In this document: one piece after another, positions 1-64,000 of the stretch
Numbering within the stretch: position 1 is the stretch's first letter
How the letters are laid out: every line of letters starts with the position of its first letter
DNA from: Candidatus Omnitrophota bacterium
GTDB taxonomy: Bacteria; Omnitrophota; Gorgyraeia; Zapsychrales; Zapsychraceae
Assembly: GCA_029261055.1 (NCBI GenBank)
Contig: JAJDCA010000014.1
Location: 143,984-207,983 of the forward strand
Length of the DNA stretch: 64,000 bases
Reading direction: 5' to 3'
Notes under the pieces: generated by a model
Database searches by the model: none
What the model saw: only the letters and a program-made list of their open reading frames with translations
What the model was told of the DNA's origin: nothing
Position numbers and translations under genes: made by a program

Positions 1-563
1 TGCGTAATCCTCGTGAGACCGTACGGGATTTGTCTGAGTCTGTGATGCGGCAAGTCATCGGTGACAGTTCTGTTTCTGAAGCTCTGACGACGCGTCGTGT
101 GGTCATTAATCAAAAAGCCGAAGAAAAATTGCAGGCTATTTTGGATGGGTACGAAAGCGGAATTCAGATTGAACATGTCAAATTACAGGACGTTGACCCA
201 CCGGAAAAAGTGCAACGTTCGTTTAATGAGGTAAATGAGGCTAAGCAGGAAAAAGAGAAAGTCATCAACCAGGCGAGGGAAGCCGAGAATAAGGTTATCC
301 CCGAAGCTAAGGGAAAGGCTGAGAAAACCATCAGGGAATCCGAAGCCTACGCATTGGTACGTGTTAAAAATGCGGAAGGGGATGCGGCAAAATTTTTAGC
401 GACCTGGGAGGCCTACAAATTTTCTAAAGATATTACGCGTAAGCGTATGTATTTAGAGACACTTCAAAAGGTTATTCCTAAAGCCGGTAAAATTTATGTC
501 TTTGAACCAGGGGCAAATAATATTTTACCCTTATTGAAATTAAATGAAGGAGTTCAACAATGA
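1..563 (+). CDS. hflK: HflK (SPFH/band-7 protease modulator), 5'-partial: the frame is open to the window edge
   Basis: Translation matches the HflK C-terminal region (ETLQKV, KIYVF motifs). Its stop overlaps the hflC start by 4 nt (ATGA), and hflC follows immediately. Confidence 0.8.
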   Translation, partial: RNPRETVRDLSESVMRQVIGDSSVSEALTTRRVVINQKAEEKLQAILDGYESGIQIEHVKLQDVDPPEKVQRSFNEVNEAKQEKEKVINQAREAENKVIPEAKGKAEKTIRESEAYALVRVKNAEGDAAKFLATWEAYKFSKDITRKRMYLETLQKVIPKAGKIYVFEPGANNILPLLKLNEGVQQ

Positions 564-1531
564 ATAAAATAAATAAAATATTACCTCTGATTGTCATTAT
601 TTTTGTTTTGATTGGCTCCTTATTTTTCAGTGGGGCTTTGTACACCGTGGATGAAACGCAACAGGTTATTGTGACTCGTTTTGGTGAGCCAATGGGCCAA
701 GCGATTACAGAAGCTGGATTACATTTTAAAATGCCGTTTGTTGAAAAGGCGACGTATTTTGAAAAACGACTTCTTCAATGGGACGGTGACCCGAATGAGA
801 TTCAGACGCTGGGAAAGAGATACATCTGGGTCGATACCACCGCCCGCTGGCGTATTGTCGATGCTCTAAAGTTTATGCAAACAGTGCGATCTGAGGTTAG
901 TGCTCAGGCACGGTTGGATGACATTATTGACGGAGCCACGCGCGATGTGATTGCCAGTCACAAACAGATCGAGTCCTTGCGTGATACCAACCGGCTGGTT
1001 GAAGAATTTAAAAAAGGAAAAATAAATGATGTTGATTTTGAGGTACAGCAAACCGCATTTGAGGCAATCAAATATGGGAGGGAAGGATTGAGCCGTATGA
1101 TTTTGAAACAATCCTCCAAAGCCATCTCGGAATTCGGGATTGAACTTGTCGATGTCAGGATTAAACGTATTAATTACATTCAGGATGTCCGCACCAAGGT
1201 GTATGACCGGATGATTTCCGAGCGTAATGCAGCAGCCGCCCGTTACCGCTCCGAAGGACAAGGAAAAAAAGCGGAAATTGAAGGGCAGATGGGGAAGGAA
1301 CTCAAGCGTATTCAGGCCGAGGCTTACAAAACAGCACAGGTCGTTAAAGGGGATGCTGACGCCAAGGCTATTAAAATTTACGCCAGTGCCTACAACAAAG
1401 ATCCGGACTTTTATGCGTTTCTTAAAACGTTAGAAAGTTACAAATACACCATCAATAAAGACACCACGCTTATGCTCACGACAGACAATGAATTCTACGA
1501 ACAGTTGCAAGGGGCAGGTAAGGCGCAATAA
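560..1531 (+). CDS. hflC: HflC (SPFH/band-7, FtsH modulator)
   Basis: 323 aa with an N-terminal TM helix followed by a band-7 domain (YTVDETQQVIVTRFGE). Classic hflK-hflC pairing with a 4-nt overlap. Confidence 0.85.
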   Translation: MNKINKILPLIVIIFVLIGSLFFSGALYTVDETQQVIVTRFGEPMGQAITEAGLHFKMPFVEKATYFEKRLLQWDGDPNEIQTLGKRYIWVDTTARWRIVDALKFMQTVRSEVSAQARLDDIIDGATRDVIASHKQIESLRDTNRLVEEFKKGKINDVDFEVQQTAFEAIKYGREGLSRMILKQSSKAISEFGIELVDVRIKRINYIQDVRTKVYDRMISERNAAAARYRSEGQGKKAEIEGQMGKELKRIQAEAYKTAQVVKGDADAKAIKIYASAYNKDPDFYAFLKTLESYKYTINKDTTLMLTTDNEFYEQLQGAGKAQ

Positions 1532-1540
1532 ACGGTTTTT

Positions 1541-4333
1541 ATGAAATCTGATTCTCTCATCATTCGTGGAGCTAAGGAACATAATTTAAAAAATATTGAC
1601 CTCGTCATACCACGCAATAAGTTTGTGGTTGTGACGGGGTTAAGCGGTTCAGGCAAATCTTCTTTGGCGTTTGATACCATTTATGCTGAGGGGCAGCGGC
1701 GGTATGTTGAAAGCCTTTCGGCGTATGCCCGCCAGTTTTTAGAGCAGTTGAAGAAGCCGGATGTGGAATCCATTGAAGGTCTTTCGCCCACCATTTCCAT
1801 CGAACAAAAAACTACCAGTCGCAATCCTCGTTCAACGGTGGCTACTCAGACAGAAATTAATGATTATTTACGTTTATTGTTTGCCCGTATCGGCACGCCG
1901 TATTGTTACAAATGTGGCAAGGTTATTGATCGTCAAACGATTCAGGAAATCGTTAAGCAGATTTTGGTTTACAAAGAAGGCACCGCTTTATTGCTTTTAG
2001 CTCCGCTTATTCGAGGGCGCAAAGGGGAGTATCGCAATATTGCCAATCAAGTCGCTAAGGCTGGTTTTGCGCGTTTAAGAGTGGATGGTCAGATTTATGC
2101 CGTCGAAGATACGATTCAATTGGACAAATACAAAGTGCATCATATTGAAGTTGTGGTGGATCGTCTTAAGATTAAACCGGGCATAAAAAAGCGGCTTACC
2201 GATTCTATTGAAACAGCGCTTCAGACAGGTCAGGGCATCATGATGGTAGATTTTGATGGCAAGTTTCCTGAAAAACTTTTTAGTGAAAAATATGCCTGTG
2301 TAGATTGTGGTGTCAGTATTACGGAGGTGGAACCGCGCACGTTTTCTTTTAATTCTCCCTATGGGGCGTGTCCGGAATGTAAGGGGCTGGGGACCAAGAT
2401 GGAAATTGATCCGGAGCTGTTGGTGCCGGATATTTCTAAGGCGTGGGTGAATGCGATTGCTCCTGCTAAAAAAGGACGGCGGGGATATTTGATGTATTAC
2501 CGGGCTGTGATGAGGGAATTAGCTAAACTTCATAAAATGGATGCGTATGCGCCATTTGAAGAGTTGAATTCAGAAATGAAAAATGTTATTTTTTATGGTT
2601 CCGAAGACGTGATTTTTGGCAAGCCGTACGAGGGGGTGGCTAATTATTTGGAGCGACTATTTATTGAGACGGACAGCAGTTGGCTTAAAGACGAAATTTC
2701 ACGCTACATGTCGGTTTTGCCCTGTCTTGTGTGTAAAGGTTCACGGTTTAGAAAGGAATCGTTGGCAGTAAAGGTTGCAGGAAAGAATATTGCGGAAGTG
2801 ACTTTATTTTCGATTGAGAAAGCCAAAGAGTTTTTTTCTAATTTAAAGTTGTCTAAAGATAAGGCCATTATTAGCGAGGCGATTTTTAAAGAAATTAATC
2901 GGCGCCTGGATTTTTGTTTGAATGTGGGATTAGGGTATTTGACGTTAGATCGTAAAAGTTCCACGCTTTCCGGCGGGGAGGCGGAGCGTATTCGTCTGGC
3001 GACTCAGGTAGGGTCCGGACTGGTGGGGGTGATTTACATTTTAGATGAACCCAGTATTGGTTTGCATGCCAAAGACAATGAGCGGCTTTTATCTACGCTG
3101 CATGCTTTGCGGGATATGGGGAATACGTTGATTGTGGTTGAGCACGATGAAGAAACGATTCGCCGATCAGATTACATCATCGACCTTGGTCCCGGAGCAG
3201 GCGTTCATGGGGGTGAGGTGACTTACAAAGGCACTGTGGCGGGGGCACTTAAATCTAAGGGTTCCTTGACGGGGCAATATTTGAGCGGCCGGTTAAAAAT
3301 TTCCAAACCAACGACACGGCGCGAGAGTGTTAAGGCGAATCAAATTAAAGTTTTTGGGGCTAAAGAAAATAATCTTAAAAATATTACGGTGAGTGTGCCT
3401 TTGGGCACCTTTACATGTATCACCGGTGTTTCAGGTTCAGGAAAGTCGACTTTGGTGGATGAAATTTTGTACAAAGTTTTAGCGCAGAAAATTTATCATT
3501 CCAAAGAAAAACCTGGAAAACATCGTAAGGTTACCGGGGTTGAGCATATTGATAAAGTGATTGAAGTTGACCAATCGCCGATCGGTCGTACGCCGCGGTC
3601 TAATCCAGCGACGTACACAGGGATTTTTAGCCATATTCGTGATTTATTCAGCCGGTTGCCGGAATCTAAAATGCGGGGATACAAACCCGGACGTTTTAGT
3701 TTTAATGTGAAGGGTGGACGGTGTGAGGCTTGCAAAGGAGATGGAATTTTAAAAATTGAAATGCATTTTTTGCCGGATGTGTATGTGGAATGTGAAGTAT
3801 GCCATGGGGCGAGGTTTACGGAACAGACGTTGGAAGTTGAATTTCACGGGAAAAATATCACGGACATTTTAGGCTTGTCTGTGGTGGACGCTTTGGATCT
3901 TTTTCAAAATATTCCACGTGTTAAGAAAATATTGCAGACCTTAAATGATGTAGGGCTTGGGTACATTAAACTTGGCCAACCGGCAACGACACTTTCCGGT
4001 GGAGAGGCGCAACGGGTGAAGTTGGCGAGTGAATTATGTAAAATGGCAACAGGACGGACATTGTACATTTTGGATGAGCCGACGACAGGATTGCATTTTG
4101 CTGATGTGGAGAAGTTATTGGTTGTTTTACAACGGTTGGTGGATAAAGGGAATACGGTTTTGATAATTGAACATAATTTGGAAGTGATTAAGAATGCGGA
4201 TTATGTTATTGATTTGGGTCCCGAAGGAGGCGATCGAGGTGGTCAAGTCATTTTTGCCGGCTCACCGGAGGCTCTCAGTCAACATAAAACTTCTTACACC
4301 GGGAAGTATTTGCTGGAGGCGCTTAAAAAATAA
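1541..4333 (+). CDS. uvrA: Excinuclease ABC subunit A (UvrA)
   Basis: 930 aa with two ABC ATPase modules (GLSGSGKSSLAFDTIYAEGQRRY and GVSGSGKSTLV), zinc-finger CxxC pairs and LSGGE signature motifs. Confidence 0.95.
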   Translation: MKSDSLIIRGAKEHNLKNIDLVIPRNKFVVVTGLSGSGKSSLAFDTIYAEGQRRYVESLSAYARQFLEQLKKPDVESIEGLSPTISIEQKTTSRNPRSTVATQTEINDYLRLLFARIGTPYCYKCGKVIDRQTIQEIVKQILVYKEGTALLLLAPLIRGRKGEYRNIANQVAKAGFARLRVDGQIYAVEDTIQLDKYKVHHIEVVVDRLKIKPGIKKRLTDSIETALQTGQGIMMVDFDGKFPEKLFSEKYACVDCGVSITEVEPRTFSFNSPYGACPECKGLGTKMEIDPELLVPDISKAWVNAIAPAKKGRRGYLMYYRAVMRELAKLHKMDAYAPFEELNSEMKNVIFYGSEDVIFGKPYEGVANYLERLFIETDSSWLKDEISRYMSVLPCLVCKGSRFRKESLAVKVAGKNIAEVTLFSIEKAKEFFSNLKLSKDKAIISEAIFKEINRRLDFCLNVGLGYLTLDRKSSTLSGGEAERIRLATQVGSGLVGVIYILDEPSIGLHAKDNERLLSTLHALRDMGNTLIVVEHDEETIRRSDYIIDLGPGAGVHGGEVTYKGTVAGALKSKGSLTGQYLSGRLKISKPTTRRESVKANQIKVFGAKENNLKNITVSVPLGTFTCITGVSGSGKSTLVDEILYKVLAQKIYHSKEKPGKHRKVTGVEHIDKVIEVDQSPIGRTPRSNPATYTGIFSHIRDLFSRLPESKMRGYKPGRFSFNVKGGRCEACKGDGILKIEMHFLPDVYVECEVCHGARFTEQTLEVEFHGKNITDILGLSVVDALDLFQNIPRVKKILQTLNDVGLGYIKLGQPATTLSGGEAQRVKLASELCKMATGRTLYILDEPTTGLHFADVEKLLVVLQRLVDKGNTVLIIEHNLEVIKNADYVIDLGPEGGDRGGQVIFAGSPEALSQHKTSYTGKYLLEALKK

Positions 4334-6828
4334 TGAATTTTTTAATTTTCAAAAATAATTTATTGCAAAAGTTTAGCATAGTTATTTTGATGCTTTCTTT
4401 TTTGTGTGGATCTGTTGGCCTGTTACAGGCTCAAGAAAATGAACAAGAATTATTCTTGGTTGCGCAAAAGGCGTTTGAGGATGGGTTTTACGACGTGGCG
4501 ATGCGCTACATTAATCAACTTTTGGAACAATATCCTCAAACAGAAAAACGTGTGGAGACCAATCTATTATTGGGGCAGTGTTATTTTTTTAAGAGTCAAT
4601 ATCTTAAGGCCTATGATATTTTTCAGGATACGTTGCAATATGCAAAATTAAAAGATGCTACGATTTTTTGGCTTGGGGAAACATATTTAAAAGGAGCCGA
4701 TTACAAACAAGCAGAACAACATTACCGTCAGGTGATTGATGTTTATCCACATTCAGAATACGCGCCGCAAGCTTATTATTCATTGGGATGGGTATTTTTT
4801 GAGCGAAATGAATTTGTCGAAGCCAAGGAATTATTTCTTAAGTTAATTAAGAATTTTCCTATCCATCAACTTACCGAAGATGCGCTTTTTAAATTAGGTG
4901 AGTCTGAATACAATCTGCAGTCTTACGAAACGACCATTCAATATTTTACCAATTATGTTATGCGCTATCCTCAGTCAAGACGTCATGCCCAATGTTATTT
5001 TTACATCGCGGAGGCGTATTACTATTTGCAGGATGTTTTAACGGCGGTCACATATTACGCCAAGGCCGCCGAAATGGCTTACGACAATAATTTAATTCTT
5101 ATGGCAAGAGTCAGCTTAGGGTGGAGTTATCTTAAGCTTGGGAAGCTCAACTTAGCGCAGGGGCATTTTGATAGTGCCTATCAATTTTCGACTGAAAAAG
5201 GTATTCTGACGGATGATGTTCTTTTGGGGCAGGCTAGTCTTTATGTTGAAATGGGCCAGCACAAAAAAGCTATTGCTTCTTATGGAGAATTGATTGAGCA
5301 GTTTGTGAATAGTTCAAGAATTGCAGAGGCCTATTTGGGGTATGCCAATACTTACTATTTATTGGGAAAATATGCTGCGGCGATTAAATCGTACAAAATA
5401 CTTATTGAAAAATTGTCTGAAGATAAGGGGCGTCCTGAAATTATGGAAAAAGCCTACTTTGGTTTAGCCTGGGCCTATTTAAAAGCCGGCAATATTGATT
5501 CTTCTATTAAAACATTTGAAACAATTAAAGATAAAACACAAAGTAAGACAGTGAAAATCAGTGCCTTGACTCAAATTGGGGATGCTTATCAGGATGTTGG
5601 TCAATTTGAAAATGCCATTGAAATTTATGATAAAATCTTAAGAGAGTATCCGGAAAGTATTTATGTTGATTATGTGCAATACCGTCAAGGTATTGCCCTT
5701 TTAAAAATGGAAAGGATAGATGCGGCCACATTGTCGTTTCAGAGTTTGCAGACAAATTTTCCAGAGAGTCAATATCTTGCGGATGTGAAATATTATTTAG
5801 CGGTGGCCTATTTTACAAAGGAAGATTGGGCCACAGCGAAAAAACAAATTGTAGATTTTATTAATGGCGGATCCGGAGGGAGTGAACTTTTAGCTGAAGC
5901 GAATTACATTTTAGCTTTGTCGTATTTCAATCTTGAAGAATACAATGAAGCACAAAAGATTTTTCAGAAAATTATTCGAAACTACCCCAGTCAATCCGCT
6001 ATGCTTAAGAAGGCTGAGGTCAGTATTGCCAAATGTATTTACAAGTTAGGCGATGTTAAGACTGCTTTAAAAAGGTTTAAAATTTTTATTTACAAATATC
6101 CACAATCAGAAGCCACACAAGAGGCTTTAATGTGGTTGGGAGAACATTATGAAGAAAGCGAAGAATTGAGTCAGTCTCTCGGGTATTACGAAAAATTTAT
6201 TGCAGATTTTCCGGGTAGTGAAAAATTAGGAACGGTTTATTACAAATTAGGTCAAGTTTATGAAGCCCAACAAGAATATGATCAAGCCATCAAGGCTTTT
6301 AAAAAGATTAACGCTGAAAAAGATTCTTCTCTTTTTGCACAGGCTCAGCTTGCGATTGCAAGTATTTTTACAAAAGAGTTAGATCATGAAAAAGCATTAA
6401 AAACATATCAGGATATTATTTTGACATCGCCGGAATTTAAACGAGATGCCTATGTAAAAATTGCTGAAGTTTGGATGGCAGCGAAAGATTATGCTAAGAC
6501 TATTGTTGCTTATCAAAATGCACTTCATTCAGATAAAGGGGAAAGTAAATTCATAAAAGCTCAATTGCAATTTAATATTGCAGATATGTATGAACGTTTG
6601 AATCAACGAAAGGCTAGTGTTGACGAATATCTTAAAATTCCTTACCTTTATCCCGAAGATGTTCCATGGGTTGTGAGGGCTTATTTACGTGTTGGAAGGA
6701 TTTTTGAAGATGATGAACAATGGGAAGATGCAAAAATTATTTACAATAAAATTGTTCAATTTCAGACGGATGAGTTAAAATTTGCTCAGGAACGCCTTGA
6801 ATGGATTGAAAAAAATACCGTGGAGTAA
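4333..6828 (+). CDS. Large secreted tetratricopeptide-repeat protein (831 aa)
   Basis: N-terminal signal-like hydrophobic segment followed by many TPR-like repeats rich in Y/A/L (AxxYYxLG pattern). No catalytic motif is recognisable. Confidence 0.65.
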   Translation: MNFLIFKNNLLQKFSIVILMLSFLCGSVGLLQAQENEQELFLVAQKAFEDGFYDVAMRYINQLLEQYPQTEKRVETNLLLGQCYFFKSQYLKAYDIFQDTLQYAKLKDATIFWLGETYLKGADYKQAEQHYRQVIDVYPHSEYAPQAYYSLGWVFFERNEFVEAKELFLKLIKNFPIHQLTEDALFKLGESEYNLQSYETTIQYFTNYVMRYPQSRRHAQCYFYIAEAYYYLQDVLTAVTYYAKAAEMAYDNNLILMARVSLGWSYLKLGKLNLAQGHFDSAYQFSTEKGILTDDVLLGQASLYVEMGQHKKAIASYGELIEQFVNSSRIAEAYLGYANTYYLLGKYAAAIKSYKILIEKLSEDKGRPEIMEKAYFGLAWAYLKAGNIDSSIKTFETIKDKTQSKTVKISALTQIGDAYQDVGQFENAIEIYDKILREYPESIYVDYVQYRQGIALLKMERIDAATLSFQSLQTNFPESQYLADVKYYLAVAYFTKEDWATAKKQIVDFINGGSGGSELLAEANYILALSYFNLEEYNEAQKIFQKIIRNYPSQSAMLKKAEVSIAKCIYKLGDVKTALKRFKIFIYKYPQSEATQEALMWLGEHYEESEELSQSLGYYEKFIADFPGSEKLGTVYYKLGQVYEAQQEYDQAIKAFKKINAEKDSSLFAQAQLAIASIFTKELDHEKALKTYQDIILTSPEFKRDAYVKIAEVWMAAKDYAKTIVAYQNALHSDKGESKFIKAQLQFNIADMYERLNQRKASVDEYLKIPYLYPEDVPWVVRAYLRVGRIFEDDEQWEDAKIIYNKIVQFQTDELKFAQERLEWIEKNTVE

Positions 6829-6837
6829 AAATTTATT

Positions 6838-6946
6838 ATTAAAGAAGCAAGAGGCAGAGAAGCAAGAAGCAAAGAATTAAGCAAATAAATTAATTTAGTT
6901 TTTGTTTTTTCTTTGCATCTTATTGCTTTACTTCTCTATTTCTTAA
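6838..6946. repeat. Copy A of a dispersed ~100-bp intergenic palindromic element with an AG-rich left arm and a CT-rich right arm
   Basis: The left arm aaagaagcaagaggcagagaagcaagaagcaaagaa and the right arm ttttttctttgcatcttattgctttacttctctatttctt are imperfect reverse complements. Related copies occur at 49670-49782, 50785-50890 and 55084-55178. This copy ends 15 nt before the exbB RBS and ATG. Confidence 0.6.
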
Positions 6947-6961
6947 AGGTGAGGAGAAGCA

Positions 6962-7612
6962 ATGGATACTATTTGGGAAATGAGCGCATGGAAGTTGATC
7001 AAAGCAGGGGGGCCGATTATGGTTCCGATTTTATTGTGTTCGTTATTTGCGCTGACGATTATTGTTGAAAAGTTTTGGTATTTTTTCTTAATTAAAACAA
7101 ATGTTCTTCAACTTAAGCAGCAGGTATTTGACTATTTAAAAAATAATAAGATTCCGGAAGCTGTGGAATTATGTGATGCCAACCGTTCGCCTGTAGCTAA
7201 AATTCTTAAGGCCGGAGTTGTGAAATTTGGGTCTTCTCGAGAATCAATTAAAGAGAATATGGAAGATGTTAGTTTATTTGAAATTCCTAAATTGGAAAGT
7301 CGCTTAGGGGCACTGGCGACCATTGCGCATATTTCTCCTTTGTTGGGGCTTTTGGGGACGGTGACAGGTATGGCGGCAAGTTTTCATACGATTCAGATGA
7401 GGGCGGCATCTCTGAACCCTGTCACCCCAGGCGATTTAGCCGGTGGAATCGGCGAGGCCCTTTTGACGACTGTGGCAGGCCTTATGGTCGCCATTCCGAC
7501 ATTTGTTGCCTACAATTATTGTATCAACCGTATTAATTATTTTGTTTTGGAAATGGAGAGAGGGGCAACGGAATTGGTGAATTTTATGAGCCAGACCGCG
7601 GAGGTAAAATGA
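6962..7612 (+). CDS. exbB: MotA/TolQ/ExbB-family proton channel
   Basis: 216 aa with three TM segments and the conserved C-terminal channel region (GLLGTVTGM...GIGEALLTTVAGLMVAIP). Overlaps the following exbD-like gene by 4 nt. Confidence 0.8.
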   Translation: MDTIWEMSAWKLIKAGGPIMVPILLCSLFALTIIVEKFWYFFLIKTNVLQLKQQVFDYLKNNKIPEAVELCDANRSPVAKILKAGVVKFGSSRESIKENMEDVSLFEIPKLESRLGALATIAHISPLLGLLGTVTGMAASFHTIQMRAASLNPVTPGDLAGGIGEALLTTVAGLMVAIPTFVAYNYCINRINYFVLEMERGATELVNFMSQTAEVK

Positions 7613-8013
7613 AATTTAAAAGGCATGCGAAATTAGAACATGGATTAAAGCAGATTGATATTGCCCCGTTGATTGATGTTATTTTTCAGCTTTTAATATT
7701 TTTTATGCTTTCATCTTCTTTTACGTTTCAATCCGGAATTAGCGTAAAGCTGCCCAAAGCCGTAACAAGTGATATTATCAAAGAAGAAAATTTTATTATT
7801 ACCATTACCGGTGAAAATGTTGTTTACTTCAACGGCGTGATTTCCACGTTAAAAGAATTGAAACAAAAGTTAGATCGGCCTAATATTAAAAAAAGACCGC
7901 TTCTTATTAAGGCTGATCGACGGGCATCTGTTGGGCGTATTGTTGACATATGGGATTTGTGTCGGAATTTAGAAATTGAAAAGATTAACATTGCAACGAA
8001 CCAGGAGAGGTGA
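7609..8013 (+). CDS. exbD: ExbD/TolR-family protein
   Basis: 134 aa with a single N-terminal TM (IDIAPLIDVIFQLLIFFM) followed by a periplasmic domain. Translationally coupled to exbB. Confidence 0.8.
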   Translation: MKFKRHAKLEHGLKQIDIAPLIDVIFQLLIFFMLSSSFTFQSGISVKLPKAVTSDIIKEENFIITITGENVVYFNGVISTLKELKQKLDRPNIKKRPLLIKADRRASVGRIVDIWDLCRNLEIEKINIATNQER

Positions 8014-8441
8014 TGATAGGCCGATCTTTCATCGTTTCATTTTTTTTGCATCTTATTATTTTTAGTGCTTTTATTTTTGTCCTTCCCGCCCGTTTTAATT
8101 TCCCTAAACCTATGTTTGTTTTTTTAGGGCCAATTTTAAAAAGTCAAAATATTGTTGGGCTAGGGGCAAAAGGAAAGAAGGCCAAAATAAATGTCAGTCT
8201 ACGAAAGTTTGTTTATGGGGTTCAGGAAAAACGTGCTTTTTCTGTAATGGGTGTAGACAAGAAATGGGCACAGGCATCTAAGGAATTTATTGATCCCCCT
8301 AAAAGATCCTTAAAGTCATTTTTTGGGATGAACGGACAAACACAACATTCTTTAAAAGATAACAGGAAATCAGATTTAAAGGATATCGGTGTAGATATGG
8401 ATACAACGCCCTATCATCCTCTAAAATTTAATTCGCCATGA
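8010..8441 (+). CDS. Hypothetical membrane protein resembling a TonB/TolA N-terminal anchor; no recognisable TonB C-terminal domain
   Basis: 143 aa with an N-terminal TM (FFLHLIIFSAFIFVLP) and then a Lys/Pro-rich segment. Its position as third gene after exbB-exbD matches where tonB usually sits. Confidence 0.35.
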   Translation: MMIGRSFIVSFFLHLIIFSAFIFVLPARFNFPKPMFVFLGPILKSQNIVGLGAKGKKAKINVSLRKFVYGVQEKRAFSVMGVDKKWAQASKEFIDPPKRSLKSFFGMNGQTQHSLKDNRKSDLKDIGVDMDTTPYHPLKFNSP

Positions 8442-8683
8442 TTAAAATTGACATCGTTGTAGCCATATCGATATATTTATCTTTTACATTGGCGCTTGTT
8501 TTTATTTTCTGGATATTTTATACTTGTAATGCAAAGAGTGTTATGGGAGAAAGTAACTATTTGAAGCAATGTGTTTATTGTACGTATGTTTTTTTTGAGT
8601 ATAAAAAAAAGAATGTACTGATTTGTCCAAGATGTAAGAGTTACATAACTATGGAGAAGGATTACGGTAGTACAAAAAAGTAG
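8438..8683 (+). CDS. Small membrane-anchored Cys4 zinc-ribbon protein (81 aa)
   Basis: N-terminal TM helix followed by CVYC...(17 aa)...CPRC. Overlaps the upstream gene by 4 nt. Confidence 0.4.
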   Translation: MIKIDIVVAISIYLSFTLALVFIFWIFYTCNAKSVMGESNYLKQCVYCTYVFFEYKKKNVLICPRCKSYITMEKDYGSTKK

Positions 8684-8695
8684 GTAAAGGAGATT

Positions 8696-9037
8696 GTGAT
8701 AATGTTAAGACAGTTAAAACGTAATAAGCAAGGGGTAGTTTTTATTACAATTCTTACAGTAATTCTTGGGTTAATGATTTTACTTGTAGGTTTTATGAGT
8801 TTAAACGTGAGTCAAGTTATGATTACAGAAAAAGAAATTGATAGTATTCAAGCAGAAATCGTTGGTTTAGGAGCCCTTGGAAGAGCCTTAGTAAGCCAAA
8901 TGTCTGCGACCCCCGCCAATTTAATCACCTACAATCAGATGATTGGCCAAAAAACATTTGATATTATTATTACTAGAGATACTTCTGGTGGCGGAATTAG
9001 TGGTACTGACATGTTAAGTGTTACAGTAGATTATTGA
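8696..9037 (+). CDS. Hypothetical small membrane protein (113 aa)
   Basis: An N-terminal TM helix (VVFITILTVILGLMILLVGF). There is no prepilin cleavage motif and no recognisable domain. Confidence 0.3.
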   Translation: MIMLRQLKRNKQGVVFITILTVILGLMILLVGFMSLNVSQVMITEKEIDSIQAEIVGLGALGRALVSQMSATPANLITYNQMIGQKTFDIIITRDTSGGGISGTDMLSVTVDY

Positions 9038-9231
9038 TCTTCCTTAAAGCCCTTCTTAAATTTGGTTTAATTTTATTAAAATAATAGAGGATGTTATTGA
9101 CAGAGTACTCCTGGTATTGTCTAATTGTAATGGTATTGTAGAGACAAGGCGGAGCTTCATCTGAGACGTGGCAGCATGATGTTTTTACAGCAAGCATTCA
9201 ACCTGTAGCAAGAGTAAGGTTTTTTTAAAAA

Positions 9232-10752
9232 ATGAAAAAGAGTGAAAAACATTTAGGCGTATTTTGGGGCCATAAATCTATCTATTTGGTCGAATCCTCT
9301 CAGGAAAACCCTCAGAAAATATTTTCTGTTCCTTTTTTCCAAGGTGATCAAGAGCCTATGGGGGCTGATATTTTGGGTGTGGCAGGCTCATCGTTTGCAG
9401 TTTTGATACAAGAGTCTTTACGTACGAATAAAATTTCGCCGTGCACTGTTAATTTATCTTTATCTACGAAGGATATTATTTTTCGTTCTTTTGTCATTCC
9501 ATGGATGTCATCCAGTGAAATTAGAGCCGTGGTGGAATTTGAGGGAAGCAAATATGTTCCGTTTGCTTTGGAAGAACTTTCCTATTCGTACCATGCCAGC
9601 ACATTTATAGACGATGGGACAAAACGCATACGGATTATTTTTGTCGCCATAAAAAAAGATACATTAGAGGAATACATAAAAGTGTTGGAACAGGCCTCTT
9701 TGGAGGTTGATCTTACCGAGCCCGCTTCTTTAAGTCTTATGCGCGCGTTAACACTCAAGAATTTAATTCCTCAAGATCAAACGGTAGCTATTTTAGAAAA
9801 AAGTGAAGTCGCGGGAAGAATTACTATCGTTGATCAAGGCGTTCCCCAATTTGTAAGAGAGGTTTTGTTAAAATCCAGTTCTTCGGATCTTGGGGAGGAA
9901 AATTCAGATGATCTTGCCTTCAATTTTCTTAAAGAAATACGAATATCTTTAGATTATTTTAACCGTCAGGATAAACACCTGGAAGTTAAAAAAATTATTT
10001 TAATCACAGAGAATCCCCCAGAAAGTTTATCCAAATATCTAGAAAGTGACCTTGCCATACCTGTTGTTGCATTTAGTGCACAATCTATTTTGGGGGATGA
10101 AAATTTTAGTGAAATAGACTTTCTTAATGCTTATGGCGTTGGGCTAAATGATGATGTGAATTCACAGGTGGCGTTTTCTCTTTCTCAAAAAAAAATAAAA
10201 CCGCTTAGCTTAGCCGATGTAAGTATTAAAAATATAGCTAACTTTAAAGTTTCGATCATCTCTGTGATTATTTTTATCTTAGTTATTGCCGGTGTTTTTA
10301 TTTTTTCTAACAAAGTCTTGGCAGAGCCTAAAAGCAAAATAGAGGGATTGAATCAAGAATTAGGAAGTTTTAAAGATTTTTCTACAGAAAGCTTAAAAAA
10401 ACAAAATCAAGAAATAAGTTTAAAATTAACGGGTTTTAAAAATGTTCAGATGAGAAATGAAGTGGCCTCTTTTTTAAAAATTATCCCAGGGTTGCTTCCG
10501 GAAGGGACATGGATTAAGGATTTTAATTTGGTTTTTCCTAAAACATCAGAAAAAAGGCTGGCCTTAAATTTTTCTGGATATGTTTATTCAGAAAATATTA
10601 ATGAGCAGTTTAGGGTGGTTAATAAATTATTGGAAAGCTTGAAAGCGAATAAAGGTTTTTCTGAATACTTTGAGAATATTGATCTTAAGAAAATGAATTC
10701 TGAAAGGCTACATAATCATGAGGTAACCTTTTTTAAGGTGCAATGCCAGTGA
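9232..10752 (+). CDS. pilM: PilM-like cytoplasmic actin-fold domain fused to a PilN-like TM and coiled-coil segment (GspL-like architecture)
   Basis: 506 aa: about 330 aa of soluble N-terminal domain, then a TM helix (VSIISVIIFILVIAGVFIF), then a coiled-coil and periplasmic region. It is the first gene of an M-O-P-Q-B-C-pilin cluster. Confidence 0.55.
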   Translation: MKKSEKHLGVFWGHKSIYLVESSQENPQKIFSVPFFQGDQEPMGADILGVAGSSFAVLIQESLRTNKISPCTVNLSLSTKDIIFRSFVIPWMSSSEIRAVVEFEGSKYVPFALEELSYSYHASTFIDDGTKRIRIIFVAIKKDTLEEYIKVLEQASLEVDLTEPASLSLMRALTLKNLIPQDQTVAILEKSEVAGRITIVDQGVPQFVREVLLKSSSSDLGEENSDDLAFNFLKEIRISLDYFNRQDKHLEVKKIILITENPPESLSKYLESDLAIPVVAFSAQSILGDENFSEIDFLNAYGVGLNDDVNSQVAFSLSQKKIKPLSLADVSIKNIANFKVSIISVIIFILVIAGVFIFSNKVLAEPKSKIEGLNQELGSFKDFSTESLKKQNQEISLKLTGFKNVQMRNEVASFLKIIPGLLPEGTWIKDFNLVFPKTSEKRLALNFSGYVYSENINEQFRVVNKLLESLKANKGFSEYFENIDLKKMNSERLHNHEVTFFKVQCQ

Positions 10753-10801
10753 CACTGCGTAACATAAAATATAAATATGTGAATCGAAGCATGAGAGTCT
10801 A

Positions 10802-11407
10802 ATGAATATTAAAGAACTAAGCCAATTTGACGTTAAAGATTTTAAAAATATTGATTTTGAAGAAATTAAGGAGCGTTTTCTTAGCCGGCCAGACTATGCT
10901 ATTGGCGGAACAATCCTTATTGTCGCATTATTTTTGACTTTAACAGTTTACAATAAATATAAATCAGAAAAGGCACATTTAAATCAGCAAATACCTCTTC
11001 TTATTGAAAAATTAGAGGTGGTTGAACATCATAAGAAAATTAAAAAAGAATATGAGGGCTTTGTAAATAGTTTTCCATCTTTTGTTGTTTACGATAAAAT
11101 TATCAATTTATTTTCTAAGATAGCGGCTAAGCACCGCGTTCAAATTACGTCATTTTCTCCAGCTAAACGCGAAGATAATGAATTCATCAGGATGACACAA
11201 GTAACAATGAATGTTACTACAAAAAATTACGATGATTTAGTAAGTTTTATGGAAGCTGTTGGAAATATTTCGGAGGCTCTTAGGCTTACCCATTGGTCTG
11301 GCGGGATGAGGACAGTACAGAGTACTCGCCGGAGGCAACAAACAACAGGTGAAAAAACTATCTGGGCAAATTTTTCAATCGAGGCTGTCCAATTAATTGA
11401 TGAATAA
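10802..11407 (+). CDS. pilO: PilO/GspM-like inner-membrane pilus assembly protein
   Basis: 201 aa with a single TM (AIGGTILIVALFLTLTVY) followed by a periplasmic domain. Position between pilM/N and pilP. Confidence 0.5.
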   Translation: MNIKELSQFDVKDFKNIDFEEIKERFLSRPDYAIGGTILIVALFLTLTVYNKYKSEKAHLNQQIPLLIEKLEVVEHHKKIKKEYEGFVNSFPSFVVYDKIINLFSKIAAKHRVQITSFSPAKREDNEFIRMTQVTMNVTTKNYDDLVSFMEAVGNISEALRLTHWSGGMRTVQSTRRRQQTTGEKTIWANFSIEAVQLIDE

Positions 11408-11822
11408 AATAATCTTTCAATTTTTGATTCTATGTGTGGTATTGTTTATTTCAACAGGGGATGTCCGTGCAGAGAAATATTTAAATCCGTTTAAATCAAG
11501 GTTGCCGGCAATCAAAATACTACCCAAAAAAGGGTTGGATACTACGTCTAGGCCTCATCAGAATGATTTTCGTCCTCAGGGACCTGATAATACTAAGAAT
11601 TTGATTCCGGTTCCACCACAACCGCAACCCGAACTGGAACCAAAGCTAATGCCGGAGCTAACGATTACAGGGCTCATTTGGAATTCGGATCGTCCGCAAG
11701 CGATTATTAATGCAGAAGTTGTAGGCATAGGAGATATTGTTTCAGAAGTGGAAATTATATCCATTAATAAAAAAGGTGTTGCTGTTTCTTTTGATGGCAG
11801 AACAATAACAATAAGTCCATAA
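11400..11822 (+). CDS. pilP: PilP-like periplasmic protein with a signal peptide
   Basis: Signal peptide MNKIIFQFLILCVVLFISTGDVRA, then a Pro-rich linker and a C-terminal beta domain (TITGLIWNSDRPQAIIN...). ATG chosen at 11400 in preference to the TTG at 11397 in the ORF track. Sits immediately upstream of the secretin gene. Confidence 0.45.
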   Translation: MNKIIFQFLILCVVLFISTGDVRAEKYLNPFKSRLPAIKILPKKGLDTTSRPHQNDFRPQGPDNTKNLIPVPPQPQPELEPKLMPELTITGLIWNSDRPQAIINAEVVGIGDIVSEVEIISINKKGVAVSFDGRTITISP

Positions 11823-11903
11823 ATGTTAGGGCTGTAAATTATTTGCAATTTTTTACACTTTTTTAGGTCATAAATTTGGCATTCTTGAAATGAAAAAGTC
11901 ATA

Positions 11904-13508
11904 ATGTGTGACCTAATAAAGTTTATCTGGAGGGATTTTATGAAAATAAAGAAAATGATAAAGCTTTTATTGCCTGCAATATTTTTATCTTTTTTAACCT
12001 TTTCAAATGCGTCTGCTTTGTATTTGGATGATCTGATTTATGAAGTAGATAATTCTAAAAAGATTTCCATGGATTTTAAAAATGCTTTATTAAATGATGT
12101 TTTAAAAATTTTTTCTCAACAGTCGGGATTAAATTTTATTGCGACTAATGATATTTCTGAAAAGACGGTTAATTTGTATCTTGATCAAGTCCCGGTTGAG
12201 GAGGCGTTAGAGCGTATTTTATCTGCAAATGATTTAACTTATGAGATAAAGGCTGGAAGCAATGTATTTGTTGTTAAGGCTTTAGACAAACCGGCCAAAC
12301 ACCTTATGACGCGTGTTTATCATTTAAAACATGCCACCGTCCCGTCTTCAAAATTAAATTCAACATTGTCAGGATTTGACAGTGGTGGTGGATCAGACTC
12401 AGGTGGTGGCGGAGAAGAAGGTGGGGAATCTGGTGGGGGGGAATCTGGTGGAGCTGAAGGAGAAAGTGGAGGTTCCTCCGGTGGATCTTCCGGAGGAGGT
12501 CTTGTCGATGCCGTTAGTGCCATTTTAACGGGAGACGGCAAGATTGTTGAGGACCCCAGGACAAACAGTTTAATTATTACAGATATTCCTTCGATGTTTC
12601 CGATGATTGAACAGACCATAGCTCGGTTAGATACCCGAAATCCTCAAATCCTTATTGAAGCAGAGATGTTGGATATTTCTAAGAATGCCACAGATGAATT
12701 AGGCGCTAAATTTGGGAAAGAGGCTGTAAATTTTCATGGAGCTTCTAAGCAATCGGTATTCCCTTTTGATAGTGGAAGTGTCCTTCGGTCACATGATTTT
12801 GCAACGCCCAAGTATACAGCCAGTAAAATATCTTTCGAAAATCTTAATTTTGTTGTAGAGTTTTTACGAAAGCAAACGGATACGAGAAATTTAGCCCGAC
12901 CGCGTATATTAACATTAAATAACGAAACAGCAGAAATTAATATTAAAACAGATGAGACCATAGGTGTGACGACTACAGCAGATTCTTCTGGTGATGGAAC
13001 CAGCTCTCTTGAGACTGTGGAAGCCGAACGTGCGGAAACAGGTGTTACTTTAAAAGTCACGCCTCAGGCGAATATTGAAACGAGGGAAATCATCATGGCT
13101 ATTGAGCCAAAGGTTATTCAGGCTAGAGCAGTATCAAGTGAATTTGAAGTATTTGGGGCTTTTAAAGATCCTGAAGAGCGCGGAGCCAAGGCTATACTAC
13201 GTGTCAGGGATGGAGATACTATTGTTATCGGAGGTTTGTTACGAACCGATATTAATCAAACAAAAACAAAAGTTCCTCTCGTAAGTAGAGTCCCTATTTT
13301 GGGGATGGCTTTTCGGCATAAAAATAAGACAGAAATACAACGTGAGTTGATTATTTTTATCACACCGCATATTCTTGATGAGGCAGTTGCTTTGCATTCT
13401 CAATCTTCTGACAGTTTTCAGAAGATTGTTCGTGAGCAGGATATTCCAAATAAAAAACTTGATCAAATAAACAAAGATTTGTCGTATATTGAAAAAAATA
13501 GATATTAA
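11904..13508 (+). CDS. pilQ: Type IV pilus/T2SS secretin (PilQ/GspD family)
   Basis: 534 aa with a signal peptide, N-domains and a Gly/Ser-rich linker. The C-terminal secretin domain reads RVRDGDTIVIGGLL...VPLVSRVPILGMAFRHKNK...ELIIFITPHIL. Confidence 0.85.
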   Translation: MCDLIKFIWRDFMKIKKMIKLLLPAIFLSFLTFSNASALYLDDLIYEVDNSKKISMDFKNALLNDVLKIFSQQSGLNFIATNDISEKTVNLYLDQVPVEEALERILSANDLTYEIKAGSNVFVVKALDKPAKHLMTRVYHLKHATVPSSKLNSTLSGFDSGGGSDSGGGGEEGGESGGGESGGAEGESGGSSGGSSGGGLVDAVSAILTGDGKIVEDPRTNSLIITDIPSMFPMIEQTIARLDTRNPQILIEAEMLDISKNATDELGAKFGKEAVNFHGASKQSVFPFDSGSVLRSHDFATPKYTASKISFENLNFVVEFLRKQTDTRNLARPRILTLNNETAEINIKTDETIGVTTTADSSGDGTSSLETVEAERAETGVTLKVTPQANIETREIIMAIEPKVIQARAVSSEFEVFGAFKDPEERGAKAILRVRDGDTIVIGGLLRTDINQTKTKVPLVSRVPILGMAFRHKNKTEIQRELIIFITPHILDEAVALHSQSSDSFQKIVREQDIPNKKLDQINKDLSYIEKNRY

Positions 13509-13556
13509 TAGGAATTACGTAATAATAATTTTTACGCAATTCTCTAAGGAGCAAAA

Positions 13557-15299
13557 ATGGCACATTTAAAATTAGGCGAGATTTTAATTAAGCAAGGACT
13601 CATAACCGAAAATCAGCTTGAAGAGGCCATAGAGATCCAGAAAAAAGATAAAGGGCGTATTGGGGAAATTTTAATTAAGCAGGGGATTATCAGTGAAGAA
13701 AATATGAATGCAGCTTTAGGGACACAGTTAGGGATGCCATATTACACTTCGGATAAACCTGAACTGCTCACGCCTCAACCAGATCAAGGTTTAGAAAAAA
13801 TTGTTCCACCGGATTTTGCCACAAAGAATGGAATTTTACCTTTATCTAAGCAATTGAATTCTTTAACGTGTGCCGTTGTCGATCCATTAGATCTTCTTAT
13901 GTTGGATAATTTAAAAATAATTACAGGTTGTGAAATTAACCCTGTCATTGCTACACGCTCAGCTATTCAAGAAGCAACCAGGGATTTTTACTTTTCAAAA
14001 TCGTCAGATTCAGGAATGCCGACAATGCTGGATAGGGCTGTTGAGAGATCGCATTCAGAAAAAAAGACGGCGGAAATTCTTACACCGCAAAGAAAAACTC
14101 AGGCTACTGCAGAGCTTAGCTTAGATAAGCTTATTGCCCAGGCAGGCGAAGCGCCTGTTATTAAGCTGGTTGATTTAATCATCCGTCAGGCTATTGATGA
14201 AGGGGCTAGTGATATTCATATTGAACCTTTTGAAGATAAAATTTTCTTGCGGTACAGGATTGATGGGCATCTTTACAATATTCCTCCGCCAGCAGCGCAT
14301 TTGCATTTACCTATTGTGTCACGAATAAAAATTTTAGCCAAACTCGATATTGCAGAAAAACGCCTTCCACAAGATGGGGCTATTACGGCTAAATTGGAGG
14401 AGCGATTGGTTGACCTCCGTGTTTCTACGATTCCCACAGTTTGGGGTGAAAAAGTGGTTATGCGTATTTTAGACAAGGGAGCTGTGCCGTTAGAATTAAC
14501 CGGTTTAGGGTTTGACCAAAAACAAATAGATATATTGCGCAAGTCATTGAGTGCACCGTATGGATTGTTTTTTGTCACAGGACCGACAGGGAGTGGGAAA
14601 TCAACTTCTTTGTATGCGGCTGTTAATGAAACGATTGATCCTCGGAAAAATATTATTACGGTAGAGGATCCTGTTGAATATAAAATTGAAGGGATTAATC
14701 AGGTAAATGTTAAGCCAGACATTGGGTTAACCTTTGCAACGGCGCTTAAGGCGTTTTTGCGTCAGGATCCGGATGTTATTATGGTTGGGGAAACGCGAGA
14801 CTTGGAAACAGCTTCTATTTGTGTGCGAGCAGCTTTGACAGGACATTTTGTTTTGAGTACCTTGCATACGAATGATGCAGCCTCAGCCATATCGCGCCTT
14901 ATTGATATTGGCGTCCCTAATTATTTATTAACCCCGTCTTTAGTGATGATTATGGCTCAGCGTTTGGTTCGCAAACTTTGTCCGGAATGCAAGGAGGCTT
15001 ATGAGCCTACAGAAGAACAGCATGGAGGGATTAAATTTAAGAGTGACTTAGTCTATCGTGCCAAGGGATGCGACAAATGTAAACAATCTGGATACAAGGG
15101 AAGACTTGTTGTTGCAGAAGTTCTTTTGGTCAATGATGACATCCGGACATTAATATCGCAAGAAGCAACGTCAGGAGCTATTAAAGATGCCGCCAGGAAA
15201 AATGGGATGGTGACAATTTTTGAATCAGCGCTTAAGTTGGTTGAAAAAGGTATCAGCAGTTATGAAGAGGCCTGTCGTGTTAGTGTTGATGGACAATAA
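13557..15299 (+). CDS. pilB: Type IV pilus assembly ATPase PilB/GspE with an N-terminal MshEN-type c-di-GMP-binding domain
   Basis: Walker A GPTGSGKST, Asp box, His box and a C-terminal tetra-Cys motif (CPECK...CDKCKQSGY). The N-terminus carries two tandem 24-aa motifs, KLGEILIKQGLITENQLEEAIEIQ and RIGEILIKQGIISEENMNAALGTQ. Confidence 0.9.
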   Translation: MAHLKLGEILIKQGLITENQLEEAIEIQKKDKGRIGEILIKQGIISEENMNAALGTQLGMPYYTSDKPELLTPQPDQGLEKIVPPDFATKNGILPLSKQLNSLTCAVVDPLDLLMLDNLKIITGCEINPVIATRSAIQEATRDFYFSKSSDSGMPTMLDRAVERSHSEKKTAEILTPQRKTQATAELSLDKLIAQAGEAPVIKLVDLIIRQAIDEGASDIHIEPFEDKIFLRYRIDGHLYNIPPPAAHLHLPIVSRIKILAKLDIAEKRLPQDGAITAKLEERLVDLRVSTIPTVWGEKVVMRILDKGAVPLELTGLGFDQKQIDILRKSLSAPYGLFFVTGPTGSGKSTSLYAAVNETIDPRKNIITVEDPVEYKIEGINQVNVKPDIGLTFATALKAFLRQDPDVIMVGETRDLETASICVRAALTGHFVLSTLHTNDAASAISRLIDIGVPNYLLTPSLVMIMAQRLVRKLCPECKEAYEPTEEQHGGIKFKSDLVYRAKGCDKCKQSGYKGRLVVAEVLLVNDDIRTLISQEATSGAIKDAARKNGMVTIFESALKLVEKGISSYEEACRVSVDGQ

Positions 15300-15325
15300 G
15301 CTAGTACTTAAAAAGGGAACAAAAA

Positions 15326-16558
15326 ATGCCGAAATTTTCTTTTGTAGTTAAGGATCAAGAGGGGAAAGCTTACAAAAATATTGTCGAAGCTGGGAGTCAG
15401 GCTGAACTCGTTGATAAACTTCAGAAACAAGGCTATTTTATTGTTAATATTAAAGAGCATGGTATATCAGCAAGGCCGCAAAAACCAGTTCAGGCAAATG
15501 TTAAAAAGAAATTTGGTCATACGAAAGTTAAGTTAGAGGATTTGTTAACTTTTTCCCGTCAGATGGCGACTATGCTTGAATCTGGGGTTACATTAAGCCG
15601 CAGTTTAGGCGTTATTAAAGCTCAAGTTGAAAGTCAGAAATTATATAACGTTTTAAATGAGGTGCATGCAAGTATTGAGGAGGGGGGATCATTAAGTCAG
15701 GCCTTGGGAAAACATCCTACAGTTTTTAACCAATTTTGGGTTAGTCTCATAGAAGTCGGTGAAGCTTCAGGAACCATTCCGAGTGTATTAGGAAAATTGG
15801 CTTTTTATATGGAGCAGCAGGCAGCATTTAAATCTACAGTTATTTCTGCTATTATTTATCCCGCTATTTTGTTTGCTGTTTCTATGGGGGCTATCAGTTT
15901 TTTTGCTCTTTTTGTTGGCCCAAAATTTGAAGAAATTTTTATTTCTATGAAAACCGAGCTACCTATAGTTACAAAGGTTTTATTGGGACTCTTTAGATTC
16001 TTAAGGTCAAATTTATTGGTGATTACTGGGGTGGTTATTGGGTTTGTTATGGCGTTAAAGTTTTATATACGGACATATCGCGGAAGGCTTCTTTTTGAGA
16101 AACTTGTATTTCGTTTGCCTGCAATAGGGGAAGTGTATAAACAAATTATTGTTGAGAGGTTTGCTTCTCAAATGTCTCTTTTGATTGATGCGGGGGTGCC
16201 TATTCTTTATGCGTTAGATATTGCGGAAAGACTAGTAGATAATAATGTTTGTGCTCTTATTATTAATAATGTGAAAGAAAAGGTCCGGGAAGGTGAGCTT
16301 CTCATGGCCCCGATGGAGCGGAGTGGATTTTTTCCTCCTATGTGTGTCCAGATGATTATGGTGGGGGAAGAAACAGGAGAATTGAGTAAAATGTTTAAGC
16401 ATGTAGCTGCATACTATCAAGATACCGTTTCGACATTTATGAAGCGTTTTGCCACCATTATTGAACCGCTTATGCTGGTTTTTATGGGGGCCATAATCGG
16501 AACTATTGTTGTAGCTATGTTTATGCCAATGTTCAATCTTTCTCAGATAGGAGGGTAA
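15326..16558 (+). CDS. pilC: Type IV pilus inner-membrane platform protein PilC/GspF
   Basis: 410 aa with two GspF repeats and three TM segments; conserved motifs LESGVTLSRSL and MIMVGEETGEL. Confidence 0.9.
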   Translation: MPKFSFVVKDQEGKAYKNIVEAGSQAELVDKLQKQGYFIVNIKEHGISARPQKPVQANVKKKFGHTKVKLEDLLTFSRQMATMLESGVTLSRSLGVIKAQVESQKLYNVLNEVHASIEEGGSLSQALGKHPTVFNQFWVSLIEVGEASGTIPSVLGKLAFYMEQQAAFKSTVISAIIYPAILFAVSMGAISFFALFVGPKFEEIFISMKTELPIVTKVLLGLFRFLRSNLLVITGVVIGFVMALKFYIRTYRGRLLFEKLVFRLPAIGEVYKQIIVERFASQMSLLIDAGVPILYALDIAERLVDNNVCALIINNVKEKVREGELLMAPMERSGFFPPMCVQMIMVGEETGELSKMFKHVAAYYQDTVSTFMKRFATIIEPLMLVFMGAIIGTIVVAMFMPMFNLSQIGG

Positions 16559-16577
16559 TAAAGTTTAGAAATTAATT

Positions 16578-16606
16578 TTGACATCGCAATATGCATATGG
16601 CATACT
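16578..16606 (+). promoter_or_regulatory. Candidate sigma70-type promoter in the 292-bp leader of the major pilin gene
   Basis: TTGACA (16578-16583), a 17-nt spacer, then CATACT (a 4/6 match to the -10 consensus). Confidence 0.3.
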
Positions 16607-16850
16607 TCAAGTAGAGTAATAAGGGATAAACAAAGGTAAACTACCTGTGAGGGTGGGGCACAAAACTATAGGGTCCCAAGATTAGTGTTGGGATAGCCAA
16701 GTTGCTACCGATAAGTATCGGTGTGAATCATGTGGACCTATTCTACGAAAGAGGTGGAATAGGTTTATTTTTTGGAAGGGAAGAAAAAGAGGACGTGAAA
16801 AGTAATAAAAACACAAATAAACATAAACACAAATTAGGAGGGAAGTAACA

Positions 16851-17279
16851 ATGGAATTGAGAAAATTAAAATCTAAAAAAAGTGGTTTTACATTACTGGA
16901 AATCATCGTGGTTATTATCATTGTTGGTGTTTTAGCTAGTTTAGCTTTACCGCGATTATTTAATACCATTGAACGAGCTCGATCGACAGAAGCATTTACA
17001 TCAATAGGCGTAATTCGTAAATCAGTTGAAAGATGTCTCTATCAAAATAATGCCGCTTTCTGTGGGAATATGACTAATTTAGATCTTCCTGATCCAGGGG
17101 CAATCCCAGGGGCGCATTTTACGTACACTATTGCTAATGTAGCTTTGCCGAACACTGTGACAGTAAAAGCTACACGTCTTGCTAATGTGGATGGTGGTGT
17201 TGCCACAGATTGGATTCAGCTTAAGGTGGATGGTACGGGTATTTTTCGAACCAGTACAACAATTTATGGTGTAAGATAA
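16851..17279 (+). CDS. pilA: Type IV major pilin (class III prepilin signal)
   Basis: Leader MELRKLKSKKSG, cleavage between G and F in GFTLLEIIVVIIIVGVLASLALP with Glu at +5. 142 aa with a C-terminal Cys pair. Confidence 0.85.
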   Translation: MELRKLKSKKSGFTLLEIIVVIIIVGVLASLALPRLFNTIERARSTEAFTSIGVIRKSVERCLYQNNAAFCGNMTNLDLPDPGAIPGAHFTYTIANVALPNTVTVKATRLANVDGGVATDWIQLKVDGTGIFRTSTTIYGVR

Positions 17280-17295
17280 AAAAGGTAAGGGGTCG

Positions 17296-17778
17296 GTGGA
17301 CTATCCATCGATCCCTTATATAAATTTTATGACAAATAATAAATTAAAGATTTCGAAAAAAGGATTCACCTTGGGAGAATTAATGGTGGTGGTGGTGATT
17401 GTGGGCGTCCTTGTGTCCATCGCCGTACCACAATATGGTGCAGCCATTGAAAGGATGAGGGCAGCTGAGGGGATTCAGATTCTAACCTCCTATTTACACG
17501 CTCAAGAGAGTTTTCGGCTAAGAAATGGTGGGACTTATGCCACAAACCTTCAAATTAATCAATTAGATATAATTTTGCCAACAGGTGCTGGAAGCTATTT
17601 TAATGCGCCTACTATCGCTAGTGCTAATCCAATTGTTAGTATTGCACGAAATGGTACTCAAAATCCGACTCCAAATTATGCGCTTACGATTAGTTCAACA
17701 GGGATTGTTTCCTGTAACGATGGAGGTGCAATGACCACTTGTACAAGATTGGGCTGTTCTGCAGGTGTCTGTAATTAA
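17296..17778 (+). CDS. Type IV pilin paralog
   Basis: KKGFTLGELMVVVVIVGVLVSIAVPQY prepilin N-terminus with a 22-aa leader if translation starts at 17296 (RBS aagggg 6 nt upstream). An alternative ATG at 17329 gives a shorter leader. C-terminal disulfide loop CTRLGCSAGVC. Confidence 0.8.
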   Translation: MDYPSIPYINFMTNNKLKISKKGFTLGELMVVVVIVGVLVSIAVPQYGAAIERMRAAEGIQILTSYLHAQESFRLRNGGTYATNLQINQLDIILPTGAGSYFNAPTIASANPIVSIARNGTQNPTPNYALTISSTGIVSCNDGGAMTTCTRLGCSAGVCN

Positions 17779-17808
17779 GCTAAAAATATTGAAGGGAATG
17801 TTAAGATT

Positions 17809-18246
17809 ATGATAATAAATTTTGTGAAAAGAAAGAAAGCCTTTACAATTACAGAACTTATGGTTTCAGTCATCATTATTGGGGTTATTGCTGGATTTGC
17901 GATACCTGATTATTTACGGTCAGTGCGGCGTGCTCATCAACAAGATATGTCTATGCAGCTCACGGCCTTGCATGCAGCGAGTATGATTTATCAATCTCAG
18001 AATGGAACATTTCTTGTAGAGACTAGTTTGCCATTAAATGGAACACCATCTATTAATAACGATTTGGGCATTAATATTATTTCTACAGATGGGACAAATT
18101 ATTCGTACACAAGTGATGGAACTAATTTTACAGCCACAGCAATTTGGAATTTTTCAACTGGCCCAGTAACTTTTCAAGTAGACCAAAGACCTATTTCAAC
18201 AACATCTGTTCCTCCGAATCCTCAATGTACGACAAACTGTTTATAG
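17809..18246 (+). CDS. Type IV pilin-like protein (Ala at -1 of the cleavage site)
   Basis: KKAFTITELMVSVIIIGVIAGFAIPDY: a hydrophobic N-terminal helix with Glu at +5. C-terminal CTTNC pair. Confidence 0.7.
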   Translation: MIINFVKRKKAFTITELMVSVIIIGVIAGFAIPDYLRSVRRAHQQDMSMQLTALHAASMIYQSQNGTFLVETSLPLNGTPSINNDLGINIISTDGTNYSYTSDGTNFTATAIWNFSTGPVTFQVDQRPISTTSVPPNPQCTTNCL

Positions 18247-18271
18247 TGATTTTTGAAGGAAGAAAGAAAAT

Positions 18272-18616
18272 ATGTTAAAAAATTTAAAAAAAGATGGGTT
18301 TTCATCCTTTGTAGAAATTATGATTTCAGCCGTTGTTTTTGCTATTGCTGCGGTTGGAATGTTTTCTATGGTTTCCAAACTCAAACCAAAGGGAGATGCT
18401 TCTGCTAAAAAATTAGAGGCCATGTATGCCGCTAAGAGCATCCTTGATGAGCTTCGTGGAAGCGTGGATGCCCGTACATGGTTAACAGGACCAAATGATT
18501 TATTGCCGGGTGGCGGTGTTCATTCAAAAACAAGAGGTGACGTTACAGTCGAGTATACTGTTACAGATGTTCCCGGTTCAGACCTTCGTCAGGTGAGTAT
18601 GAATGTGATATGGTAA
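18272..18616 (+). CDS. Minor pseudopilin-like protein
   Basis: KKDGFSSFVEIMISAVVFAIAAVG: a prepilin-like N-terminus (G-F, with Glu displaced to +6). 114 aa. Confidence 0.5.
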   Translation: MLKNLKKDGFSSFVEIMISAVVFAIAAVGMFSMVSKLKPKGDASAKKLEAMYAAKSILDELRGSVDARTWLTGPNDLLPGGGVHSKTRGDVTVEYTVTDVPGSDLRQVSMNVIW

Positions 18617-18721
18617 TACCAAATCCATTTATTAAAGTATCCTATTTGAATGGTGCATTTCTCGTTAAAGCGTCGAGAAATACGAAATTAAAATCGGTAT
18701 TATTTAATGGAATTGGTATAG

Positions 18722-19300
18722 ATGAATACTAATCATAAAAAAGCAATGACGCTTGTTGAACTTCTTCTGGCTACAACTTTAATAGGCATTGTTATGTTAG
18801 GCGTTATTGCTGTAACTACCGCAATCAAACAATTTCAACTTTCAGGGGCAGACATGAATATTTCTGCGATGCAAATAACAGGAGCACTCAAACGTATTGC
18901 CAGAGACGCTTCTATTGCCGTCAATTATCCTAACTCACCAGGGACGATTATTGATGCGGGTAGCAATAGTGTTTCTTTTCGTCAGGACCAGGATAGTGAC
19001 CTTTTAACCCAGGCCGATGCCATTTGGGTTATTTATACGGATGGCAGTGATGGGAACCCTCAAACGATCCATAGATGCCAACAGAATGCCCCCAACTCAG
19101 ATCCTGACTTTGGCAATGAATGTTCGCCTGCGAATGCTCAATTTATTATCAACAAAGTCGTTGCCTTTACGCCAGCTTTTGATGCTACGACAGGTTTGTT
19201 TACTGTTGCTGTCACCACACGCAATGACCCGAATAAACCTTTTCATCCCACAAAGAATCCAGAGTTTCAATTAAGTACCGATATCCGATCATATTATTAG
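18722..19300 (+). CDS. Minor pseudopilin-like protein
   Basis: KKAMTLVELLLATTLIGIVMLGV: an N-terminal hydrophobic helix with Glu at +5 relative to an A|M junction. 192 aa. Confidence 0.5.
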   Translation: MNTNHKKAMTLVELLLATTLIGIVMLGVIAVTTAIKQFQLSGADMNISAMQITGALKRIARDASIAVNYPNSPGTIIDAGSNSVSFRQDQDSDLLTQADAIWVIYTDGSDGNPQTIHRCQQNAPNSDPDFGNECSPANAQFIINKVVAFTPAFDATTGLFTVAVTTRNDPNKPFHPTKNPEFQLSTDIRSYY

Positions 19301-19311
19301 AATTTTATTTT

Positions 19312-20052
19312 ATGCACCGTTTTTACTGCCCTGATTCAGATTTTTCATCTTTCCAAATTAAAATTACCCAAAAGGATGAGATTCATCATTTATGCCATGT
19401 TGTGCGGCTTACGCCAGGGGATAATGTTGTCATTTTTGATGGTATTTCTAAAGAGGCAGAGGGGGTAATATTAAACATCACACCTCTAGCTGTTGTTGTG
19501 AAGATTAATTCTATTAAGGAAATTAAAAAAGAAAGTCCATCTATTATTCTGGCTTGCGCGATACCTAAAAAAAGTAAATTTGAAGTTATTATTGAAAAGG
19601 CAACGGAGTTAGGCGTTGATGCTATTATTCCGCTTAAAACACAAAGAACAGAATTTAAGCTAAAAAAAGAGGCCGTGGCCCATAAAAAATGTCGTTATCA
19701 AACAGTAGCCATTAATGCCGCAAAGCAAGCTCAAAGAGTTTCAGTTCCGACGATCCACGATATATCTGATTTTTCTTCAGCGATTGAATATTTAACAAAG
19801 GAGACAGTCGTGTTAATGCCAAGCCTGTTAGGGAATCGCCGGAATTTTTATGAGACCATGGAGGTTATTAAATCTCCAAAAATTATTTCTATTTGCATTG
19901 GTCCTGAGGGAGATTTTACACCGGAAGAATACAAACATGCGCATCAAATGGGATGTATTCCTATCAGCCTGGGTAAAACAGTTTTAAAGGTAGAGACAGC
20001 CGCTATGTGTAGCATGGCCTGTGTTAATACCTATTGGCCAAGAGAAAGATAA
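19312..20052 (+). CDS. rsmE: 16S rRNA (uracil1498-N3)-methyltransferase, RsmE family
   Basis: 246 aa with an N-terminal PUA-like domain and a SPOUT C-terminal domain (ICIGPEGDFTPEE, LGKTVLKVETAA). Confidence 0.8.
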   Translation: MHRFYCPDSDFSSFQIKITQKDEIHHLCHVVRLTPGDNVVIFDGISKEAEGVILNITPLAVVVKINSIKEIKKESPSIILACAIPKKSKFEVIIEKATELGVDAIIPLKTQRTEFKLKKEAVAHKKCRYQTVAINAAKQAQRVSVPTIHDISDFSSAIEYLTKETVVLMPSLLGNRRNFYETMEVIKSPKIISICIGPEGDFTPEEYKHAHQMGCIPISLGKTVLKVETAAMCSMACVNTYWPRER

Positions 20053-22132
20053 TATTGTGAAACAGTTTTTAAAAACAGTAAAACTTGAAAAGATTTTTTT
20101 TCTTTTTATTTTTCTCTTGGGATGGATTATTTACTCCAATACATTTAACAGTAGCTTTCACTTTGATGATCAAATTTTTATTGTTAACAACCCGTCGATC
20201 CGAACCCTTTTTCCTTCAAAAATATTAGATATACTAGCCTTTGGTGAAAAAAATCGTTTTATTGCTTTTCGCACATTTGCTTTGAATTATCATTTTCATA
20301 AGCTTGATGTTTTTGGATATCATATGATAAATTTTATGATTCATTTAATTACATCAGTTTTGGTGTGGTGGTTCGTGAGGTTGCTATTGTCCACCTTCCG
20401 ATGTGAGAAGTTACGACCATATGCCTCTACGATTGCTATTTTTACAGCTTTGTTATTTGTTGCTCACCCTGTTCAAACAGGGGCTGTGACATATATTACA
20501 CAGAGATTTGCTTCGTTAGTGGCATTATTCTATTTGCTGTGTGTGTGTTTGTATGTGAAAGGTCGATGTTCAGAAACACGATTAATCGCATCGTTACATT
20601 TTTGTGGTGCTATCGTGGCTGGCATGTTAGCTATGTTTACAAAAGAAAATGCTTTTACATTGCCTTTTGCTATTTTGATGATTGAATTTTGTTTGTTGCG
20701 ACAAAAAATACACACAAAGAAAGTAAATATGAAATTGTGCGGGGTGTTCGTTCTGTGCGCTTTGTTGTTTGTTTTGATCCTGCAATCACTTTTTCCCTTT
20801 GATTGGTGGTATCATATTTTATTTAATTCTAAAGGGCTTTCAGAATCCCATGATAATGAAATTATTACAAATTGGACGTATTTCTTTACGCAATTTCGTG
20901 TAATAGTCGCCTATTTAAAACTTTTATTTTTTCCCATCGGGCAAAATTTTGATTATGATATTGCGGCTTCCCATAGTTTTTTTGAATGGCCTGTCTTAGG
21001 CTGTTTTTTTATTCTTTTAGGGATTATTATCTATGCTTTAAAAATATTCCAACGCTACCCTTTGGTTTCTGTTGGAATTTTTTGGTTTTTTATAACCCTT
21101 TCTCTAGAATCAAGTATTTTTCGTATTGATAATTTAATGTATGAGCACCGTCTTTATTTACCATCGGTTGGGTTTTTCTTAGCATTTTGTGTTGGATGCC
21201 ATCGCTTAATAGGTAATTATAAAATACGTATTGTTTTTTTGAGTCTAATTGTAGGTGTTTTTTCTTTACTAACCTATCAACGTAATAAGGTTTGGGAAAA
21301 TGATATGACCTTATGGCAAGATGTGGTCAAGAAATCTCCACATAAATCAAGGGCGCATATGAGCTTGGGAGAAGCCTATATGAGGCAAGGAGATGATATG
21401 CAAGCAGTGACCCACTTTAATAAAGCCATAGAACTACATCCAAATGATGATGCTTCTTACAATAATCTTGGGTTAATTGATTTGAAAAATAAACAATATG
21501 ACGAAGCTTTAAGTAATTTTAAAAAGGCTTTGTCCATTAATCCAGATTTAGTTTTCGTAAATAATAATGTGGGGGTGTGTTATTTGATGAAGGGGGATCT
21601 TGATAAGGCTGAACAAGCATTTTTGCGTGCCATTGAGGAAGAATTTGGCTATCGAAAACCATATTATTATTTAGCAAATATTTATGTTAGTCAGGGGAAA
21701 AAGCAAAAAGCCATTGAAATGTATAAAAAAGTTATCAGGAATTATCCTGATGATACGGAAAGTTTATTTGCCTTAGTTAATTTATATTTTGATGAAAAAT
21801 ATTCAACGGAAGCTCTACAAATAGGGCATTTGATTTTAAAAAATGTGAATGATGTAAGCATACTAACAAATACCGGGAGCATATTTGCACAAAATCAGCA
21901 GCATTCTATGGCGTATGAATTGTATACGAAAGCCTTAAAAAAGGATTCCGGTTACAAAAGTGTATATCTTGAATTAGGTAAATTATTAGGCAATAGAGGG
22001 CGTTTTTCCGAAGCGATATCTGTATGGGAAAAAGGGCTTAGGATTACCCCAGGAGATAAGGTTTTGCAAGATCATATTAGACAGGGAAAGGCTTTACTCG
22101 AAAATAGTCTGACAAGTCCGGTAAGTCCTTGA
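20021..22132 (+). CDS. Polytopic membrane protein with C-terminal TPR repeats (PMT/ArnT-like glycosyltransferase-fold N-domain suspected)
   Basis: GTG start overlapping the rsmE 3' end by 32 nt. About 420 aa with ten or more TM helices, then TPR repeats (AHMSLGEAYMRQGD, YNNLGLIDLKNKQYDEAL and similar). Confidence 0.55.
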   Translation: MLIPIGQEKDNIVKQFLKTVKLEKIFFLFIFLLGWIIYSNTFNSSFHFDDQIFIVNNPSIRTLFPSKILDILAFGEKNRFIAFRTFALNYHFHKLDVFGYHMINFMIHLITSVLVWWFVRLLLSTFRCEKLRPYASTIAIFTALLFVAHPVQTGAVTYITQRFASLVALFYLLCVCLYVKGRCSETRLIASLHFCGAIVAGMLAMFTKENAFTLPFAILMIEFCLLRQKIHTKKVNMKLCGVFVLCALLFVLILQSLFPFDWWYHILFNSKGLSESHDNEIITNWTYFFTQFRVIVAYLKLLFFPIGQNFDYDIAASHSFFEWPVLGCFFILLGIIIYALKIFQRYPLVSVGIFWFFITLSLESSIFRIDNLMYEHRLYLPSVGFFLAFCVGCHRLIGNYKIRIVFLSLIVGVFSLLTYQRNKVWENDMTLWQDVVKKSPHKSRAHMSLGEAYMRQGDDMQAVTHFNKAIELHPNDDASYNNLGLIDLKNKQYDEALSNFKKALSINPDLVFVNNNVGVCYLMKGDLDKAEQAFLRAIEEEFGYRKPYYYLANIYVSQGKKQKAIEMYKKVIRNYPDDTESLFALVNLYFDEKYSTEALQIGHLILKNVNDVSILTNTGSIFAQNQQHSMAYELYTKALKKDSGYKSVYLELGKLLGNRGRFSEAISVWEKGLRITPGDKVLQDHIRQGKALLENSLTSPVSP

Positions 22133-22139
22133 TAATACA

Positions 22140-22168
22140 TTGACAATGTATTCGGGCTCAGGTATAAT
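22140..22168 (+). promoter_or_regulatory. Consensus sigma70 promoter of recA with a palindrome overlapping the -35 box
   Basis: TTGACA (22140-22145), an exactly 17-nt spacer, then TATAAT (22163-22168), about 80 nt upstream of the recA ATG. The 13-bp perfect palindrome ACATTGACAATGT (22137-22149; TACATTGACAATGTA over 22136-22150 is palindromic except at the central base) overlaps the -35 box. Confidence 0.6.
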
Positions 22169-22250
22169 TTTTTTCTTTTAAAGGAACCCCACACAAAATG
22201 ATTTCCCCATGGAAAATGAATTGTATTAATAATAGTTAAGGGAGGGTGTT

Positions 22251-23279
22251 ATGGTAGAGCAAAAGAAAGCGGTTGATCTTGATCAGCGCAAAAAAGCATT
22301 AGAATTAGCTTTAACGCAAATTGAAAAGCAGTTTGGTAAAGGGGCCATTATGAAGCTTGATGGCAATGCTGCGGTGAGTATAGATGCTATTCCAACCGGG
22401 AGTATGGCTTTAGATTTGGCTTTAGGGATAGGCGGAGTTCCACGTGGACGTGTCATTGAAATTTACGGTCCGGAATCCTCAGGTAAAACAACCCTTACAT
22501 TAAGCATTATTTCACAGATTCAAAAAATGGGTGGTACCGCAGCTTTTATTGACGCTGAACATGCTTTTGATGCGATGTATGCAAAAAAGATTGGAATCAC
22601 ATTGGATGATCTTTTGATGTCACAACCGGATACCGGTGAGCAAGCGATGGAAATTGCCGAAACTTTAACTCGGTCCAATGCTGTAGACCTTATTGTCGTT
22701 GATTCTGTGGCCGCTTTAACCCCACGATCAGAAATTGAAGGAGATATGGGGGATGCCCAAATGGGGGTTCAGGCTAGATTGATGTCACAAGCCTTACGTA
22801 AATTAACCGCAGCGATTAGCAAATCGAATACTTGTATTATTTTTATTAATCAAATCCGTATGAAAATTGGCGTGATGTTTGGTTCTCCAGAAACAACAAC
22901 AGGGGGACGCGCGCTAAAGTTTTATTCATCGGTACGCATTGATTTACGGAAAATTGAAACTCTTAAAAAAGGCGATACTTTTATCGGTAATCGCGTCCGG
23001 GCAAAGGTCGTCAAAAATAAGGTTGCCGCACCATTTAGGCAAGCTGAATTTGAAATTTATTTTAATGAAGGTATTTCGCGTACGTCTGATGTTTTAGACC
23101 TCGCGGTTGAGCAGGGGATTATTCAAAGAGCTGGGTCATGGTTTTCTATGGATAATGAAAAGATTGGTCAAGGTAAAGAGAATGTTCGTAAGTTCTTAAA
23201 GGAATCTCCTAAGATTTTAAGTAAAATTGAAAAAGATATTTTAAAGAACATAAAAGAAAACGATAATGCAGGAAAATAA
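22251..23279 (+). CDS. recA: Recombinase RecA
   Basis: Highly conserved throughout: [52 protein letters not shown]. Confidence 0.97.
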
Positions 23280-23745
23280 GGAGGCTGTACTCAGTCTTCG
23301 AAAATCTAAGGCTGTCGTTTACCGTTTGTTGAAATATCGTGTACACAGTGAAAAAGAAGTATACACAAAGTTAAAACGAAAAAGCTTTTCGGATCAAACG
23401 ATTGAAGAGACGCTTAAGTACTTTAAAGAATTAGAATTAATCGATGATCGTCAATTCACGAAAGAATGGATTTCTGCACGTCTTAATAAACCTTTCGGAT
23501 TTCATCGTATCCAGCATGAGCTTAAGTTAAAAGGTATTGATGATGGTCTGCTCAAAGCCGAGCTCCATGAGGCTTTGAGCGATTATTCAGAGGTCTCCAT
23601 TGTGCAGGATTTGGCCCAACAGCGCGCAGTGATGTACAAAGGGCTTGATCCCATGAAAGCTAAGCAAAGAATATATGGTTATTTATCCCAGCGTGGGTTC
23701 AGTCCAGAGGTGGTGAAAGAAGTAGTGAGTTTAATAGAATTATGA
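23266..23745 (+). CDS. recX: RecA regulator RecX
   Basis: 159-aa helical-repeat protein immediately downstream of recA, overlapping it by 14 nt. RecX-like repeats ([14 protein letters not shown]). Confidence 0.8.
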
Positions 23746-26402
23746 CTACAAACGAAATTAGACAAAAGTTTTTAGACTTTTTTGCTTCCAAAGGGCATGC
23801 CGTTGTTGTGAGTGATTCCTTGGTTCCTAAAGATGATCCTACCGTCCTGTTTACTACAGCTGGAATGCAGCAGTTTAAGCCTCAGTTTTTAGGGCATATT
23901 GATGAATACACTCGGGCGGCTACATCTCAAAAATGTTTGCGGACTGATGACTTGGATGAAGTGGGGCAAACGAACTTTCATCATACTTTTTTTGAAATGC
24001 TTGGAAATTTTTCTTTTGGGGATTACTTTAAGAAAGAGGCTATTGATTGGGCTTGGGAATTTTTGACGAAAGAATTAAAAATTCCGGCGGAAAAACTTTG
24101 GGTCTCGGTGTACAAAGAGGATGATGAAGCTGAAGCTATTTGGCTTAATGAAATTGGTATTTCAAAAGAAAAATTGGTCAAACTTGGGGATCATAGTAAT
24201 TTTTGGCCGGCTGATGCGAAAGAGAAAGGGCCTAATGGTCCTTGTGGACCATGCTCGGAAATATTCTATGATTACGGCGAAAATAAAGACTGCTCATCAA
24301 ATGTGTGTGATCCTGACTGTGGTTGTGGGCGTTTTTCCGAAGTCTGGAATTTAGTGTTTACCCAATATGAGCGGAAAGAAGGCGGTCTTTTGGAGCCTTT
24401 GCCGAATAAAAATATTGATACCGGAATGGGGTTGGAACGTCTTGTATCTGTTATTCAGGGGAAAACAAATAATTTTGAAATAGATGTTTTTGATCCAATT
24501 CTAAATGCGATTCATAAAATAAAAGAAAACGGTAAATACAAAATAAGTCTTAAAGACGAACGGATTATGGCAGATCATATCCGAGCTGTTGTCTTTGGTA
24601 TTTCCGATGGTGTCGTGCCCTCTAATGAAGGTCGGGGTTACGTGATGAAACGATTGATTGTCGATATTACAGACAAAGCTCTTCAGGCAGGGATAACGCA
24701 ACCAACCGTTTTTCGACTCGTTGATGCGGTTGTCGAGGCCATGGGGCAAGCTTATCCAGAGATTAAAGAAAAAGCGAAAGACATTGCAGGGATCATTCAG
24801 AATATTGAGGCTTCTTACATTAAGGTGCGTAAGGAAAGAATTCCGGAATTAGAAAAAAGAATTAAAGATATTTCAAGTTTACCGGAAGATCAAGCTGCAA
24901 TAATTTTAGGACAAACCATGTTTATGTATCGAGACACCTACGGTTTGACGATACCAACTATTAAGGCGGTCGTAGAATCTGTGAGCATAAATAAAGCCCT
25001 TCTTAAAAAGGCTGAAGATGAATTTCAGAAATTAATGACGGAACAGCAAAATCAATCCAGATCTGCTAGTAAAATGACAGGGGACGTTTTTGTTAATAAT
25101 ATATTAGACCTGGAGGTTCCAAAAACAGAATTTTGTGGTTATGAAAAAATGCAATGTGTCGGTAAGGTTTTAAGATTTTTTAAGAATGACAAAAGTGTGG
25201 ATGAGGTCAATGAAGGAGATCACGTCAAAGTTATTTTGGACAAGACACCATTTTACGCAGAATCCGGTGGGCAGGTTGGTGATACGGGCGAATTGGTTGC
25301 CGGGGAGAACCGTATACAGATTTCAGATACACAAAAAATAAATGATGTTTTTGTCCACGAGGCTATTGTTGAAAAAGGTGTGTTTAAAATAGGGCGTGAA
25401 GTTACCGCTTCTGTTGATGAGGCCCGTCGGTTATCCATTATGCGTAACCACACAGCGACGCATCTTCTTCAGGAAGCTCTTAGAAATGTTTTAGGAAGCC
25501 ATATTCAGCAGCAGGGTTCGTTAGTGGCCGAGGATCGTTTACGTTTTGATTTTACACACCATAAGCAAATAACAAATGATCAGCTTGTAAAAATTGAACA
25601 ATATGTGAATCAATTAATTTTAGCCTGCGATACTGTAGGCATTGAAAATTTACCCATAAAAGAAGCAAAAAAGAGTGGCGCATTAGCCTTCTTTGCAGAA
25701 AAATATGGCAATGTTGTTCGTGTTGTTTCCGTTGGGGGTTATTCCAAAGAATTTTGTGGGGGAACCCATCTGAAGTCGACAGGGCAATTAGGGCTTTTTA
25801 AAATAACAACTGAAGGCGCTGTGGCTCAAGGAATTCGACGTTTAGAGGCAAAGACAGGTGTGTTTGCGTTAGAGCTTTTTACTGAACAAGAACGTCAACT
25901 GATGGAAGCTGCCAGAGTATTAAAATCGCCGGTGACTGAAGTTGTGGAGCGCATTCATGCACAGACAAAGAAAATGAAACAGTTAGAAACGGAAGTAGAA
26001 AATATTCGTTTTGAAGTTATCAAGGATTCTCTAGACACGATCGTTACGGATGCAGAGGAGCTAAACGGGATTAAAATTGTCAGTCATGTTTTTTATGATA
26101 TTGAGATGGGCCTTTTACGACGGGTTTCAGATATCATACGAAAAAAGGTTGAATCGTCTGTCATTATTTTAGGTGCGCGTTCCAAAGAAAATGCCGCTAT
26201 ATTAGTTTCTGTATCGAAGGATATGATTCAAAAAGGGATTCAGGCCAATGAATTGATTAATGATGTTGCGCCATTGATCAATGGTAGCGGAGGTGGCCGA
26301 CCACAATTAGCTCAAGCAGGAAGTCGGGAAGTTCAAAAGGTGAGCGATGCCGTGGAAGAATCAAAACGTATTATTAAAGAAAAAATCGAAACTGTTAAAT
26401 AA
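23742..26402 (+). CDS. alaS: Alanine--tRNA ligase
   Basis: 886 aa with FTTAGMQQFKP, an editing-domain HxxxH motif (TATHLLQ) and a C-terminal DHHA1 domain (GGGRPQLAQAG). Confidence 0.97.
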   Translation: MTTNEIRQKFLDFFASKGHAVVVSDSLVPKDDPTVLFTTAGMQQFKPQFLGHIDEYTRAATSQKCLRTDDLDEVGQTNFHHTFFEMLGNFSFGDYFKKEAIDWAWEFLTKELKIPAEKLWVSVYKEDDEAEAIWLNEIGISKEKLVKLGDHSNFWPADAKEKGPNGPCGPCSEIFYDYGENKDCSSNVCDPDCGCGRFSEVWNLVFTQYERKEGGLLEPLPNKNIDTGMGLERLVSVIQGKTNNFEIDVFDPILNAIHKIKENGKYKISLKDERIMADHIRAVVFGISDGVVPSNEGRGYVMKRLIVDITDKALQAGITQPTVFRLVDAVVEAMGQAYPEIKEKAKDIAGIIQNIEASYIKVRKERIPELEKRIKDISSLPEDQAAIILGQTMFMYRDTYGLTIPTIKAVVESVSINKALLKKAEDEFQKLMTEQQNQSRSASKMTGDVFVNNILDLEVPKTEFCGYEKMQCVGKVLRFFKNDKSVDEVNEGDHVKVILDKTPFYAESGGQVGDTGELVAGENRIQISDTQKINDVFVHEAIVEKGVFKIGREVTASVDEARRLSIMRNHTATHLLQEALRNVLGSHIQQQGSLVAEDRLRFDFTHHKQITNDQLVKIEQYVNQLILACDTVGIENLPIKEAKKSGALAFFAEKYGNVVRVVSVGGYSKEFCGGTHLKSTGQLGLFKITTEGAVAQGIRRLEAKTGVFALELFTEQERQLMEAARVLKSPVTEVVERIHAQTKKMKQLETEVENIRFEVIKDSLDTIVTDAEELNGIKIVSHVFYDIEMGLLRRVSDIIRKKVESSVIILGARSKENAAILVSVSKDMIQKGIQANELINDVAPLINGSGGGRPQLAQAGSREVQKVSDAVEESKRIIKEKIETVK

Positions 26403-26418
26403 AAACTTAATATCACTT

Positions 26419-27642
26419 ATGAAAATTCTTACTCAAACAGGCCCAGGTATTCAGAAATTATACAATCGAAATTTATTTGCCCATAAGAAACATGTTGATG
26501 AGAGGGTTCGTAAGATTGTCGAAGATGTCCGTCTTCATGGTGATGAAGCTGTCATTAAATATACAAAAAAATTTGATAATGTAAAACTCACAGCCAAAGA
26601 ATTAAAAGTTCCTGAGAATGAAATCAGCGGAGCGTTCCAAAATATCACGAGTGATTTTATTGCAGATTTAAAGATGATTATTCAAAATGTGACTTTGTTT
26701 TATAAAAAGCAAAAACAAAAACCGTGTCGCCTTCGCCAAGATGATGGCATTATTTTGAAGGAAAATATTTTACCCCTAGAAACAGTAGGCATTTATATTC
26801 CAGCAGGAAGCGCTCCTTTAATATCCACGGTCTATATGACGGTCGTTCCCGCTAAGGTGGCGGGTGTCAAACGGATTGTTATTGTGACGCCGCCGGATAA
26901 AAATGGACGCATTAATCCATACATTTTAGCGGTAGCAAATTTGTTAAAAGTTAATGAAATTTATAAAGTCGGAGGGGCTCAGGCTATTGCAGCATTAGGA
27001 TTTGGAACCAAACATATTCCAAAAGTAGATAAAATTGTTGGTCCCGGGAATATGTATGTTACAGAGGCCAAGCGGCAACTTTTTGGTTTTGTCGATATTG
27101 ATATGTTAGCTGGCCCATCGGAATTGGCTATTATTGCCAATCGATACAGCAATCCAAATTATATTGTGGCTGATCTTGAGGCCCAAATTGAGCATTTGGG
27201 TGGATTAGCTGTTTTGGTAACGACCTCTAAGAAGATTATTCGACAGATACGTAAAAAGGTACCTAATGCGTATTTGATTTATGCGAAAAATATTGATGAG
27301 GCGATTAGTGTCGTGAATAAAATTGCACCGGAACATTTACAAATTTTGACGAACAATCCATCGGCTGTAGCGAATAAAATTCGTCATGCCGGGGCTATTT
27401 TCTTGGGGCCATACAGTCCGACAGCCTTAGGTGATTATGCCGCTGGGCCAAGTCATGTGTTGCCAACTATGGGAAGTGCTCGATTTTTTTCCGGGCTTTG
27501 TTTGTCTGACTTTATGAAAAAAAGTCATATTATCAGTTATTCAAAACGCGCTCTTGAGAAAGTGAGAGGCCCGATTGAAAAGATAGCCGCTCTTGAAGGG
27601 CTTAAGAAACATTATGAATCGGTAAATATACGATTTAAATAG
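26419..27642 (+). CDS. hisD: Histidinol dehydrogenase
   Basis: Matches the HisD family (IPAGSAPLISTVYMTVVPAKVAGV, GPGNMYVTEAKRQLFG, DLEAQIEH). ATG at 26419 preferred over the ORF-track start at 26347, which overlaps alaS by 56 nt. Confidence 0.9.
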   Translation: MKILTQTGPGIQKLYNRNLFAHKKHVDERVRKIVEDVRLHGDEAVIKYTKKFDNVKLTAKELKVPENEISGAFQNITSDFIADLKMIIQNVTLFYKKQKQKPCRLRQDDGIILKENILPLETVGIYIPAGSAPLISTVYMTVVPAKVAGVKRIVIVTPPDKNGRINPYILAVANLLKVNEIYKVGGAQAIAALGFGTKHIPKVDKIVGPGNMYVTEAKRQLFGFVDIDMLAGPSELAIIANRYSNPNYIVADLEAQIEHLGGLAVLVTTSKKIIRQIRKKVPNAYLIYAKNIDEAISVVNKIAPEHLQILTNNPSAVANKIRHAGAIFLGPYSPTALGDYAAGPSHVLPTMGSARFFSGLCLSDFMKKSHIISYSKRALEKVRGPIEKIAALEGLKKHYESVNIRFK

Positions 27643-27686
27643 TAACATGCCTTGAAGGTGTGTTTACCAGTTAAGGGGAGAGGAAA

Positions 27687-28307
27687 ATGAGTCAACGTAA
27701 AGGTACATTAGAACGTAAAAGTAAAGAAACTGAAATTAAGGCAGAGCTTAATGTTGACGGGACAGGTCAAACCAAAATTAAGACTAACATCGGGATCTTA
27801 GATCATATGCTGGAACTTTTTAGTTTTCATGGGCATTTTGATTTAAATTTAGATGTGCAAAAGGCAGATTTGGAAATTGATATTCATCATACGAATGAAG
27901 ATATTGGAATCGTTCTTGGAAAAGTATTTAAGAAGGCCTTAGATGAAAAAGAGGGGATTCGACGGTTTGGAACTGCTTTTTCTCCTATGGAAAATACGCT
28001 GGGACGATCTGTTGTGGATATTAGTGGGCGAGGATATTTAACGCTTCAAATTGGTGTTCCTGGTGAAGATGTTCCTACGATTAAAGATCAGGAAGACTAT
28101 TCAATGAATTATTTAGAGCATTTTCTGGAATCTTTTGCGCATGGTTTGGGTGCGACTATTAATGTTCAAATTAGCCAGCCTAATGAAGATCTGCATACAA
28201 ATATTGAGACTGTTTTTAAATCTCTTGGATTAGCTATGGACCAAGCGACACAAATTGATACCCGTCGAGAAGGGGTTGTCCCATCGACAAAGGGGATTAT
28301 TGATTAG
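27687..28307 (+). CDS. hisB: Imidazoleglycerol-phosphate dehydratase
   Basis: 206-aa IGPD with the HHxxE metal motifs (IDIHHTNEDIGI, LEHFLESFAH). Confidence 0.9.
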   Translation: MSQRKGTLERKSKETEIKAELNVDGTGQTKIKTNIGILDHMLELFSFHGHFDLNLDVQKADLEIDIHHTNEDIGIVLGKVFKKALDEKEGIRRFGTAFSPMENTLGRSVVDISGRGYLTLQIGVPGEDVPTIKDQEDYSMNYLEHFLESFAHGLGATINVQISQPNEDLHTNIETVFKSLGLAMDQATQIDTRREGVVPSTKGIID

Positions 28308-28907
28308 ATGATTGCTATCATTGATTACGGCATGGGCAATCTCCGCAGTGTGCAAAAGGCTTTGGAAAAAGTCGGGGCACAAACGCTGATTACAGAAAAA
28401 GTTGAGGATATTCAAAGAGCAGATAAAGTTGTCTTGCCCGGCGTTGGGGCTATGCAACCGGCCATGGCCAAACTTGAATCTCTTGGACTCATTGAGCCAA
28501 TAAAACAATCTATTTCAGACGGAACACCTTTCTTGGGTATTTGTTTAGGTTTTCAACTTCTTTTTGAGACGAGTGACGAAGGCGGCAATGTGCAAGGCTT
28601 AGGGATATTAAAAGGCAGTATTAAACGATTTACTGCTCTAAAAGTGCCGCACATGGGATGGAACCAGTTGGATATTCAGGAAAAAGATTGTCCTCTTTTA
28701 TCTGGAATTGATAATTTAGCCAATGTTTATTTTTGTCATTCTTATTTTGTTAATTCAGATAATGAAGATATCATTTTAACTTTAACTGACTATGGAATTA
28801 AGTTTGCTTCGGCTGTTCATAAAGATAATATTTTTGCCGTGCAGTTCCATCCAGAGAAAAGTCAAGAAATCGGTTTAAAAATATTAAGGAATTTTACTCA
28901 AATATGA
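28308..28907 (+). CDS. hisH: Imidazole glycerol phosphate synthase, glutaminase subunit
   Basis: Class I glutamine amidotransferase (GICLGFQLL catalytic Cys; HPEKS). Confidence 0.9.
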   Translation: MIAIIDYGMGNLRSVQKALEKVGAQTLITEKVEDIQRADKVVLPGVGAMQPAMAKLESLGLIEPIKQSISDGTPFLGICLGFQLLFETSDEGGNVQGLGILKGSIKRFTALKVPHMGWNQLDIQEKDCPLLSGIDNLANVYFCHSYFVNSDNEDIILTLTDYGIKFASAVHKDNIFAVQFHPEKSQEIGLKILRNFTQI

Positions 28908-29635
28908 TAATTTTTCCCGCTATAGATATTAAAGAAGGTAAAGTGGTCCGTTTGCTACAGGGCAAATTTGATGAAGTTACCCAATACGGTGAAGATCCTG
29001 TTGACATGGCCAGGCATTGGGAATCCAAAGGCGCACAATGGTTACATCTCGTTGACCTTGATGGGGCTCAAACTGGTGAAATTAGAAATTTAGATGTAAT
29101 CGTCAATATTGCTAAAACTGTGAATATTCCGGTTCAAATGGGGGGAGGCATCCGTACAAAAGAAGATATTGAAAAGTTAATCAATGGGGGTGTTTCCCGT
29201 GTTATTTTAGGAACAAAAATTGTAGAAGATCGAAACTTTTTGAAAGAAATTTTGGATATTTGGAAGGAAAAAATAGCCGTCAGTTTGGATTGCCATAATG
29301 GTATGGTTGCTCAAAGAGGTTGGACATCCACATCAAATTTGAAGGCCACAGAATTTGCTAAAGAGCTTCAGGGGCTTGGATTGACATGCTTAATTTATAC
29401 AGACATTGCGCGCGATGGCATGCTGTCCGGTCCGAATTTTGAAAGTTTGAAAGAGTTATTAGAAACAGTCCAAATTCCTATTATTGCATCCGGTGGAGTT
29501 GCTAATTTAGAGGATATTAAGAAATTATCATCTTTAGAATCCGATGGTCTCATTGGTGCGATTACAGGTAAGGCTATTTATGAAGGGAAGTTAGATTTGG
29601 AAGAAGCCCTTCAACTACTGAACAATGCTAACTAA
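28904..29635 (+). CDS. hisA: ProFAR isomerase
   Basis: [35 protein letters not shown]. Confidence 0.9.
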
Positions 29636-30380
29636 ACGTATAATTCCTTGCTTAGATGTTAAAGACGGCCGTGTCGTTAAGGGTGTTAATTTTGTCGATT
29701 TACGTGATGCCGGTGATCCGGTAGCGATTGCGGAGATGTACGACAAGCAAAAGGCTGATGAGATTGTATTCTTGGATATTACGGCCAGTCATGAAAAACG
29801 TGGTATTATGCTGGATATCGTTAAGCAAACAGCCGAAAAAGTTTTTATGCCTTTAACCGTTGGAGGAGGGATTCGGAATTTGGATGATATCCGGGACTTG
29901 CTCAAAGCAGGAGCTGATAAAATATCGATGAATACGTCGGCCGTTCAAAATCCTGAGCTTATTCGAGAGGCAGCCGAGAAGTTTGGGAGCCAATGTATTG
30001 TCATTGCTGTTGACGGTAAAAAGGTTAATGATAATTGGGAAGTTTTTATTCATGGGGGTCGAACTCCAACGGGTAAAGATGCTATTGAATGGGTTCGTCA
30101 GGTTGAATCTTTAGGCGCTGGGGAAATTTTGCTGACGAGTATGGACTTTGACGGTACAAAGAACGGTTATGATGTTGCCTTGACAGATGCGGTTTGCCAG
30201 GCTGTTAATATTCCCGTTATTGCTTCAGGTGGGGCCGGAAAGTTAGATGATTTTTACAATGTATTTGCTCAAACGCAGGCTGATGCAGCTCTTGCAGCTT
30301 CTGTGTTTCATTATGGTGAATTTTTAATTAGTGATGTTAAACAGCATTTAAGCAAAAAGGAAGTGGAGGTCAGAATATGA
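29625..30380 (+). CDS. hisF: Imidazole glycerol phosphate synthase, cyclase subunit
   Basis: [30 protein letters not shown]. Confidence 0.95.
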
Positions 30381-30730
30381 AAGAAATCGAGAAAATTCAA
30401 ATTACACCGCGGACGATAAAGAAGTTAACGTTTAACAAAGATGGCCTCATTCCAACTATCGTACAAGATTACAAAACCAAAGATGTTTTGATGATGGCGT
30501 ACATGAATTTAGATTCTTTAAAAGAAACGCTGAAAGGTGGAAAGACGTGTTTTTGGTCTCGTTCTCGTAAAGAATATTGGGTCAAAGGTATGACTTCAGG
30601 GCATTTTCAATTTGTTAAGGGCGTGTATTATGACTGCGATTGTGATACCCTTTTGATTAAAGTGCGGCAAGTGGGTTTTCCGTGTCATACATTCAAGAAA
30701 ACATGTTTTTACAGGAAAATTAAAACATAA
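30377..30730 (+). CDS. hisI: Phosphoribosyl-AMP cyclohydrolase (HisI domain only, no HisE fusion)
   Basis: 117 aa: [20 protein letters not shown] and the Cys-rich metal site DCDCDTLL. Confidence 0.85.
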
Positions 30731-32247
30731 TGTATTATCCTTCTCAAAATGAATTTTTGAAATTAACAAAAAAAGGTAACCTTATTCCAGTTTACAAGGA
30801 AATCCTTGGCGACCTGGAAACGCCTGTTTCTGCATATATGAAGATAGCCAAGAAGGCTAAGTATTCTTTTTTGCTGGAGTCTGTTGAGGGAGAAGAAAAA
30901 ATATCTCAGTTTTCTTTTTTGGCTCGCAATCCAGATTTGATTTTGAGAACAAAAGAAGGGGCTGTTGAGATTACACGTTTTCAAAATGGGAAAGCTGTTA
31001 CTCAAAAATATCCCATGAAAGATACCCCGCTTTCGTTCATACGTGAAATTATGCAGCAATATCGCTTTGTCAATATTGACGGCTTACCCAGGTTTTGTGG
31101 TGGTATGGTGGGTTATTTAAGTTATGATGTGGTCCGTTTCTTTGAAAAATTGCCGAAAAAAACAGTTGATGATCTTAAATTGCCGGATACCTTATTAGTT
31201 TTAGCTAAGAATCTTATTATATTCGATCATCGTAATCATAAGATAAAAGTGGTGAGTTGTGTTCATATTGATTCTAAAAGTTCTCAAAAAATACATGCAA
31301 AAGAGTATAAAAAGGCCCTAAAGGATATTGATCAGCTGGTTGAGCAACTAAATCGACCTTTGAGTATTTCTAAAAATAAAGATGGACGAAATGCCTCAAA
31401 ATCGTTAGAATTATCGGTCAAATCTAACCTGACCCAGCGAGAATTTGAAAATATTGTCCGTGAGGCCAAAAAGCAGATTCGGGCCGGTGAAATTATTCAG
31501 GTAGTTCTTTCTCAGCGATTTTGTATTGATTTAAAAACAGACCCGTTAAATTTGTATCGAACCTTACGTGTGTTGAATCCTTCACCGTATATGTACTATT
31601 TGAATTTCGACGGTTTACAGATTATCGGTTCTTCGCCGGAACTCCTTGTGCGATGTGAAGATGGTGTTGTGGATACACGTCCTATTGCCGGAACGCGACC
31701 ACGGGGCAAGGATGAAAAAGAGGATGATTTTTTAGCTAAGGATCTTCTTAATGATCCAAAAGAAAAGGCCGAACATATTATGCTAGTGGATTTAGGCCGA
31801 AATGATTTGGGGCGGGTTTGCCGTAAAGGGACTGTAAAATTATCTGAATTTATGCAAGTTGAAAAATATTCCCATGTGATGCATATTGTTAGTAATGTTA
31901 AAGGGAAGTTAAATTCCGGTAAGGATGCATTTGACGTATTAAGTGCTGCTTTTCCAGCTGGGACAGTATCCGGAGCCCCTAAGATTCGTGCCATGGAAAT
32001 TATTGAAGGATTAGAATCGGTGCAGAGAGGGCCTTATGCTGGCTGTATCGGGTACTTCAGTTTTTCCGGAAATTTAGATACATGCATTACGATTCGTACT
32101 ATTGTGGCAAGTAATAAAAAAGCTTATGTTCAGGCTGGGGCAGGAATTGTCGCCGATTCTCAGCCTAAAAAAGAATATCAGGAAACAATCAATAAAGCCA
32201 AGGCGCAGCTTCATGCAATTCAATTGGCACATAATTTGATAATCTAA
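30730..32247 (+). CDS. Anthranilate synthase component I family protein (TrpE/PabB-type chorismate-utilising enzyme)
   Basis: 505 aa with the conserved C-terminal chorismate-binding region (IAGTRPRG, LVDLGRNDLGRV, GAPKIRAMEII, GYFSFSGNLDTCITIRT). TrpE cannot be told from PabB on sequence here, and no trpG or trpD follows. Confidence 0.8.
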   Translation: MYYPSQNEFLKLTKKGNLIPVYKEILGDLETPVSAYMKIAKKAKYSFLLESVEGEEKISQFSFLARNPDLILRTKEGAVEITRFQNGKAVTQKYPMKDTPLSFIREIMQQYRFVNIDGLPRFCGGMVGYLSYDVVRFFEKLPKKTVDDLKLPDTLLVLAKNLIIFDHRNHKIKVVSCVHIDSKSSQKIHAKEYKKALKDIDQLVEQLNRPLSISKNKDGRNASKSLELSVKSNLTQREFENIVREAKKQIRAGEIIQVVLSQRFCIDLKTDPLNLYRTLRVLNPSPYMYYLNFDGLQIIGSSPELLVRCEDGVVDTRPIAGTRPRGKDEKEDDFLAKDLLNDPKEKAEHIMLVDLGRNDLGRVCRKGTVKLSEFMQVEKYSHVMHIVSNVKGKLNSGKDAFDVLSAAFPAGTVSGAPKIRAMEIIEGLESVQRGPYAGCIGYFSFSGNLDTCITIRTIVASNKKAYVQAGAGIVADSQPKKEYQETINKAKAQLHAIQLAHNLII

Positions 32248-32284
32248 AAATAGTTATCAAATATTTAATTAAAAAGGAGTAATT

Positions 32285-32530
32285 ATGGAAGTTAGAATAC
32301 GATTACAAAGATCAAAAGCAGCAAAGAAGCGTTACAATTACCGTGTGGTAGCTATTAGCCGCTCTACAGCACGAGATGGCCGTCATTTAGAAATTTTAGG
32401 ACATTATGATGCGGCTCAAAAGCCAGCGGCTGTTTCTATTAATCAAGAAAAGCTTGACCAATGGATTCAAAAAGGAGCTCGAATGAGCAACACTGTCCGA
32501 TCATTGGTAAAGAATTTGAATAAAAACTAA
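32285..32530 (+). CDS. rpsP: 30S ribosomal protein S16
   Basis: MEVRIRLQRSKAAKKRYNYRVVAISRSTARDGRHLEILGHYD is the typical S16 N-terminus. Confidence 0.9.
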   Translation: MEVRIRLQRSKAAKKRYNYRVVAISRSTARDGRHLEILGHYDAAQKPAAVSINQEKLDQWIQKGARMSNTVRSLVKNLNKN

Positions 32531-32541
32531 AGGAGTTAAGC

Positions 32542-32832
32542 ATGCCTACAGAACAAGCTGCCGCAGCATCTGCGCAATCTCCATTTTTTCAATATATCCC
32601 TTTTGTTCTTATTTTTTTCATTTTCTATTTTTTGGTTTTTAAGCCGGAAAAAAAGAAGAAAAAAGAACGTGAGGATATGAAAAGTAATTTAAAGAAAAAT
32701 GACCGTGTTGTAACCTCCGGAGGCATTCATGGGACAGTTGTTAGTCTTAAAGAAAAATCGGTTATGGTTCGTGTCGATGATAATGTAAAACTAGAGTTAG
32801 ATAAAGAATCTATCTCAACTGTTATTAAATAA
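32542..32832 (+). CDS. yajC: Preprotein translocase accessory subunit YajC
   Basis: 96 aa with an N-terminal TM and the motif VVTSGGIHGTVVSLKEKSVMV. Lies immediately upstream of secDF, the conserved arrangement. Confidence 0.75.
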   Translation: MPTEQAAAASAQSPFFQYIPFVLIFFIFYFLVFKPEKKKKKEREDMKSNLKKNDRVVTSGGIHGTVVSLKEKSVMVRVDDNVKLELDKESISTVIK

Positions 32833-32844
32833 GTCGGAGGTATT

Positions 32845-35049
32845 ATGACCAAGAATCTTAGAAATAGAGCCCTCATTATTTTAGGTGTTATTGTAGCGGC
32901 TATTTATTTAACTTTTCCCATTCAGAAGCGTATCAACCTTGGCCTTGATTTAAAGGGGGGGATGCATCTTGTCCTTAAAGTCGATACAGAGGAGTTAGAG
33001 GATGATGCTAAAAGTGATGCGGTATTGCGGGCCATAGAAATTCTACGAAATCGTATTGATAGCATTGGTGTGGGTGAGACTGTGATTCAACGTCAGGGTG
33101 AAAATGAGATTCTTGTTCAACTTCCAGGTGTGACAAATCGTGATCAGGCTATTGATTTGATTGGGCGCGTAGCTCAATTGGAATTTCGTGTTGTGGATGA
33201 TGATCCGAATAATTTAAAACAAGCTCTTGAAGGTGACATTCCTAAGGGATTTATTTTAAAATATACCAAGGATGATAAAGAACCTATTCTTCTTAAGGAT
33301 CAGGTTGCGTTGAGCGGGGAAACCATTGCGGATGCCAGTGTAGATTTTGATTCCACCGGTTTTGGACAACCTCAAATTTCATTAAAATTTAATACGCAGG
33401 GGAGCAGTGCCTTTGGTGTGATTACAAAACACAATGTAGGTCGACGATTAGCTATTATTATGGATGATGAAGTTCTTTCAGCCCCAAACATTAATGAAGC
33501 TATTTTAGGCGGGAAGGCTCAAATTACAGGTCAATTTTCTTTTGAAGAAGCTTCTGTATTAGCGTTGGCACTTCGTTCTGGTGCATTACCGGCGCCTATG
33601 CATATTGAAGAAGAGAGAACCATTGGTCCTCTTCTAGGGAAAGATTCTATTAACGCTGGAATTAATGCCACACTTATTGGAATAGCATTAGTCTTTAGTT
33701 TCATGCTTATTTATTATCTAAAAGCCGGTATGGTTTCGAATGTAGCGTTAATGCTGAATCTTCTTTTCCTTTTTGGAGCTATGGGGTTTTTGAATCTTAT
33801 GCTTCCAGAGGCGCAATTAACCTTAACCTTACCGGGTATTGCGGGGATTATTTTAACTTTAGGGATGGCGGTTGATGCCAATGTTCTTATTAATGAGCGT
33901 ATTCGGGAGGAAATTGATAATGGGCGTCCGCTTAAGGCCGCGATTAATAATGGGTTTAATAAAGCCCTTAAAGCCATTGTGGATTCCAACACAACAACAC
34001 TTATTGCCGCGTTTATGCTGTTTCAGTTTGGTTCTGGACCTATTAAAGGCTTTGCAGTGACTTTATCTCTTGGTCTTATTGTCAGTCTTTTTACCTCCTT
34101 GTTTGTCACGCGGACATTATTTAATGTCCTTTTGGATTGGAAGTTATTAAAAAGTCTTCCGATGATGGGATTGTTTTCCGGGTTTAAAATTAATTTTGTT
34201 TCCAAGCGTTATGTTTGCTATGTTATTTCTGCGCTACTTATTGTAGGTAGCATTTATGCATTAATGCAAAAAAAAGATAAGGCTTTTGGAATTGATTTTG
34301 TTGGGGGTCAAATTCAGGAATATCGGTTCCAAAATCCTATTCAGGCTGATAATTTGAGGGAAGCCCTTAAGCAAGTGGGGCTTGATGATGCGGTCATTCA
34401 GCAGTTTGATCAATCTCCTGGGGATGTGATTATTCGTACTTCTAACGATACGTACGATAAAGTCGTGGGGGCCTTTAAGCAAGATTTTCCAGACAATAGT
34501 TTTGAGATACTAAGAATCGAGAAAGTTGGTCCTGTAGTCGGAAAGTCTTTGCGTAAGGCTGCTATATTAGCGATTGTCTTTGCTCTTGGAGGTATTTTTA
34601 TTTTTGTCGGTTTTCGGTTTAAACATTTTGATTTTGCAACCGCCGGCATCATTGCTTTGTTGCATGATGTATTTGTGACACTCGGAATTTTGATTATGAT
34701 GGGCCGTCAAATTGATCTTTTGGTTGTGACGGCGCTTTTGACCATTGCGGGGTACTCGATTAATGATACGATCATTATTTATGACCGTGTACGTGAAAAT
34801 TTAGCCAAAGACAAAAAGATGGGCTTGGCTGATTTGATTAACTTAAGTATTAATCAAACGCTAGGACGGACATTGCTTACCACCATCACCACACTTTTAG
34901 TGGTTGTTACTTTATTTTTACGCGGTGGCGAAGTCTTAAATACCTTTGCCCTGTGTCTTATGATCGGCTTTATTGCTGGAACCTATTCCACCATTTTCAT
35001 CGCATCCCCACTCGTTTTGGCGTGGGAGAAGAAGAAAATAAGAAAGTAA
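32845..35049 (+). CDS. secDF: Fused protein-export membrane protein SecDF
   Basis: 734 aa: a SecD periplasmic domain plus 6 TM (GLDLKGG, LPGIAGIILTLGMAVDANVLINERIRE), then a SecF-like second half (GIDFVGG, LHDVFVTLGI, GYSINDTIIIYDRVRE). Confidence 0.9.
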   Translation: MTKNLRNRALIILGVIVAAIYLTFPIQKRINLGLDLKGGMHLVLKVDTEELEDDAKSDAVLRAIEILRNRIDSIGVGETVIQRQGENEILVQLPGVTNRDQAIDLIGRVAQLEFRVVDDDPNNLKQALEGDIPKGFILKYTKDDKEPILLKDQVALSGETIADASVDFDSTGFGQPQISLKFNTQGSSAFGVITKHNVGRRLAIIMDDEVLSAPNINEAILGGKAQITGQFSFEEASVLALALRSGALPAPMHIEEERTIGPLLGKDSINAGINATLIGIALVFSFMLIYYLKAGMVSNVALMLNLLFLFGAMGFLNLMLPEAQLTLTLPGIAGIILTLGMAVDANVLINERIREEIDNGRPLKAAINNGFNKALKAIVDSNTTTLIAAFMLFQFGSGPIKGFAVTLSLGLIVSLFTSLFVTRTLFNVLLDWKLLKSLPMMGLFSGFKINFVSKRYVCYVISALLIVGSIYALMQKKDKAFGIDFVGGQIQEYRFQNPIQADNLREALKQVGLDDAVIQQFDQSPGDVIIRTSNDTYDKVVGAFKQDFPDNSFEILRIEKVGPVVGKSLRKAAILAIVFALGGIFIFVGFRFKHFDFATAGIIALLHDVFVTLGILIMMGRQIDLLVVTALLTIAGYSINDTIIIYDRVRENLAKDKKMGLADLINLSINQTLGRTLLTTITTLLVVVTLFLRGGEVLNTFALCLMIGFIAGTYSTIFIASPLVLAWEKKKIRK

Positions 35050-35084
35050 TAAATAGAATTTCATTATTAAGTATTCCAAACAAA

Positions 35085-35117
35085 ATGGCCACCTTAATAG
35101 GTGGCTATTTTTTTTTG
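35085..35117 (+). terminator. Rho-independent terminator downstream of secDF
   Basis: 9-bp stem with one mismatch (atggccacc / ggtggctat), loop ttaata, followed by a run of about 9 T. Confidence 0.7.
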
Positions 35118-35232
35118 AATGATGCGCTCTGATGGTGATTACTGTTGGATTATTTATATTATTAAATCGTTAATTTTATAAATTGTCCTTAAAATGGTAA
35201 AATCAATTTAGCCAAGATCAATTTAAAATGAC

Positions 35233-37158
35233 ATGCCTGGTGCGATATCTCAAACTTTTAAATCTCTCGAACTTTTTGTTGGGCAGACGGTTTCGCTTGA
35301 TGATGTATTGAATAATTTAGCGGCTTTTCGGTATCGTAAGGTTCGCAAGGCGATTCGGTCTGGGGACTTTAGTCAGCGTGGGGGAGTTCTAGAAGTTTAT
35401 CCCACGAAGTTTGATTCGCCGGTACGTATTGATTTTGACGATGACAAAATTCGGGCGATTGCGAGTGTCAACATTGCTACCGGCACGTCGATTTGGCAGC
35501 ACAAGATTGTTATTATCCTTCCTAATAAGGCGGAAAAGAAAGAGGTTTTTTCTGCCGATGTTCCTCTAAATAATTTTGTCAATATTCAAGAAGGTGATTA
35601 TGTTGTGCATAATAATCACGGTATAGGGCGATTTCTTGGCATTGAACATGTTGATGTCGGGGATGCTGCGAAAGAACATTTGGTTATTGAATACAAGGGC
35701 GGGGATAAGCTTTTTGTCCCAAAGCATGATATCCGGTTGGTTCAGAAATATATTGGTCTTAGCAAAAGGCCGCCACGACTGTTTAAGTTAGGAAGTAAGG
35801 AATGGAAGCGCATACGGACACAAATTCAAAAACGTTTACAAAAAATAGCATCTGAACTTTTGCATATTCAGGCGGTACGAGCGAGTTTAAAAGGGTTTAG
35901 TTTTTCCAAAGATAATGATTGGCAAAAAGAATTTGAAAAAGGATTTCCTTTTAAGGAAACTCCGGATCAGTTGACCTCCACACTTGAAATGAAATTCGAT
36001 ATGGAGTCTGCACGACCAATGGACCGTCTTTTATGTGGGGATGTTGGTTATGGTAAAACAGAAGTTGCTTTAAGAGCTGCTTTTAAAGCGGTGATGGATA
36101 ATAAGCAGGTTGTGGTTTTGGTACCCACCACAATCCTTGCGGAGCAACATTATTTGAATTTTTCAAATCGTATGAAGAAATATCCTGTAAATGTGGCCAT
36201 GTTGAGTCGTTTTCGGACTAAGCAAGAGCAGTCCGCTACTATTAAAGAATGTTGTGAAGGGCGTGTTGATATTGTCATTGGAACGCATCGCTTATTATCC
36301 AAAGATATTGCGTTTAAAGATTTGGGGTTAATCATTATTGATGAGGAACAGCGTTTTGGTGTTACAGCAAAAGAACGTCTCAAGCATTTACGTTTATTGG
36401 CGGATATTTTGACATTAACTGCAACGCCGATTCCTCGGACGCTTTACATGGCTTTGTCTGGGTCTCGAGATATGTCCGTTATTTCTACAGCCCCTCAAAA
36501 TCGTACAGCCGTTAAGACACATGTTGTTGAATTTGATGAGGATTTGATTCAGGAGGTGATTCAAAGAGAATTAGATCGAAGGGGGCAGGTGTTTTTTTTG
36601 CATAATCGCGTGGAGGATATTACAGTGATTGCGAATACAATCCATCGTTTGGTGCCCAATGCACGGGTTGCGACGGCTCATGGGCAGATGCCAGCAAAAT
36701 TATTAGAAGAGATTATGATAAAATTTTTAAAAGGGGAAATAGAGGTTTTGGTATGCACAACGATCATCGGGTCAGGTATTGATATTCCTAATGCGAATAC
36801 ATTGATTATTAATCGTGCCGATCATTTTGGGTTGGCGGATCTACATCAATTACGTGGACGTGTGGGACGTTCTGAAAAAGAAGCGTATGCTTACTTCATA
36901 GTGCCGCCACGAAAAGTTTTATCAGATCAGGCAAAGGCGCGTATTGAGGCCATTGAAAAATACAGTGAGTTAGGCTCGGGTTTTCAAATTGCTTTTGAAG
37001 ATATGCAGCTTAGAGGGGCAGGAAATCTTTTAGGTCAAGAACAACATGGATATGTCTCCGCTATCGGCTTTGACCTGTATTGCCGATTATTAAAAGAATC
37101 AGTTGAAAATTTGAAGAAAACTAAGTATAAAGTAGGAGATGATTATGAAAAAAATTAA
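35233..37158 (+). CDS. mfd: Transcription-repair coupling factor Mfd, compact form lacking the N-terminal UvrB-homology domains
   Basis: 641 aa. Starts near the RNAP-interacting CarD-like domain (GDYVVHNNHGIGRFLGIEHV...KGGDKLFVP), followed by a SF2 helicase (GDVGYGKTEVALRAA, DEEQRFGV, QLRGRVGRS) and a short TRCF-like tail. The upstream 183 bp is non-coding and contains the secDF terminator. Confidence 0.8.
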   Translation: MPGAISQTFKSLELFVGQTVSLDDVLNNLAAFRYRKVRKAIRSGDFSQRGGVLEVYPTKFDSPVRIDFDDDKIRAIASVNIATGTSIWQHKIVIILPNKAEKKEVFSADVPLNNFVNIQEGDYVVHNNHGIGRFLGIEHVDVGDAAKEHLVIEYKGGDKLFVPKHDIRLVQKYIGLSKRPPRLFKLGSKEWKRIRTQIQKRLQKIASELLHIQAVRASLKGFSFSKDNDWQKEFEKGFPFKETPDQLTSTLEMKFDMESARPMDRLLCGDVGYGKTEVALRAAFKAVMDNKQVVVLVPTTILAEQHYLNFSNRMKKYPVNVAMLSRFRTKQEQSATIKECCEGRVDIVIGTHRLLSKDIAFKDLGLIIIDEEQRFGVTAKERLKHLRLLADILTLTATPIPRTLYMALSGSRDMSVISTAPQNRTAVKTHVVEFDEDLIQEVIQRELDRRGQVFFLHNRVEDITVIANTIHRLVPNARVATAHGQMPAKLLEEIMIKFLKGEIEVLVCTTIIGSGIDIPNANTLIINRADHFGLADLHQLRGRVGRSEKEAYAYFIVPPRKVLSDQAKARIEAIEKYSELGSGFQIAFEDMQLRGAGNLLGQEQHGYVSAIGFDLYCRLLKESVENLKKTKYKVGDDYEKN

Positions 37159-38092
37159 AAAAATAGGATTATCTATCTTTCTTTTTACCTCTCTTTTTTT
37201 AGGGGTATTGTCTCCACATGGCTTGGCCATGGATGATGGTATCATTGCCGTTGTCAATGATGAAGTCATTACGCTTAAAGATTTGCATGATTACATTCGT
37301 CAGACATACATTGGTCTAGTTGCGGAAGGTGTTAGAGGTCCACAATTGAAAGACATTATGCTTGATTTGGAAAAAAATGGCATAAACAAGCTGATTGAAG
37401 ATAAGATCATATTAACGAAGGCTAATGAAATAGGCATGGAGGTGCGGGATAAATTGATTGATCAGCGTGTTGCACGCGTTAAAAGCCGGTATGCGTCAGA
37501 GCAGGATTTTTTGAATTCGCTTATTGAGCATGGGGCCACGGTAACAGATCTACGTAATAAAATTTTAGAGCAATTAAAAATAAAATATGTCATTGATCAT
37601 GAAGTTAAGGCTAAAATTTTTGTTAACCCTCAAGAAGTTACGGATTTTTATGAACAAAATAAAAAAGATTTTTTGAGAAAAGAACGTGTGAATGTAGATT
37701 CTATTTATATTATGACGGATAACGATAAAGCCGGCGCTGAAAAAAAGGCTAAAGAGGCGTTAAGTTTTCTTCAAGAAGGAAAAGACTTTAAAACTATTTC
37801 TGAACAGTATTCTGATACTCCGTCAGTTGGAATCGTGGAGAAGGGACAATTTTTACCGGAGATTGAAGATGTGATATTTGCTTTGGAGGAAGGGCAAATA
37901 TCTTCTTTGGTTGAAGTTGAGTCAGGATATTACATTTTTAAACCCATCGGAAAGATTCCTGCTAGTATTGCCAGCCTCAGAGAAGTGAACGACACTGTTT
38001 TTAATCTGCTTTACAAAAATAAGTTCCGCCAGCGTTTCACCAATTGGTTAGATAAATTAAAAAAGCAAGCGTATATTGAAATTAAGCACTAA
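37139..38092 (+). CDS. SurA-like periplasmic chaperone / parvulin-type peptidyl-prolyl isomerase
   Basis: Signal peptide followed by a SurA N-domain and one PpiC/parvulin domain. The gene order surA-pdxA-ksgA matches the conserved E. coli arrangement. Confidence 0.7.
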   Translation: MIMKKIKKIGLSIFLFTSLFLGVLSPHGLAMDDGIIAVVNDEVITLKDLHDYIRQTYIGLVAEGVRGPQLKDIMLDLEKNGINKLIEDKIILTKANEIGMEVRDKLIDQRVARVKSRYASEQDFLNSLIEHGATVTDLRNKILEQLKIKYVIDHEVKAKIFVNPQEVTDFYEQNKKDFLRKERVNVDSIYIMTDNDKAGAEKKAKEALSFLQEGKDFKTISEQYSDTPSVGIVEKGQFLPEIEDVIFALEEGQISSLVEVESGYYIFKPIGKIPASIASLREVNDTVFNLLYKNKFRQRFTNWLDKLKKQAYIEIKH

Positions 38093-39023
38093 AAAAACAA
38101 TAGCCATAACTCTTGGTGATCCTGGTGGTATTGGGCCTGAAGTTGTAGCTAAGGCTCTCGCAAAACCATCGCTCCGCCGTTTGGCACATTTTCAAATTAT
38201 CGGTGACGAAGCTCCTTATCGGCGTTATTTTTCTTCACAATTTAAGAATTGTTCCTTTGTAGATTGTAAAAGTCTTTCGGTGAAATCTTGGAAAATCGGA
38301 CGCCCAACACGTGTTGGGGCGCGTGCTTCATTAGATTATCTTAATAAAGCCATTGAGCTTTTGAAAAATAAAACTGTTTCTGCCTTGGTCACTGCGCCTG
38401 TTTGTAAAGAATCTATTTGTGTTTTGGATTCGGGTTTTCAAGGGCACACAGAATTTTTAGCGCAGGCTTTTCATACGCCTCATGTGGGTATGATGTTTGT
38501 GAGTCAAGGTTTAAGGACTATTCTTGTAACACGTCATATCCCGCTTAACCAAGTCAGTAAGGCTGTGACATCTTCAAAGGTGTATGAAACGATTGCACTG
38601 ACAGACCACGCCCTTAGGTCTTATTTTGGTATTCAAAAGCCAGTTGTTGCCGTGTGTGGGTTAAATCCACATGCAGGGGAAGGGGGAACTATCGGAAAAG
38701 AAGAAATAACGCATATTATTCCAGCCATAAAAAAAGCACATAAAAATAAGATGAGGGTAGAGGGCCCCTTTGCTGCAGATACATTATTTTCTCCGGAAGC
38801 AGGTTGTTCGTATGATGCTATTGTGGCTATGTATCATGACCAAGGTCTTATCGGTGTAAAAACACAAGCTTTTACAAAACTTGTCAATTTGACAATTGGA
38901 TTGCCTTTTGTCCGTACATCTCCGGCTCATGGAACAGCATTTAATATTGCTGGAACAGAAAAAGCTGATTCGTCTTCTATGTGCGAGGCCATTAAATTAG
39001 CTGTTGAATTATCCGCTTCATGA
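38076..39023 (+). CDS. pdxA: 4-hydroxythreonine-4-phosphate dehydrogenase PdxA
   Basis: ITLGDPGGIGPEVV and HxGxEG metal-site motifs (NPHAGEGG; MYHDQGL). Confidence 0.85.
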   Translation: MKLSTKKTIAITLGDPGGIGPEVVAKALAKPSLRRLAHFQIIGDEAPYRRYFSSQFKNCSFVDCKSLSVKSWKIGRPTRVGARASLDYLNKAIELLKNKTVSALVTAPVCKESICVLDSGFQGHTEFLAQAFHTPHVGMMFVSQGLRTILVTRHIPLNQVSKAVTSSKVYETIALTDHALRSYFGIQKPVVAVCGLNPHAGEGGTIGKEEITHIIPAIKKAHKNKMRVEGPFAADTLFSPEAGCSYDAIVAMYHDQGLIGVKTQAFTKLVNLTIGLPFVRTSPAHGTAFNIAGTEKADSSSMCEAIKLAVELSAS

Positions 39024-39805
39024 AACCTATTACTCCAAAGAAAAGTTTAGGACAAAATTTTCTCGTAAATTCTAGAATACAAGAACGTATTATTGCGGCA
39101 TGTGATTTGCAAACGGATGAAACTGTATTAGAAATTGGGCCGGGTAAGGGGGCGTTAACACAAAAAATTATTGAACAGGTTAAGCTAGTATTAGCTATTG
39201 AAAAAGATAAACGGTGTGTTGATCACCTCTGCGGGCAAATGGAAGGAAAGAGCATCGAAATTGTTCATGCAGATATTCTTGCATATCCTTTTGAAAGTTT
39301 ACAACCCAAGACAAAAATTATTGGTAATTTACCCTACAATATTGCCACACCTATTATTGAAAAATTTTTAAAGCATCGAAAACGATTTTCTGCATTTTAC
39401 ATGACGGTTCAGCTTGAATACGGACAACGCATGGCCGCTAAACCGAATGCAAAAAAGGCAAAGGTGTATGGCGCATTTAGTTGTTTTGTGCAGTATTATG
39501 CAGATGTGAAAATGTTATTTAAAATTAAAAATACGGCTTTTCATCCTGTTCCTAAAGTTGAGTCTTGTTTTCTCAAACTTACTCCTCGAGAGCCGCAATG
39601 GAAGGCTGAGAATGAGGAGTTTCTTTTTCGTTTGATTCGAACATGTTTTAGTCAACGTCGAAAAACAATTTTGAACTCTTTGTCGAGTATTGTAGATAAG
39701 AAAACGATGAAGCCTGTGTTGGGTAAATTACAAATTCATCCGACATTAAGAGCCGAAAATTTAAGTCTGGAAAAATTTGTACATCTCGCGAATGCTCTTG
39801 TTTAA
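39020..39805 (+). CDS. rsmA: 16S rRNA (adenine1518/1519-N6)-dimethyltransferase RsmA/KsgA
   Basis: LGQNFL, EIGPGKGALT, IGNLPYNI. Confidence 0.9.
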   Translation: MKPITPKKSLGQNFLVNSRIQERIIAACDLQTDETVLEIGPGKGALTQKIIEQVKLVLAIEKDKRCVDHLCGQMEGKSIEIVHADILAYPFESLQPKTKIIGNLPYNIATPIIEKFLKHRKRFSAFYMTVQLEYGQRMAAKPNAKKAKVYGAFSCFVQYYADVKMLFKIKNTAFHPVPKVESCFLKLTPREPQWKAENEEFLFRLIRTCFSQRRKTILNSLSSIVDKKTMKPVLGKLQIHPTLRAENLSLEKFVHLANALV

Positions 39806-39921
39806 TTAAGAGCTTGGCCTAAAAGTTATTCTGCCAATCTCCAAAGCGGGTTTAATTCCCCGAGGCTTGCCTCGTTTGTAAAGGCGTAGTTCAATACCTC
39901 GAGGGCTTGCTTCGAGGTAGT

Positions 39922-40389
39922 TTATTCCTTCCACCCATCAAATAGGTGTTTAAGAAATTTTTCTTTATGTAGGTTGAAGGCATGTTGTAAAATTAATTCT
40001 TGGGTTTCCTCCCCGGTGTTGTAGAAAGAAACGCCAATTTGGTTTTCTTTGCCTTCTTTTTTGGCCCAGAGAATATTTCCATTAAGATTAACGGTTGTTT
40101 TTGGTGATAGGTAAACGGTTAATTTAATTTTTTGGTTGGGGGCAAACTTAGTATCTGAAGTAATACAAGCCCCAGCACAACTTAGGTCTTGGGTATAACC
40201 TTCGTACGTTTCTTTGGTTTTGTCTAATTGATAGGAGACAGCATTTTTAACTTCCCATCGTGGAAAATACCTTTGATCAGAATCAGTTGCGGCATTTTCA
40301 TCTGTTTTATGTGAAGACATATATTCCCCCCTTTCTGGAAAAGGTTTGATGATTGTATGAATAGTTAATAAGAAATAAAAAAAAGCCAC
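39922..40389 (-). CDS. PilZ-domain protein (putative c-di-GMP receptor)
   Basis: 155 aa with an RxxxR motif (RYFPRW) and a DxSxxG motif (DLSCAGA) about 30 aa apart. Convergent with ksgA. Confidence 0.65.
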   Translation of the reverse strand: MAFFYFLLTIHTIIKPFPERGEYMSSHKTDENAATDSDQRYFPRWEVKNAVSYQLDKTKETYEGYTQDLSCAGACITSDTKFAPNQKIKLTVYLSPKTTVNLNGNILWAKKEGKENQIGVSFYNTGEETQELILQHAFNLHKEKFLKHLFDGWKE

Positions 40390-40532
40390 AAAACTTTTAT
40401 AACGTTCCGTGGCTATTTTTAAAATAGCATATTAAATTATTGAATGCAAGGTCTATTTAATAAATTTTCTTGTGTAAATGAAATTTAAAGAATCTTGACA
40501 TGTCCTGACGAGGATGATAAAAAAGTCTTATT

Positions 40533-40916
40533 ATGGAGAAAAGAATTTATTATCATGATACCGATGCTGGCGGGGTGGTTTATTACGGGAATTATTTAAA
40601 ATTTCTAGAAGAATCCCGCACAGAATTTCTTGAACAAAAAGGTTTAGATATTACTGCATTAGCCCAAGCAGGTTTTCATTATGCTGTTCGGAAATGTTCC
40701 ATTGTTTACAAGAGTCCGGCAAGGTATGGTGATGTTATTATTTGTGAGGCACAGTTAAAAAAAATAACAGCAGCACAGTTTATCTTTGATCAGAAAGTTT
40801 ATGAAAAAAATAGTAAACGTCTCCTCGTTGAGGCGGAAGTAACCCTCGTTAGTTTGTCTCGGGAATTTAAACCCATACCTATTCCTGCGGAAATAAAATT
40901 GAAACTACATAAATAA
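40533..40916 (+). CDS. Acyl-CoA thioesterase, YbgC/4HBT hotdog family
   Basis: 127 aa starting YHDTDAGGVVYYGNYLKFLEESRTEFL, which matches the YbgC signature. Confidence 0.75.
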   Translation: MEKRIYYHDTDAGGVVYYGNYLKFLEESRTEFLEQKGLDITALAQAGFHYAVRKCSIVYKSPARYGDVIICEAQLKKITAAQFIFDQKVYEKNSKRLLVEAEVTLVSLSREFKPIPIPAEIKLKLHK

Positions 40917-40930
40917 AGGCAGAAAACTCT

Positions 40931-43900
40931 ATGACTAATACGCAATCCAAGAAATTCTATTTTTTTATTTTTTTATTTTTCTTTTTGTCTGGAGCTACAG
41001 GACTTGTATATCAGGTCATCTGGGCCAAATATTTATCTAACATTTTTGGAAGTACAGCGTATGCCCATACAATTGTGTTAGCCGTGTTTATGGGAGGATT
41101 GGCGTATGGAAATTATTTGCTTGGTAGAATTGCAGATCGTTTTAAAGGGAATTTATTGTATTTGTATGGGGTGATTGAATTGATTATTGGCATTTATTGT
41201 ATGTTTTATCCTAATATTGCAAATTTACTGGAGACCGTCTATCAGAATATTGCTTGGCATTTTCATCTTTCATCAACCAGCAAAAGTCTATTGGCGTTAC
41301 AATTCTTTTTTAATAGTGTGAATATTTTTATTCCAACTATGTTGATGGGAGGGACCCTCCCGATTATGGCGAAATTTATTACACACAAGAAGACGGAAAT
41401 TCTCAATAAAATTTCTATCCTTTATTTTATTAATAGTGTAGGTGCTGTTTTTGGGAGCCTTCTTTGCGGTTTTTTTCTCATTCGACTATGGGGGTTAGAT
41501 ACAAGTATTTCCGTTGCTGCGAGTATTAATGTTTTAATAGGGTTTTTGAGTATCGGTATTTCTAAGAGGGGCGGGAGGGTTTTAGGCGCATCGGATGTAA
41601 CCGAACAAACTTCATCCGAAAGAGATGTAGCATTGGAAGAATATAAACCGTCTTTTCGAAAAATTATTATTTTTGCGATTGGGATGAGTGGTTTTGTATC
41701 CATGCTTTACGAGGTTATGTGGATCAGGACATTGACACAGCTTTTCGGTTCGTCAGTCTATTCCTTTTCTCTTGTTGTGGCCGCTTTTATTGCTGGAATA
41801 AGTTTGGGTAGCTGGTGGTTAGCTAAAAATGCAATAAAAATAAAAGAAAAATATTATTTCTTTGGGGTCGTGCAAGCTTTAATTGCCATCACAATGTGTT
41901 TTTGTGTGTTGAGCATTAATCATTTTACTGAATGGGTTTGGTTTTTGTACCAGACTTTTAATACAAGAGAGTTTGTTTATCCCATATTTCTCTTTGCAAA
42001 GTTTTTTCTCGTATTTTTGATATTATTGTTGCCGACATTTTTTATTGGGATCACATTGCCTTTGGCAGGGTCCATATGTGCGAAAAGTCTAAAAATTCTA
42101 GGACGGGACGTAGGTAATGTGTTTTCGATCAATACTTTGGGGGCTCTATTTGGCACCGCCATAGCCGGGCTTATTTTATTGCCCAATATTGGCATTCTTA
42201 ATAGTTTTTATATCGGGATATTGATTAATTTAATTTTGGCGCTAATCCTTTTTCTGAGTTTGCGGCAAAAGAAATCGTTGCGAAATGCTTTGGGTGTTTT
42301 CGTTGTTTTCATCAGCCTATTAATATTTCAGCCGTTAAGTTTAGATAATAACTTGATGTTGACAAGCCTTTTTCGTTACAAAGCAAACGGGCAAATTAAC
42401 TTTTCAGAATATTTTAATTTGATAACGAATAAAAGGAAAATTCTTTATTATAAAGAAGGGCTAAATGGCAACGTTGCTGTTACAAAGATGGGAGATCAGA
42501 AGACTTTGTTTATTAATGGCAAACCAGATGCTTCATCAACTGGGGATATGCCAACACAATTATTGTCAGGACATCTTCCCGCATTATTGCATAAAAATCC
42601 GCGTAAGGTTCTTGTCATTGGTTTTGGAAGTGGTGTAACGGTTGGCGCATTGACGCGGCATTCTTCTATTGAACAAATTGATGTTTTAGAAATTTCTCCT
42701 GCAGTGATCGGAGCTGGAAAATTTTTTAAAGAGGTTAATAATGATTGTCTGAATAATAAAAAAGTTAATGTTATTATTGATGACGCAAAGAATTTTCTTT
42801 CCATAAATAAAGAAAAATATGATCTTATAATTAGTGAACCAACAAATCCTTGGACCGCAGGGACGGCTTCTTTACTGACGGTTGAATCATTTAAACGCAT
42901 TAAAAAATCTTTAAAGGAAGGTGGAATTATTCTGCAATGGTTTCATACCTATGAAATGAGTAATGATTTATTTCGAAGCATTGGAGCGAGTTTTACACAT
43001 GTTTTTCCAAAAGTAAGTGTTTGGCAGCCGGCTAATGGGGATTGTTTTTTCATCGGAAGCATGGAAGGAATCGACGGGAACCCTTTTAGGATGCAAACAG
43101 CTATTCAACAAAATGATGAGGTTAAGCAAAGTTTAAGACAAATCCATGCAGACAATATTTACAGCATCTTAAGTACACAGGTTTTATCTGCTCAAAAAAC
43201 ATATGAATTGTTTTACCGGAAGGCATTATTAAATGAAGACCGTTACCCGATTATCGAATTTAATGCGCCTCGAGCTTTTTTTCTTCGTAAGAGAGTGACT
43301 CTTTTGCAGGAAGCAGATGAACGTATTCATTTTGACAAGGCTAACAGTCTTATTTTGTCGCAGTTTCTTTCCCAAAAAGAATTAAATAATCAAGACATTA
43401 TGGATGTGTATCATTTTATGAAGACATCGAGGGTTTCACTTGTGAACCCTTTTCTTGAACATTATTTAGATACATTACTTTCAATGTCAGAAGATAAAAT
43501 TTCAGAAAAATTATTTCTTGAAATAAAGAAAAATGAACAACAAAGTCGTATTCAAATGTTAGAAAGGCTTAAAGAATTAAAAACGGAAAACCCCAATTCG
43601 TATGCAACTTTTCAGGCTTACCGTAAGGGATTGCAACATGAATATTTAGTGCGCCGTTCAATTTTTTTCAAGAATGAGGAGATGTATCAAGAAATTGAAC
43701 AATTAATTCTTGAGGGGGTAAATACATATCATGAGCATAAATATGAGTTGATCCTTCAGCTAGCAGATTTTTTTGCAGATCAGCATGAATATGAAAAATC
43801 GTTAGAAAAATATTTTGAAATTATCGTTTCAGGGGCACAAAATAATACAACAGAAAATAAAGGAGTTGTGAAGGCTGCTTTATTGAGGGTGAAGGATATG

Positions 43901-44008
43901 AGTTTAAAATACAATGATGTCGGAAGTCTTGTTAAAGTACGTGAATTAGCCGTAAAAATTTTTCCTGATGACGAGCGATTACTTCGGGACATTAGAAAAA
44001 ATAATTAA
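40931..44008 (+). CDS. Large polytopic membrane protein with a spermidine/spermine synthase-like domain and a C-terminal helical domain
   Basis: 1025 aa. About 480 aa of MFS-like TM region, then an aminopropyltransferase/methyltransferase fold (VLVIGFGSGVTVGAL, IDVLEISPAVI, DLIISEPTNPW), then about 300 aa of helical repeats. Confidence 0.75.
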   Translation: MTNTQSKKFYFFIFLFFFLSGATGLVYQVIWAKYLSNIFGSTAYAHTIVLAVFMGGLAYGNYLLGRIADRFKGNLLYLYGVIELIIGIYCMFYPNIANLLETVYQNIAWHFHLSSTSKSLLALQFFFNSVNIFIPTMLMGGTLPIMAKFITHKKTEILNKISILYFINSVGAVFGSLLCGFFLIRLWGLDTSISVAASINVLIGFLSIGISKRGGRVLGASDVTEQTSSERDVALEEYKPSFRKIIIFAIGMSGFVSMLYEVMWIRTLTQLFGSSVYSFSLVVAAFIAGISLGSWWLAKNAIKIKEKYYFFGVVQALIAITMCFCVLSINHFTEWVWFLYQTFNTREFVYPIFLFAKFFLVFLILLLPTFFIGITLPLAGSICAKSLKILGRDVGNVFSINTLGALFGTAIAGLILLPNIGILNSFYIGILINLILALILFLSLRQKKSLRNALGVFVVFISLLIFQPLSLDNNLMLTSLFRYKANGQINFSEYFNLITNKRKILYYKEGLNGNVAVTKMGDQKTLFINGKPDASSTGDMPTQLLSGHLPALLHKNPRKVLVIGFGSGVTVGALTRHSSIEQIDVLEISPAVIGAGKFFKEVNNDCLNNKKVNVIIDDAKNFLSINKEKYDLIISEPTNPWTAGTASLLTVESFKRIKKSLKEGGIILQWFHTYEMSNDLFRSIGASFTHVFPKVSVWQPANGDCFFIGSMEGIDGNPFRMQTAIQQNDEVKQSLRQIHADNIYSILSTQVLSAQKTYELFYRKALLNEDRYPIIEFNAPRAFFLRKRVTLLQEADERIHFDKANSLILSQFLSQKELNNQDIMDVYHFMKTSRVSLVNPFLEHYLDTLLSMSEDKISEKLFLEIKKNEQQSRIQMLERLKELKTENPNSYATFQAYRKGLQHEYLVRRSIFFKNEEMYQEIEQLILEGVNTYHEHKYELILQLADFFADQHEYEKSLEKYFEIIVSGAQNNTTENKGVVKAALLRVKDMSLKYNDVGSLVKVRELAVKIFPDDERLLRDIRKNN

Positions 44009-44029
44009 TCAAGAATCAACATATTCAAC

Positions 44030-44058
44030 ATATTAAGCTTGAGTGTGCACCATAATAA
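44030..44058 (+). promoter_or_regulatory. Candidate sigma70 promoter for gatCAB
   Basis: TTGAGT, a 17-nt spacer, then TATCAT, preceded by a TG that makes an extended -10 (TGgTATCAT). About 50 nt upstream of the gatC ATG. Confidence 0.4.
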
Positions 44059-44107
44059 TGGTATCATAGCGCAAATTTTTTGAAATAGAATATTAAGGAA
44101 AAAAGGC

Positions 44108-44392
44108 ATGATTAGCGACAAGGATGTTAAGTACATTGCAGGGTTAGCCAGAATTCATTTGGAAGATGATCAAGTAACGCATTTGACAAAGGATTTGGAA
44201 GGTATTCTGCATTACATTGAAAAACTGAATAAATTAGATGTGACCCAAGTTGATCCGACCAGTCATGTATTACCTCTTAAGAATGTTTACCGTGAAGATG
44301 AAGTGAAACCTTCCTTATCTCAAGAAGAGGTTTTAAAATTTTCTGTGGAACAACGAGATGGATCTTTTAAAGTACCCAAGGTTATTGAATGA
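44108..44392 (+). CDS. gatC: Glu-tRNA(Gln)/Asp-tRNA(Asn) amidotransferase subunit C
   Basis: 94 aa starting [22 protein letters not shown]. The gatC-gatA-gatB order is intact. Confidence 0.85.
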
Positions 44393-45831
44393 AGCTTAAC
44401 GCATTAACAGCCCACGAAATTTTAGATCTTATCAAGGATAAACAAACGACTCCGCAAGCTGTTTTGGATGAAGTCCAGCAACATATTAAACAGTCTGACA
44501 AAGATGTTCATGCGTATGTGCGGCTTGCCAAAAATTCTAATATTTCTGACGTCTCCGTAGATCAGAATGCTATTCCAATTCCCATTGGTATTAAAGATAA
44601 TATTTGTATTAAGGGCGAAGAAACGACATGTTGTTCAAAACTTTTGACAGGGTTTAAACCCCCTTACAATGCCACGGTGATTGAAAAGTTAAAGGCTTCG
44701 GGGGCGATGTTTGTCGGACATACAAACATGGATGAATTTGCTTTTGGTTCTTCGACGGAAAATTCTTTTTACGGTGTGACGCATAATCCATGGAATTTGG
44801 AATGTGTCCCTGGTGGTTCCAGTGGTGGGTCGGCTGCTGCTGTTGCGGCGAATGAAGCTATTTGGGCGATTGGATCAGATACTGGAGGATCGATTCGTCA
44901 ACCGGCCTCTTTTTGTGGTGTTGTTGGATTAAAACCAACGTATGGTCGTGTATCGCGTTACGGCCTTATTGCCTTTGCTTCAAGTTTAGATCAAATCGGT
45001 CCGCTCACTAAGGATGTGACGGATTCCGCTTTGTTATTAAATATTCTTGCCGGTCATGATTCTAAGGATTCTACATCGGTTGATCAACCTGTGCCGGATT
45101 ACACAAAGGCACTGACAAAGGATGTTAAAAATCTTAAAATCGGGGTGCCTAAAGAATATTTTGTTGAGGGAATGGATGCAGAAGTCAAAGCCTCTGTGAT
45201 GCAATCCATTGAAGTCCTTAAACAATGTGGCGCTCAATTTGTAGATGTTTCTTTGCCGCATACAGAATATGCGGTAGCGACGTATTACATTATTGCTACG
45301 GCTGAGGCCAGTTCTAATTTAGCGCGCTTTGATAGTGTGCAATATGGTTTGCGCCAGAATCCGGCCCAAAAACGCAAGACGACTCTTGTGGATATGTATG
45401 AAGAGTCGCGCAGTGTTGGATTTGGCGAAGAAGCTAAACGGCGAATTATGTTAGGAACCTATTCACTTTCTTCAGGATATTACGATGCGTATTATTTAAA
45501 AGGGCTTAAAGTCAGGACATTGATCAAGAATGATTTTGATAAAGCGTTTGAAAGCGTAGATGCGATTATTACGCCGACCTCACCGACAACAGCTTTTAAG
45601 ATAGGGGCCCGTGCAAAAAATCCTTTAGATATGTATCTTTCAGATATCTACACCATTTCGGCTAATTTGAGTGGCATTCCAGGCATATCTATTCCTTGCG
45701 GATTTTCTAAAGAAGGCTTACCAATTGGGTTGCAGATTTTAGCCAAACCTTTTGATGAAGAAATGTTGTTCCGTATTGCATACACGTTTGAGCAGAACAC
45801 GGAGTGGCATAAAAAGAAAGTTGGGTTTTAA
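44389..45831 (+). CDS. gatA: Glu-tRNA(Gln) amidotransferase subunit A
   Basis: Amidase signature ([25 protein letters not shown]). Confidence 0.95.
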
Positions 45832-45835
45832 TTAC

Positions 45836-45888
45836 GGGCATGATAAATCATGCCCGTACGGGGGGGTGTCATTTGTAGGGGCATGATT
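45836..45888 (+). repeat. Two tandem near-identical hairpins in the gatA-gatB spacer
   Basis: gggcatga-taaa-tcatgccc (45836-45855) and gggcatga-ttca-tcatgccc (45869-45888). The 8-bp stems are identical and they are separated by a G-rich 13-nt linker (45856-45868). Confidence 0.6.
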
Positions 45889-45917
45889 CATCATGCCCTT
45901 TAACGCCATTTAATTTT

Positions 45918-47357
45918 ATGAAATACGAAACAGTCATCGGTCTTGAAGTTCATTTGCAGTTGAGTACAAATACAAAGATTTTTTGTGGTTGTGCAAATAA
46001 GTTTGGTGAAGCGCCCAATACATTGACGTGTCCAGTTTGTTTGGGGCTTCCGGGAAGTCTTCCCGTCGTTAATAAAAAAGTTCTAGAGTACGGTATCAAG
46101 ATAGGTTCTGCTTTAAATTGTAAAATTAATTCTTTTGTAAAATTTGATCGTAAGAATTATTTTTATCCGGATTGTCCTAAAGATTACCAAATTTCTCAAT
46201 TTGATTTTCCTATTGCCTATGATGGCTTTGTTACTATTCCAATGGATGACAATGGAGAGAAAAAAATAACTATTCATCGTGCGCATTTAGAAGAAGATGC
46301 TGGAAAGCTTATTCATGATGCGCAAGCCAATTGTAGCTTAGTGGATTACAATCGAACGGGAACGCCTTTGGTGGAAATTGTTTCAGATCCAGATCTCCGG
46401 TCGCCTCAAGAGGCTTACGATTATTTGCAGGTTTTAAAATTAACACTGCAATATTTAAATGTCTCTGATTGTGATATGGAAAAAGGGAGTCTGCGATGTG
46501 ATGCTAATATTTCTATCCGCGAACAAGGCGATACCAAATTAGGAACTAAAACAGAATTAAAAAATATGAATTCTTTTAAGGCGGTTAAAGTAGCCTTGGA
46601 ATACGAAGAAAATCGCCAGCGGCAAGTTGTCGAAGCTGGTGATCGTGTTGTTCAGGAAACACGGTTATGGGACGATGCTAAAAATATGACATTGGTCATG
46701 CGTAGCAAAGAAGAAGCCCATGATTACCGTTATTTTCCAGAGCCGGACTTAGTGCCGTTTATTCAAGATGAAAAAATTATTGAAGAAATTCGCCAATCCA
46801 TTCCTGAACTTCCTGCGCAAAAATTAGAACGGGTTATTAAGGAATACCAAATTTCAGAATATGATGCAAAGATCATTATTCAGGATGCGTGTTTGGCTGG
46901 TTTTTTTGAAAATTGCACCAAGTATTACAAGGATACAAAGAAAATCTGTAATTGGATGAATGGAGCATTGCTTCAGGAAATCAATAGCCGCAAAACCACC
47001 ATTACAGACATAACATTAAAACCTGAAGACTTTTCGCTTTTGATTAAAAAAGTTGAGGAGGGGCTTATTAGTAATTTAGCCGGCAAAGATGTTTTGAAAT
47101 TTATGCTGGACACCGGAAAATCTGCCGATGTTCTTATTGAAGAAAAAGGATTAGCTCAAGTCTCTGACGACGGAGCTTTAAAAGAAATTATTCAGCAGGT
47201 TATTAGTGAAAACGAAAAAGTCGTTCAACAAATCAAAGAGGGAAAAGATAGCGCTGCTGGCTTTTTAGTCGGTCAAGCCATGAAAAAATCCAAAGGCAAA
47301 GCAAATCCCAAAAAAGTGGGTGAATTGATACGACAAATTTTAAAGGGGGATTCTTAA
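45918..47357 (+). CDS. gatB: Glu-tRNA(Gln) amidotransferase subunit B
   Basis: YETVIGLEVHLQL, and a C-terminal YqeY-like domain. Confidence 0.95.
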   Translation: MKYETVIGLEVHLQLSTNTKIFCGCANKFGEAPNTLTCPVCLGLPGSLPVVNKKVLEYGIKIGSALNCKINSFVKFDRKNYFYPDCPKDYQISQFDFPIAYDGFVTIPMDDNGEKKITIHRAHLEEDAGKLIHDAQANCSLVDYNRTGTPLVEIVSDPDLRSPQEAYDYLQVLKLTLQYLNVSDCDMEKGSLRCDANISIREQGDTKLGTKTELKNMNSFKAVKVALEYEENRQRQVVEAGDRVVQETRLWDDAKNMTLVMRSKEEAHDYRYFPEPDLVPFIQDEKIIEEIRQSIPELPAQKLERVIKEYQISEYDAKIIIQDACLAGFFENCTKYYKDTKKICNWMNGALLQEINSRKTTITDITLKPEDFSLLIKKVEEGLISNLAGKDVLKFMLDTGKSADVLIEEKGLAQVSDDGALKEIIQQVISENEKVVQQIKEGKDSAAGFLVGQAMKKSKGKANPKKVGELIRQILKGDS

Positions 47358-48700
47358 TGACTAAGAAATTTTTTACAGGTATTGCAACCGTCATTGTTCT
47401 TTTTTCTTTAACAACGCTGGCTGTATCTCAAATTGATCGCAAGACAAAAGATGATCTGTATTCTCAAATAGAGCTTTTTAGTTACACGCTTACAACGATT
47501 CAATCTGATTATGTGGAGGAGCTATCTCCGAAAGATCTTATTTATGGATCTTTAAAAGGAATGTTGGCCACGTTAGATCCGCATAGCCAGTTTCTTGATC
47601 CAGACGAATACAAAGAGTTAAAAACAGAGACACGCGGTAAGTTTGGAGGGTTAGGGATTGAAATTTCTATTCGTGACGGACTGCTTACGGTTATTACCCC
47701 TATTGAAGATACGCCAGCTTGGCGCGCAGGGATGCAATCCATGGATCGTATTGTTAAAATTGAGGGCGAGCTGACAAAAGATATTACCTTAGGCGACGCT
47801 GTTAAAAAAATGCGTGGTAAGCCGGGCACAGAAATAACCATCACTGTTTTGCGAGAGTCGGAGGGGGAAATCTTAGATATCACAATTACCCGTGAGGTCA
47901 TTCATATTCAAGATGTTAAGCATACACAAATTCTGAAAGACAATGTGGGATACGTTCGTTTAGCTGAGTTTCGTGAAGATTCAGCTAAAGAATTTCGCAA
48001 GGCTTTAGATGAATTAGATGATCTTGGAGCCGATAGTCTTATTTTGGATTTGCGGAATAATCCTGGGGGACTTCTAAATGTCGCTATTCGTATTACAGAG
48101 GAATTTCTTGGAGAGGGAAAGACAATTGTTTCAACCAGGGGTCGTCATCAAACACAAAATACAGTGACGCTATCCAAAAATCGGAATCATCTTATTGATT
48201 GGCCGATGGTTGTTTTGATCAATGAAGGCAGCGCTTCGGGAAGTGAAATTTTAGCTGGGGCTTTAAAAGATAACCATCGTGCGATTACGTTGGGATCAAA
48301 GTCTTTTGGAAAAGGATCGGTGCAGTCTGTGATTCCTTTGCCGGATGGGTCCGGCTTGAGGCTTACAACCAGTAAATATTTTACACCGTCCGGAGAGTCT
48401 ATTCATGGCAAAGGGATTGAGCCGGATATTGTTGTGGAAAGAATTATTCCTAAAAAAGACGAAAAAGATGAAAAAGAGAAAAAGATCGATGAAATTTTTG
48501 AAGATCTTGAATCGCGTGAGAAAAAAGAAAAGAAAAAGAAAGAAAATGGGGAAGATGATATTACAAAAAAGACAAGAGAAGTTCACGAGCGATTGTTAAG
48601 TGACAATCAAGTCCAAAGCGCGATTAGTGTTTTAAAAGGAATCAAGGTGTTTGAACGGTTTGAAAATATTGAGTTAGGATTGGATGAAGATGAGGGGTAA
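47357..48700 (+). CDS. ctpA: Carboxyl-terminal processing protease (S41 family) with a PDZ domain and a Lys/Glu-rich tail
   Basis: PDZ domain (GGLGIEISIRDGLLTVITP) and S41 catalytic region (LINEGSASGSEILAGALKD; Lys in SFGKGSVQ). The C-terminus is KKDEKDEKEKK...KKEKKKKENGEDD. Confidence 0.9.
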   Translation: MTKKFFTGIATVIVLFSLTTLAVSQIDRKTKDDLYSQIELFSYTLTTIQSDYVEELSPKDLIYGSLKGMLATLDPHSQFLDPDEYKELKTETRGKFGGLGIEISIRDGLLTVITPIEDTPAWRAGMQSMDRIVKIEGELTKDITLGDAVKKMRGKPGTEITITVLRESEGEILDITITREVIHIQDVKHTQILKDNVGYVRLAEFREDSAKEFRKALDELDDLGADSLILDLRNNPGGLLNVAIRITEEFLGEGKTIVSTRGRHQTQNTVTLSKNRNHLIDWPMVVLINEGSASGSEILAGALKDNHRAITLGSKSFGKGSVQSVIPLPDGSGLRLTTSKYFTPSGESIHGKGIEPDIVVERIIPKKDEKDEKEKKIDEIFEDLESREKKEKKKKENGEDDITKKTREVHERLLSDNQVQSAISVLKGIKVFERFENIELGLDEDEG

Positions 48701-48718
48701 TAGGCAAAGTGACGATCG

Positions 48719-49696
48719 ATGGTGATCCTTGGCATAGAAACATCTTGTGATGAAACAGCAGCGGCCGTTGTCAAAGATGGAAAAGAAGTTTTCTCCAATG
48801 TAGTCATGTCCAGCCTGAAAGAACATAAGAAATTTGGCGGGATTATTCCAGAGTTGGCGTCTCGGAGGCAGCTTGAATGGATTCAGACGGTTGTTAAACG
48901 GGCCCTAAAAGTAGCAGACCTTACATTAGACGATATTGATGCTGTTGCCGTGACATCACGGCCGGGGCTGATCGGATCTCTTTTAGTGGGTATTTCATTC
49001 AGTAGAGCTTTAAGTTTTTCTTTGAACAAACCGCTCATTAACGTCGATCACATCAAAGCCCATTTGTATGCAAATTTTTTAAGGCAATCATCTGCGGAAG
49101 AGTACCCACAATTACCGGTTGTGGGGTTGGTTGTTTCTGGCGGGCATACATCTTTGTACCATATCAAGAATTTTGATCAATTTAAACTTTTAGGGCAGAC
49201 ACGCGATGATGCGGTGGGAGAATCTTTTGACAAAGTCGCACGGATTTTAGACTTGGGGTATCCTGGTGGACCGGCCATTGACCGTTTGGCGAAAGGTGTT
49301 CAACCTACCGGGCAGATACGGTTTAAATGTGCTGATTTACCCAAGACGTATGATTTTAGTTTTAGCGGCATAAAGACGGCCGTTCTTTATTACGCTCGTG
49401 ATCACAAAACACAGAAGGATTTTGATGTGGCTGCCGTTGTCCAAGCATTTCAACAAATTGTTGTTTCTGTTTTGGTTAAGAAGAGTATTTATGCATGTCA
49501 AGAATTAAAGACCAAATCACTTGTCGTTGGTGGCGGTGTTGCGGCCAATTCGCTTCTTCGCAAACAACTCATGCACGAAGCAAAGTTGCAGGGCATAAAG
49601 GTATTTTTTCCATCAATGTCTTTATGTATGGATAATGCTGCGATGATTGCGGGATTAGGGTATTGGAGTAGGGAAAAGCAAGAAGCAAAGTTGTAA
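48719..49696 (+). CDS. tsaD: tRNA N6-threonylcarbamoyladenosine synthase TsaD (Kae1/Gcp family)
   Basis: ILGIETSCDETAAAVV, and HxxxH-type metal site residues (HIKAHLYA). Confidence 0.9.
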   Translation: MVILGIETSCDETAAAVVKDGKEVFSNVVMSSLKEHKKFGGIIPELASRRQLEWIQTVVKRALKVADLTLDDIDAVAVTSRPGLIGSLLVGISFSRALSFSLNKPLINVDHIKAHLYANFLRQSSAEEYPQLPVVGLVVSGGHTSLYHIKNFDQFKLLGQTRDDAVGESFDKVARILDLGYPGGPAIDRLAKGVQPTGQIRFKCADLPKTYDFSFSGIKTAVLYYARDHKTQKDFDVAAVVQAFQQIVVSVLVKKSIYACQELKTKSLVVGGGVAANSLLRKQLMHEAKLQGIKVFFPSMSLCMDNAAMIAGLGYWSREKQEAKL

Positions 49697-49782
49697 GAAG
49701 CAAGAGGCAAAGAGGTAAAAAAATAAATTTGATTTTTTGGTTTTTCTCTGCATCTTATTTCTTTGCTACTCTGTTTCTTTAA
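49670..49782. repeat. Copy B of the dispersed AG/CT palindromic element
   Basis: The left arm gaaaagcaagaagcaaagttgtaagaagcaagaggcaaagagg overlaps the last codons and stop of tsaD. The right arm tttttctctgcatcttatttctttgctactctgtttcttt is about 85% identical to the copy A right arm. The element ends at the mgtC RBS. Confidence 0.6.
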
Positions 49783-49796
49783 AGCGAGGAGGAGAT

Positions 49797-50246
49797 ATGT
49801 TTACAGGCACTACAGAAATATTTATTAAAATTATTTTGGCTATTGTATTAAGTGGCCTTATTGGTTTGGAACGGGAGCTTCGTCAGAAGGGGGCAGGATT
49901 ACGGACGCATATCCTTGTAGGTGTCGGTTCAACCCTTATTGTTTTGACGTCATTACATCTGTTTGATATGTACAAGGACGTAACCATTGTCGATCCTACG
50001 CGCATGATTACAGGAATTGTTACTGGGATTGGTTTTTTGTGTGCAGGGACCATTATTCGTTCTGGAGATCAGGTGAAAGGATTAACGACTGCAGCAACAC
50101 TTTGGATCGTTTCCGGTGTTGGAATAGCTGTTGGGGCAGGGCATTACAGTGCTGCCACCGTTGTTTCCAGCATTGTTTGTCTTGTTTTAATTATTGTTAG
50201 GAGTCTTGAAATAAAAATTGCTAAGAAAGTTAGACATCGTCATTGA
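49797..50246 (+). CDS. mgtC: MgtC/SapB-family membrane protein (MgtC domain only)
   Basis: IILAIVLSGLIGLERELRQKGAGLRTHILVGVGSTL with four or five TM segments. Start placed at ATG 49797 behind the RBS aggagg. The ORF-track start at 49737 reads through the repeat element. Confidence 0.75.
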   Translation: MFTGTTEIFIKIILAIVLSGLIGLERELRQKGAGLRTHILVGVGSTLIVLTSLHLFDMYKDVTIVDPTRMITGIVTGIGFLCAGTIIRSGDQVKGLTTAATLWIVSGVGIAVGAGHYSAATVVSSIVCLVLIIVRSLEIKIAKKVRHRH

Positions 50247-50261
50247 GCAGGAGGGTAAACT

Positions 50262-50780
50262 ATGGGATTAAGACATCGAAAACAGTCACGTGAAACTGAA
50301 GAAGATAAGACGATTGAAATTAGTGCTCAGATGCAGGGGTCACTGGTATTTAAAGATCCGATTGATTTGAAGATAAATGGCAATTTTGATGGGAGCCTGG
50401 AAGCCAGAGGGACGGTTACGATTGGAGAAACATCTAGCGTTGAGGCTGATGTCAGTGCAGACAATATTGTCATTGCGGGAAAGATTACAGGCAATATTAA
50501 GGCGAGCAAAATGTTGGTGCTTATGCCAACAGCTGTCTTAAAAGGAGACATTTCGACACCCAAGTTGAATATTGTTGAAGGCGCCATTTTTCATGGCAAT
50601 TGTCAAATGGTGGATGATTTATTAGGGATTGATGAAGTGTCGAGATATCTTGAAATTGACATTAATGAAATTGAAGAGCTCGCAAAATCTGGTCGTATCC
50701 CTGGGTTAAAAAAGGGAGAAGATTGGAAATTTGAACGCAATCAAATCGACAATTGGGCTTCTTCGGGAAAATTGAAATAA
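50262..50780 (+). CDS. Bactofilin-domain protein with a C-terminal excisionase-type (HTH_17-like) helix-turn-helix
   Basis: Residues about 20-120 are beta-helix bactofilin repeats (GTVTIGETSSVEADVSADNIVIAGKITGNIKASKMLVLMPTAVLKGDISTPKLNIVEGAIFHGN). The C-terminus VSRYLEIDINEIEELAKSGRIPGLKKGEDWKFERNQIDNW fits the excisionase-family HTH pattern. Confidence 0.7.
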   Translation: MGLRHRKQSRETEEDKTIEISAQMQGSLVFKDPIDLKINGNFDGSLEARGTVTIGETSSVEADVSADNIVIAGKITGNIKASKMLVLMPTAVLKGDISTPKLNIVEGAIFHGNCQMVDDLLGIDEVSRYLEIDINEIEELAKSGRIPGLKKGEDWKFERNQIDNWASSGKLK

Positions 50781-50784
50781 TAGA

Positions 50785-50890
50785 ATAAAAGAAGCAAAGG
50801 TGTAAAGAGGCAAGATGCAGAGACAAAAAAGTCAGTAGAGATTTTAAATCTTTGCTTCTTGTTTCTTATTCCTCTGCTTCTCTAAAAAAA
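50785..50890. repeat. Copy C of the dispersed AG/CT palindromic element
   Basis: aaagaagcaaaggtgtaaagaggcaagatgcagagacaaaaaa ... ctttgcttcttgtttcttattcctctgcttctctaaaaaaa. Ends directly at the ATG of the following gene. Confidence 0.6.
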
Positions 50891-51193
50891 ATGACGGCAT
50901 CCCAATTCATATCCGTAAGAGAAACAGCCCAAATACTTTCTGTATCTGAGAAGAAAGTGATGGAAATTATTGCCGACCGAAAGTTGCAAGCCTACCGCAT
51001 TGCCAATAAATTTTTACGTCTCAAAAAAGCCGATGTATTGTTTTTGCGTAATTCCGGCAACATCGCCACCGAAACCATGGCTCACGCATACACCTCCTCC
51101 GAAAAAATAAAAGACTTTTTCTATTTTAACGACTTTTACCTACTCTCCGCCGTCTTCGCCAGCGGCTTGCTGTACGTCATATTTTTTACATAA
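50891..51193 (+). CDS. Small tail-anchored protein: N-terminal excisionase-type HTH plus a C-terminal TM helix
   Basis: MTASQFISVRETAQILSVSEKKVMEIIADRKLQAYRIANKFLRLKKADV (HTH_17-like), then a linker and the C-terminal helix LLSAVFASGLLYVIFF. ATG at 50891 preferred over the TTG at 50852, which lies inside the repeat. Confidence 0.5.
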   Translation: MTASQFISVRETAQILSVSEKKVMEIIADRKLQAYRIANKFLRLKKADVLFLRNSGNIATETMAHAYTSSEKIKDFFYFNDFYLLSAVFASGLLYVIFFT

Positions 51194-51283
51194 AATATTT
51201 GGAAATCCCACCAAGTGGCCGTTCTAGGCTGAATATGTTACACTTTTCTTAAATCTTTTAATATTACTAATAGTCTAATTTTT

Positions 51284-54200
51284 ATGAAAAAAATGTGTAA
51301 AATAATCATTTTTCGTGTTTTTGTGTGGTTAATCTTTTTTATCTTTATGGTTCAAGGGATAGGGCCTTTGCCATTGTCCCATGCTCAGACATCTATGCCT
51401 ATCGAAGGTTCTGGTGTGCAAGGTTTACGTTTGGGGTTAACACCAATGTTTACACCTGTTTTGCTTAAAGGGATTAAAATTTTCCCGAGTAATCCATTTC
51501 AGTTTGAGTTTATGGTGGGTGCGGGCAATACGGTTGTGCAGGGTGATTTACTCAAAAAAGAATCATCCCGGCTTGTTAAATACTTTTTAACATCCCTTAC
51601 AGTCCCGGATGCAGATTTGTGGGTTAATCTTTCTCCAGACGAACCAGATCGGATTATTCCCGAGCAATTTGGTCAAACCGAAATGGGACGTGACCTGTTG
51701 GCACAGGACTACAGGCTGAAACAAATCACAGCATCATTGATGTATCCGGAAGATGAGTTAGGGGAAGAATTTTGGGATCAGGTGTATGAGCAGGTGTATC
51801 AAGAATATGGAACAATGAATATTCCGATTGATATGCTTAACAAAGTTTGGATTGTGCCGGAGAAAGCCGTTGTCTACGAGAATGTAGAAATGAACACGGC
51901 ATTTGTGCTGGAATCACGGTTGCGTGTTATGCTGGAAGAAGATTATGTAGGGGAGGGGCTTGCCCCCTCCCGTATTACGGGCAGACGCAAGGCCCGCCCC
52001 TACAGTAATTCTAATAAGATTTCCACCGCAGTCATCCGTAAAATTATTATTCCCGCCATTGAACGCGAAGTTAATCATGGACAGGGATTTTCTAAATTAC
52101 GCCAAATTTACCATTCCTTGATTCTTGCCACATGGTTTAAGCGCAATCTTAAGAAGTCTATTTTGAGTCAGATCTATGTGGGTCAAAATAAAATTACAGG
52201 TGTAGATATCCATGACAAACAAGCGAAAGATAAACTTTACCATCAATATTTAAAGGCCTTTCAGAAGGGGGCATACAACTACATCAAAGAAGATTACGAC
52301 CCGGTTACTCAGCAAATCGTACCCAGGAAGTATTTTTCAGGAGGGATTGAGTTGGCGATGCTTTCTTCAGGAAAAAAAGTTTTTGAGGCATTAGATGCGG
52401 CCATGCAGGTTACGAAAGAAATTTCGGATCAGTTGTTAAAAGAAATAACAGGGAAAACAGCAAGTTTTAAAGTACCTGTAAAGATTCTTCCAGAATCGGG
52501 GAAGGACACAAAAGGGACAAATTTAGGAATTTTTACAGCAAAAAAACAAAAGAAATTTAGAAATATTATTAATCCTAAAAAAGTAAAAACAGCGGAAGAT
52601 TTAGTCCGCATTATTGAGCAAATAAAAAAGGATAATATCCCAAAGGAAAGAAATTATTCCAAATACAGCCGCGTTTTAATAACCGGAATATCCATTCTTT
52701 CGCATGAATTGTACCAGCCATACCTTAATGATTTAGCCCGTATTAAGCTGAATGAGCTTAATACATTGGAAATTGACATCCAGGAATCTGACTTTAATTG
52801 GACAAAAGATATGCTGCATAGATTGCAAGTTTTAGCCAATTTTATCCCAACCATCGAAAATCCTAATGAGGACTTATTTATTGATGTTTTTGCAGGTTTT
52901 ACGGATGAACAGATAAAGATACTAGCAAATTCAGGGGATTTTCTGGATTTACAATTAAGTAAAAATTGTGTGCATCAATGTCTGTTTTGTAATGTTTCAA
53001 AGAATACGATACAAGGGGCCCCACGGCATATGCCATTTTCTCTTGCCATCAAAATAGCAAAGCGGATTCGTCGAGAAGGGCAATCTAATGTAAGTTTATA
53101 TCGGAAGAGCGACCCTTTGCATTATCATGACAAGGTCATTAATGCCACGTATGGTGATGTTGCTAGGCACTTAATTCCACTAGGGTATTATCTTTCTACA
53201 ATAACGCATGGGGATACAGGTGTTTTAGGGGAAGAGAATATGCGAGAAATTGTAAAAAGGTTTCCTCCATCCTTGTGGGGGCTCGAATTTAGTTTAAATG
53301 CTTATTATGCGAATGTAAAAAGGTATGCAATCAAAAAGGTGAATGGTGAAATAGATGCTGCGGAGGATGATGAAGTTAGGCAAAAACTTGTAAAGCCATA
53401 TGTGGATAATTTTGCTTCATTATTAGTAGAGCTTATTCCACAGGTTGAAGTAGACATAAGAGATCTTTTTTATGGTAAAAAAGTCGAGAAAATTTTGGAA
53501 GGGGCTGGTTTGCAGTTTGCGCTATCTGTTGTCAAAGAAATGCAATCTGTGCAAAATAAAATTTGGGAAGATGTCGGTAAAATTGTTTTTGAAAAAACAG
53601 GAAAATATATTCCTGTAAAGCATGATTTTGAATTTACAAGTGGCATTCGTTTTACTTATGATATGGTTTGGGAAAGTGATGCTGTATCATTTTTAAAAGA
53701 GTTAGGTGTTAAGGAAGATATTATTAGAGGCATTAATAAAAGTACACAAAGAGGGTTAGATGATCGTACTGAAGGCGAAAATTTTGTTTTACAGATTAAT
53801 ACAAATGGTTCTTTGTCATTACGAGTTGCAGAGGCTGAGGATCTTCGATTTAGAACCTTTGAAGAAATGTTTACGAGCGCTGATGCGGAAGGATTTCGCT
53901 CTTTTTTAGAGGTTATTAAAATTGTTCTTAAAACAAATTCTTTTAAATTTGATAAACAAATGGATGCAAAAGTATTAAGAAAAGATGTTAGTAAGGGGGT
54001 GCTTAAAAAATTATTTAAGAATGCTCTTAATTCCTCGGAAGATATTGAGAAATTCTTAATTAATAGAAGTTATTTGGTGAAAGGTTCAACACTTCAAACA
54101 TTCCACTATTTTGAAGTATTATTTGGTTTTTTTTATTCTAAAGAAGACATGTTGGCTGATTTGAAAAATAAGAAGTTTGAAGATATGTTTGAGAAATTAA

Positions 54201-54757
54201 AAAAAGTGCCTTTTCCTATTGGGGTAGACTTTTTTGTTAAGTTTAAACAAAAACAGTTTTTAGATAGGTATTCTTACCGAATTATTAAGGATCAGCATCC
54301 AAGATATCCGAGAAATATTAATCAATCAGTTCGTCATTTCAATTTGTCAAAAAATGTATTTTCCTCATTAAGAGAAAATAATCCTCTTGAAATTGAATAT
54401 GAAAAGTTAGAACGCCCGTCATTTATTGATGAAAGCAACCAAACTGCTTTTTATGATTCGGCACTTCTTGCAGACGGGCTTAATGAGAAATTTGGCGGGA
54501 TTGATTTGACTGCGGATAGTTTGCCTTTGCAGGCACGTGGAGAGGGAATTGAGTTTAAGTTTCCTTCTAACAGTAATATTCCTTGTTTCGATGATGACAA
54601 CGACGGTACCTGTGACCGTATTGATGTAGAAGGGCTTGCTACTATGTCCATCACGGGATTTCGGCCGGAGTTTTTTGAAATTGTGCCGGTGAATAGTGTG
54701 TCGGGATGGTTGGGCATTTCAGTGCAACGACCAACCATCCCAGATCTGTCTTTATGA
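51284..54757 (+). CDS. Giant hypothetical protein (1157 aa) with an N-terminal signal or anchor sequence and a central CX3CX2C motif
   Basis: Long uninterrupted ORF. N-terminus MKKMCKIIIFRVFVWLIFFIFMVQG. About 560 aa in: SKNCVHQCLFCNV (CX3CX2C), followed about 40 aa later by SDPLHY, which recalls the radical-SAM GGEPL position. No other family is recognisable by eye. Confidence 0.6.
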   Translation: MKKMCKIIIFRVFVWLIFFIFMVQGIGPLPLSHAQTSMPIEGSGVQGLRLGLTPMFTPVLLKGIKIFPSNPFQFEFMVGAGNTVVQGDLLKKESSRLVKYFLTSLTVPDADLWVNLSPDEPDRIIPEQFGQTEMGRDLLAQDYRLKQITASLMYPEDELGEEFWDQVYEQVYQEYGTMNIPIDMLNKVWIVPEKAVVYENVEMNTAFVLESRLRVMLEEDYVGEGLAPSRITGRRKARPYSNSNKISTAVIRKIIIPAIEREVNHGQGFSKLRQIYHSLILATWFKRNLKKSILSQIYVGQNKITGVDIHDKQAKDKLYHQYLKAFQKGAYNYIKEDYDPVTQQIVPRKYFSGGIELAMLSSGKKVFEALDAAMQVTKEISDQLLKEITGKTASFKVPVKILPESGKDTKGTNLGIFTAKKQKKFRNIINPKKVKTAEDLVRIIEQIKKDNIPKERNYSKYSRVLITGISILSHELYQPYLNDLARIKLNELNTLEIDIQESDFNWTKDMLHRLQVLANFIPTIENPNEDLFIDVFAGFTDEQIKILANSGDFLDLQLSKNCVHQCLFCNVSKNTIQGAPRHMPFSLAIKIAKRIRREGQSNVSLYRKSDPLHYHDKVINATYGDVARHLIPLGYYLSTITHGDTGVLGEENMREIVKRFPPSLWGLEFSLNAYYANVKRYAIKKVNGEIDAAEDDEVRQKLVKPYVDNFASLLVELIPQVEVDIRDLFYGKKVEKILEGAGLQFALSVVKEMQSVQNKIWEDVGKIVFEKTGKYIPVKHDFEFTSGIRFTYDMVWESDAVSFLKELGVKEDIIRGINKSTQRGLDDRTEGENFVLQINTNGSLSLRVAEAEDLRFRTFEEMFTSADAEGFRSFLEVIKIVLKTNSFKFDKQMDAKVLRKDVSKGVLKKLFKNALNSSEDIEKFLINRSYLVKGSTLQTFHYFEVLFGFFYSKEDMLADLKNKKFEDMFEKLKKVPFPIGVDFFVKFKQKQFLDRYSYRIIKDQHPRYPRNINQSVRHFNLSKNVFSSLRENNPLEIEYEKLERPSFIDESNQTAFYDSALLADGLNEKFGGIDLTADSLPLQARGEGIEFKFPSNSNIPCFDDDNDGTCDRIDVEGLATMSITGFRPEFFEIVPVNSVSGWLGISVQRPTIPDLSL

Positions 54758-55069
54758 TTTCTTTTCTAATACTTTTGTCAATTCCCCGCTATTGTGCAGT
54801 TCTATGAGGATGTCACAACCGCCGACAAATTCGCCGTTGGCGTAGAGTTGGGGGATGGTAGGCCAGTCGGAGTATTCTTTAATACCTTCACGAATGTCTT
54901 GGTCATCAAAGATGTTGAATGTTTCAAATTTAACTTTGTATTGGTCAAGGATATCCACCGCCGTTGCCGAAAATCCACATTGAGGAAAGTCGGGTGTGCC
55001 TTTCATGTAGAGAAAGATGGCATTGGATTTGATTTGGTCTTCTATTTTTTGTTTAAGTTCATCGGTCAT
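54752..55069 (-). CDS. grxD: Monothiol glutaredoxin (Grx4/GrxD family, CGFS active site)
   Basis: 105 aa containing FLYMKGTPDFPQCGFS and DILIELHNSGEL. Confidence 0.85.
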   Translation of the reverse strand: MTDELKQKIEDQIKSNAIFLYMKGTPDFPQCGFSATAVDILDQYKVKFETFNIFDDQDIREGIKEYSDWPTIPQLYANGEFVGGCDILIELHNSGELTKVLEKKS

Positions 55070-55083
55070 TGTGTCTCCTTTTT

Positions 55084-55178
55084 TAAAAGAAGCAAAGATG
55101 TAAAGAGGTAAGAGGTAGAGAAAAAATCATGTTGATGAAGCTTTTCTCTGCTTCTTGCGCCTTTGCTTCTTGTTTCTT
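55084..55178. repeat. Copy D of the dispersed AG/CT palindromic element
   Basis: aaaagaagcaaagatgtaaagaggtaagaggtagagaaaaaa ... cttttctctgcttcttgcgcctttgcttcttgtttctt. Lies between the bolA stop and the grx RBS on the minus strand. Its arms are nearly identical to copy C but arranged in a different order. Confidence 0.55.
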
Positions 55179-55182
55179 AACA

Positions 55183-55443
55183 CTAGAATCCATATTGTGT
55201 TTTTACTTCATTCCATTTATTGGGGGTAAACGTCCTTAACCCTAGGGCATGGACGGATTGTTTGAATTCTTCCTTTAAAGGTTTCATGACCATTTGATGC
55301 TGCTTAACAAGAGGCAGGCCTTCAAAGTTGGGGCTGATGACAATGGCTTCAAAATGCTGGCCGTCGTCTTTGGGTTCCATCACATGGGCCGTGGCACCTG
55401 TAACGGAGGATTCAATCATTTGTTTGAGGTCTTCTGACATCAT
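55183..55443 (-). CDS. bolA: BolA-family protein
   Basis: 86 aa with a BolA-like fold signature (IVISPNFEGLPLVKQHQMV...ALGLRTFTP). Adjacent to a CGFS glutaredoxin, its usual partner. Confidence 0.75.
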   Translation of the reverse strand: MMSEDLKQMIESSVTGATAHVMEPKDDGQHFEAIVISPNFEGLPLVKQHQMVMKPLKEEFKQSVHALGLRTFTPNKWNEVKTQYGF

Positions 55444-55477
55444 AAAATATTCCTTTCGAGTGAACCGTACACAAACC

Positions 55478-56425
55478 TCATGCAGACCCCCGAGGTTTGT
55501 GTCTGGTTACAAAGTCAATAACAGTATCTTCTAAACGGCCGTTGTTCAGCCGGTTGATTTCTTGTAAACAGGTAGGGGAGGTGACATTGACTTCGATGAG
55601 ATGATCACCGATTACGTCGATGCCTACAAAGTGCAACCCCAGTTTTTGTAAATGCGGTTTGAGAATTTGAATGATTGCCTCATCCCGCTTGGTTATTTCG
55701 GCGGGCATGGGTTTGCCGCCGGCAAAAAAATTGTTACGGTGTTCATCTTTTGCGTGCACACGCAATACCGCTCCGAGAGGGTCGCCATTAAGAAGAAGGA
55801 TGCGTTTATCGCCTTGGCTGGCTTCAGGTAAACATTGTTGCAGGATAATATCCTGAGCGCCATTGTGTGTTAAGGTTTCGATGATGACGCCAATATTTGT
55901 GTCGCCTTCACGGATACGAAAGATACCTTGGCCACCGTAGCCATTGATGGGCTTGGTGACGATTTCTTTTTCTTCAGATAAAAAGGCAAGGATGTCTGCT
56001 TTATTGCGTGTGATCAGGGTTCGGGGAATGAGCGAAGAAAATTGTGTCACCCAAATTTTCTCATTCGTCGTACGAATACCATTGGGGCTGTTCATGACAA
56101 GAATGCGTTCAGGCAATAAATCCAAGAGCCAGGTATTAAATAAATATTGAGCATCAAAAGGTGGATCATTGCGGATGAATACGGCATCAATGCTGTCTTC
56201 CGTTAAGGTAGCCATTTCATGTTGAATAAAGGGCTGTTCAGCGACTTGCTGGGGTGTGACTTCCGTGCAAGTAAAATGAAGTTTCCCATTTTTTTGTGTC
56301 AGTCCACCATTGTGGCAGGCATACACCTTGTGCCCTTTGCGATGGGCGCCGAGCATTAGAATAAACGATGTGTCTTTCTCCATGATGACGGTATGGAGAG
56401 GGTCCATGAGGAATACAAAATTCAT
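55478..56425 (-). CDS. gshB: Glutathione synthetase (prokaryotic ATP-grasp GshB)
   Basis: Aligns along its length with E. coli GshB: MDPLHTVIMEKDTSF, IRNDPPFD, LITRNKADILAF, GDKRILLLNGDP, VGIDVIGDHLIEVNVTSPTC. Confidence 0.9.
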   Translation of the reverse strand: MNFVFLMDPLHTVIMEKDTSFILMLGAHRKGHKVYACHNGGLTQKNGKLHFTCTEVTPQQVAEQPFIQHEMATLTEDSIDAVFIRNDPPFDAQYLFNTWLLDLLPERILVMNSPNGIRTTNEKIWVTQFSSLIPRTLITRNKADILAFLSEEKEIVTKPINGYGGQGIFRIREGDTNIGVIIETLTHNGAQDIILQQCLPEASQGDKRILLLNGDPLGAVLRVHAKDEHRNNFFAGGKPMPAEITKRDEAIIQILKPHLQKLGLHFVGIDVIGDHLIEVNVTSPTCLQEINRLNNGRLEDTVIDFVTRHKPRGSA

Positions 56426-57726
56426 TTTACATTTTCTTCCAGGCGAATAATTTCTCGATGCGCGGCAATGGCGGCAATACGGGCTAAAATGCGGTAGACG
56501 TCAAAAACATTGACATCATGATGAACTCCGCAGTCACCGTATTTACTGAGATGCGGACACATTTTTTTAAAGACCATGCCTTGGGCATTCAAATTGTCGC
56601 GCTGACCTTTACCGGCATGCGAACGGTAAAATCCACCGACAAGATTATTTTCAATTTGGTAAATGCACGCTTCACTGACTTCTTGTTCGATATTGTAAAT
56701 GGTGGACACCCCTTCCTGCAGAAGGAATCGGTCAATGATTTGTGCGCTTTTACCTTTGTACATCTTGTTACGATTTTTTCGGTTGAGCGTGAGAATATCT
56801 TTGGCATCCTCGATGGGAAGCACGCCCATGCCGTATGTTCCGGAATTTGATTTTAAAACAAGGTAAGGCTTTTCACTAATGTTGTGCTCTTTGTATTTGG
56901 CTTTAATATTGTTCAGTAAATCGGTAGCCGTATCAGCTAAAAGGGTGCGGTCATTTTCTTGATTAATGTTAACGTTGTTTACAACAGAGAATAAGCAGGA
57001 AAAAATCCAAGGGTCAACGTTAAGAATTTTGGCAAACTCTTCGATGAGATCTTTGGTGTGATCGAAATGATGCGACTTAAGGCGCGAATGCCAACCCGCC
57101 TGAATAGAAGGGTAGATCGGCACTTTAGCATTTTTTAAAACATCCGGAATTCCAGTCGTCAAATCATTATTCATGATCATCAAATCAAATTGTTGATGTC
57201 CTGCTTCGTAATCCGCTAAGATTTTTTTGAAACAGTGGATTTTAACGGGATGACCTGTGGCGGTCTCCAATTCAATCGCATGAGCCTTTTCACAAAAGCT
57301 TGGTTGAACGGTTAGAAAGGTTGCGATTTTGACATTGAATCCAGCACGTTCAATGATTTGCTGTAGGATGCGGACGTTTTCCAAATACCAGGCATTACGT
57401 GTGTGCTCTTCGGCAATAATGAGAATATTCTTACATTGCGGCATACGATTAAGGACTGCTTTACGGAGAAATTCGACGGAGTCAGTCAGACCGTGTTCAC
57501 AGAGATTGTTAAATCCGGCGGGAAAAATATTGGTATCCACGACGGCCATCTTAAATCCAGCATTACGAATGTCCACGGAAGAATAGAGAGGGAGTTCTTT
57601 GGCTTCTTCGTACGATTCCAGGAAGCGAAGGATTTCAGCTTGTTTATTTTGGATGCTTTCAATCAGTTGAGGCATCGGGTGCGTTGAATGCAAATGTGAT
57701 GTTTTATTCATGCCTGTATTATCCAT
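56422..57726 (-). CDS. gshA: Putative glutamate--cysteine ligase (compact GshA-family type); assigned mainly from context and size
   Basis: 434 aa, overlapping gshB by 4 nt (translational coupling). It does not resemble E. coli GshA; the call rests on its similarity, from memory, to the about 400-aa bacterial GshA-type family. Confidence 0.5.
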   Translation of the reverse strand: MDNTGMNKTSHLHSTHPMPQLIESIQNKQAEILRFLESYEEAKELPLYSSVDIRNAGFKMAVVDTNIFPAGFNNLCEHGLTDSVEFLRKAVLNRMPQCKNILIIAEEHTRNAWYLENVRILQQIIERAGFNVKIATFLTVQPSFCEKAHAIELETATGHPVKIHCFKKILADYEAGHQQFDLMIMNNDLTTGIPDVLKNAKVPIYPSIQAGWHSRLKSHHFDHTKDLIEEFAKILNVDPWIFSCLFSVVNNVNINQENDRTLLADTATDLLNNIKAKYKEHNISEKPYLVLKSNSGTYGMGVLPIEDAKDILTLNRKNRNKMYKGKSAQIIDRFLLQEGVSTIYNIEQEVSEACIYQIENNLVGGFYRSHAGKGQRDNLNAQGMVFKKMCPHLSKYGDCGVHHDVNVFDVYRILARIAAIAAHREIIRLEENVK

Positions 57727-57783
57727 AAAATAAGGGGATTGTCGAGGCTAAAATGTTGGGGCTAACCGTAAACGAACCAGGTA

Positions 57784-59025
57784 CTACTTGGTTTGTTTGT
57801 GGTTTACAAGTTTTTGCACGACCATGCTGCCGATGGTGTCGCCTTCGACATTGACGGTGGTGCGGATAGCATCAAGGATGCGGTCGATGGGGAGAAGGAT
57901 GGCAATCGCTTCAGCCGGGAGGCCGACGGATTGCAGGACCATCACCATCGTTACCATGCCGGCACTTGGAATGCCTGGTGCACCAATGGCGGCAATGATG
58001 GCGGTGAAAAAGACAACGAGTTGTTGAACAATATTAAGATCAATACCCATGATGTTGGCCACAAAAAGAGCAGCCACGGCTTCGTAAAGAGCGGTGCCGT
58101 CCATGTTAATGGTGGCCCCTAAGGGCAGAACAAATCCAGCCACATCTTTGTCGACTTTTAAATTGTTTTCGACACAACGCATGGTAATCGGCAGTGTCGC
58201 AGAACTTGAACTTGTTGAGAACGCTGTTACGAGAGCTTCACGAATTCCGCCTAAGAATTTTAAAGGGCTGAATTGTGTGACGGCAAACAAGATTGTTGGT
58301 AGAGTTACAATGCCATGAAATAGTGTAGCCCCAATCACGACGGCCATGAATTTACCTAGAGCAGACAGGAGTGTGACGTCTTGTGTCGCAATTAATTTTA
58401 TCAAAAGGGCCATGATGCCGATGGGGGCAATACGCATGATCCAGCCGACCATCATCATGATGAGCTCAAAAAATTCATTGAGAATGTTAAGGATATTTTT
58501 AGCTTTTTGACCAGCCATGACAAGGGCAATACCTAAAAGTAAGGCAAATAAAACGGTGGGTAAAACTTTTCCTTGAGCCATGGCTGCAAAAGGATTCATA
58601 AAGAGATTAGAAAAAAATGTTTGAATGAATTGAGAGAGCGTAACAGAGTCAGCAGAAAATGAGGCCATTGCATCCTGAAATAAAGCAACTTCAAGGCCAA
58701 CGCCGGGTTTAAATACGTTAACGACAATCAAGCCCAGGAGGACAGAAAGGGCTGTTGTGGAAATAAAATACACAAGGGATAGCTTCCAAACACGATCCAT
58801 TTGCGCGTGTGCCCGCAGGTTAGCAATACCCACGGTAATAGAGGTAAAGACGAGCGGAATCAAAATCATTTTTAAAAGATCAATGAAAATACCGCCTGCA
58901 ATTGTGCAGCCGTAAAGCGTGGGGGAGTAGACCGCATGTTCAGCTCCCAAGCGGCTTAAAATTAGCCCACCGAAAATGCCAATTACGGCGCCAGTCAGGA
59001 TTTGGAAGTTTAAGGAAAGTTTCAT
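57784..59025 (-). CDS. Dicarboxylate/amino acid:cation symporter (DAACS/SDF family)
   Basis: 413 aa with eight TM segments and re-entrant loops (SSSSATLPITMRC, GATINMDGTALYEAVAALFVANI). The substrate is not assignable; a TcyP-like cystine transporter is possible. Confidence 0.8.
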   Translation of the reverse strand: MKLSLNFQILTGAVIGIFGGLILSRLGAEHAVYSPTLYGCTIAGGIFIDLLKMILIPLVFTSITVGIANLRAHAQMDRVWKLSLVYFISTTALSVLLGLIVVNVFKPGVGLEVALFQDAMASFSADSVTLSQFIQTFFSNLFMNPFAAMAQGKVLPTVLFALLLGIALVMAGQKAKNILNILNEFFELIMMMVGWIMRIAPIGIMALLIKLIATQDVTLLSALGKFMAVVIGATLFHGIVTLPTILFAVTQFSPLKFLGGIREALVTAFSTSSSSATLPITMRCVENNLKVDKDVAGFVLPLGATINMDGTALYEAVAALFVANIMGIDLNIVQQLVVFFTAIIAAIGAPGIPSAGMVTMVMVLQSVGLPAEAIAILLPIDRILDAIRTTVNVEGDTIGSMVVQKLVNHKQTK

Positions 59026-59134
59026 TCAGAAATGGCCTCATTATTTAATTTCTTTAATGATTTAAAAATAGAATAGCAGTTTTTCTTAAAAGTACAACCA
59101 AAATTCTTACAGTCAGGGGTAATTTGAGTGGGCC

Positions 59135-59172
59135 TAGTTGTGAAATTGCCCTGCGGGGCAACTTCACAAGTC
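59135..59172. promoter_or_regulatory. Inverted-repeat operator-like element, copy 1 of 2
   Basis: TGTGAAATTGCCC-tgcg-GGGCAACTTCACA: 13-bp arms with one mismatch around a 4-bp spacer. Lies in the divergent intergenic region between the DAACS transporter and tolC. Confidence 0.5.
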
Positions 59173-59316
59173 TGTTAAAATTAAATTTTTTGTGTTAAAG
59201 GTGGGGTAGGTTAGGTTTAATTATTCTTTGAATAATGATGTGTCTTTATGTTGCTAAAATCTTGATTTGTACATTTATTCGTCGGTATTTTTAAGATTAT
59301 TTTCATTAGAATTAAT

Positions 59317-59340
59317 AAGTACGTACGCGCGTACGTACTT
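59317..59340. repeat. 22-bp perfect palindrome of alternating purine/pyrimidine
   Basis: AGTACGTACGCGCGTACGTACT (59318-59339) is its own reverse complement; 24 bp if the flanking A/T pair is included. The 16-bp core acgtacgcgcgtacgt is strictly alternating purine/pyrimidine. Confidence 0.7.
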
Positions 59341-59364
59341 TATTGTCGGGAATATGGGGTGGAA

Positions 59365-59400
59365 AGTTATGAAATTGCCCCGTGGGGCAACTTTACAACT
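59365..59400. promoter_or_regulatory. Inverted-repeat operator-like element, copy 2 of 2
   Basis: TATGAAATTGCCC-cgtg-GGGCAACTTTACA, about 90% identical to copy 1 as a direct repeat 226 bp downstream. The core TTGCCC-N4-GGGCAA is perfect in both copies. Confidence 0.5.
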
Positions 59401-59423
59401 AGGATTTTATTGAGATTTATTGA

Positions 59424-59458
59424 AACCGTAAACACACCCCGGGGGTCTGTTTACGGTT
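59424..59458 (+). promoter_or_regulatory. Strong hairpin 44 nt upstream of the tolC ATG
   Basis: aaccgtaaaca-(13-nt loop cacccc ggggg tc)-tgtttacggtt: a perfect 11-bp stem with no T-tract after it. Confidence 0.5.
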
Positions 59459-59501
59459 AGTTTACACTTGACATTAAATTGCATGTAATTAAGATGAAGG
59501 C

Positions 59502-60974
59502 ATGTTTTTTACTAAAAATTTAATTGTATTAATTATTTTTAGCATCATTTTTTTAGGGGGATGGGTTGAAGGGGAATGTGCGGATTACACTCTCTCCCTG
59601 GAAAAAACAACGCAGCTGGCCCTTCAAAATAATTTTGACATTCAACTCGCGAAATACGATGCTTGGATTGCCCGGACGGACAAAAAAGTAGCGGAGTCTA
59701 TTTACGACACTATTTTTGAGGCCGAAGTCCAATACCGTGACAATCAGAAAAAACGCACCTCGACAATCATTGGTACGCAGGCCTTGGACAATGATTACAA
59801 TATTGGACTTTCAAAAAAATTACCTACCGGGACAACACTTGAAGTTGATCTAATGAACAGTCGTAACTTTACAGATTCAGTATTTACTACGTCACCCTTA
59901 ACGCATGATTCGACCTTAGGGATGACAATTACGCAGGAATTAGGAAAGAATTTTTTTGGCCTTCGTGATCGTTGGGGTATTAAGATTGCGTTGGTGGATA
60001 TTGAAAATAGTGAGTACACGTCACTTGAGAAAATTGAAGAAGAAATTTCTGATGTACAGAAGGCGTATTGGGATTTAGTGCTTCAGATTGAACGTGTTAA
60101 AATTGAACAAGACATGGTGGATCAAGCCAAACGTTTGTACGATTTGCATCAGGAAAAATTGAAGGATGGTCTGGTGGAGATGCCGGATGTTTTGGCGTCG
60201 CAAGCAAATTACGAAAAGAGTAAAAATGATTTGATCTTTGCAGAGAATCAAGTGCATGCCAAAGAAAATGTGCTGCGATTGCTTTTAAACATTTCCGATG
60301 ATCACATCCGTATTCTTCCGACAGACACCTTTGCGCTTCCTGAACTCCAAAGGCCATTAGCGCCTACCCTTAAGAAAGCTTTTGAAAACCGTCGTGATTA
60401 CAAGCGGGCGGTTAATGATGTGAAGTCGAAGGACATTCAGCTAACCGTTAAAAAAAATAATTTGTGGCCGGAAATTAATTTAACGGCTTCTTTAGAGCGT
60501 AACGGCCTCGGAGATCATTTTAAACCGGCGGTTGAAAATATTACGAGGGAAGACAATCCAAATTTATTTGCTGGGCTGACCATTAACATTCCATTAGAAA
60601 ATCGTGCGGCGCGCGGAGCAAAGAAAGCGGCTGAATTAGAAAAAGCCAAGACTTTGGTGGCTTTAAAATTGCTTGAACGCAAAATTACCCTTGAGGTTGT
60701 CGATCAAGTCCGTGACAGTAATGTGTTTGCTGAGCTGGCCGACAACAGCGAACACATCGCCAATCTGCAAGCGCAGAAGTTGGAAGAGGAAGGTAAGCGA
60801 TTCCGTCAGGGCCGTTCCGACACAGATACCCTCATTCGTTTTCAGAAAGATGTTGTTCAGGCAAGAGCCGAAGCGGCCGCAGCCAAGCACCGTTACCATG
60901 CCGCGATGGTGGATTTAGAAACCAGAAGCGGGGTGCTTTTGGGGAAGTATTTTGACTTAAGTGCTAAGTGGTAA
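59502..60974 (+). CDS. tolC: TolC-like outer membrane efflux protein (OEP family)
   Basis: 490 aa with a signal peptide and two OEP repeats with coiled-coil segments. Immediately upstream of an RND pump gene. Confidence 0.8.
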   Translation: MFFTKNLIVLIIFSIIFLGGWVEGECADYTLSLEKTTQLALQNNFDIQLAKYDAWIARTDKKVAESIYDTIFEAEVQYRDNQKKRTSTIIGTQALDNDYNIGLSKKLPTGTTLEVDLMNSRNFTDSVFTTSPLTHDSTLGMTITQELGKNFFGLRDRWGIKIALVDIENSEYTSLEKIEEEISDVQKAYWDLVLQIERVKIEQDMVDQAKRLYDLHQEKLKDGLVEMPDVLASQANYEKSKNDLIFAENQVHAKENVLRLLLNISDDHIRILPTDTFALPELQRPLAPTLKKAFENRRDYKRAVNDVKSKDIQLTVKKNNLWPEINLTASLERNGLGDHFKPAVENITREDNPNLFAGLTINIPLENRAARGAKKAAELEKAKTLVALKLLERKITLEVVDQVRDSNVFAELADNSEHIANLQAQKLEEEGKRFRQGRSDTDTLIRFQKDVVQARAEAAAAKHRYHAAMVDLETRSGVLLGKYFDLSAKW

Positions 60975-61035
60975 GAGGTAATTCTTTTTTACCCCTTTCC
61001 CTAAAAATTAGCTGAACACAGTAAGGCTTTAGTGC

Positions 61036-64000
61036 ATGAAACTCGCTCAATTTTCTGTTAGAAATTCTTTACTCATCAATGTCTTGTCGTTGTTTATTCT
61101 TGTGGCTGGGTTTTACAGCATGATGAAGATGCGGCGTGAGGCGTTTCCGCAGGTTAATTACGACATTGTTACCATTAATACCATCTATTCTGGAGCCCCT
61201 ACCGAAGATGTAGAAAAATTAGTCACACTGCCTTTGGAAGAAGAAATTCGCGGCATCAGCGGGATTGACAAGATTAATTCTACATCTGAAGAAGGTATTT
61301 CCTCTATTGGAATTATTTTAGACCCTTCTGTAAAAAATAAAATCAAAGTGGTTAATGACATTCAGCGTGCGGTTGATCAAGTGCGTAATTTACCGGAAGG
61401 CGCGGAAGATCCTGTGGTCTTTGAGCTGGACACACGCGAGTTGCCGATTTTGGAGATTTCGCTTAGTGGGGATGTTTCTGAGTCTGAACGGCGGCTGTAT
61501 GCGGAATCATTAGAAGACAAAATTTTGGAGATTGATGGGGTGGCTTCTGTTAACCGTATTGGTTGGCGCGACAAAGAATTTTGGGTGGAGGCAGATCCGG
61601 ATAAATTAAAACAGAATCATGTTTCGATTCAGGAAATCATGGATGCTCTGCGGACGCGCAACCGGACTATTCCCGGAGGGCAGCTGACGACCCCGACGGC
61701 GGAATTTAACATTCGCACCACCGGAGAATTTACGACTTCTGAAGAAATCGAAGATGTCATCATCCGGGCGAATGATGCGGGTAATTGGCTTAAAGTTAAA
61801 GATGTCGCTCATGTGAAGGATACTTTTGAGGATGAAACACGGATTGCCAAAGTTCGAGGGGAGCGGGCCACGGCCATGGTGGTTGTCAAACGTGAGTTGG
61901 CGGATGCCATCAGTTTAGTGCGCGAGGTGCATCTCACGATTGATGCGTTTAAGCAAAAGCTTCCTGAGGGCATGGATGTGACCATTACCAATGATCTTTC
62001 GTATTACATTAAGCGGCGACTGAGTGTATTAAAAAATAATGGTATCATTGGCATCATTCTTGTTTTGTTAATTTTGTTTATCTTTTTAGATCCTATTCCG
62101 GCTGTTGCCACAGCGCTTGGGTTGCCGATTGCTTTTTTCCTTACCTTTATTGTCATGTCCATCATGGGGGTGAGTATTAATCTTGTAACCATGCTGGGAT
62201 TGATTATTGTGCTTGGGATGCTGGTGGACGATGGGATTATTGTGTCGGAAAATGTGTACAGGTATGTGGAAAGTGGCATGTCACCCAGGGAGGCGGCCTT
62301 GCGTGGGACGAGTGAGGTCATGATTCCGGTGACGGTAACGATTCTGACGACCTTTGCCGCATTCTCACCGCTTTTGTTTATGACCGACATCATTGGTAAA
62401 TTTATCCGGTACATTCCGATTGTGGTGATGGTCGCCTTGGCGGCGTCTTTGTTTGAGGCCTTTGTGATTTTACCGGCGCATCTTTCAGATTTTGTAAGGG
62501 TTAAGGCTAAGAATGCTTCGGGAAAAGTGAAATCGGAAAAAAAATGGCTGAAAGGGTTGGTTAATTTTTACACGAAGACATTAAATGTTGCGTTGCGGTT
62601 TAGGTATTTGGTTTTATTGTGGCTTGTTTTATGTCTGGCTATGGCCATGTGGATCGTAAAAAATAAGATGCAGATTGTCATGTTTGCCGGTGAGGGCATT
62701 GAGTATTTTTATGTGCGCGCTGAGTCGCAGAAGGGAACGCCGCTTGAAACATTGAATAAATTGATTGCGCCCGTGGAGGATTTGATTGCTACGTTAGATG
62801 ATCATGAACTGGATTCTTTTCGGACGTATTTAGGAAGCATTGAGCAGGAGGGCGGGTTTGATCCGAATGTCAAACGGGGTAGTCATTTGGGGCAACTCAC
62901 GGTGTTTTTGACGCCATTACAGAAGCGCAAACGAACTCCGCAGGAAATCATTGATGCTTTACGGCCGGGATTGGAAAAGATTAAGGGGTTTGAGAAATTG
63001 TACTTCTTTTTGCCGAAGGAAGGGCCTCCGACAGGGAATCCTGTTGAGGTAGCGGTTAAGGGGGAAGATTTTGGTGTCTTGCAAAAAATTGCAGACCGTT
63101 TTGTGAAATATTTAGAGCCGGTTGAAGGGGTTTCGGATGTGAACACGAGTTACGATTTTGGTAAGAAGCAGCTACGCGTGGTTGTGGATGAAGCCAAGGC
63201 GAAGAGATATTTTCTAACCGTCGGCAAGATTGCAGCAGCGGTGCGCAATACGTTTCGGGGTGGCGTGGCGACAACCATTAAACCGACGAAGGCGGAAGAG
63301 GAAATTAATGTGTTGGTGCGTTTTCCGAAGGCCTTGCGTGAAGACCTTAAGGCCTTTGACAAAATTCTAATTCCTAATCAGTTCGATAATTTAGTGCCGT
63401 TGAGTTCTGTGGCACAGATTGAAGAGAGCGAAGGCGTTTACAAGATTACACATCTGGATGGCAAACGCGTTATTTATGTAACAGCACAGGTTGACAACAA
63501 GAAGGCCACTTCGCTTGGGGTGAATTTGCAATTACAAAAAGAATTTCAGGATATCGGCCAGCAATATTTAGGGTACACAGTTAAATACAGTGGTGAATTC
63601 GAAGATCAGCAAAAATCGATTAAGAATTTACAGACATCATTTTTATTTGCTTTGGCGGCCATTTTTATTATTTTAGTAGCCATGTTTCGTTCTTTGATTC
63701 AGCCGTTTATTGTGATGATGGCGATTCCTTTTGGTGTTGTCGGTGTTATTTTTGCTTTTTATGCGCATGGACGTCCTTTGAGTTTCTTTGCTTTCATGGG
63801 GCTGGTAGGGTTGACCGGGATTGTGGTCAATGATTCGATTGTGCTGGTGGATTTTATTAATCGTCTGCGTATCCAGGGTAAGGAGCGTCGGGACTCCCTT
63901 ATTGAAGCCGGTCAGATTCGTCTGCGTCCAGTCATCATGACCACGGTCACGACTATTGGAGGGTTGGTTTCCGTAGCTTACGGTATTGGTGGTGGCGACC
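61036..64000 (+). CDS. RND-family efflux transporter (AcrB/HAE-type inner membrane pump), 3'-partial at the window end
   Basis: The frame is open from ATG 61036 to the window edge. N-terminus MKLAQFSVRNSLLINVLSLFILVAGF, then a periplasmic porter domain, then the TM2-6 block (GLPIAFFLTFIVMSIMGVSINLVTMLGLIIVLGMLVDDGIIVSENV). Confidence 0.9.
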   Translation, partial: MKLAQFSVRNSLLINVLSLFILVAGFYSMMKMRREAFPQVNYDIVTINTIYSGAPTEDVEKLVTLPLEEEIRGISGIDKINSTSEEGISSIGIILDPSVKNKIKVVNDIQRAVDQVRNLPEGAEDPVVFELDTRELPILEISLSGDVSESERRLYAESLEDKILEIDGVASVNRIGWRDKEFWVEADPDKLKQNHVSIQEIMDALRTRNRTIPGGQLTTPTAEFNIRTTGEFTTSEEIEDVIIRANDAGNWLKVKDVAHVKDTFEDETRIAKVRGERATAMVVVKRELADAISLVREVHLTIDAFKQKLPEGMDVTITNDLSYYIKRRLSVLKNNGIIGIILVLLILFIFLDPIPAVATALGLPIAFFLTFIVMSIMGVSINLVTMLGLIIVLGMLVDDGIIVSENVYRYVESGMSPREAALRGTSEVMIPVTVTILTTFAAFSPLLFMTDIIGKFIRYIPIVVMVALAASLFEAFVILPAHLSDFVRVKAKNASGKVKSEKKWLKGLVNFYTKTLNVALRFRYLVLLWLVLCLAMAMWIVKNKMQIVMFAGEGIEYFYVRAESQKGTPLETLNKLIAPVEDLIATLDDHELDSFRTYLGSIEQEGGFDPNVKRGSHLGQLTVFLTPLQKRKRTPQEIIDALRPGLEKIKGFEKLYFFLPKEGPPTGNPVEVAVKGEDFGVLQKIADRFVKYLEPVEGVSDVNTSYDFGKKQLRVVVDEAKAKRYFLTVGKIAAAVRNTFRGGVATTIKPTKAEEEINVLVRFPKALREDLKAFDKILIPNQFDNLVPLSSVAQIEESEGVYKITHLDGKRVIYVTAQVDNKKATSLGVNLQLQKEFQDIGQQYLGYTVKYSGEFEDQQKSIKNLQTSFLFALAAIFIILVAMFRSLIQPFIVMMAIPFGVVGVIFAFYAHGRPLSFFAFMGLVGLTGIVVNDSIVLVDFINRLRIQGKERRDSLIEAGQIRLRPVIMTTVTTIGGLVSVAYGIGGGD

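What the first reader, a model, noticed from the sequence alone, without database searches (positions are those of the whole stretch)
50262..51193. Bactofilin fused to an excisionase-type HTH, followed by a tail-anchored HTH paralog
The product of 50262-50780 has a canonical bactofilin beta-helix core and then a C-terminal domain matching the HTH_17/excisionase DNA-binding pattern (xxRYLEIDINEIEELAKSGRIPGLKKGEDWKFERNQIDNW). The next gene encodes a related HTH at its N-terminus and a single C-terminal TM helix. Bactofilins are polymer-forming scaffolds, and known DNA links are indirect (for example through PadC-ParB in Myxococcus). A bactofilin with its own DNA-binding domain, paired with a membrane-tethered HTH, suggests a compact DNA-positioning or tethering module, or a nucleoid-associated scaffold. 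A role in regulating the downstream giant gene is also possible.
Basis: partly seen in the sequence, partly recalled or inferred. Interest (0 to 1): 0.7.

Follow-up and report, generated by a model that had tools for sequence, protein, structure and literature searches.

The report
Bactofilin–winged-helix fusion with membrane-anchored partner
Omnitrophota bacteria carry a conserved gene pair, a filament-forming bactofilin ending in an excisionase-type winged-helix domain and a small membrane-anchored protein with the same kind of domain; the pair looks like an undescribed membrane scaffold, and whether it holds DNA is unproven.

Summary
ORF 50262-50780 (172 aa) is Pfam Bactofilin plus HTH_17. 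The next gene (ATG 50891-51193, 100 aa) is an HTH_17 winged helix with a C-terminal transmembrane tail.

The pair is not a one-off. The partner follows the fusion in every clade-1 locus with enough downstream sequence (about 144), often with an ATGA overlap. All named hits are Omnitrophota, and the fusion evolves about as slowly as the neighbouring housekeeping genes. The polymerisation phenylalanine (F110) is invariant, and the N-terminus resembles the bactofilin membrane-targeting peptide.

Direct DNA binding by the bactofilin is doubtful. Its winged helix is acidic (pI 4.7), and the Arg position of the recognition helix is Glu/Asp. Residue 136 of that helix covaries in charge with residue 40 at the partner's wing tip, including two charge-reversed cases. 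The two winged helices also co-evolve beyond the housekeeping background.

Best reading: a membrane-bound bactofilin polymer whose winged helix docks the tail-anchored partner, with DNA possibly held by the partner's basic wing.

The downstream 1157-aa gene is not conserved next to the pair. No integrase or mobile-element context was seen. I found no paper on this architecture; the closest precedent is BacR/BacEF of Bacillus subtilis. Verdict: new variant of a known kind.

The parts
49797..50246 (+). MgtC/SapB-family membrane protein (149 aa, membrane domain only), a frequent upstream neighbour of the pair
   Evidence: Pfam MgtC 6.3e-38. It lies directly upstream of the fusion in 42 of 66 loci with enough upstream sequence. 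It also does so in the divergent locus L076, which has a different wider context.
50250..50255 (+). Shine-Dalgarno GGAGGG of the bactofilin fusion gene
   Evidence: Read from the sequence. It lies 15 nt after the mgtC stop, and the scan found no convincing promoter or terminator nearby.
50262..50780 (+). BacHTH: bactofilin plus C-terminal winged helix, 172 aa (whole CDS including stop)
   Evidence: There are 685 homologues; the best 120 all carry both domains, are 169-182 aa long and are 60-72% identical (apart from the window's own 100% entry).
50262..50309 (+). N-terminal tail (residues 1-16): basic head MGLRHRK followed by an acidic stretch; candidate membrane-targeting peptide
   Evidence: The family consensus is MA[LF]R.[RK][RK]. 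Divergent members start MMGKKDKR, MLGKSKKV, MAFKKK or MFGKTNKQ. The published bactofilin MTS consensus is MFSKKKK (PMC12448750). pLDDT is below 50.
50313..50606 (+). Bactofilin beta-helix core (residues 18-115), including the invariant F110
   Evidence: Pfam; AlphaFold2 pLDDT 91-98; Foldseek matches to BacA 2n3d and TtBac 6rib. F110 aligns with F105 of TtBac and with the second Phe of GAFFQG in BacA and is invariant in 68 of 68 sequences.
50619..50765 (+). Excisionase/MerR-type winged helix (residues 120-168): strand, H123-130, H134-143 ('recognition' helix), wing 149-158, H159-167
   Evidence: Pfam HTH_17 32.4 bits; pLDDT 84-88. Foldseek matches BldC 6ama (rmsd 1.7), RdfS, Pukovnik Xis, RacA, Tn916 Xis and CbpM. 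Net charge is -3.8 and pI 4.7.
50790..50881 (+). Long hairpin in the spacer between the two genes; one copy of a genome-specific intergenic repeat, not a conserved part of the module
   Evidence: MFE -40.7 kcal/mol, z -7.2. Related copies lie at about 6841-6937, 49684-49767 and 55087-55178. No Rfam family matches. In other genomes the spacer runs from -4 to about 120 bp, mostly under 50.
50891..51193 (+). Tail-anchored winged-helix partner, 100 aa (whole CDS including stop)
   Evidence: 652 homologues, mostly 100-101 aa. It is not called in the public annotation of this contig.
50906..51055 (+). Partner winged helix (residues 6-55) with a strongly basic wing (R36, R43, K45, K46) and a variable wing tip at residue 40
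   Evidence: Pfam HTH_17; AlphaFold2 secondary structure. Foldseek matches Pukovnik Xis 4j2n (rmsd 0.9, 36% identity), BldC, RacA and CbpM. Wing charge is +4.9 and domain pI 8.9 in the main clade.
51116..51190 (+). Aromatic juxtamembrane motif DFFYFNDFY (residues 75-83; this feature starts at F76) and C-terminal transmembrane helix (residues 82-100)
   Evidence: Per-column conservation. All 128 partners have a hydrophobic C-terminal segment with at most 6 residues after it, and 111 of 128 match the aromatic motif, most of the rest carrying close variants. pLDDT is 92-94.

Best explanation
The two genes encode one membrane-associated scaffold.

BacHTH polymerises like other bactofilins and lies on the cytoplasmic face of the membrane through its short basic and hydrophobic N-terminus. 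Each subunit displays a folded winged-helix domain instead of the usual disordered C-terminal tail. That domain is mainly a docking module. Its acidic 'recognition' helix contacts the basic beta-wing of the winged helix on the co-translated, tail-anchored partner. The polymer therefore clusters the partner in the membrane.

The output I consider most likely is tethering or organising chromosomal DNA at the membrane through the partner's basic wing, possibly with bactofilin and DNA competing for it.

Shown here: the domain architecture, predicted folds, the conserved polymerisation residue, the tail anchor, strict co-occurrence with overlapping start and stop codons, phylum-wide conservation, and charge covariation between the two domains.

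Inferred: polymerisation, membrane binding, the physical contact, and any DNA binding. I put the physical pairing at about 0.6 and involvement of DNA at about 0.45.
For: Architecture and folds.

Polymerisation residue: F110 is invariant and aligns with TtBac F105 and the BacA GAFFQG motif.

Linkage:
- The partner is immediately downstream in 74 of 74 loci.
- In the enlarged set of 155 loci with a complete BacHTH ORF, 141 partners were found automatically and 3 by hand. The other 11 are 6 contig ends and 5 loci of a separate clade.
- 20 spacers are a 4-bp ATGA overlap.
- The two families are about the same size, 685 and 652 clusters.
- The pair persists in divergent lineages whose wider context differs (L076, L077).

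Core function: identity to the window protein averages 59.7% for BacHTH, against 62-66% for TsaD, CtpA and GatB in the same loci.

Docking rather than DNA reading:
- The BacHTH winged helix has net charge -3.8 and pI 4.7, and its recognition helix -2.4. The family reads D-x-x-E-I-E-E-L where BldC has PKTVTRW and RacA has AKTVQRW.
- The partner's wing is +4.9.
- Residue 136 of BacHTH and wing-tip residue 40 of the partner pair as E with K/R in 21 of 21 cases, and as A/S/T with Q otherwise. This state changes at least 2-3 times on a housekeeping-gene tree.
- The pair is K with E in L077 and L132, and there is no same-charge pair among 128.
- After removing housekeeping divergence, the partial correlation of distances is 0.39 between the two winged helices and about 0 with the partner's TM tail.

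Membrane: the N-termini resemble the published MTS.

Precedents: bactofilins bind and sequester the HTH protein BacR at the membrane (PMC13649987). Membrane-bound clients contribute to bactofilin membrane association (PMC12448750).
Against:
- The covariation rests on few independent events. Residue 138 does not follow the charge rule (R138 occurs with E, K and R at position 40). The global mutual-information ranking is dominated by clade splits.
- Net charge complementarity holds in the main clade (-3.8 against +2.2) but not in the divergent clade (-1.8 against -0.75).
- The second fusion clade (P0225) keeps an acidic helix without having a tail-anchored partner.
- The partner also has Asp at the canonical Arg position of its recognition helix, so its DNA binding is uncertain too.
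- BacHTH has its own MTS-like N-terminus, so the partner is not needed simply as an anchor.
Confidence: 0.4

Rival explanations
1. Both winged helices bind DNA directly. The bactofilin polymer presents a regular array of DNA-binding domains, and the tail-anchored paralogue ties the same DNA to the membrane. This would be a compact chromosome anchoring, positioning or nucleoid-scaffold device.
For: - Both domains pass the HTH_17 threshold.
- Their closest solved folds are DNA-bound BldC, RacA, Xis and MerR-family proteins. RacA is itself a chromosome-to-pole anchor.
- The wing keeps conserved basic residues (K145, K150, K156, R159, K161 in BacHTH; R36, R43, K45, K46 in the partner).
- Polymer avidity could compensate for weak monomer affinity (inference).
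- The charge-covarying 136-40 contact could be a head-to-tail contact on DNA, as in BldC or Xis arrays. That comparison is from my own recollection of those structures and was not tested here.
- The second fusion clade sits next to a ParA/MipZ-like ATPase, a protein class that works on the nucleoid.
Against: - The BacHTH winged helix is acidic (pI 4.7). Its recognition helix carries Glu/Asp where the aligned DNA-bound relatives have Lys, Thr or Arg.
- The acidic residue at the canonical Arg position (139) is kept in the divergent lineages as well.
- In the divergent clade both domains are net acidic.
- No DNA target or repeat was identified near the locus.
Confidence: 0.25
2. An envelope or membrane-homeostasis scaffold with no DNA involved. 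The winged helices are purely protein-binding modules. The partner's conserved aromatic FYFNDFY transmembrane segment engages a membrane protein such as the adjacent MgtC-like protein, and the bactofilin organises that complex.
For: - MgtC lies directly upstream in 42 of 66 loci and again in the divergent L076.
- Other neighbours are envelope-related: the CtpA S41 protease in the main clade, and TPR-PDZ and SPOR proteins in L076 and L077.
- The intramembrane-adjacent N-D motif is conserved in almost all partners.
- MerR-like winged helices can serve as protein-binding domains, as in the CbpM and TniQ structures among the fold matches.
- Both recognition helices lack the canonical Arg.
Against: - One third of loci have no adjacent mgtC.
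- The partner has no periplasmic part, so it cannot act on the wall directly.
- The partner's wing is strongly basic and invariant, which is more typical of nucleic-acid binding.
- The partner's TM tail does not co-evolve with BacHTH.
Confidence: 0.17
3. A BacR-like regulatory partner switch. The tail-anchored protein is a membrane-tethered transcription regulator whose DNA-binding surface is occupied by the bactofilin's acidic winged helix. Changes in polymer state release it to act on DNA.
For: - In B. subtilis the co-encoded HTH protein BacR is bound by the bactofilins BacE/F. That binding reduces its DNA binding and holds it at the membrane (PMC13649987).
- An acidic helix contacting the partner's wing tip would compete with DNA (inference).
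Against: - A tail-anchored protein cannot leave the membrane without proteolysis, and no cleavage system is evident.
- The pair sits inside a long housekeeping gene string with no dedicated promoter or operator signal and no conserved downstream target gene.
- The 1:1 coupled expression and housekeeping-like conservation suggest a structural role rather than a regulatory one.
Confidence: 0.1
4. The HTH_17 domains mark a mobile element or defence system (excisionase or MADS-type), or the pair regulates the 1157-aa gene downstream.
For: There are weak generic hits: NCBIfam antiphage_MADS1 at 37.5 bits, PADLOC mad1 at 15.8 bits, and PHROG excisionase families. The large gene directly follows the pair in this window.
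Against: - All these hits are far below family cut-offs (MADS1 cut-off is 80) and cover only the generic winged helix.
- Synteny is housekeeping (gatCAB-ctpA-tsaD-(mgtC)-pair-SNase-tilS-ftsH-folP-cdaA), with no integrase in the flanks examined.
- A homologue of the large gene's N-terminus lies within 5 kb in only 4 other loci (L044, L045, L057, L065).
Confidence: 0.02

Closest known systems
Canonical bactofilins (Caulobacter crescentus BacA, Thermus thermophilus TtBac)
   Same: Both have the PF04519 beta-helix core (89.7 bits) and the fold matches 2n3d and 6rib. The C-terminal interface phenylalanine is conserved (F110 aligns with TtBac F105). Both have a short basic and hydrophobic N-terminus resembling the MTS.
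   Different: The usual disordered C-terminal tail is replaced by a folded 50-residue winged helix joined by a very short linker. The N-terminal peptide is MA[LF]R.[RK][RK] rather than MFSKKKK. The gene is always followed by a tail-anchored winged-helix partner.
BacR (YhbD, DUF4004) with the bactofilins BacE/BacF of Bacillus subtilis (PMC13649987)
   Same: An HTH protein is genetically coupled to bactofilin genes and physically bound by the bactofilins at the membrane. That binding competes with its DNA binding.
   Different: BacR is a separate soluble protein of about 210 aa with a different HTH family (PF13171) and is encoded upstream. In Omnitrophota one winged helix is fused to the bactofilin and a second one is membrane-anchored. 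No DUF4004 hit was seen.
BacNOP-PadC-ParAB of Myxococcus xanthus
   Same: A bactofilin scaffold is linked to chromosome organisation. This rests on established knowledge and is cited in PMC12704722.
   Different: There the link to DNA is indirect, through the ParB-like adaptor PadC and through ParB/ParA. No DNA-binding-type fold is fused to the bactofilin and there is no tail-anchored partner.
RacA (with DivIVA) of Bacillus subtilis
   Same: A MerR/excisionase-like winged helix is attached to a self-assembling region and used to anchor DNA at a membrane site. RacA's DNA-binding domain is among the best fold matches (5i44).
   Different: RacA uses a coiled coil rather than a bactofilin, and its recognition helix is basic (AKTVQRW). 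It reaches the membrane through DivIVA rather than a TM tail. The RacA biology is from my own knowledge.
BldC, and the Xis and RdfS excisionases (small HTH_17/MerR-like winged helices)
   Same: They share the fold (rmsd 0.9-1.8 Å) and the same Pfam family.
   Different: Those are free small proteins that bind DNA. Here the domains are tethered to a polymer and to the membrane. There is no mobile-element context, and the key basic residues of the recognition helix are replaced by acidic ones.
CbpM, and the TniQ N-terminal winged helix
   Same: Fold matches in which a MerR-like winged helix is seen in a protein-protein complex (3ucs, 6pig, 9gs9). These are precedents for a docking role.
   Different: They are unrelated systems with no sequence-level relationship beyond the fold.

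Membership tests
Bactofilin (PF04519) | Profile match above the curated threshold | tested here: met
   89.7 bits against a cut-off of 27.9, residues 18-115.
Bactofilin (PF04519) | Right-handed beta-helix core resembling solved bactofilins | tested here: met
   AlphaFold2 pLDDT 91-98 over the core. Foldseek top hits are BacA 2n3d (TMt 0.83) and TtBac 6rib.
Bactofilin (PF04519) | Conserved hydrophobic residue of the C-terminal polymerisation interface (TtBac F105, BacA F130) | tested here: met
   F110 aligns with it and is invariant in 68 of 68 sequences.
Bactofilin (PF04519) | Nucleotide-independent polymerisation into filaments | not testable with these tools
   Needs purified protein and electron microscopy, or expression with a fluorescent tag.
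Bactofilin (PF04519) | N-terminal membrane-targeting sequence (consensus MFSKKKK) | tested here: inconclusive
   The main clade has MA[LF]R.[RK][RK]. The divergent clade has MMGKKDKR, MLGKSKKV, MAFKKK or MFGKTNKQ. This is a similar pattern of hydrophobic and basic residues but not the consensus (PMC12448750).
HTH_17 / excisionase-type winged helix (PF12728) | Profile match above the curated threshold | tested here: met
   BacHTH 32.4 bits and partner 27.3 bits against a cut-off of 27. The NCBIfam 'excise' domain TIGR01764 scores 27.7 and 26.9 against 28.8, just below.
HTH_17 / excisionase-type winged helix (PF12728) | Strand-helix-turn-helix-wing-helix fold | tested here: met
   Secondary structure. 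Foldseek matches to BldC, Xis, RdfS and RacA at rmsd 0.9-2.6 Å.
HTH_17 / excisionase-type winged helix (PF12728) | Basic or polar DNA-contacting residues on the recognition helix (K/T/R as in BldC, RacA, Xis) | tested here: not met
   BacHTH has D-x-x-E-I-E-E-L, net -2.4. The partner has S-E-K-K-V-M-D-L, net -1.4, with Asp at the Arg position.
HTH_17 / excisionase-type winged helix (PF12728) | DNA binding | not testable with these tools
   Needs EMSA, anisotropy or DAP-seq.
Excisionase / recombination directionality factor | Encoded in a mobile element next to an integrase | tested here: not met
   Conserved housekeeping synteny, with no integrase in the 8 kb flanks of L002, L004, L006 and L008.
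BacR / DUF4004 (PF13171) | DUF4004 domain match | tested here: not met
   No such hit at E up to 1 for either protein.
MamR (NCBIfam NF040990) | Equivalog score above cut-off | tested here: not met
   The partner scores 20.8 bits against a cut-off of 100, and only the winged helix aligns.
MADS defence system MAD1 (NF047737 / PADLOC mad1) | Equivalog score above cut-off, and a defence-island context | tested here: not met
   37.5 bits against a cut-off of 80 and PADLOC 15.8 bits. The context is housekeeping.

The most novel reading that the evidence does not exclude
Bactofilin filaments that themselves carry DNA-binding domains, working with a membrane-anchored winged-helix partner, form a nucleotide-independent apparatus that anchors or partitions the chromosome in the ultra-small cells of Omnitrophota. 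This would be a cytoskeletal polymer that binds DNA directly, without a ParB-type adaptor.
Probability: 0.15. Interest if true: 0.85.

Novelty: new variant of a known kind. Interest (0 to 1): 0.6.

Why it matters
Bactofilins are known as scaffolds whose disordered tails recruit clients. Here a whole phylum has replaced the tail with a folded nucleic-acid-type domain and coupled it to a dedicated tail-anchored partner, and the fusion is conserved about as well as the neighbouring housekeeping genes (the partner slightly less).

This gives a defined two-protein system of 172 and 100 aa that can be tested in E. coli or in vitro. The questions it addresses are how bactofilins engage clients, whether a bactofilin can be wired to DNA directly, and how uncultivated, very small Omnitrophota cells organise their interior. 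The charge-covarying residue pair (136 and 40) is a concrete mutational prediction.

It also shows that automatic names such as 'excisionase family DNA binding protein' are misleading for more than 1,300 database protein clusters.

Tried and rejected
- Foldseek against afdb50, to get the taxonomic spread of the architecture: library unavailable.
- phmmer of the single winged-helix sequence against the PDB: no hits. A profile of the domain was needed.
It was repeated with 5 sequences.
- Global inter-protein mutual information on 128 pairs: dominated by substitutions that separate the two deep clades, so it cannot serve as contact prediction. Only the 136-40 pair within the main clade, plus the charge-reversed cases, was kept as suggestive.
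- Residue 138 against residue 40 as a second salt bridge: rejected, because R138 occurs with E, K and R at position 40.
- Promoter and terminator scan around the pair: counts close to the shuffled expectation (5 against 4.5 promoter-like, 3 against 1.5 terminator-like) and no convincing site on the coding strand.
- Direct and inverted repeats as candidate binding sites: only the spacer hairpin was found, and it is a genome-wide repeat.
- Defence-system or phage membership: only generic HTH hits.
- MamR relationship: far below cut-off.
- Rfam family for the hairpin: none.
- Net charge complementarity as a general rule: it holds only in the main clade.
Full report

Yes. The + strand carries an ORF at 50262-50780 (172 aa), preceded by GGAGGG six bases upstream.

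Pfam places Bactofilin (PF04519) on residues 18-115 (E 1.5e-25, 89.7 bits, cut-off 27.9). It places HTH_17 (PF12728) on residues 120-168 (32.4 bits, cut-off 27). The NCBIfam 'excise' domain scores just below its cut-off (27.7 against 28.8).

The next gene is real, but it starts at ATG 50891 rather than the TTG at 50852. The 100-aa product aligns end to end with 100-aa products in the same position elsewhere, at 56-66% identity. It hits HTH_17 on residues 7-49 (27.3 bits, cut-off 27).

Its last 19 residues are the most hydrophobic window of the protein (family mean Kyte-Doolittle 2.39), and nothing follows them. It is therefore a tail-anchored protein with a cytoplasmic winged helix.

This gene is not called in the public annotation of this contig.

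**2. How widespread is it?**

- A word-indexed search of 5.8 billion proteins found 685 relatives of the fusion. The best 120 all carry both domains and are 169-182 aa long. Apart from the window's own entry they are 60-72% identical. Those with names are from Candidatus Omnitrophica/Omnitrophota.
- A scan of one genome per GTDB species found 66 full-length copies. All are in Omnitrophota MAGs, although some ENA records are labelled 'uncultured Planctomycetales'. The scan also found one plain bactofilin in a Nitrospiraceae MAG.
- An exhaustive HMMER search of 1.84 billion cluster representatives found 18 clusters at E ≤ 1e-30. About 25 clusters at 50% identity cover the whole length including the winged helix, down to 26-45% identity. 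Those tested keep both Pfam domains.
- The most distant clade (P0225, 26% identity) is also Omnitrophota; its relative P0403 comes from 'Omnitrophica WOR_2'.

As far as these data go, the architecture is restricted to the phylum and is general within it.

Across loci, identity to the window protein averages 59.7% for the fusion and 57.6% for the partner. In the same loci it is 65.6% for GatB, 65.1% for CtpA and 62.1% for TsaD. The fusion therefore evolves about as slowly as these housekeeping genes, and the partner slightly faster.

**3. The two genes form one unit.**

- In all 74 loci first collected, the tail-anchored gene follows the fusion directly.
- Spacers range from -31 to 120 bp. Twenty are the 4-bp ATGA overlap, and most are under 50 bp.
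- A metagenome scan aimed at the divergent branch added 80 loci.
- Of 155 loci with a complete fusion ORF, 141 had the partner by automated search. Three more (L027, L042, L163) have it on inspection. Six end too soon to tell. Five belong to the separate P0225 clade.
- The partner family has 652 clusters, about one per fusion cluster.
- The pair also persists where the wider context differs. L076 reads batD-TPR-mgtC-fusion-partner-TPR/PDZ. L077 reads giant gene-SPOR-TPR/PDZ-fusion-partner.

**4. Genomic context.**

In the main clade the order is gatC-gatA-gatB-ctpA-tsaD-(mgtC)-fusion-partner, then variable genes, then SNase-tilS-ftsH-folP-cdaA.

An MgtC/SapB-type membrane protein lies directly upstream in 42 of 66 loci; otherwise tsaD does. 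No integrase or mobile-element gene appears in the flanks examined.

The 1157-aa gene that follows the pair in this window (51284-54757; weak radical-SAM hit) is not there in most genomes. A homologue of its N-terminus lies within 5 kb in only four other loci. Regulation of that gene by the pair is not supported.

**5. Structure.**

*Fusion.* The AlphaFold2 model has mean pLDDT 86.7. It shows a beta-helix over residues 17-116, followed after a 3-4 residue link by strand 120-122, helix 123-130, helix 134-143, a two-stranded wing over 149-158, and helix 159-167.
- The core matches C. crescentus BacA (2n3d) and T. thermophilus bactofilin (6rib).
- The C-terminal domain matches BldC (rmsd 1.7 Å), RdfS, Pukovnik Xis, RacA, Tn916 Xis, MerR-family regulators and CbpM.
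- F110, in the motif EGAIFxG, aligns with F105 of TtBac and with the second Phe of GAFFQG in BacA. Replacing it with Arg gives the mutants F105R and F130R. F105R is the crystallised mutant (6ria), and F130R is among the BacA variants analysed in PMC12448750. That these substitutions prevent polymerisation is my own recollection.
- F110 is invariant in 68 of 68 sequences.

*Partner.* The model (pLDDT 77) has a winged helix over residues 6-55, a linker, and helices 69-79 and 81-99. The last helix is the membrane helix, with pLDDT above 90. Its best fold match is Pukovnik Xis (rmsd 0.9 Å, 36% identity), followed by BldC, RacA and CbpM.

An aromatic motif, DFFYFNDFY, precedes the membrane helix. 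It is conserved in 111 of 128 partners, with close variants in most of the rest.

The two winged helices are related at family level only (hhalign 94% probability, 10% identity).

**6. Does the bactofilin's winged helix bind DNA?**

This cannot be tested here, but the sequence argues against a classical reader.

- Across 68 orthologues the domain has net charge -3.8 and pI 4.7, and its 'recognition' helix (133-143) is -2.4.
- In profile alignments to solved DNA-bound relatives, the family reads D-x-x-E-I-E-E-L-A. BldC has D-P-K-T-V-T-R-W-A, RacA has S-A-K-T-V-Q-R-W-V and Pukovnik Xis has S-T-K-T-V-R-N-Y-I.
- The position that is Arg in BldC and RacA (139 here) is Glu or Asp in almost the whole family, including the divergent branch.
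- The wing keeps basic residues (K145, K150, K156, R159, K161).
- The partner is more basic in the main clade (domain +2.2, pI 8.9, wing +4.9), with invariant R36, R43 and K45. It too has Asp at the Arg position.
- In the divergent branch both domains are mildly acidic (-1.8 and -0.75).

**7. Evidence that the two winged helices touch.**

- In the main clade, residue 136 of the fusion (third residue of the recognition helix) and residue 40 of the partner (the wing tip, between strands 34-37 and 41-45) are perfectly associated. Glu pairs with Lys or Arg in 21 of 21 cases. Ala, Ser or Thr pairs with Gln.
- On a neighbour-joining tree of concatenated GatB, CtpA and TsaD, the Glu/Lys state appears in at least two, probably three, separate places.
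- In two divergent lineages the charges are reversed: K136 with E40 in L077 and L132. Among 128 pairs there is no same-charge combination.
- After regressing out housekeeping divergence, pairwise distances of the fusion's winged helix correlate with those of the partner's winged helix (partial r 0.39). They do not correlate with the partner's membrane tail (-0.04) or with the housekeeping residuals.

Caveats:
- The number of independent events is small.
- Residue 138 does not obey a charge rule.
- A global mutual-information ranking is dominated by substitutions that separate the two deep clades.

I treat the contact as suggested, not shown.

**8. Membrane association.**

The fusion has no hydrophobic segment. 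Its N-terminus is conserved as M-A-[L/F]-R-x-[R/K]-[R/K] in the main clade. In the divergent branch it reads MMGKKDKR, MLGKSKKV, MAFKKK or MFGKTNKQ.

This resembles the bactofilin membrane-targeting sequence (BacA MFSKQAKS; global consensus MFSKKKK), which combines hydrophobic residues at the start with two lysines (PMC12448750). Direct membrane binding is plausible but not established.

The same paper shows that a membrane-bound client (PbpC) contributes to membrane association of the polymer.

**9. What is known.**

Full-text searches found no paper that describes a bactofilin fused to an HTH. The term pairs searched were:
- bactofilin with HTH, Omnitrophota, Omnitrophica, excisionase, domain architecture or DNA-binding domain;
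- Omnitrophota with cytoskeleton.

The library covers open-access papers only.

The closest precedent is BacR (YhbD) of B. subtilis. It is a DUF4004 HTH protein encoded upstream of bacE/bacF. It binds DNA, is bound by the bactofilins, loses DNA binding when bound, and is held at the membrane by them (PMC13649987).

Other comparators:
- the BacNOP-PadC-ParAB system of Myxococcus, an indirect link to DNA;
- RacA, a MerR-like winged helix on a self-assembling protein that anchors DNA at the pole;
- BldC and Xis, which share the fold and bind DNA freely;
- CbpM and TniQ, which share the fold and are seen in protein complexes.

Weak hits to MamR, MADS1 and phage excisionase families cover only the generic winged helix and fall far below cut-offs.

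**10. Most likely mechanism and rivals.**

I propose a membrane-bound bactofilin polymer whose C-terminal winged helix is a docking domain for the winged helix of the co-translated tail-anchored partner. The polymer would then cluster the partner.

The most plausible output is tethering or organising DNA at the membrane through the partner's basic wing, possibly in competition with the bactofilin's acidic helix. My estimates are 0.6 for the pairing, 0.45 for DNA involvement and 0.4 for the whole model.

Rivals:
- A DNA-free envelope scaffold involving the MgtC-like neighbour (0.17).
- A BacR-like regulatory switch (0.1).
- A mobile-element or defence role, or regulation of the large downstream gene (0.02).

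**11. Novelty and interest.**

Both folds are known, and databases already annotate the proteins automatically. The following were not described in the literature I could search:
- the fused architecture;
- its obligatory tail-anchored partner;
- its phylum-wide, housekeeping-like conservation;
- the atypical acidic winged helix.

I classify it as a new variant of a known kind, with interest 0.6. A bactofilin specialist would find it unexpected, and it is directly testable with two small proteins. The function remains inferred, and the organisms are mostly uncultivated.

Noticed in passing
window 50790-50881; also about 6841-6937, 49684-49767 and 55087-55178: A genome-specific intergenic hairpin repeat of about 90-95 nt, with a purine-rich arm (AAAGAAGCAAAG...AGAGGCAAGA) and a pyrimidine-rich return arm. 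There are four copies in the window, all between genes. The copy between the two genes of the pair folds at -40.7 kcal/mol (z -7.2), and the copy between grx and bolA at -45 kcal/mol (z -6.3). No Rfam family matches. It explains why the spacer here is 110 nt, when most genomes have -4 to about 50.
   Followed up: partly
L079 8001-8567, L082 3754-4317, L083 3758-4321, L080 167-742: A second, small clade of bactofilin+HTH_17 proteins in Omnitrophota (26% identical to the window protein) has no tail-anchored partner. In L079, L082 and L083 it sits two unknown genes downstream of a ParA/MipZ-like ATPase that carries a C-terminal glycogen-binding module (AMPK1_CBM/CBM48). L079 also encodes a Volactin-family actin and a MamF/MmsF-like protein. 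L080 and L081 (contig starts just upstream, so the ATPase cannot be checked) have gas-vesicle genes 5 kb away. This may be a separate cargo-positioning system.
   Followed up: partly
window 51284-54757: A 1157-aa ORF with a hydrophobic N-terminal signal or anchor and a CVHQCLFC (CX3CX2C) motif that gives a sub-threshold Radical_SAM hit (23.5 bits, cut-off 29.5). Its first 400 residues or so have homologues 0.4-4.5 kb downstream of the pair in four other Omnitrophota loci (L044, L045, L057, L065). Function unknown.
   Followed up: partly
window 50891-51193: The tail-anchored partner gene is not called in the public gene table of this contig, and no 100%-identical protein is in the searched collection, although hundreds of orthologues are annotated elsewhere. 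It is probably an annotation miss, caused by the long structured spacer and the lack of a Shine-Dalgarno sequence before this ATG.
   Followed up: yes
window 40931-44008: A 1025-aa ORF that combines an MFS transporter domain (residues 14-339) with a spermine/spermidine synthase domain (547-696). It lies between the thioesterase gene (40533-40916) and the gatCAB genes; in L002, L004 and L006 the thioesterase and gatC genes are adjacent, with no gene between them.
   Followed up: no
window 54752-59025 (minus strand): Synteny with other Omnitrophota breaks after the pair. Instead of SNase-tilS-ftsH-folP-cdaA, this genome has a convergent block of glutaredoxin, BolA, glutathione synthetase (GshB), glutamate-cysteine ligase (GshA) and a sodium:dicarboxylate symporter.
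   Followed up: no
L076 6767-7768 and L077 4598-5569: In two divergent lineages a TPR+PDZ protein of about 325-333 aa lies next to the pair, downstream in L076 and upstream in L077, and L077 also has a SPOR-domain protein. This hints at a link to the cell envelope or division in those lineages.
   Followed up: no

What the first reader, a model, noticed from the sequence alone, without database searches (positions are those of the whole stretch)
51284..54757. Uncharacterised 1157-aa protein with an embedded radical-SAM-like CX3CX2C motif behind a signal or anchor sequence
No recognisable family across more than 1100 aa. The middle of the protein has CVHQCLFC (CX3CX2C, the canonical 4Fe-4S/SAM cluster motif), followed about 40 residues later by SDPLHY (the position of the GGEPL SAM motif) and THGDTG. 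The N-terminus (KKMCK plus a 20-aa hydrophobic stretch, no twin-arginine) looks like a Sec signal or signal anchor. An exported Fe-S radical SAM domain would be incompatible with that topology, so either the hydrophobic stretch is a membrane anchor with N-in topology, or the cysteine triad has some other role. A C-terminal Asp-rich segment (CFDDDNDGTCDRIDVEG) looks like a Ca-binding loop. The gene sits next to the bactofilin-HTH and HTH-TM genes and is bracketed by repeat elements. This is the best candidate in the window for an undescribed function.
Basis: partly seen in the sequence, partly recalled or inferred. Interest (0 to 1): 0.75.

Follow-up and report, generated by a model that had tools for sequence, protein, structure and literature searches.

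The report
Omnitrophota bookend protein with radical-SAM cargo
This gene encodes a real but divergent radical-SAM enzyme domain, carried as interchangeable "cargo" between a conserved N-terminal and a conserved C-terminal module; thousands of Omnitrophota proteins share these two undescribed modules around unrelated enzymes, all behind a secretion signal.

The parts
51284..54757 (+). Complete gene, 1157 aa: signal peptide + N-module + linker + radical-SAM cargo module + linker + C-module
   Evidence: ORF; domain map
51284..51385 (+). Predicted cleavable Sec-type signal peptide (aa 1-34; MKKMCK, hydrophobic core, ...LSHA|QTS)
   Evidence: Sequence. Family statistics on 211 members: h-region median 14 aa, n-region net charge +2.7, small-x-small site in 92%. 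This is a heuristic; SignalP was not available.
51389..52348 (+). Conserved N-terminal 'bookend' module (aa ~36-355), ending in the sharp boundary motif RKYFSGG (YFSGG = nt 52331-52345)
52394..52405 (+). D-x-A-M linker motif (DAAM, aa 371-374), 17 residues after YFSGG
   Evidence: The motif is 13-fold enriched in the family (198 observed against 15.1 expected). It occurs in 49% of members within 50 aa after the N-module, against 2.9% per background window.
52592..52837 (+). Helical bundle at the start of the cargo module (aa ~437-518)
52931..53599 (+). Divergent radical-SAM core (aa ~550-772): Cys triad C562/C566/C569 (nt 52967-52990), SDPLHY (53108-53125, aligns with the GGE motif), THGDTG (53204-53221, aligns with the ribose motif)
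53666..54373 (+). Alpha/beta C-terminal extension of the cargo module (aa ~795-1030), co-inherited with the radical-SAM core
   Evidence: Homologues cover module positions 1-610 as a single stretch. AF2 secondary structure. No informative fold match.
54455..54466 (+). Degenerate second linker motif (DSAL, aa 1058-1061), 9 residues before GGIDL
   Evidence: D-x-A-M lies within 45 aa before the C-module in 35% of members.
54494..54721 (+). Conserved C-terminal 'bookend' module (aa 1071-1146: GGIDL...L.LQ..G.G..F...GF.P....I.P...L..LG), 11 residues from the stop codon. It contains an optional Cys/Asp-rich insertion (aa 1101-1117, nt 54584-54634).
   Evidence: Alignments. Present in 57 of 61 complete N-module ORFs and 99 of 120 top hits. 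No NCBIfam or PDB match.

Best explanation
The gene encodes one member of a very large protein family restricted to Omnitrophota. Every member is built on a fixed frame. A cleavable Sec signal peptide comes first. It is followed by a ~320-aa conserved N-module of unknown fold that ends in RKYFSGG, then a short linker that often carries D-x-A-M, then an interchangeable cargo, then a second linker, and finally a ~75-aa conserved C-module (GGIDL...GF.PVI..I.P..L..LLG) at the extreme C-terminus. In this member the cargo is a rare ~600-aa module: a helical bundle, a real but divergent radical-SAM core (one [4Fe-4S] site at C562/C566/C569, no auxiliary cluster) and an alpha/beta extension. SHOWN: the architecture; the obligate coupling of the N and C modules; the near-total non-homology of cargos; the co-evolution and shared composition of the two frame modules; the radical-SAM fold and its invariant triad. 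INFERRED: the frame is a common export, targeting or delivery device. Sec carries the unfolded protein across the inner membrane. The N and C modules then direct it to the envelope, the cell surface or a host/prey cell. The cargo may be released at the D-x-A-M sites. Only in a reducing, SAM-containing cytoplasm (the target cell's) could the radical-SAM cargo load its cluster and modify an unknown substrate, possibly a peptide or protein given its nearest structural relatives. This would fit the predatory or parasitic lifestyle proposed for Omnitrophota.
For: Family and frame: more than 3,453 homologues, each covering only ~30% of the query, with diverse Pfam content elsewhere. Coverage maps to aa 1-385 and ~1050-1150. 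57 of 61 complete N-module ORFs end in the C-module, and 3 of the 4 exceptions are split genes. Cargo exchange: 130 cargo clusters in 158 proteins; only 22 of 1,493 pairs with N-modules >=70% identical share cargo; 72 Pfam families in 55 cargos. Frame as a unit: N-module versus C-module identity, Spearman 0.64 against a permuted maximum of 0.11; GC3 of N equals C (0.51) and exceeds cargo (0.42), p about 1e-9; in the query 0.42 for both frame modules against 0.27 for the cargo. Signal peptide. Boundary motifs. Radical SAM. Cytoplasm-type cargo behind signal peptides is also reported for Omnitrophota giant proteins (bioRxiv 10.64898/2026.06.07.730766), and a host-dependent or predatory lifestyle is proposed in PMC10066038. 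The window itself encodes a secretin, a T2SS/T4P ATPase, PilM and SecDF.
Against: No result here shows export, surface location, processing or delivery. The signal peptide rests on simple heuristics, not on SignalP or DeepTMHMM. Fe-S radical SAM, phosphoglycerate kinase, response-regulator and kinase cargos normally work in the producer's own cytoplasm, so an unconventional non-exported topology cannot be excluded. No secretion, chaperone or immunity gene is linked to family members. The N-module model is only moderate (pLDDT 70), and its most conserved loop (aa 107-132) is poorly modelled, so 'no known fold' is provisional. D-x-A-M is absent from about half of the members, and the second copy is degenerate in the query. 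Radical-SAM activity is untested: GGE is replaced by SDP, and the query scores below Pfam's threshold.
Confidence: 0.5

Rival explanations
1. Membrane-tethered cytoplasmic enzymes. The N-terminal hydrophobic segment is an uncleaved anchor or peripheral membrane tag, the bulk stays in the producer's cytoplasm, and the N and C modules dock diverse enzymes to a common intracellular site (membrane face, scaffold or compartment). The radical-SAM cargo would then work conventionally in the cell's own cytoplasm.
For: The cargo repertoire is typical of cytoplasm: a full PGK (E 1e-107), PPDK, amino-acid dehydrogenases, response regulators, HATPase_c, methyltransferases, radical SAM. These need ATP, SAM, NAD or a reductant. 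The 2026 preprint reads nearly half of Omnitrophota long proteins as membrane-anchored with cytoplasmic domains. No secretion gene is linked to the family.
Against: Charge distribution favours N-in/C-out: n-region +2.7, the following 25 aa about 0. The h-region (median 14 aa) is too short for a typical transmembrane anchor. 92% of members have a small-x-small (AxA|Q) site just before the conserved module. No second transmembrane segment returns the chain to the cytoplasm in the query.
Confidence: 0.2
2. Surface or periplasmic display scaffold. The proteins are exported and retained on the producer's envelope by the N and/or C module. The cargo acts outside the cell or serves as a binding module, and many 'enzyme' cargos are catalytically inert there.
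For: Signal peptide. A C-terminal conserved module at the extreme end resembles the logic of C-terminal sorting domains. Repeat cargos (HEAT, ankyrin, TPR) and hydrolases (GDSL lipase, metallophosphatase, beta-lactamase fold, PLD) could work extracellularly. The literature reads Omnitrophota giant proteins as surface adhesion or cell-wall-degrading factors.
Against: The radical-SAM triad is invariant over 25-35% identity and the PGK cargo is very well conserved, which argues for retained catalysis that needs intracellular cofactors. The C-module lacks the motif + transmembrane helix + basic tail of known sorting signals and matches none in NCBIfam.
Confidence: 0.15
3. A classical polymorphic toxin system for interbacterial competition, with a conserved trafficking region, variable toxin domains and cognate immunity genes.
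For: Conserved ends with hypervariable, recombining cargo and sharp demarcation motifs (RKYFSGG, GGIDL) recall the VENN or PxxxxDPxGL boundaries of polymorphic toxins (Zhang et al. 2012, PMC3482391, listed; the comparison rests on my own knowledge of that paper's content).
Against: There is no conserved or even recurrent downstream small gene in 80 loci. The variable part is internal, not C-terminal. The cargos are metabolic, regulatory or repeat domains rather than nucleases, deaminases or pore-formers. PADLOC gives no hit.
Confidence: 0.05
4. An isolated, novel membrane-anchored radical SAM enzyme functionally linked to the adjacent HTH genes.
For: The radical-SAM domain is real. The gene lies downstream of two HTH genes and next to a Grx/BolA/GshAB cluster.
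Against: The termini place it in a family of more than 3,400 members with unrelated cargos. The HTH neighbours have no homologues in 80 related loci. The same radical-SAM module occurs in many other architectures without these neighbours.
Confidence: 0.05

Closest known systems
Radical SAM superfamily (Pfam PF04055). Nearest solved structures: peptide epimerase EpeE/YydG (8ai1), MoaA (1tv7), SuiB (5v1q), SkfB (6efn), BtrN, viperin
   Different: It scores below Pfam's gathering threshold (23.5 against 29.5 bits). GGE is replaced by SDP. There are no extra Cys, hence no SPASM/twitch auxiliary cluster, unlike EpeE, SuiB, SkfB, BtrN and MoaA. It is embedded in a ~600-aa module with a helical bundle and a large alpha/beta extension, behind a signal peptide. 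The substrate is unknown.
Type IX secretion cargo proteins (Sec signal peptide + diverse functional domains + conserved C-terminal sorting domain)
   Same: An N-terminal Sec signal, highly diverse middle domains, a conserved ~70-100-aa domain at the extreme C-terminus, many paralogues per genome, and no need for adjacent partner genes (own knowledge of T9SS; family features).
   Different: The C-module matches no T9SS CTD model or any NCBIfam sorting domain. There is an additional obligatory 320-aa N-module. The cargos are cytoplasm-type enzymes rather than extracellular hydrolases or adhesins. The phylum is Omnitrophota, not Bacteroidota.
MARTX toxins (conserved N- and C-terminal regions flanking a mosaic of exchangeable effector domains)
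   Same: 'Bookend' logic: conserved termini thought to form the delivery apparatus, with internal effector modules swapped by recombination, and cytoplasm-type enzymatic effectors acting in a target cell after proteolytic release (own knowledge).
   Different: There are no glycine-rich A/B/C repeats, no cysteine protease domain and no T1SS-type architecture. The family has a Sec signal peptide. Proteins are much smaller (0.75-2.4 kaa) and usually carry one cargo unit. There is no sequence or fold similarity.
Polymorphic toxin systems (Zhang et al. 2012, PMC3482391)
   Same: A conserved trafficking region, sharp boundary motifs and very high diversity of the variable part generated by recombination.
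   Different: The variable part is internal. There are no immunity genes. The cargo is not toxin-like.
Omnitrophota giant 'multi-enzyme' proteins (West-Roberts et al. 2023, bioRxiv 10.1101/2023.11.21.568195; bioRxiv 10.64898/2026.06.07.730766)
   Same: The same phylum and the same paradox of methyltransferase, HATPase, GNAT, radical SAM and sugar-metabolism domains behind signal peptides or transmembrane segments. The query's radical-SAM module recurs inside proteins of up to 7,094 aa.
   Different: Those papers treat proteins of >=10,000 aa and, in the passages my term searches returned, do not mention the N/C frame. Most carriers of the radical-SAM module that lack the frame also lack D-x-A-M. 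The bookend family is compact (753-2,381 aa in the loci), with a defined frame.

Membership tests
Radical SAM superfamily | CX3CX2C (CX3CXphiC) motif providing three ligands to a [4Fe-4S] cluster | tested here: met
   C562-x3-C566-x2-C569 with F568 before the last Cys. The triad is invariant in all ~58 homologues that cover it.
Radical SAM superfamily | Partial (beta/alpha)6 TIM-barrel core fold | tested here: met
Radical SAM superfamily | SAM-binding motifs (GGE, ribose motif, GxIxGxxE) | tested here: inconclusive
   In the profile alignment to YydG, S-D-P-L aligns with G-G-E-V, T-H-G with S-N-G, and 'iSfh' with 'ISYD'. D (module position 196) is invariant in the 17-sequence alignment A1. The substitutions are conservative but non-canonical.
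Radical SAM superfamily | Score at or above the Pfam PF04055 gathering threshold | tested here: not met
   The query scores 23.5 bits against 29.5. One shorter relative, P0162, reaches 29.7.
Radical SAM superfamily | Reductive cleavage of SAM to a 5'-deoxyadenosyl radical | not testable with these tools
   This needs anaerobic reconstitution and a SAM-cleavage assay.
SPASM/twitch radical SAM enzymes (EpeE, SuiB, SkfB, BtrN, anSME) | C-terminal Cys-rich domain binding one or two auxiliary Fe-S clusters | tested here: not met
   The cargo module has only the three triad Cys. The other Cys of the protein are at positions 5, 1101 and 1110.
Omnitrophota 'bookend' family (defined here) | Signal peptide + N-module ending in RKYFSGG + C-module (GGIDL...GF.P...LG) at the extreme C-terminus | tested here: met
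   The query has all three. 57 of 61 complete N-module ORFs also carry the C-module.
T9SS cargo | C-terminal domain matching T9SS CTD models (TIGR04183/TIGR04131 types) | tested here: not met
   There is no NCBIfam hit on the query's C-terminus at E<=1, nor on 51 C-modules scanned individually.
Polymorphic toxin systems | A cognate immunity gene immediately downstream, or orphan cassettes | tested here: not met
   No gene cluster recurs in more than 5 of 80 loci, and the flanks are housekeeping genes. In the window the downstream gene is a convergent glutaredoxin.
MARTX toxins | Glycine-rich N- and C-terminal repeats, a CPD autoprocessing domain and T1SS export without a Sec signal | tested here: not met
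   There are no Pfam or NCBIfam matches to RTX or CPD domains, and the family has Sec-type signal peptides.
Sec-exported proteins | Tripartite signal peptide with a -3/-1 small-residue cleavage site | tested here: inconclusive
   Heuristic features are met in the query and in 92-94% of 211 members. No trained predictor or experiment was available.

The most novel reading that the evidence does not exclude
The N/C frame defines a previously unrecognised, Omnitrophota-specific protein-delivery system. It takes ordinary cytoplasmic, cofactor-dependent enzymes (Fe-S radical SAM, kinases, PGK, methyltransferases), exports them unfolded through Sec, and uses two novel-fold modules to pass them into host or prey cells, where they are excised at D-x-A-M sites and become active. 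New effectors arise by recombination of any gene between the RKYFSGG and GGIDL junctions, with the frames homogenised by gene conversion.
Probability: 0.25. Interest if true: 0.88.

Novelty: new variant of a known kind. Interest (0 to 1): 0.7.

Why it matters
Omnitrophota are widespread, uncultivated, ultra-small bacteria thought to live as predators or parasites, but how they act on their hosts is unknown. This analysis turns one "hypothetical protein" into an entry point to a family of thousands of proteins with a fixed, sharply delimited frame and an almost unlimited cargo repertoire. If the frame is an export or delivery device, it supplies a ready-made catalogue of candidate effectors for the whole phylum. 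It also gives a compact, experimentally tractable model (about 1 kaa instead of 10-150 kaa) for the unresolved paradox of cytoplasm-type enzymes behind signal peptides in Omnitrophota giant proteins. It adds two new protein modules with no relatives in Pfam, NCBIfam or the PDB. If the frame instead tethers enzymes inside the cell, it would indicate an unusual mode of organising metabolism. In addition, the cargo here defines a rare, divergent radical-SAM clade (68 representatives among 1.84 billion proteins) without an auxiliary cluster and with an unknown substrate.

Tried and rejected
1. Word-indexed homology searches with the middle region alone and with its profile returned nothing or only the query itself. 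The exhaustive HMMER search was needed.
2. The look-up of encoding contigs for P0001 and P0043 found no record, and cluster look-up gave no names or accessions. The source genome could not be named beyond 'NCBI, 321,631-bp contig'.
3. The afdb50 fold library was unavailable, so the N-module was compared only with solved structures.
4. A link to neighbouring genes was rejected: there are no conserved neighbours in 80 loci and no homologues of the window's bactofilin-HTH or HTH-TM genes there.
5. A polymorphic-toxin/immunity reading was rejected for lack of immunity genes and of toxin-like cargo.
6. Defence-system and phage origins were rejected: PADLOC gave no hit, PHROGs gave only noise, and only 3 of 2.9 million viral contigs carry the N-module.
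7. Permissive per-sequence Pfam and NCBIfam scans of 41 N-modules and 51 C-modules found only weak matches (DUF896, best E 0.0014, in 14 of 41), judged to be short helical noise.
8. The promoter/terminator scan around the gene was not above the shuffled expectation.
9. D-x-A-M as a general separator in giant multi-enzyme proteins was rejected. It is absent from the carriers of the radical-SAM module that were examined; only P0175, which has both frame modules, has it.
10. Both structure-prediction jobs went to separate pieces, so whether the C-module docks onto the N-module could not be tested.
Full report
OBSERVATION. The ORF 51284..54757 (+) encodes 1157 aa. These are KKMCK plus a hydrophobic stretch at the N-terminus, CVHQCLFC at aa 562-569, SDPLHY at 609-614 (starting 40 residues after the last Cys), THGDTG at 641-646, and CFDDDNDGTCDRIDVEG at 1101-1117. 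The protein has only six cysteines. A CxxxCxxC motif is therefore expected by chance about 1.6e-4 times (my arithmetic). Curated libraries give almost nothing. Pfam reports only a sub-threshold Radical_SAM match (aa 558-615, E 7e-5, 23.5 bits against a gathering score of 29.5). NCBIfam, PDB sequences, PADLOC and PHROGs give no meaningful hit. The neighbours are a bactofilin-HTH_17 fusion and an HTH_17 protein with a hydrophobic tail. A ~95-nt hairpin-forming repeat occurs at 50779-50870 and 55084-55179.

THE PROTEIN IS NOT AN ORPHAN. A search of 5.8 billion proteins returned more than 3,453 significant hits, a number limited by the candidate cap. Sources that give a name label them Omnitrophota or Omnitrophica. 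Each hit covers only 27-41% of the query at 42-68% identity. Lengths range from 650 to 2,000 aa, and the Pfam domains elsewhere are very diverse: Pkinase, methyltransferases, GNAT, HATPase_c, Metallophos, Lactamase_B, PGK, PPDK_N, Radical_SAM + B12-binding, HEAT, pentapeptide, NUDIX and PLD. Mapping the alignments shows that all hits share aa 1-~385, many share aa ~1050-1150, and only two of 120 share the middle. Two further members (P0043, P0099) lie on the same 321,631-bp contig as the query. There is no second copy inside the 64-kb window.

THE FRAME. The N-termini of the family look like Sec signal peptides. Among 211 members with complete N-termini, the uncharged core has a median of 14 residues (IQR 12-19). 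The n-region has a mean net charge of +2.7, and the next 25 residues are about neutral. 92% have a small-x-small site (AQA|Q, AYA|Q and similar), and the conserved module begins at median residue 42. The N-module (aa ~36-355 in the query) is strongly conserved, with about 65 invariant columns in 41 sequences, many of them polar. It ends abruptly at RKYFSGG, present in 174 of 181 members, after which the sequences diverge. The C-module has the consensus GGIDL...L.LQ..G.G..F...GF.PVI..I.P..L..FLG and sits at or close to the stop codon (0-62 residues).

THE CARGO IS EXCHANGED AND THE FRAME IS INHERITED. Among 158 non-redundant proteins with both modules, the regions between them fall into 130 homology clusters, 114 of them singletons. 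Of 1,493 pairs whose N-modules are >=70% identical, only 22 have homologous cargo. A Pfam census of 55 cargos found 72 families. They include Response_reg, HATPase_c, several methyltransferases, HEAT/Ank/TPR repeats, full-length phosphoglycerate kinase (1e-107), PPDK, Pribosyltran, Glu/Leu/Phe/Val and Ala dehydrogenases, and GDSL lipase. By contrast, N-module and C-module identities are correlated across pairs (Spearman 0.64; permuted maximum 0.11). Within-genome paralogues have more similar N-modules than between-genome pairs (68% against 57%).

COMPOSITION AND LINKER MOTIF. In the query, GC3 is 0.417 for the N-module and 0.419 for the C-module, but 0.24-0.27 for the linkers and cargo. That is lower than any of 20 reference genes in the window. 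Across 57 genes, GC3 is 0.512 (N), 0.511 (C) and 0.420 (cargo), p about 1e-9 and 1e-7. A short motif, D-x-A-M, is 13-fold enriched between the modules (198 observed against 15.1 expected). It lies at the cargo boundaries: within 50 aa after the N-module in 49% of members and within 45 aa before the C-module in 35%, against 2.9% per background window. The query has DAAM at 371 and a degenerate DSAL at 1058. Family members have no conserved neighbours: the best cluster occurs in 5 of 80 loci, and the flanks are housekeeping genes. The window's HTH genes have no homologues in these loci. The family is essentially absent from viral contigs, with 3 loci in 2.9 million.

MECHANISM (INFERRED). Every topology rule I could apply places the bulk of these proteins outside the cytoplasm. 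Yet the cargos are enzymes that need ATP, SAM, NAD, acetyl-CoA or a low-potential reductant. The same paradox has been noted for Omnitrophota giant proteins (bioRxiv 10.64898/2026.06.07.730766). Omnitrophota are proposed to be host-dependent predators or parasites (PMC10066038; bioRxiv 10.1101/2023.11.21.568195). In the passages my term searches returned, these papers do not mention the N/C frame. The reading I favour (confidence about 0.5) is that the frame is a common export, targeting or delivery device, and that the cargos, including this radical-SAM module, act in a compartment that supplies their cofactors, most plausibly another cell's cytoplasm. The D-x-A-M sites are candidate release points. 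The window encodes a secretin, a T2SS/T4P-type ATPase, PilM, SecDF and a TolC-like protein. The cell is therefore a diderm with plausible outer-membrane routes, but nothing links them to this gene.

RIVALS. The main rival (0.2) is that the hydrophobic N-terminus only tethers the proteins and the frame organises enzymes inside the cell; the PGK and dehydrogenase cargos favour this. A surface-display reading (0.15) and a classical polymorphic-toxin reading (0.05) are weaker.

COMPARISON WITH KNOWN SYSTEMS. The cargo is a new, divergent member of the radical SAM superfamily. It meets the fold and cluster-motif criteria, fails the Pfam threshold, and has non-canonical SAM motifs. The frame works like known modular families: T9SS cargo (signal peptide + variable domain + C-terminal sorting domain), MARTX toxins (conserved ends around exchangeable effectors) and polymorphic toxins (boundary motifs, recombining variable part). 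It fails the defining features of each. It has no CTD model match, no RTX or CPD domains and no T1SS logic, and there are no immunity genes. Its modules have no detectable relatives. I therefore classify it as a new variant of a known kind, with about 0.25 probability that it is a new delivery system.

LIMITS. The signal peptide was not assessed with a trained predictor. The N-module model has moderate confidence, and AFDB could not be searched. Full-length or N + C co-folding was not run. Copy number per genome and the taxonomic limits of the family are lower-bound estimates because searches were capped. No experimental data bear on export, processing or catalysis.

Noticed in passing
window 50779-50870 and 55084-55179: A ~95-nt element made of a 43-nt block (88% identical between copies) and a 19-nt block (100% identical) whose ends can pair as a hairpin. 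There are only two copies in the window. They bracket the HTH-TM gene, the target gene and the glutaredoxin gene. Its nature (REP/MITE-like, or a regulatory element) is unknown.
   Followed up: partly
window 54752-57726 (- strand): Convergent on the target gene, with a 6-nt overlap of the 3' ends, lies a CGFS-type monothiol glutaredoxin, followed by BolA, glutathione synthetase GshB and glutamate-cysteine ligase GshA. This is an Fe-S-trafficking and glutathione cluster next to a radical-SAM-domain gene. The adjacency is probably coincidental, since family members sit among unrelated housekeeping genes.
   Followed up: partly
window 54703-54741: A 19-nt inverted repeat with a 1-nt loop (84% complementary) lies inside the last 55 nt of the target CDS, directly downstream of the glutaredoxin stop codon on the minus strand (I8). 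It may be a terminator for the convergent gene embedded in this gene's 3' end. The consensus terminator scan did not call it.
   Followed up: no
window 51284-54757; loci L001-L080: There is a compositional mosaic inside bookend genes. The N- and C-modules share a GC3 about 9-15 points higher than the cargo between them: 0.42 for both frame modules against 0.27 in the query, and 0.51/0.51 against 0.42 across 57 genes, p about 1e-9. Gene conversion among frames, codon selection or foreign cargo could each explain it. This is unresolved.
   Followed up: partly
query aa 371-374 (nt 52394-52405) and family-wide: The D-x-A-M linker motif is enriched 13-fold and concentrated just after the N-module and just before the C-module. 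It is absent from the radical-SAM-module carriers examined, except P0175, which has both frame modules. It is a candidate processing or docking site.
   Followed up: partly
window 9232-16558: A type IV pilus/type II secretion-like cluster: a PilM-like protein (9232-10752), a secretin with an STN domain (11904-13508), and a T2SSE ATPase with an MshEN domain (13557-15299). The next ORF (15326-16558) was not annotated. The cluster lies about 35 kb upstream of the target, and no link to it was shown.
   Followed up: no
window 40931-44008 (+): A 1025-aa fusion of an MFS transporter domain with a spermidine/spermine synthase domain.
   Followed up: no
window 50262-50780 and 50852-51193 (+): A bactofilin domain fused to a C-terminal HTH_17/excisionase-type DNA-binding domain, followed by an HTH_17 protein with a hydrophobic C-terminal tail. 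The latter has a weak, sub-threshold NCBIfam match to the magnetosome protein MamR (E 1.6e-4, 21.9 bits against a cutoff of 100). Neither has homologues near other family members.
   Followed up: partly
loci L003, L008, L024, L045, L072; L043, L056, L069: Five loci carry two bookend genes in tandem. Three loci have the N-module and the C-module in separate consecutive ORFs, which suggests frameshifts, assembly errors or true two-gene versions.
   Followed up: no
proteins P0121-P0186: The ~600-aa radical-SAM module is very rare (68 representatives in 1.84 billion proteins). It recurs at varied positions in very long proteins (up to 7,094 aa), most of which lack the bookend modules but often begin with hydrophobic N-termini. 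P0121 pairs it with a weak Fic match and P0125 with a methyltransferase domain.
   Followed up: partly
loci L002, L004, L008, L011, L012, L014 and others: Many MAGs carrying the family are labelled 'uncultured Planctomycetales' or 'Planctomycetales bacterium' in their records, while all others are Omnitrophota. Either these bins are misclassified or the family extends into Planctomycetota. This was not resolved.
   Followed up: no
window 47357-48700 (+): An S41 C-terminal processing peptidase (CtpA/Prc-like, with PDZ domains and a signal-anchor-like N-terminus) lies 2.6 kb upstream. It is of interest only because the family has a conserved extreme C-terminal module. No link was tested.
   Followed up: no

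Follow-up and report, generated by a model that had tools for sequence, protein, structure and literature searches.

What are two near-identical copies of a long palindrome doing in the intergenic region between two divergent operons of an Omnitrophota bacterium, and are they signals to which a protein binds or the two ends of something that was once inserted there? An earlier note on this DNA had preferred the first answer, a duplicated operator for a dimeric transcription factor, and had offered a MITE-like insertion as the alternative. To the left of the gap that holds the palindromes lies an operon of SDF(DAACS), gshA, gshB, bolA and grx on the minus strand; to the right lie tolC and then a gene for an RND pump, the neighbours that had been named before. 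Throughout, "the window" is the whole 64-kb stretch of DNA that was analysed. The features needed for what follows are these:

57784-59025, minus strand: SDF/DAACS transporter gene, left flank of the gap.
59026..59501, no strand: divergent intergenic region of 476 bp that hosts the candidate element.
59134..59137, no strand: left CTAG, candidate target-site duplication or target half-site.
59136-59169, no strand: copy 1 of the repeat, AGTTGTGAAATTGCCCTGCGGGGCAACTTCACAA, a near-palindrome.
59138..59169, no strand: candidate left terminal repeat (copy 1), TTGTGAAATTGCCC-TGCG-GGGCAACTTCACAA, a hairpin-forming palindrome of 14-4-14.
59170..59366, no strand: AT-rich non-coding interior, about 197 nt.
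59317..59340, no strand: inner palindrome, perfect over 24 nt, AAGTACGTACGC/GCGTACGTACTT, ending 24 nt before the right repeat.
59365-59398, no strand: copy 2 of the repeat, AGTTATGAAATTGCCCCGTGGGGCAACTTTACAA, a near-palindrome.
59367..59398, no strand: candidate right terminal repeat (copy 2), TTATGAAATTGCCC-CGTG-GGGCAACTTTACAA, a palindrome.
59399..59402, no strand: right CTAG, partner of the left one.
59502-60974, plus strand: TolC/OEP gene, right flank of the gap, with the RND pump next.

The repeat pair is real and non-random. Two copies of a unit of 34-36 nt lie within 59133-59403 and, as the earlier note had seen, they are direct copies of each other, although their identity is 30/34 positions (88%) and not about 90%, their starts are 229 nt apart and not 226 bp (195 nt separates the copies), and the arms of the palindromic unit are 14-4-14 where 13-4-13 had been read. 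The palindrome between them, given before as 22 bp, is a perfect one of 24 nt. The core TTGCCC-N4-GGGCAA is, as claimed, exact in both copies and is absent elsewhere in the window; allowing one mismatch adds a single match, at 59668 inside tolC, and only copies 1 and 2 match the 28-nt pattern with up to three mismatches. In shuffled sequence the core is expected 0.08 times by chance and the 28-nt pattern 0.00 times.

The palindromic nature of each copy means that the pair can also be read as an inverted repeat of 37 nt with 84% identity (59133-59169 / 59367-59403), which spans CCTAGTTGTG... to ...CAACTAGG. Read as direct repeats the copies show four mismatches, and read as inverted repeats six. 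The stem of copy 1 contains a single A·C mismatch; that of copy 2 has three non-Watson-Crick positions (A·C, G·T and A·C), and the A·C mismatch of copy 1 recurs in copy 2 on the same side, with A in the left arm and C in the right. With a single exception the differences between the copies are transitions, and no change compensates for another. Working back from the two sequences, both would descend from a common ancestral palindrome of 36 nt, AGTTGTGAAATTGCCCCG followed by CGGGGCAACTTCACAACT. The shared A·C asymmetry is, by our own estimate, 10-30 times likelier with direct copies; under true inverted ends, it would need parallel change or end-to-end conversion. Beyond the palindromes themselves the flanks align with scores no better than those of shuffles (p 0.2-0.5). 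Segmental or tandem duplication with decayed flanks was considered and rejected, since an apparent 14-nt 5' extension was lost in the shuffle test (p 0.2-0.5).

The outer edges of the pair carry a second signal. The inverted repeat continues outward, to the left into CCTAG and to the right into CTAGG, and nothing comparable is seen at the inner ends. CTAG is among the most avoided tetranucleotides in this genome: the window contains 43, where base composition predicts 219 and a second-order Markov model 74. The 2.9 kb of intergenic DNA has only four, two of which coincide exactly with the outer edges of the pair; the inner edges have none. Across the window AGTT is preceded by CT in 4 of 299 cases and AACT is followed by AG in 2 of 142, so that the joint chance of CTAG being completed on both outer sides, given the AGTT...AACT ends of the unit, is ~2e-4.

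CTAG-type targets are known for several families of insertion sequence. IS630 makes a 2-bp TA duplication inside a target CTAG (PMC2577343 Table 1; Tenzen and Ohtsubo 1991, as cited in PMC2170065), the IS5-type element MITEPsy1 a 4-nt CTAG duplication (PMC3189936), and members of the IS481 family duplicate NCTAGN and have repeats that start with TGTG (PMC2516522, PMC3053399). The left CTAG could be any of the three, namely TA within CTAG, a 4-nt CTAG or part of NCTAGN. Parsed in the IS630 style, the candidate element would read C-TA-(GTTGTG...TACAAC)-TA-G, and in the IS5 style (CTAG)-TTGTG...TACAA-(CTAG). The IS481-style parse, CCTAGT-(TGTGAA...TTTACA)-ACTAGG, is a poorer fit, its two hexamers being complementary and not identical. 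Since CTAG is itself palindromic, a target duplication is indistinguishable here from an extension of the inverted repeat.

What lies between the ends is compatible with a small non-autonomous insertion. The candidate element measures about 265 bp (261-271 bp, under the approximate 600 bp of a MITE), and it has terminal inverted repeats, each arm itself a palindrome. Its interior holds no credible ORF (those present are ≤48 aa and lack a ribosome-binding context), and no strong sigma-70-like promoter or Rfam family was found there. The gap is the largest in the window and would shrink from 476 bp to ~211 bp without the element; the second-largest, of 292 bp, contains a c-di-GMP-I riboswitch. 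The window is otherwise dense in housekeeping genes, including uvrA, exbBD, a type IV pilus / T2SS cluster, recA-recX-alaS, his genes, secDF, mfd, surA-pdxA-ksgA, gatCAB, ctpA and tsaD. A Pfam search of nearly all its predicted ORFs found no transposase, recombinase or classical one-component regulator in the 64 kb, and we know of no full-length IS with these ends. Complete hairpin palindromes are untypical as terminal repeats of IS630, IS5 and IS481 or of other DDE elements, an observation that speaks against a MITE, as do the A·C asymmetry kept in direct orientation and the absence of a transposase gene from the window.

That asymmetry is what would be expected if the hairpins were recognised in a strand-specific manner, which brings in another kind of mobile DNA: two independent small hairpin repeats spread by a single-strand HUH transposase, either REP-like units or PATE hairpins derived from IS200/IS605. 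Each unit is indeed an imperfect palindrome of 34-36 nt, and the repeats cluster in one tolerant intergenic region that holds two other strong palindromes. A GTAG-type REP head is absent, however, as are RAYT and TnpA genes from the window; there are just two units in 69 kb, with no further copies in the collections searched, and the presence of CTAG at the outer edges alone, with the CCT/AGG extension, indicates that the pair acts as one unit with defined outer ends. We regard this explanation as very unlikely.

Both kinds of mobile DNA raise the matter of copy number. No other copy occurs in the remainder of the window or in L002, the 5 kb that adjoin it, 69 kb in all, and relaxed half-site searches of the window, L002 and all Omnitrophota loci gave nothing beyond chance. 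GTDB species-representative genomes, a collection that does not include the source genome, were scanned with GAAATTGCCC-N4-GGGCAACTT, and JGI metagenomes with ARTTGCCC-N4-GGGCAAYTTYACA; neither contained a true further copy, nor did viral contigs, plasmids or phages. When six-frame translations of both copies were compared with 5.8 billion predicted proteins, none shared even three 5-residue words. As far as can be seen, then, the two copies are the only ones, the source genome being outside the scanned collections. With a few dozen copies in the genome, a MITE family would on average place less than one of them in 69 kb. Family members would nonetheless be expected of a MITE, and the absence of any from the collections searched, which lack the source genome, counts against one.

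The scans did return one recurrent family. The GTDB scan gave 21 loci, 12 of which represent a single ~95-nt element in archaeal MAGs and one Ignavibacteria MAG, whilst 7 of the 10 loci from the JGI scan belong to a family related to it. These elements lie between unrelated ORFs, sometimes twice per contig, and their ends, ...TATAAC and GTTATAC or GTTAGGC, resemble the R''/R' boxes of integron attC sites. Kinship with this multi-copy archaeal and bacterial family was rejected: only the searched core is common, the GTT/AAC polarity is opposite, and an HMM of the family matches the window at model positions 44-72 only. We judge the resemblance to be a chance match, amplified by the family's many copies. 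The palindromes themselves do not form an integron attC site either, for this needs a 5' R'' (RYYYAAC) and a 3' R' (GTTRRRY), and here the polarity is reversed (5'-GTTGTG...CACAAC-3').

Comparison with relatives offers a view of how the gap arose. The databases contain no close relative: the nearest homologues of TolC and SDF are 68% and 81% identical, respectively. In four of the five nearest SDF loci (L037-L040, 76-81% identity, with upstream DNA on the contig) the transporter is preceded on the same strand by ABC_tran and ABC2_membrane genes; the gap from ABC2 to SDF is ≤10 nt in three of these, and in L039 hicAB is inserted between them. In the fifth, L043, the contig ends before the upstream genes. 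On the other side, a marR gene, whose product is 144 aa long, is directly upstream of tolC-RND or fused to it in three of the four relative genomes examined (L034, L035 and L041/L042, the latter two carrying an identical protein), and no MarR was found in the fourth (L036). The ABC-2 genes and marR are both absent from the window, with no remnant of either in the gap, and the gap shows no similarity to any sequence at the relatives' loci. A MarR pseudogene in the gap was rejected after tblastn with the relatives' MarR found nothing, and there is no similarity to the rve-type IS that adjoins marR in L035. Judging from these comparisons, the DNA of the gap is specific to this lineage and lies at a rearrangement junction (a synteny breakpoint), in which case both operons must use new promoters. 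Promoter-like hexamers are present outside the pair, at 59468-59495 (plus strand) and 59432-59404 (minus strand).

Is the marR story then the key to the palindromes? The operator reading that the earlier note preferred would have a dimeric transcription factor encoded elsewhere bind both sites, perhaps loop the 229 bp between them, and co-regulate the glutathione/transporter and efflux operons. There is something to be said for it. The sites are palindromic with a core perfectly conserved in both copies; the promoter region that holds them is divergent, with a start codon ~100-110 nt downstream of each site; their 229-bp spacing corresponds to ~21.8 helical turns, which is near-integral; and the direct-orientation A·C asymmetry fits local duplication. 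The lack of copies elsewhere in any collection searched agrees with it too, and in relatives the efflux operon has an adjacent MarR with a long palindromic operator. This operator, common to L034, L035 and L041, reads ATGCTAA-N3-TTAGCAT, lying over the -10. It bears no relation to the palindromes, and the window matches it no better than chance would, so that a relic of it can be dismissed. The comparison with relatives that had been proposed thus did reveal a regulator next to tolC in three of four genomes, but its operator is of another sequence and nothing at their loci resembles the gap.

Nor does the window supply a substitute. It encodes no TetR, MarR, LysR or similar protein, in agreement with the earlier statement that no regulator is adjacent, and its only HTH proteins are two of HTH_17 type at 50262-51193, ~8 kb from the site; no MarR remnant is present. 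Other features speak against operators as well: arms of 14 bp with a GC-rich centre are longer than half-sites usually are and resemble a structural hairpin more closely, symmetry is eroded by the uncompensated substitutions that separate the copies, and both sites lie upstream of the promoter-like hexamers and not over them. A weak third core, TTGCCCGGACGGACAA, 293 bp downstream inside tolC, counts in favour of the operator reading; no third good site exists in the window. Conservation of the site finds no support in relatives, which have a different gene order, no orthologous promoters and no similar sequence, and the CTAGs at the outer edges (p ~2e-4) are left unexplained. We therefore consider a pair of operators unlikely.

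Two palindromes that face each other across a short segment might alternatively be sites of recombination. In lox, FRT and hix sites, recombinase-binding arms surround a short central spacer of 4-8 bp, and the arms-plus-spacer geometry seen here resembles these. On this account a lox/hix-like pair would flank an invertible or excisable segment of 195 bp, making the locus an inverton that would switch expression between the divergent operons, or the relic of one; inverted repeats do flank ~200 bp of intergenic DNA upstream of an efflux pump, and the region is a rearrangement junction. But with different central spacers (TGCG in one copy, CGTG in the other) strand exchange would be blocked, identity between the repeats is no more than 84%, the 64 kb encode no recombinase and the segment contains no strong promoter. 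Moreover, a Logan assembly made independently from the same sample shows the segment the same way round and runs unbroken through the repeats. Such a function is highly improbable. A broader version, in which an unlinked dimeric regulator or recombinase acts at the palindromes, couples the two operons by looping or by inversion of the 195 bp and has taken the place of MarR after rearrangement removed marR, strikes us as unlikely.

A role in RNA has to be weighed as well, for the gap is rich in structure. Six hairpins in the 64 kb exceeded the threshold of our scan and three of them are in the 59026-59501 gap, copy 2 falling just below the threshold as a fourth palindrome there. Copy 1 has hairpin energies of -19.6 kcal/mol on the plus strand and -21.2 on the minus strand, copy 2 of -13.5 kcal/mol and -17.9, respectively, and the inner 24-nt palindrome one of -12.7 kcal/mol. 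The element might accordingly belong to a long leader of the SDF-gsh transcript, with its promoter to the right, or encode a small RNA, in which the hairpins or a long-range helix of 35 bp would act on stability, processing or termination. Folding is very strong (z -6.2 on the plus strand, -10.1 on the minus strand), the minus strand gives the more stable form of both hairpins, and the promoter-like site on that strand, 59432-59404, would direct transcription through the element toward SDF. On the plus strand copy 2 is followed by AGGATTTTATT, an arrangement that looks like a terminator.

These z-scores are nevertheless unspecific, because any palindrome folds on both strands, and the strand preference comes down to two versus one independent substitutions, which are too few. 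Compensatory changes between the copies are absent, and relatives have no homologous leader. Searches with Rfam, of the window at the gathering score and of the gap at E up to 10, produced nothing relevant, the best match of the gap being MicC with 28.7 bits against a gathering score of 90. A dedicated RNA element has in our view a slim chance of being correct, and transcription of the hairpins would in any case be compatible with a co-transcribed MITE, so the two are not exclusive. Among other candidates considered and rejected were 6S RNA, a retron and a type I toxin, none with Rfam support or suitable ORFs, and a CRISPR mini-array, for which the 195-nt spacing is wrong.

Taken as a whole, the evidence moves the balance from the reading the earlier note preferred, which gained no positive support, to its alternative, which fits better (outward extension to CCTAG/CTAGG, CTAG at the outer edges only, a lineage-specific junction), though it is unproven and the matter is not settled. 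A MITE-like insertion is the best-supported explanation because of the CTAG junctions, the size, the AT-rich interior devoid of ORFs, the position in the middle of the gap and the lineage-specific context. We put at about 0.5 the probability that the palindromes are the terminal inverted repeats of one non-coding ~265-bp MITE or MITE remnant; the figure is only this high because no other copies turned up in the searches, the A·C asymmetry is direct, the ends are palindromic and so is CTAG. Low copy number has a precedent in MITEPsy2, an element of 228 nt with two copies (PMC3189936).

As to how such an insertion might have come about, a DDE transposase supplied in trans, of IS630, IS5 or IS481 type (all with CTAG-type targets), would have placed the element in a CTAG (CCTAGG) site within the promoter region from which the SDF-gshA-gshB-bolA-grx and tolC-RND operons diverge, after which the ends would have diverged to 82-84% identity. 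With ends this far apart the element is probably immobile now, and it probably has no dedicated function, although incidental effects may remain through promoter spacing or through hairpins in DNA or leader RNA. What the data show directly is the repeat with its inverted geometry and its restriction to one pair in the window, the rare CTAG flanks, the missing coding capacity and a gap peculiar to the lineage. We infer four parts of this scheme from the sequence: the CTAGs as a target duplication, a transposase as the agent, the family of that transposase and the present inactivity. Most probably we are looking at a commonplace leftover of transposition at a rearrangement junction, so far in a single copy.

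If the MITE reading is true, the locus preserves an unremarkable trace of transposition in a phylum that is uncultivated and poorly studied, and its main use would be as an annotation note and as a marker of the rearrangement that stripped ABC-2 transporter genes and marR from two operons. Should the palindromes instead be live binding sites, they would show how, in an Omnitrophota lineage that has lost the adjacent MarR, an efflux pump is controlled together with glutathione synthesis.

How does the locus compare with known systems? The Correia elements of Neisseria, REP/BIME and REPIN sequences are short intergenic hairpin repeats that may alter expression incidentally. The repeats described here are likewise short, intergenic and able to form hairpins in DNA or RNA, but such families reach tens to hundreds of copies in a genome and have consensus heads, whereas there are two units in 69 kb here and none in the other collections searched. 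The marR-tolC-RND operator of related Omnitrophota shares with the pair the presence of a long palindrome upstream of an efflux operon; it differs in being a single copy, in lying over the -10 and in having marR adjacent, none of which is found in the window. With lox, FRT and hix sites and with invertons the pair has in common two palindromic arm-spacer sites, a segment of ~200 bp and a location in a promoter region, and it departs from them in its non-identical spacers, repeats that are 84% alike, the lack of a recombinase in the window and the single orientation seen.

The likenesses to insertion sequences and their derivatives are of another kind. As in the ends of IS481-family elements (IS481, ISLxc2), the repeats begin with TGTG and have NCTAGN flanks, CCTAGT preceding TGTGAA and ACTAGG following TTTACA (PMC2516522, PMC3053399); the hexamers here, in contrast, are reverse complements that match at 4 of 6 positions as direct duplicates, and there is no rve transposase in the window. 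MITEs with CTAG or TA targets (of IS630/Tc1-mariner type, or the IS5-derived MITEPsy1 of Pseudomonas syringae) differ from the present element, which is known from one copy with no known cognate IS, in that complete hairpin palindromes such as its 32-37-nt ends are not described for those families, and its ends have no sequence similarity to the published ends quoted in PMC3189936 and PMC2516522. Like this element, these MITEs are 100-300 bp long, non-coding, AT-rich and intergenic, with terminal inverted repeats and CTAG at both junctions (PMC2577343, PMC3189936).

A third strong palindrome, of 17-1-17 geometry (AACCGTAAACACACCCC G GGGGTCTGTTTACGGTT; -20 to -22 kcal/mol), lies at 59424-59458, separated by 20 nt from the right side of the candidate MITE-like element. 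Two divergent promoter-like sites border it or are partly covered by it:

59468-59495, + strand, promoter-like site TTGACA-16-TAAGAT
59432-59404, - strand, promoter-like site TTTACG-17-TAAAAT

Two Logan contigs, assembled independently from the same sample, end and overlap exactly at 59428-59451, within the palindrome. The palindrome could be the actual operator of the tolC gene or mere structure that hampers sequencing. A further palindrome, perfect and 24 nt in length (AAGTACGTACGCGCGTACGTACTT), is found inside the element at 59317-59340, 24 nt ahead of its right-hand near-palindrome (copy 2); it is built from nested GTAC, ACGT and CGCG motifs and is weakly terminator-like on both strands. 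Searches of viral contigs with either palindrome returned no match. In addition, a one-mismatch third copy of the core (TTGCCCGGACGGACAA) is present at 59668-59683, within the tolC coding region and 293 bp downstream of copy 2. Its likeness to the pair is confined to the 6-4-6 core and it is probably a chance occurrence, although it lies remarkably near the two full copies.

Some Omnitrophota have one unbroken ORF of 641-645 amino acids that covers both a MarR DNA-binding domain and the TolC outer-membrane protein. Examples in the tolC loci of relatives are:

L041:1338-3263, MarR-TolC single ORF
L042:657-2582, MarR-TolC single ORF

Proteins P0061, P0093 and P0094 have the same arrangement. At a further such locus, L034, marR and tolC are in different frames with a 14-nt overlap. 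The single ORF could mean that the two proteins are truly fused, that a stop codon has been lost, or that tolC starts internally.

On the other side of the element, the SDF-gshA-gshB-(grx)-bolA-grx cluster (54752-59025) is kept in related Omnitrophota, as seen at five SDF loci (L037-L040 and L043). An ABC-2 transporter pair precedes the cluster in four of these five relative loci and is missing from the SDF locus of the window genome. The junction upstream of SDF seems prone to insertions, since L039 carries an inserted hicAB toxin-antitoxin pair that separates ABC2 from SDF.

Elsewhere in the window, the second-largest intergenic gap holds a c-di-GMP-I riboswitch (16625-16709; 49.7 bits, gathering score 35). 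Directly downstream, at 16851-19300, are four or five genes for pilin-like proteins that carry N-terminal methylation motifs; a T4P/T2SS assembly cluster precedes these genes. Just two helix-turn-helix proteins were detected in the window: a bactofilin domain with a fused C-terminal HTH_17 domain (50262-50780) and, following it, a separate 113-aa HTH_17 protein (50852-51193). Across the whole window, CTAG (43 seen, 219 expected) and TATA (82 seen; base composition predicts 558, a Markov model 264) are strongly avoided, and GTAC is also low (101 seen, 219 expected).

Among the core-bearing loci from GTDB representative genomes, a highly conserved element of ~95 nt (CGTATAACAAAGGGTATCC...GTGAAATTGCCCTATCGGGCAACTTCGGATACCC...CCGTTATAC) is found in L003 (2240-2332), L007, L008, L012, L015-L017 and L020-L023, with a related family in JGI metagenome loci L025-L027, L029-L031 and L033. 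Its hosts are Altiarchaeales, ANME-1, Methanosarcinales and Methanophagales MAGs, together with one Ignavibacteria MAG. It is flanked by unrelated ORFs, sometimes occurs twice per contig and has no match in Rfam. The ends of the element resemble the R'' (..TAAC) and R' (GTTATAC or GTTAGGC) boxes of integron attC sites, and the element probably represents a set of near-identical attC sites common to different domains (compare PMC9668308).
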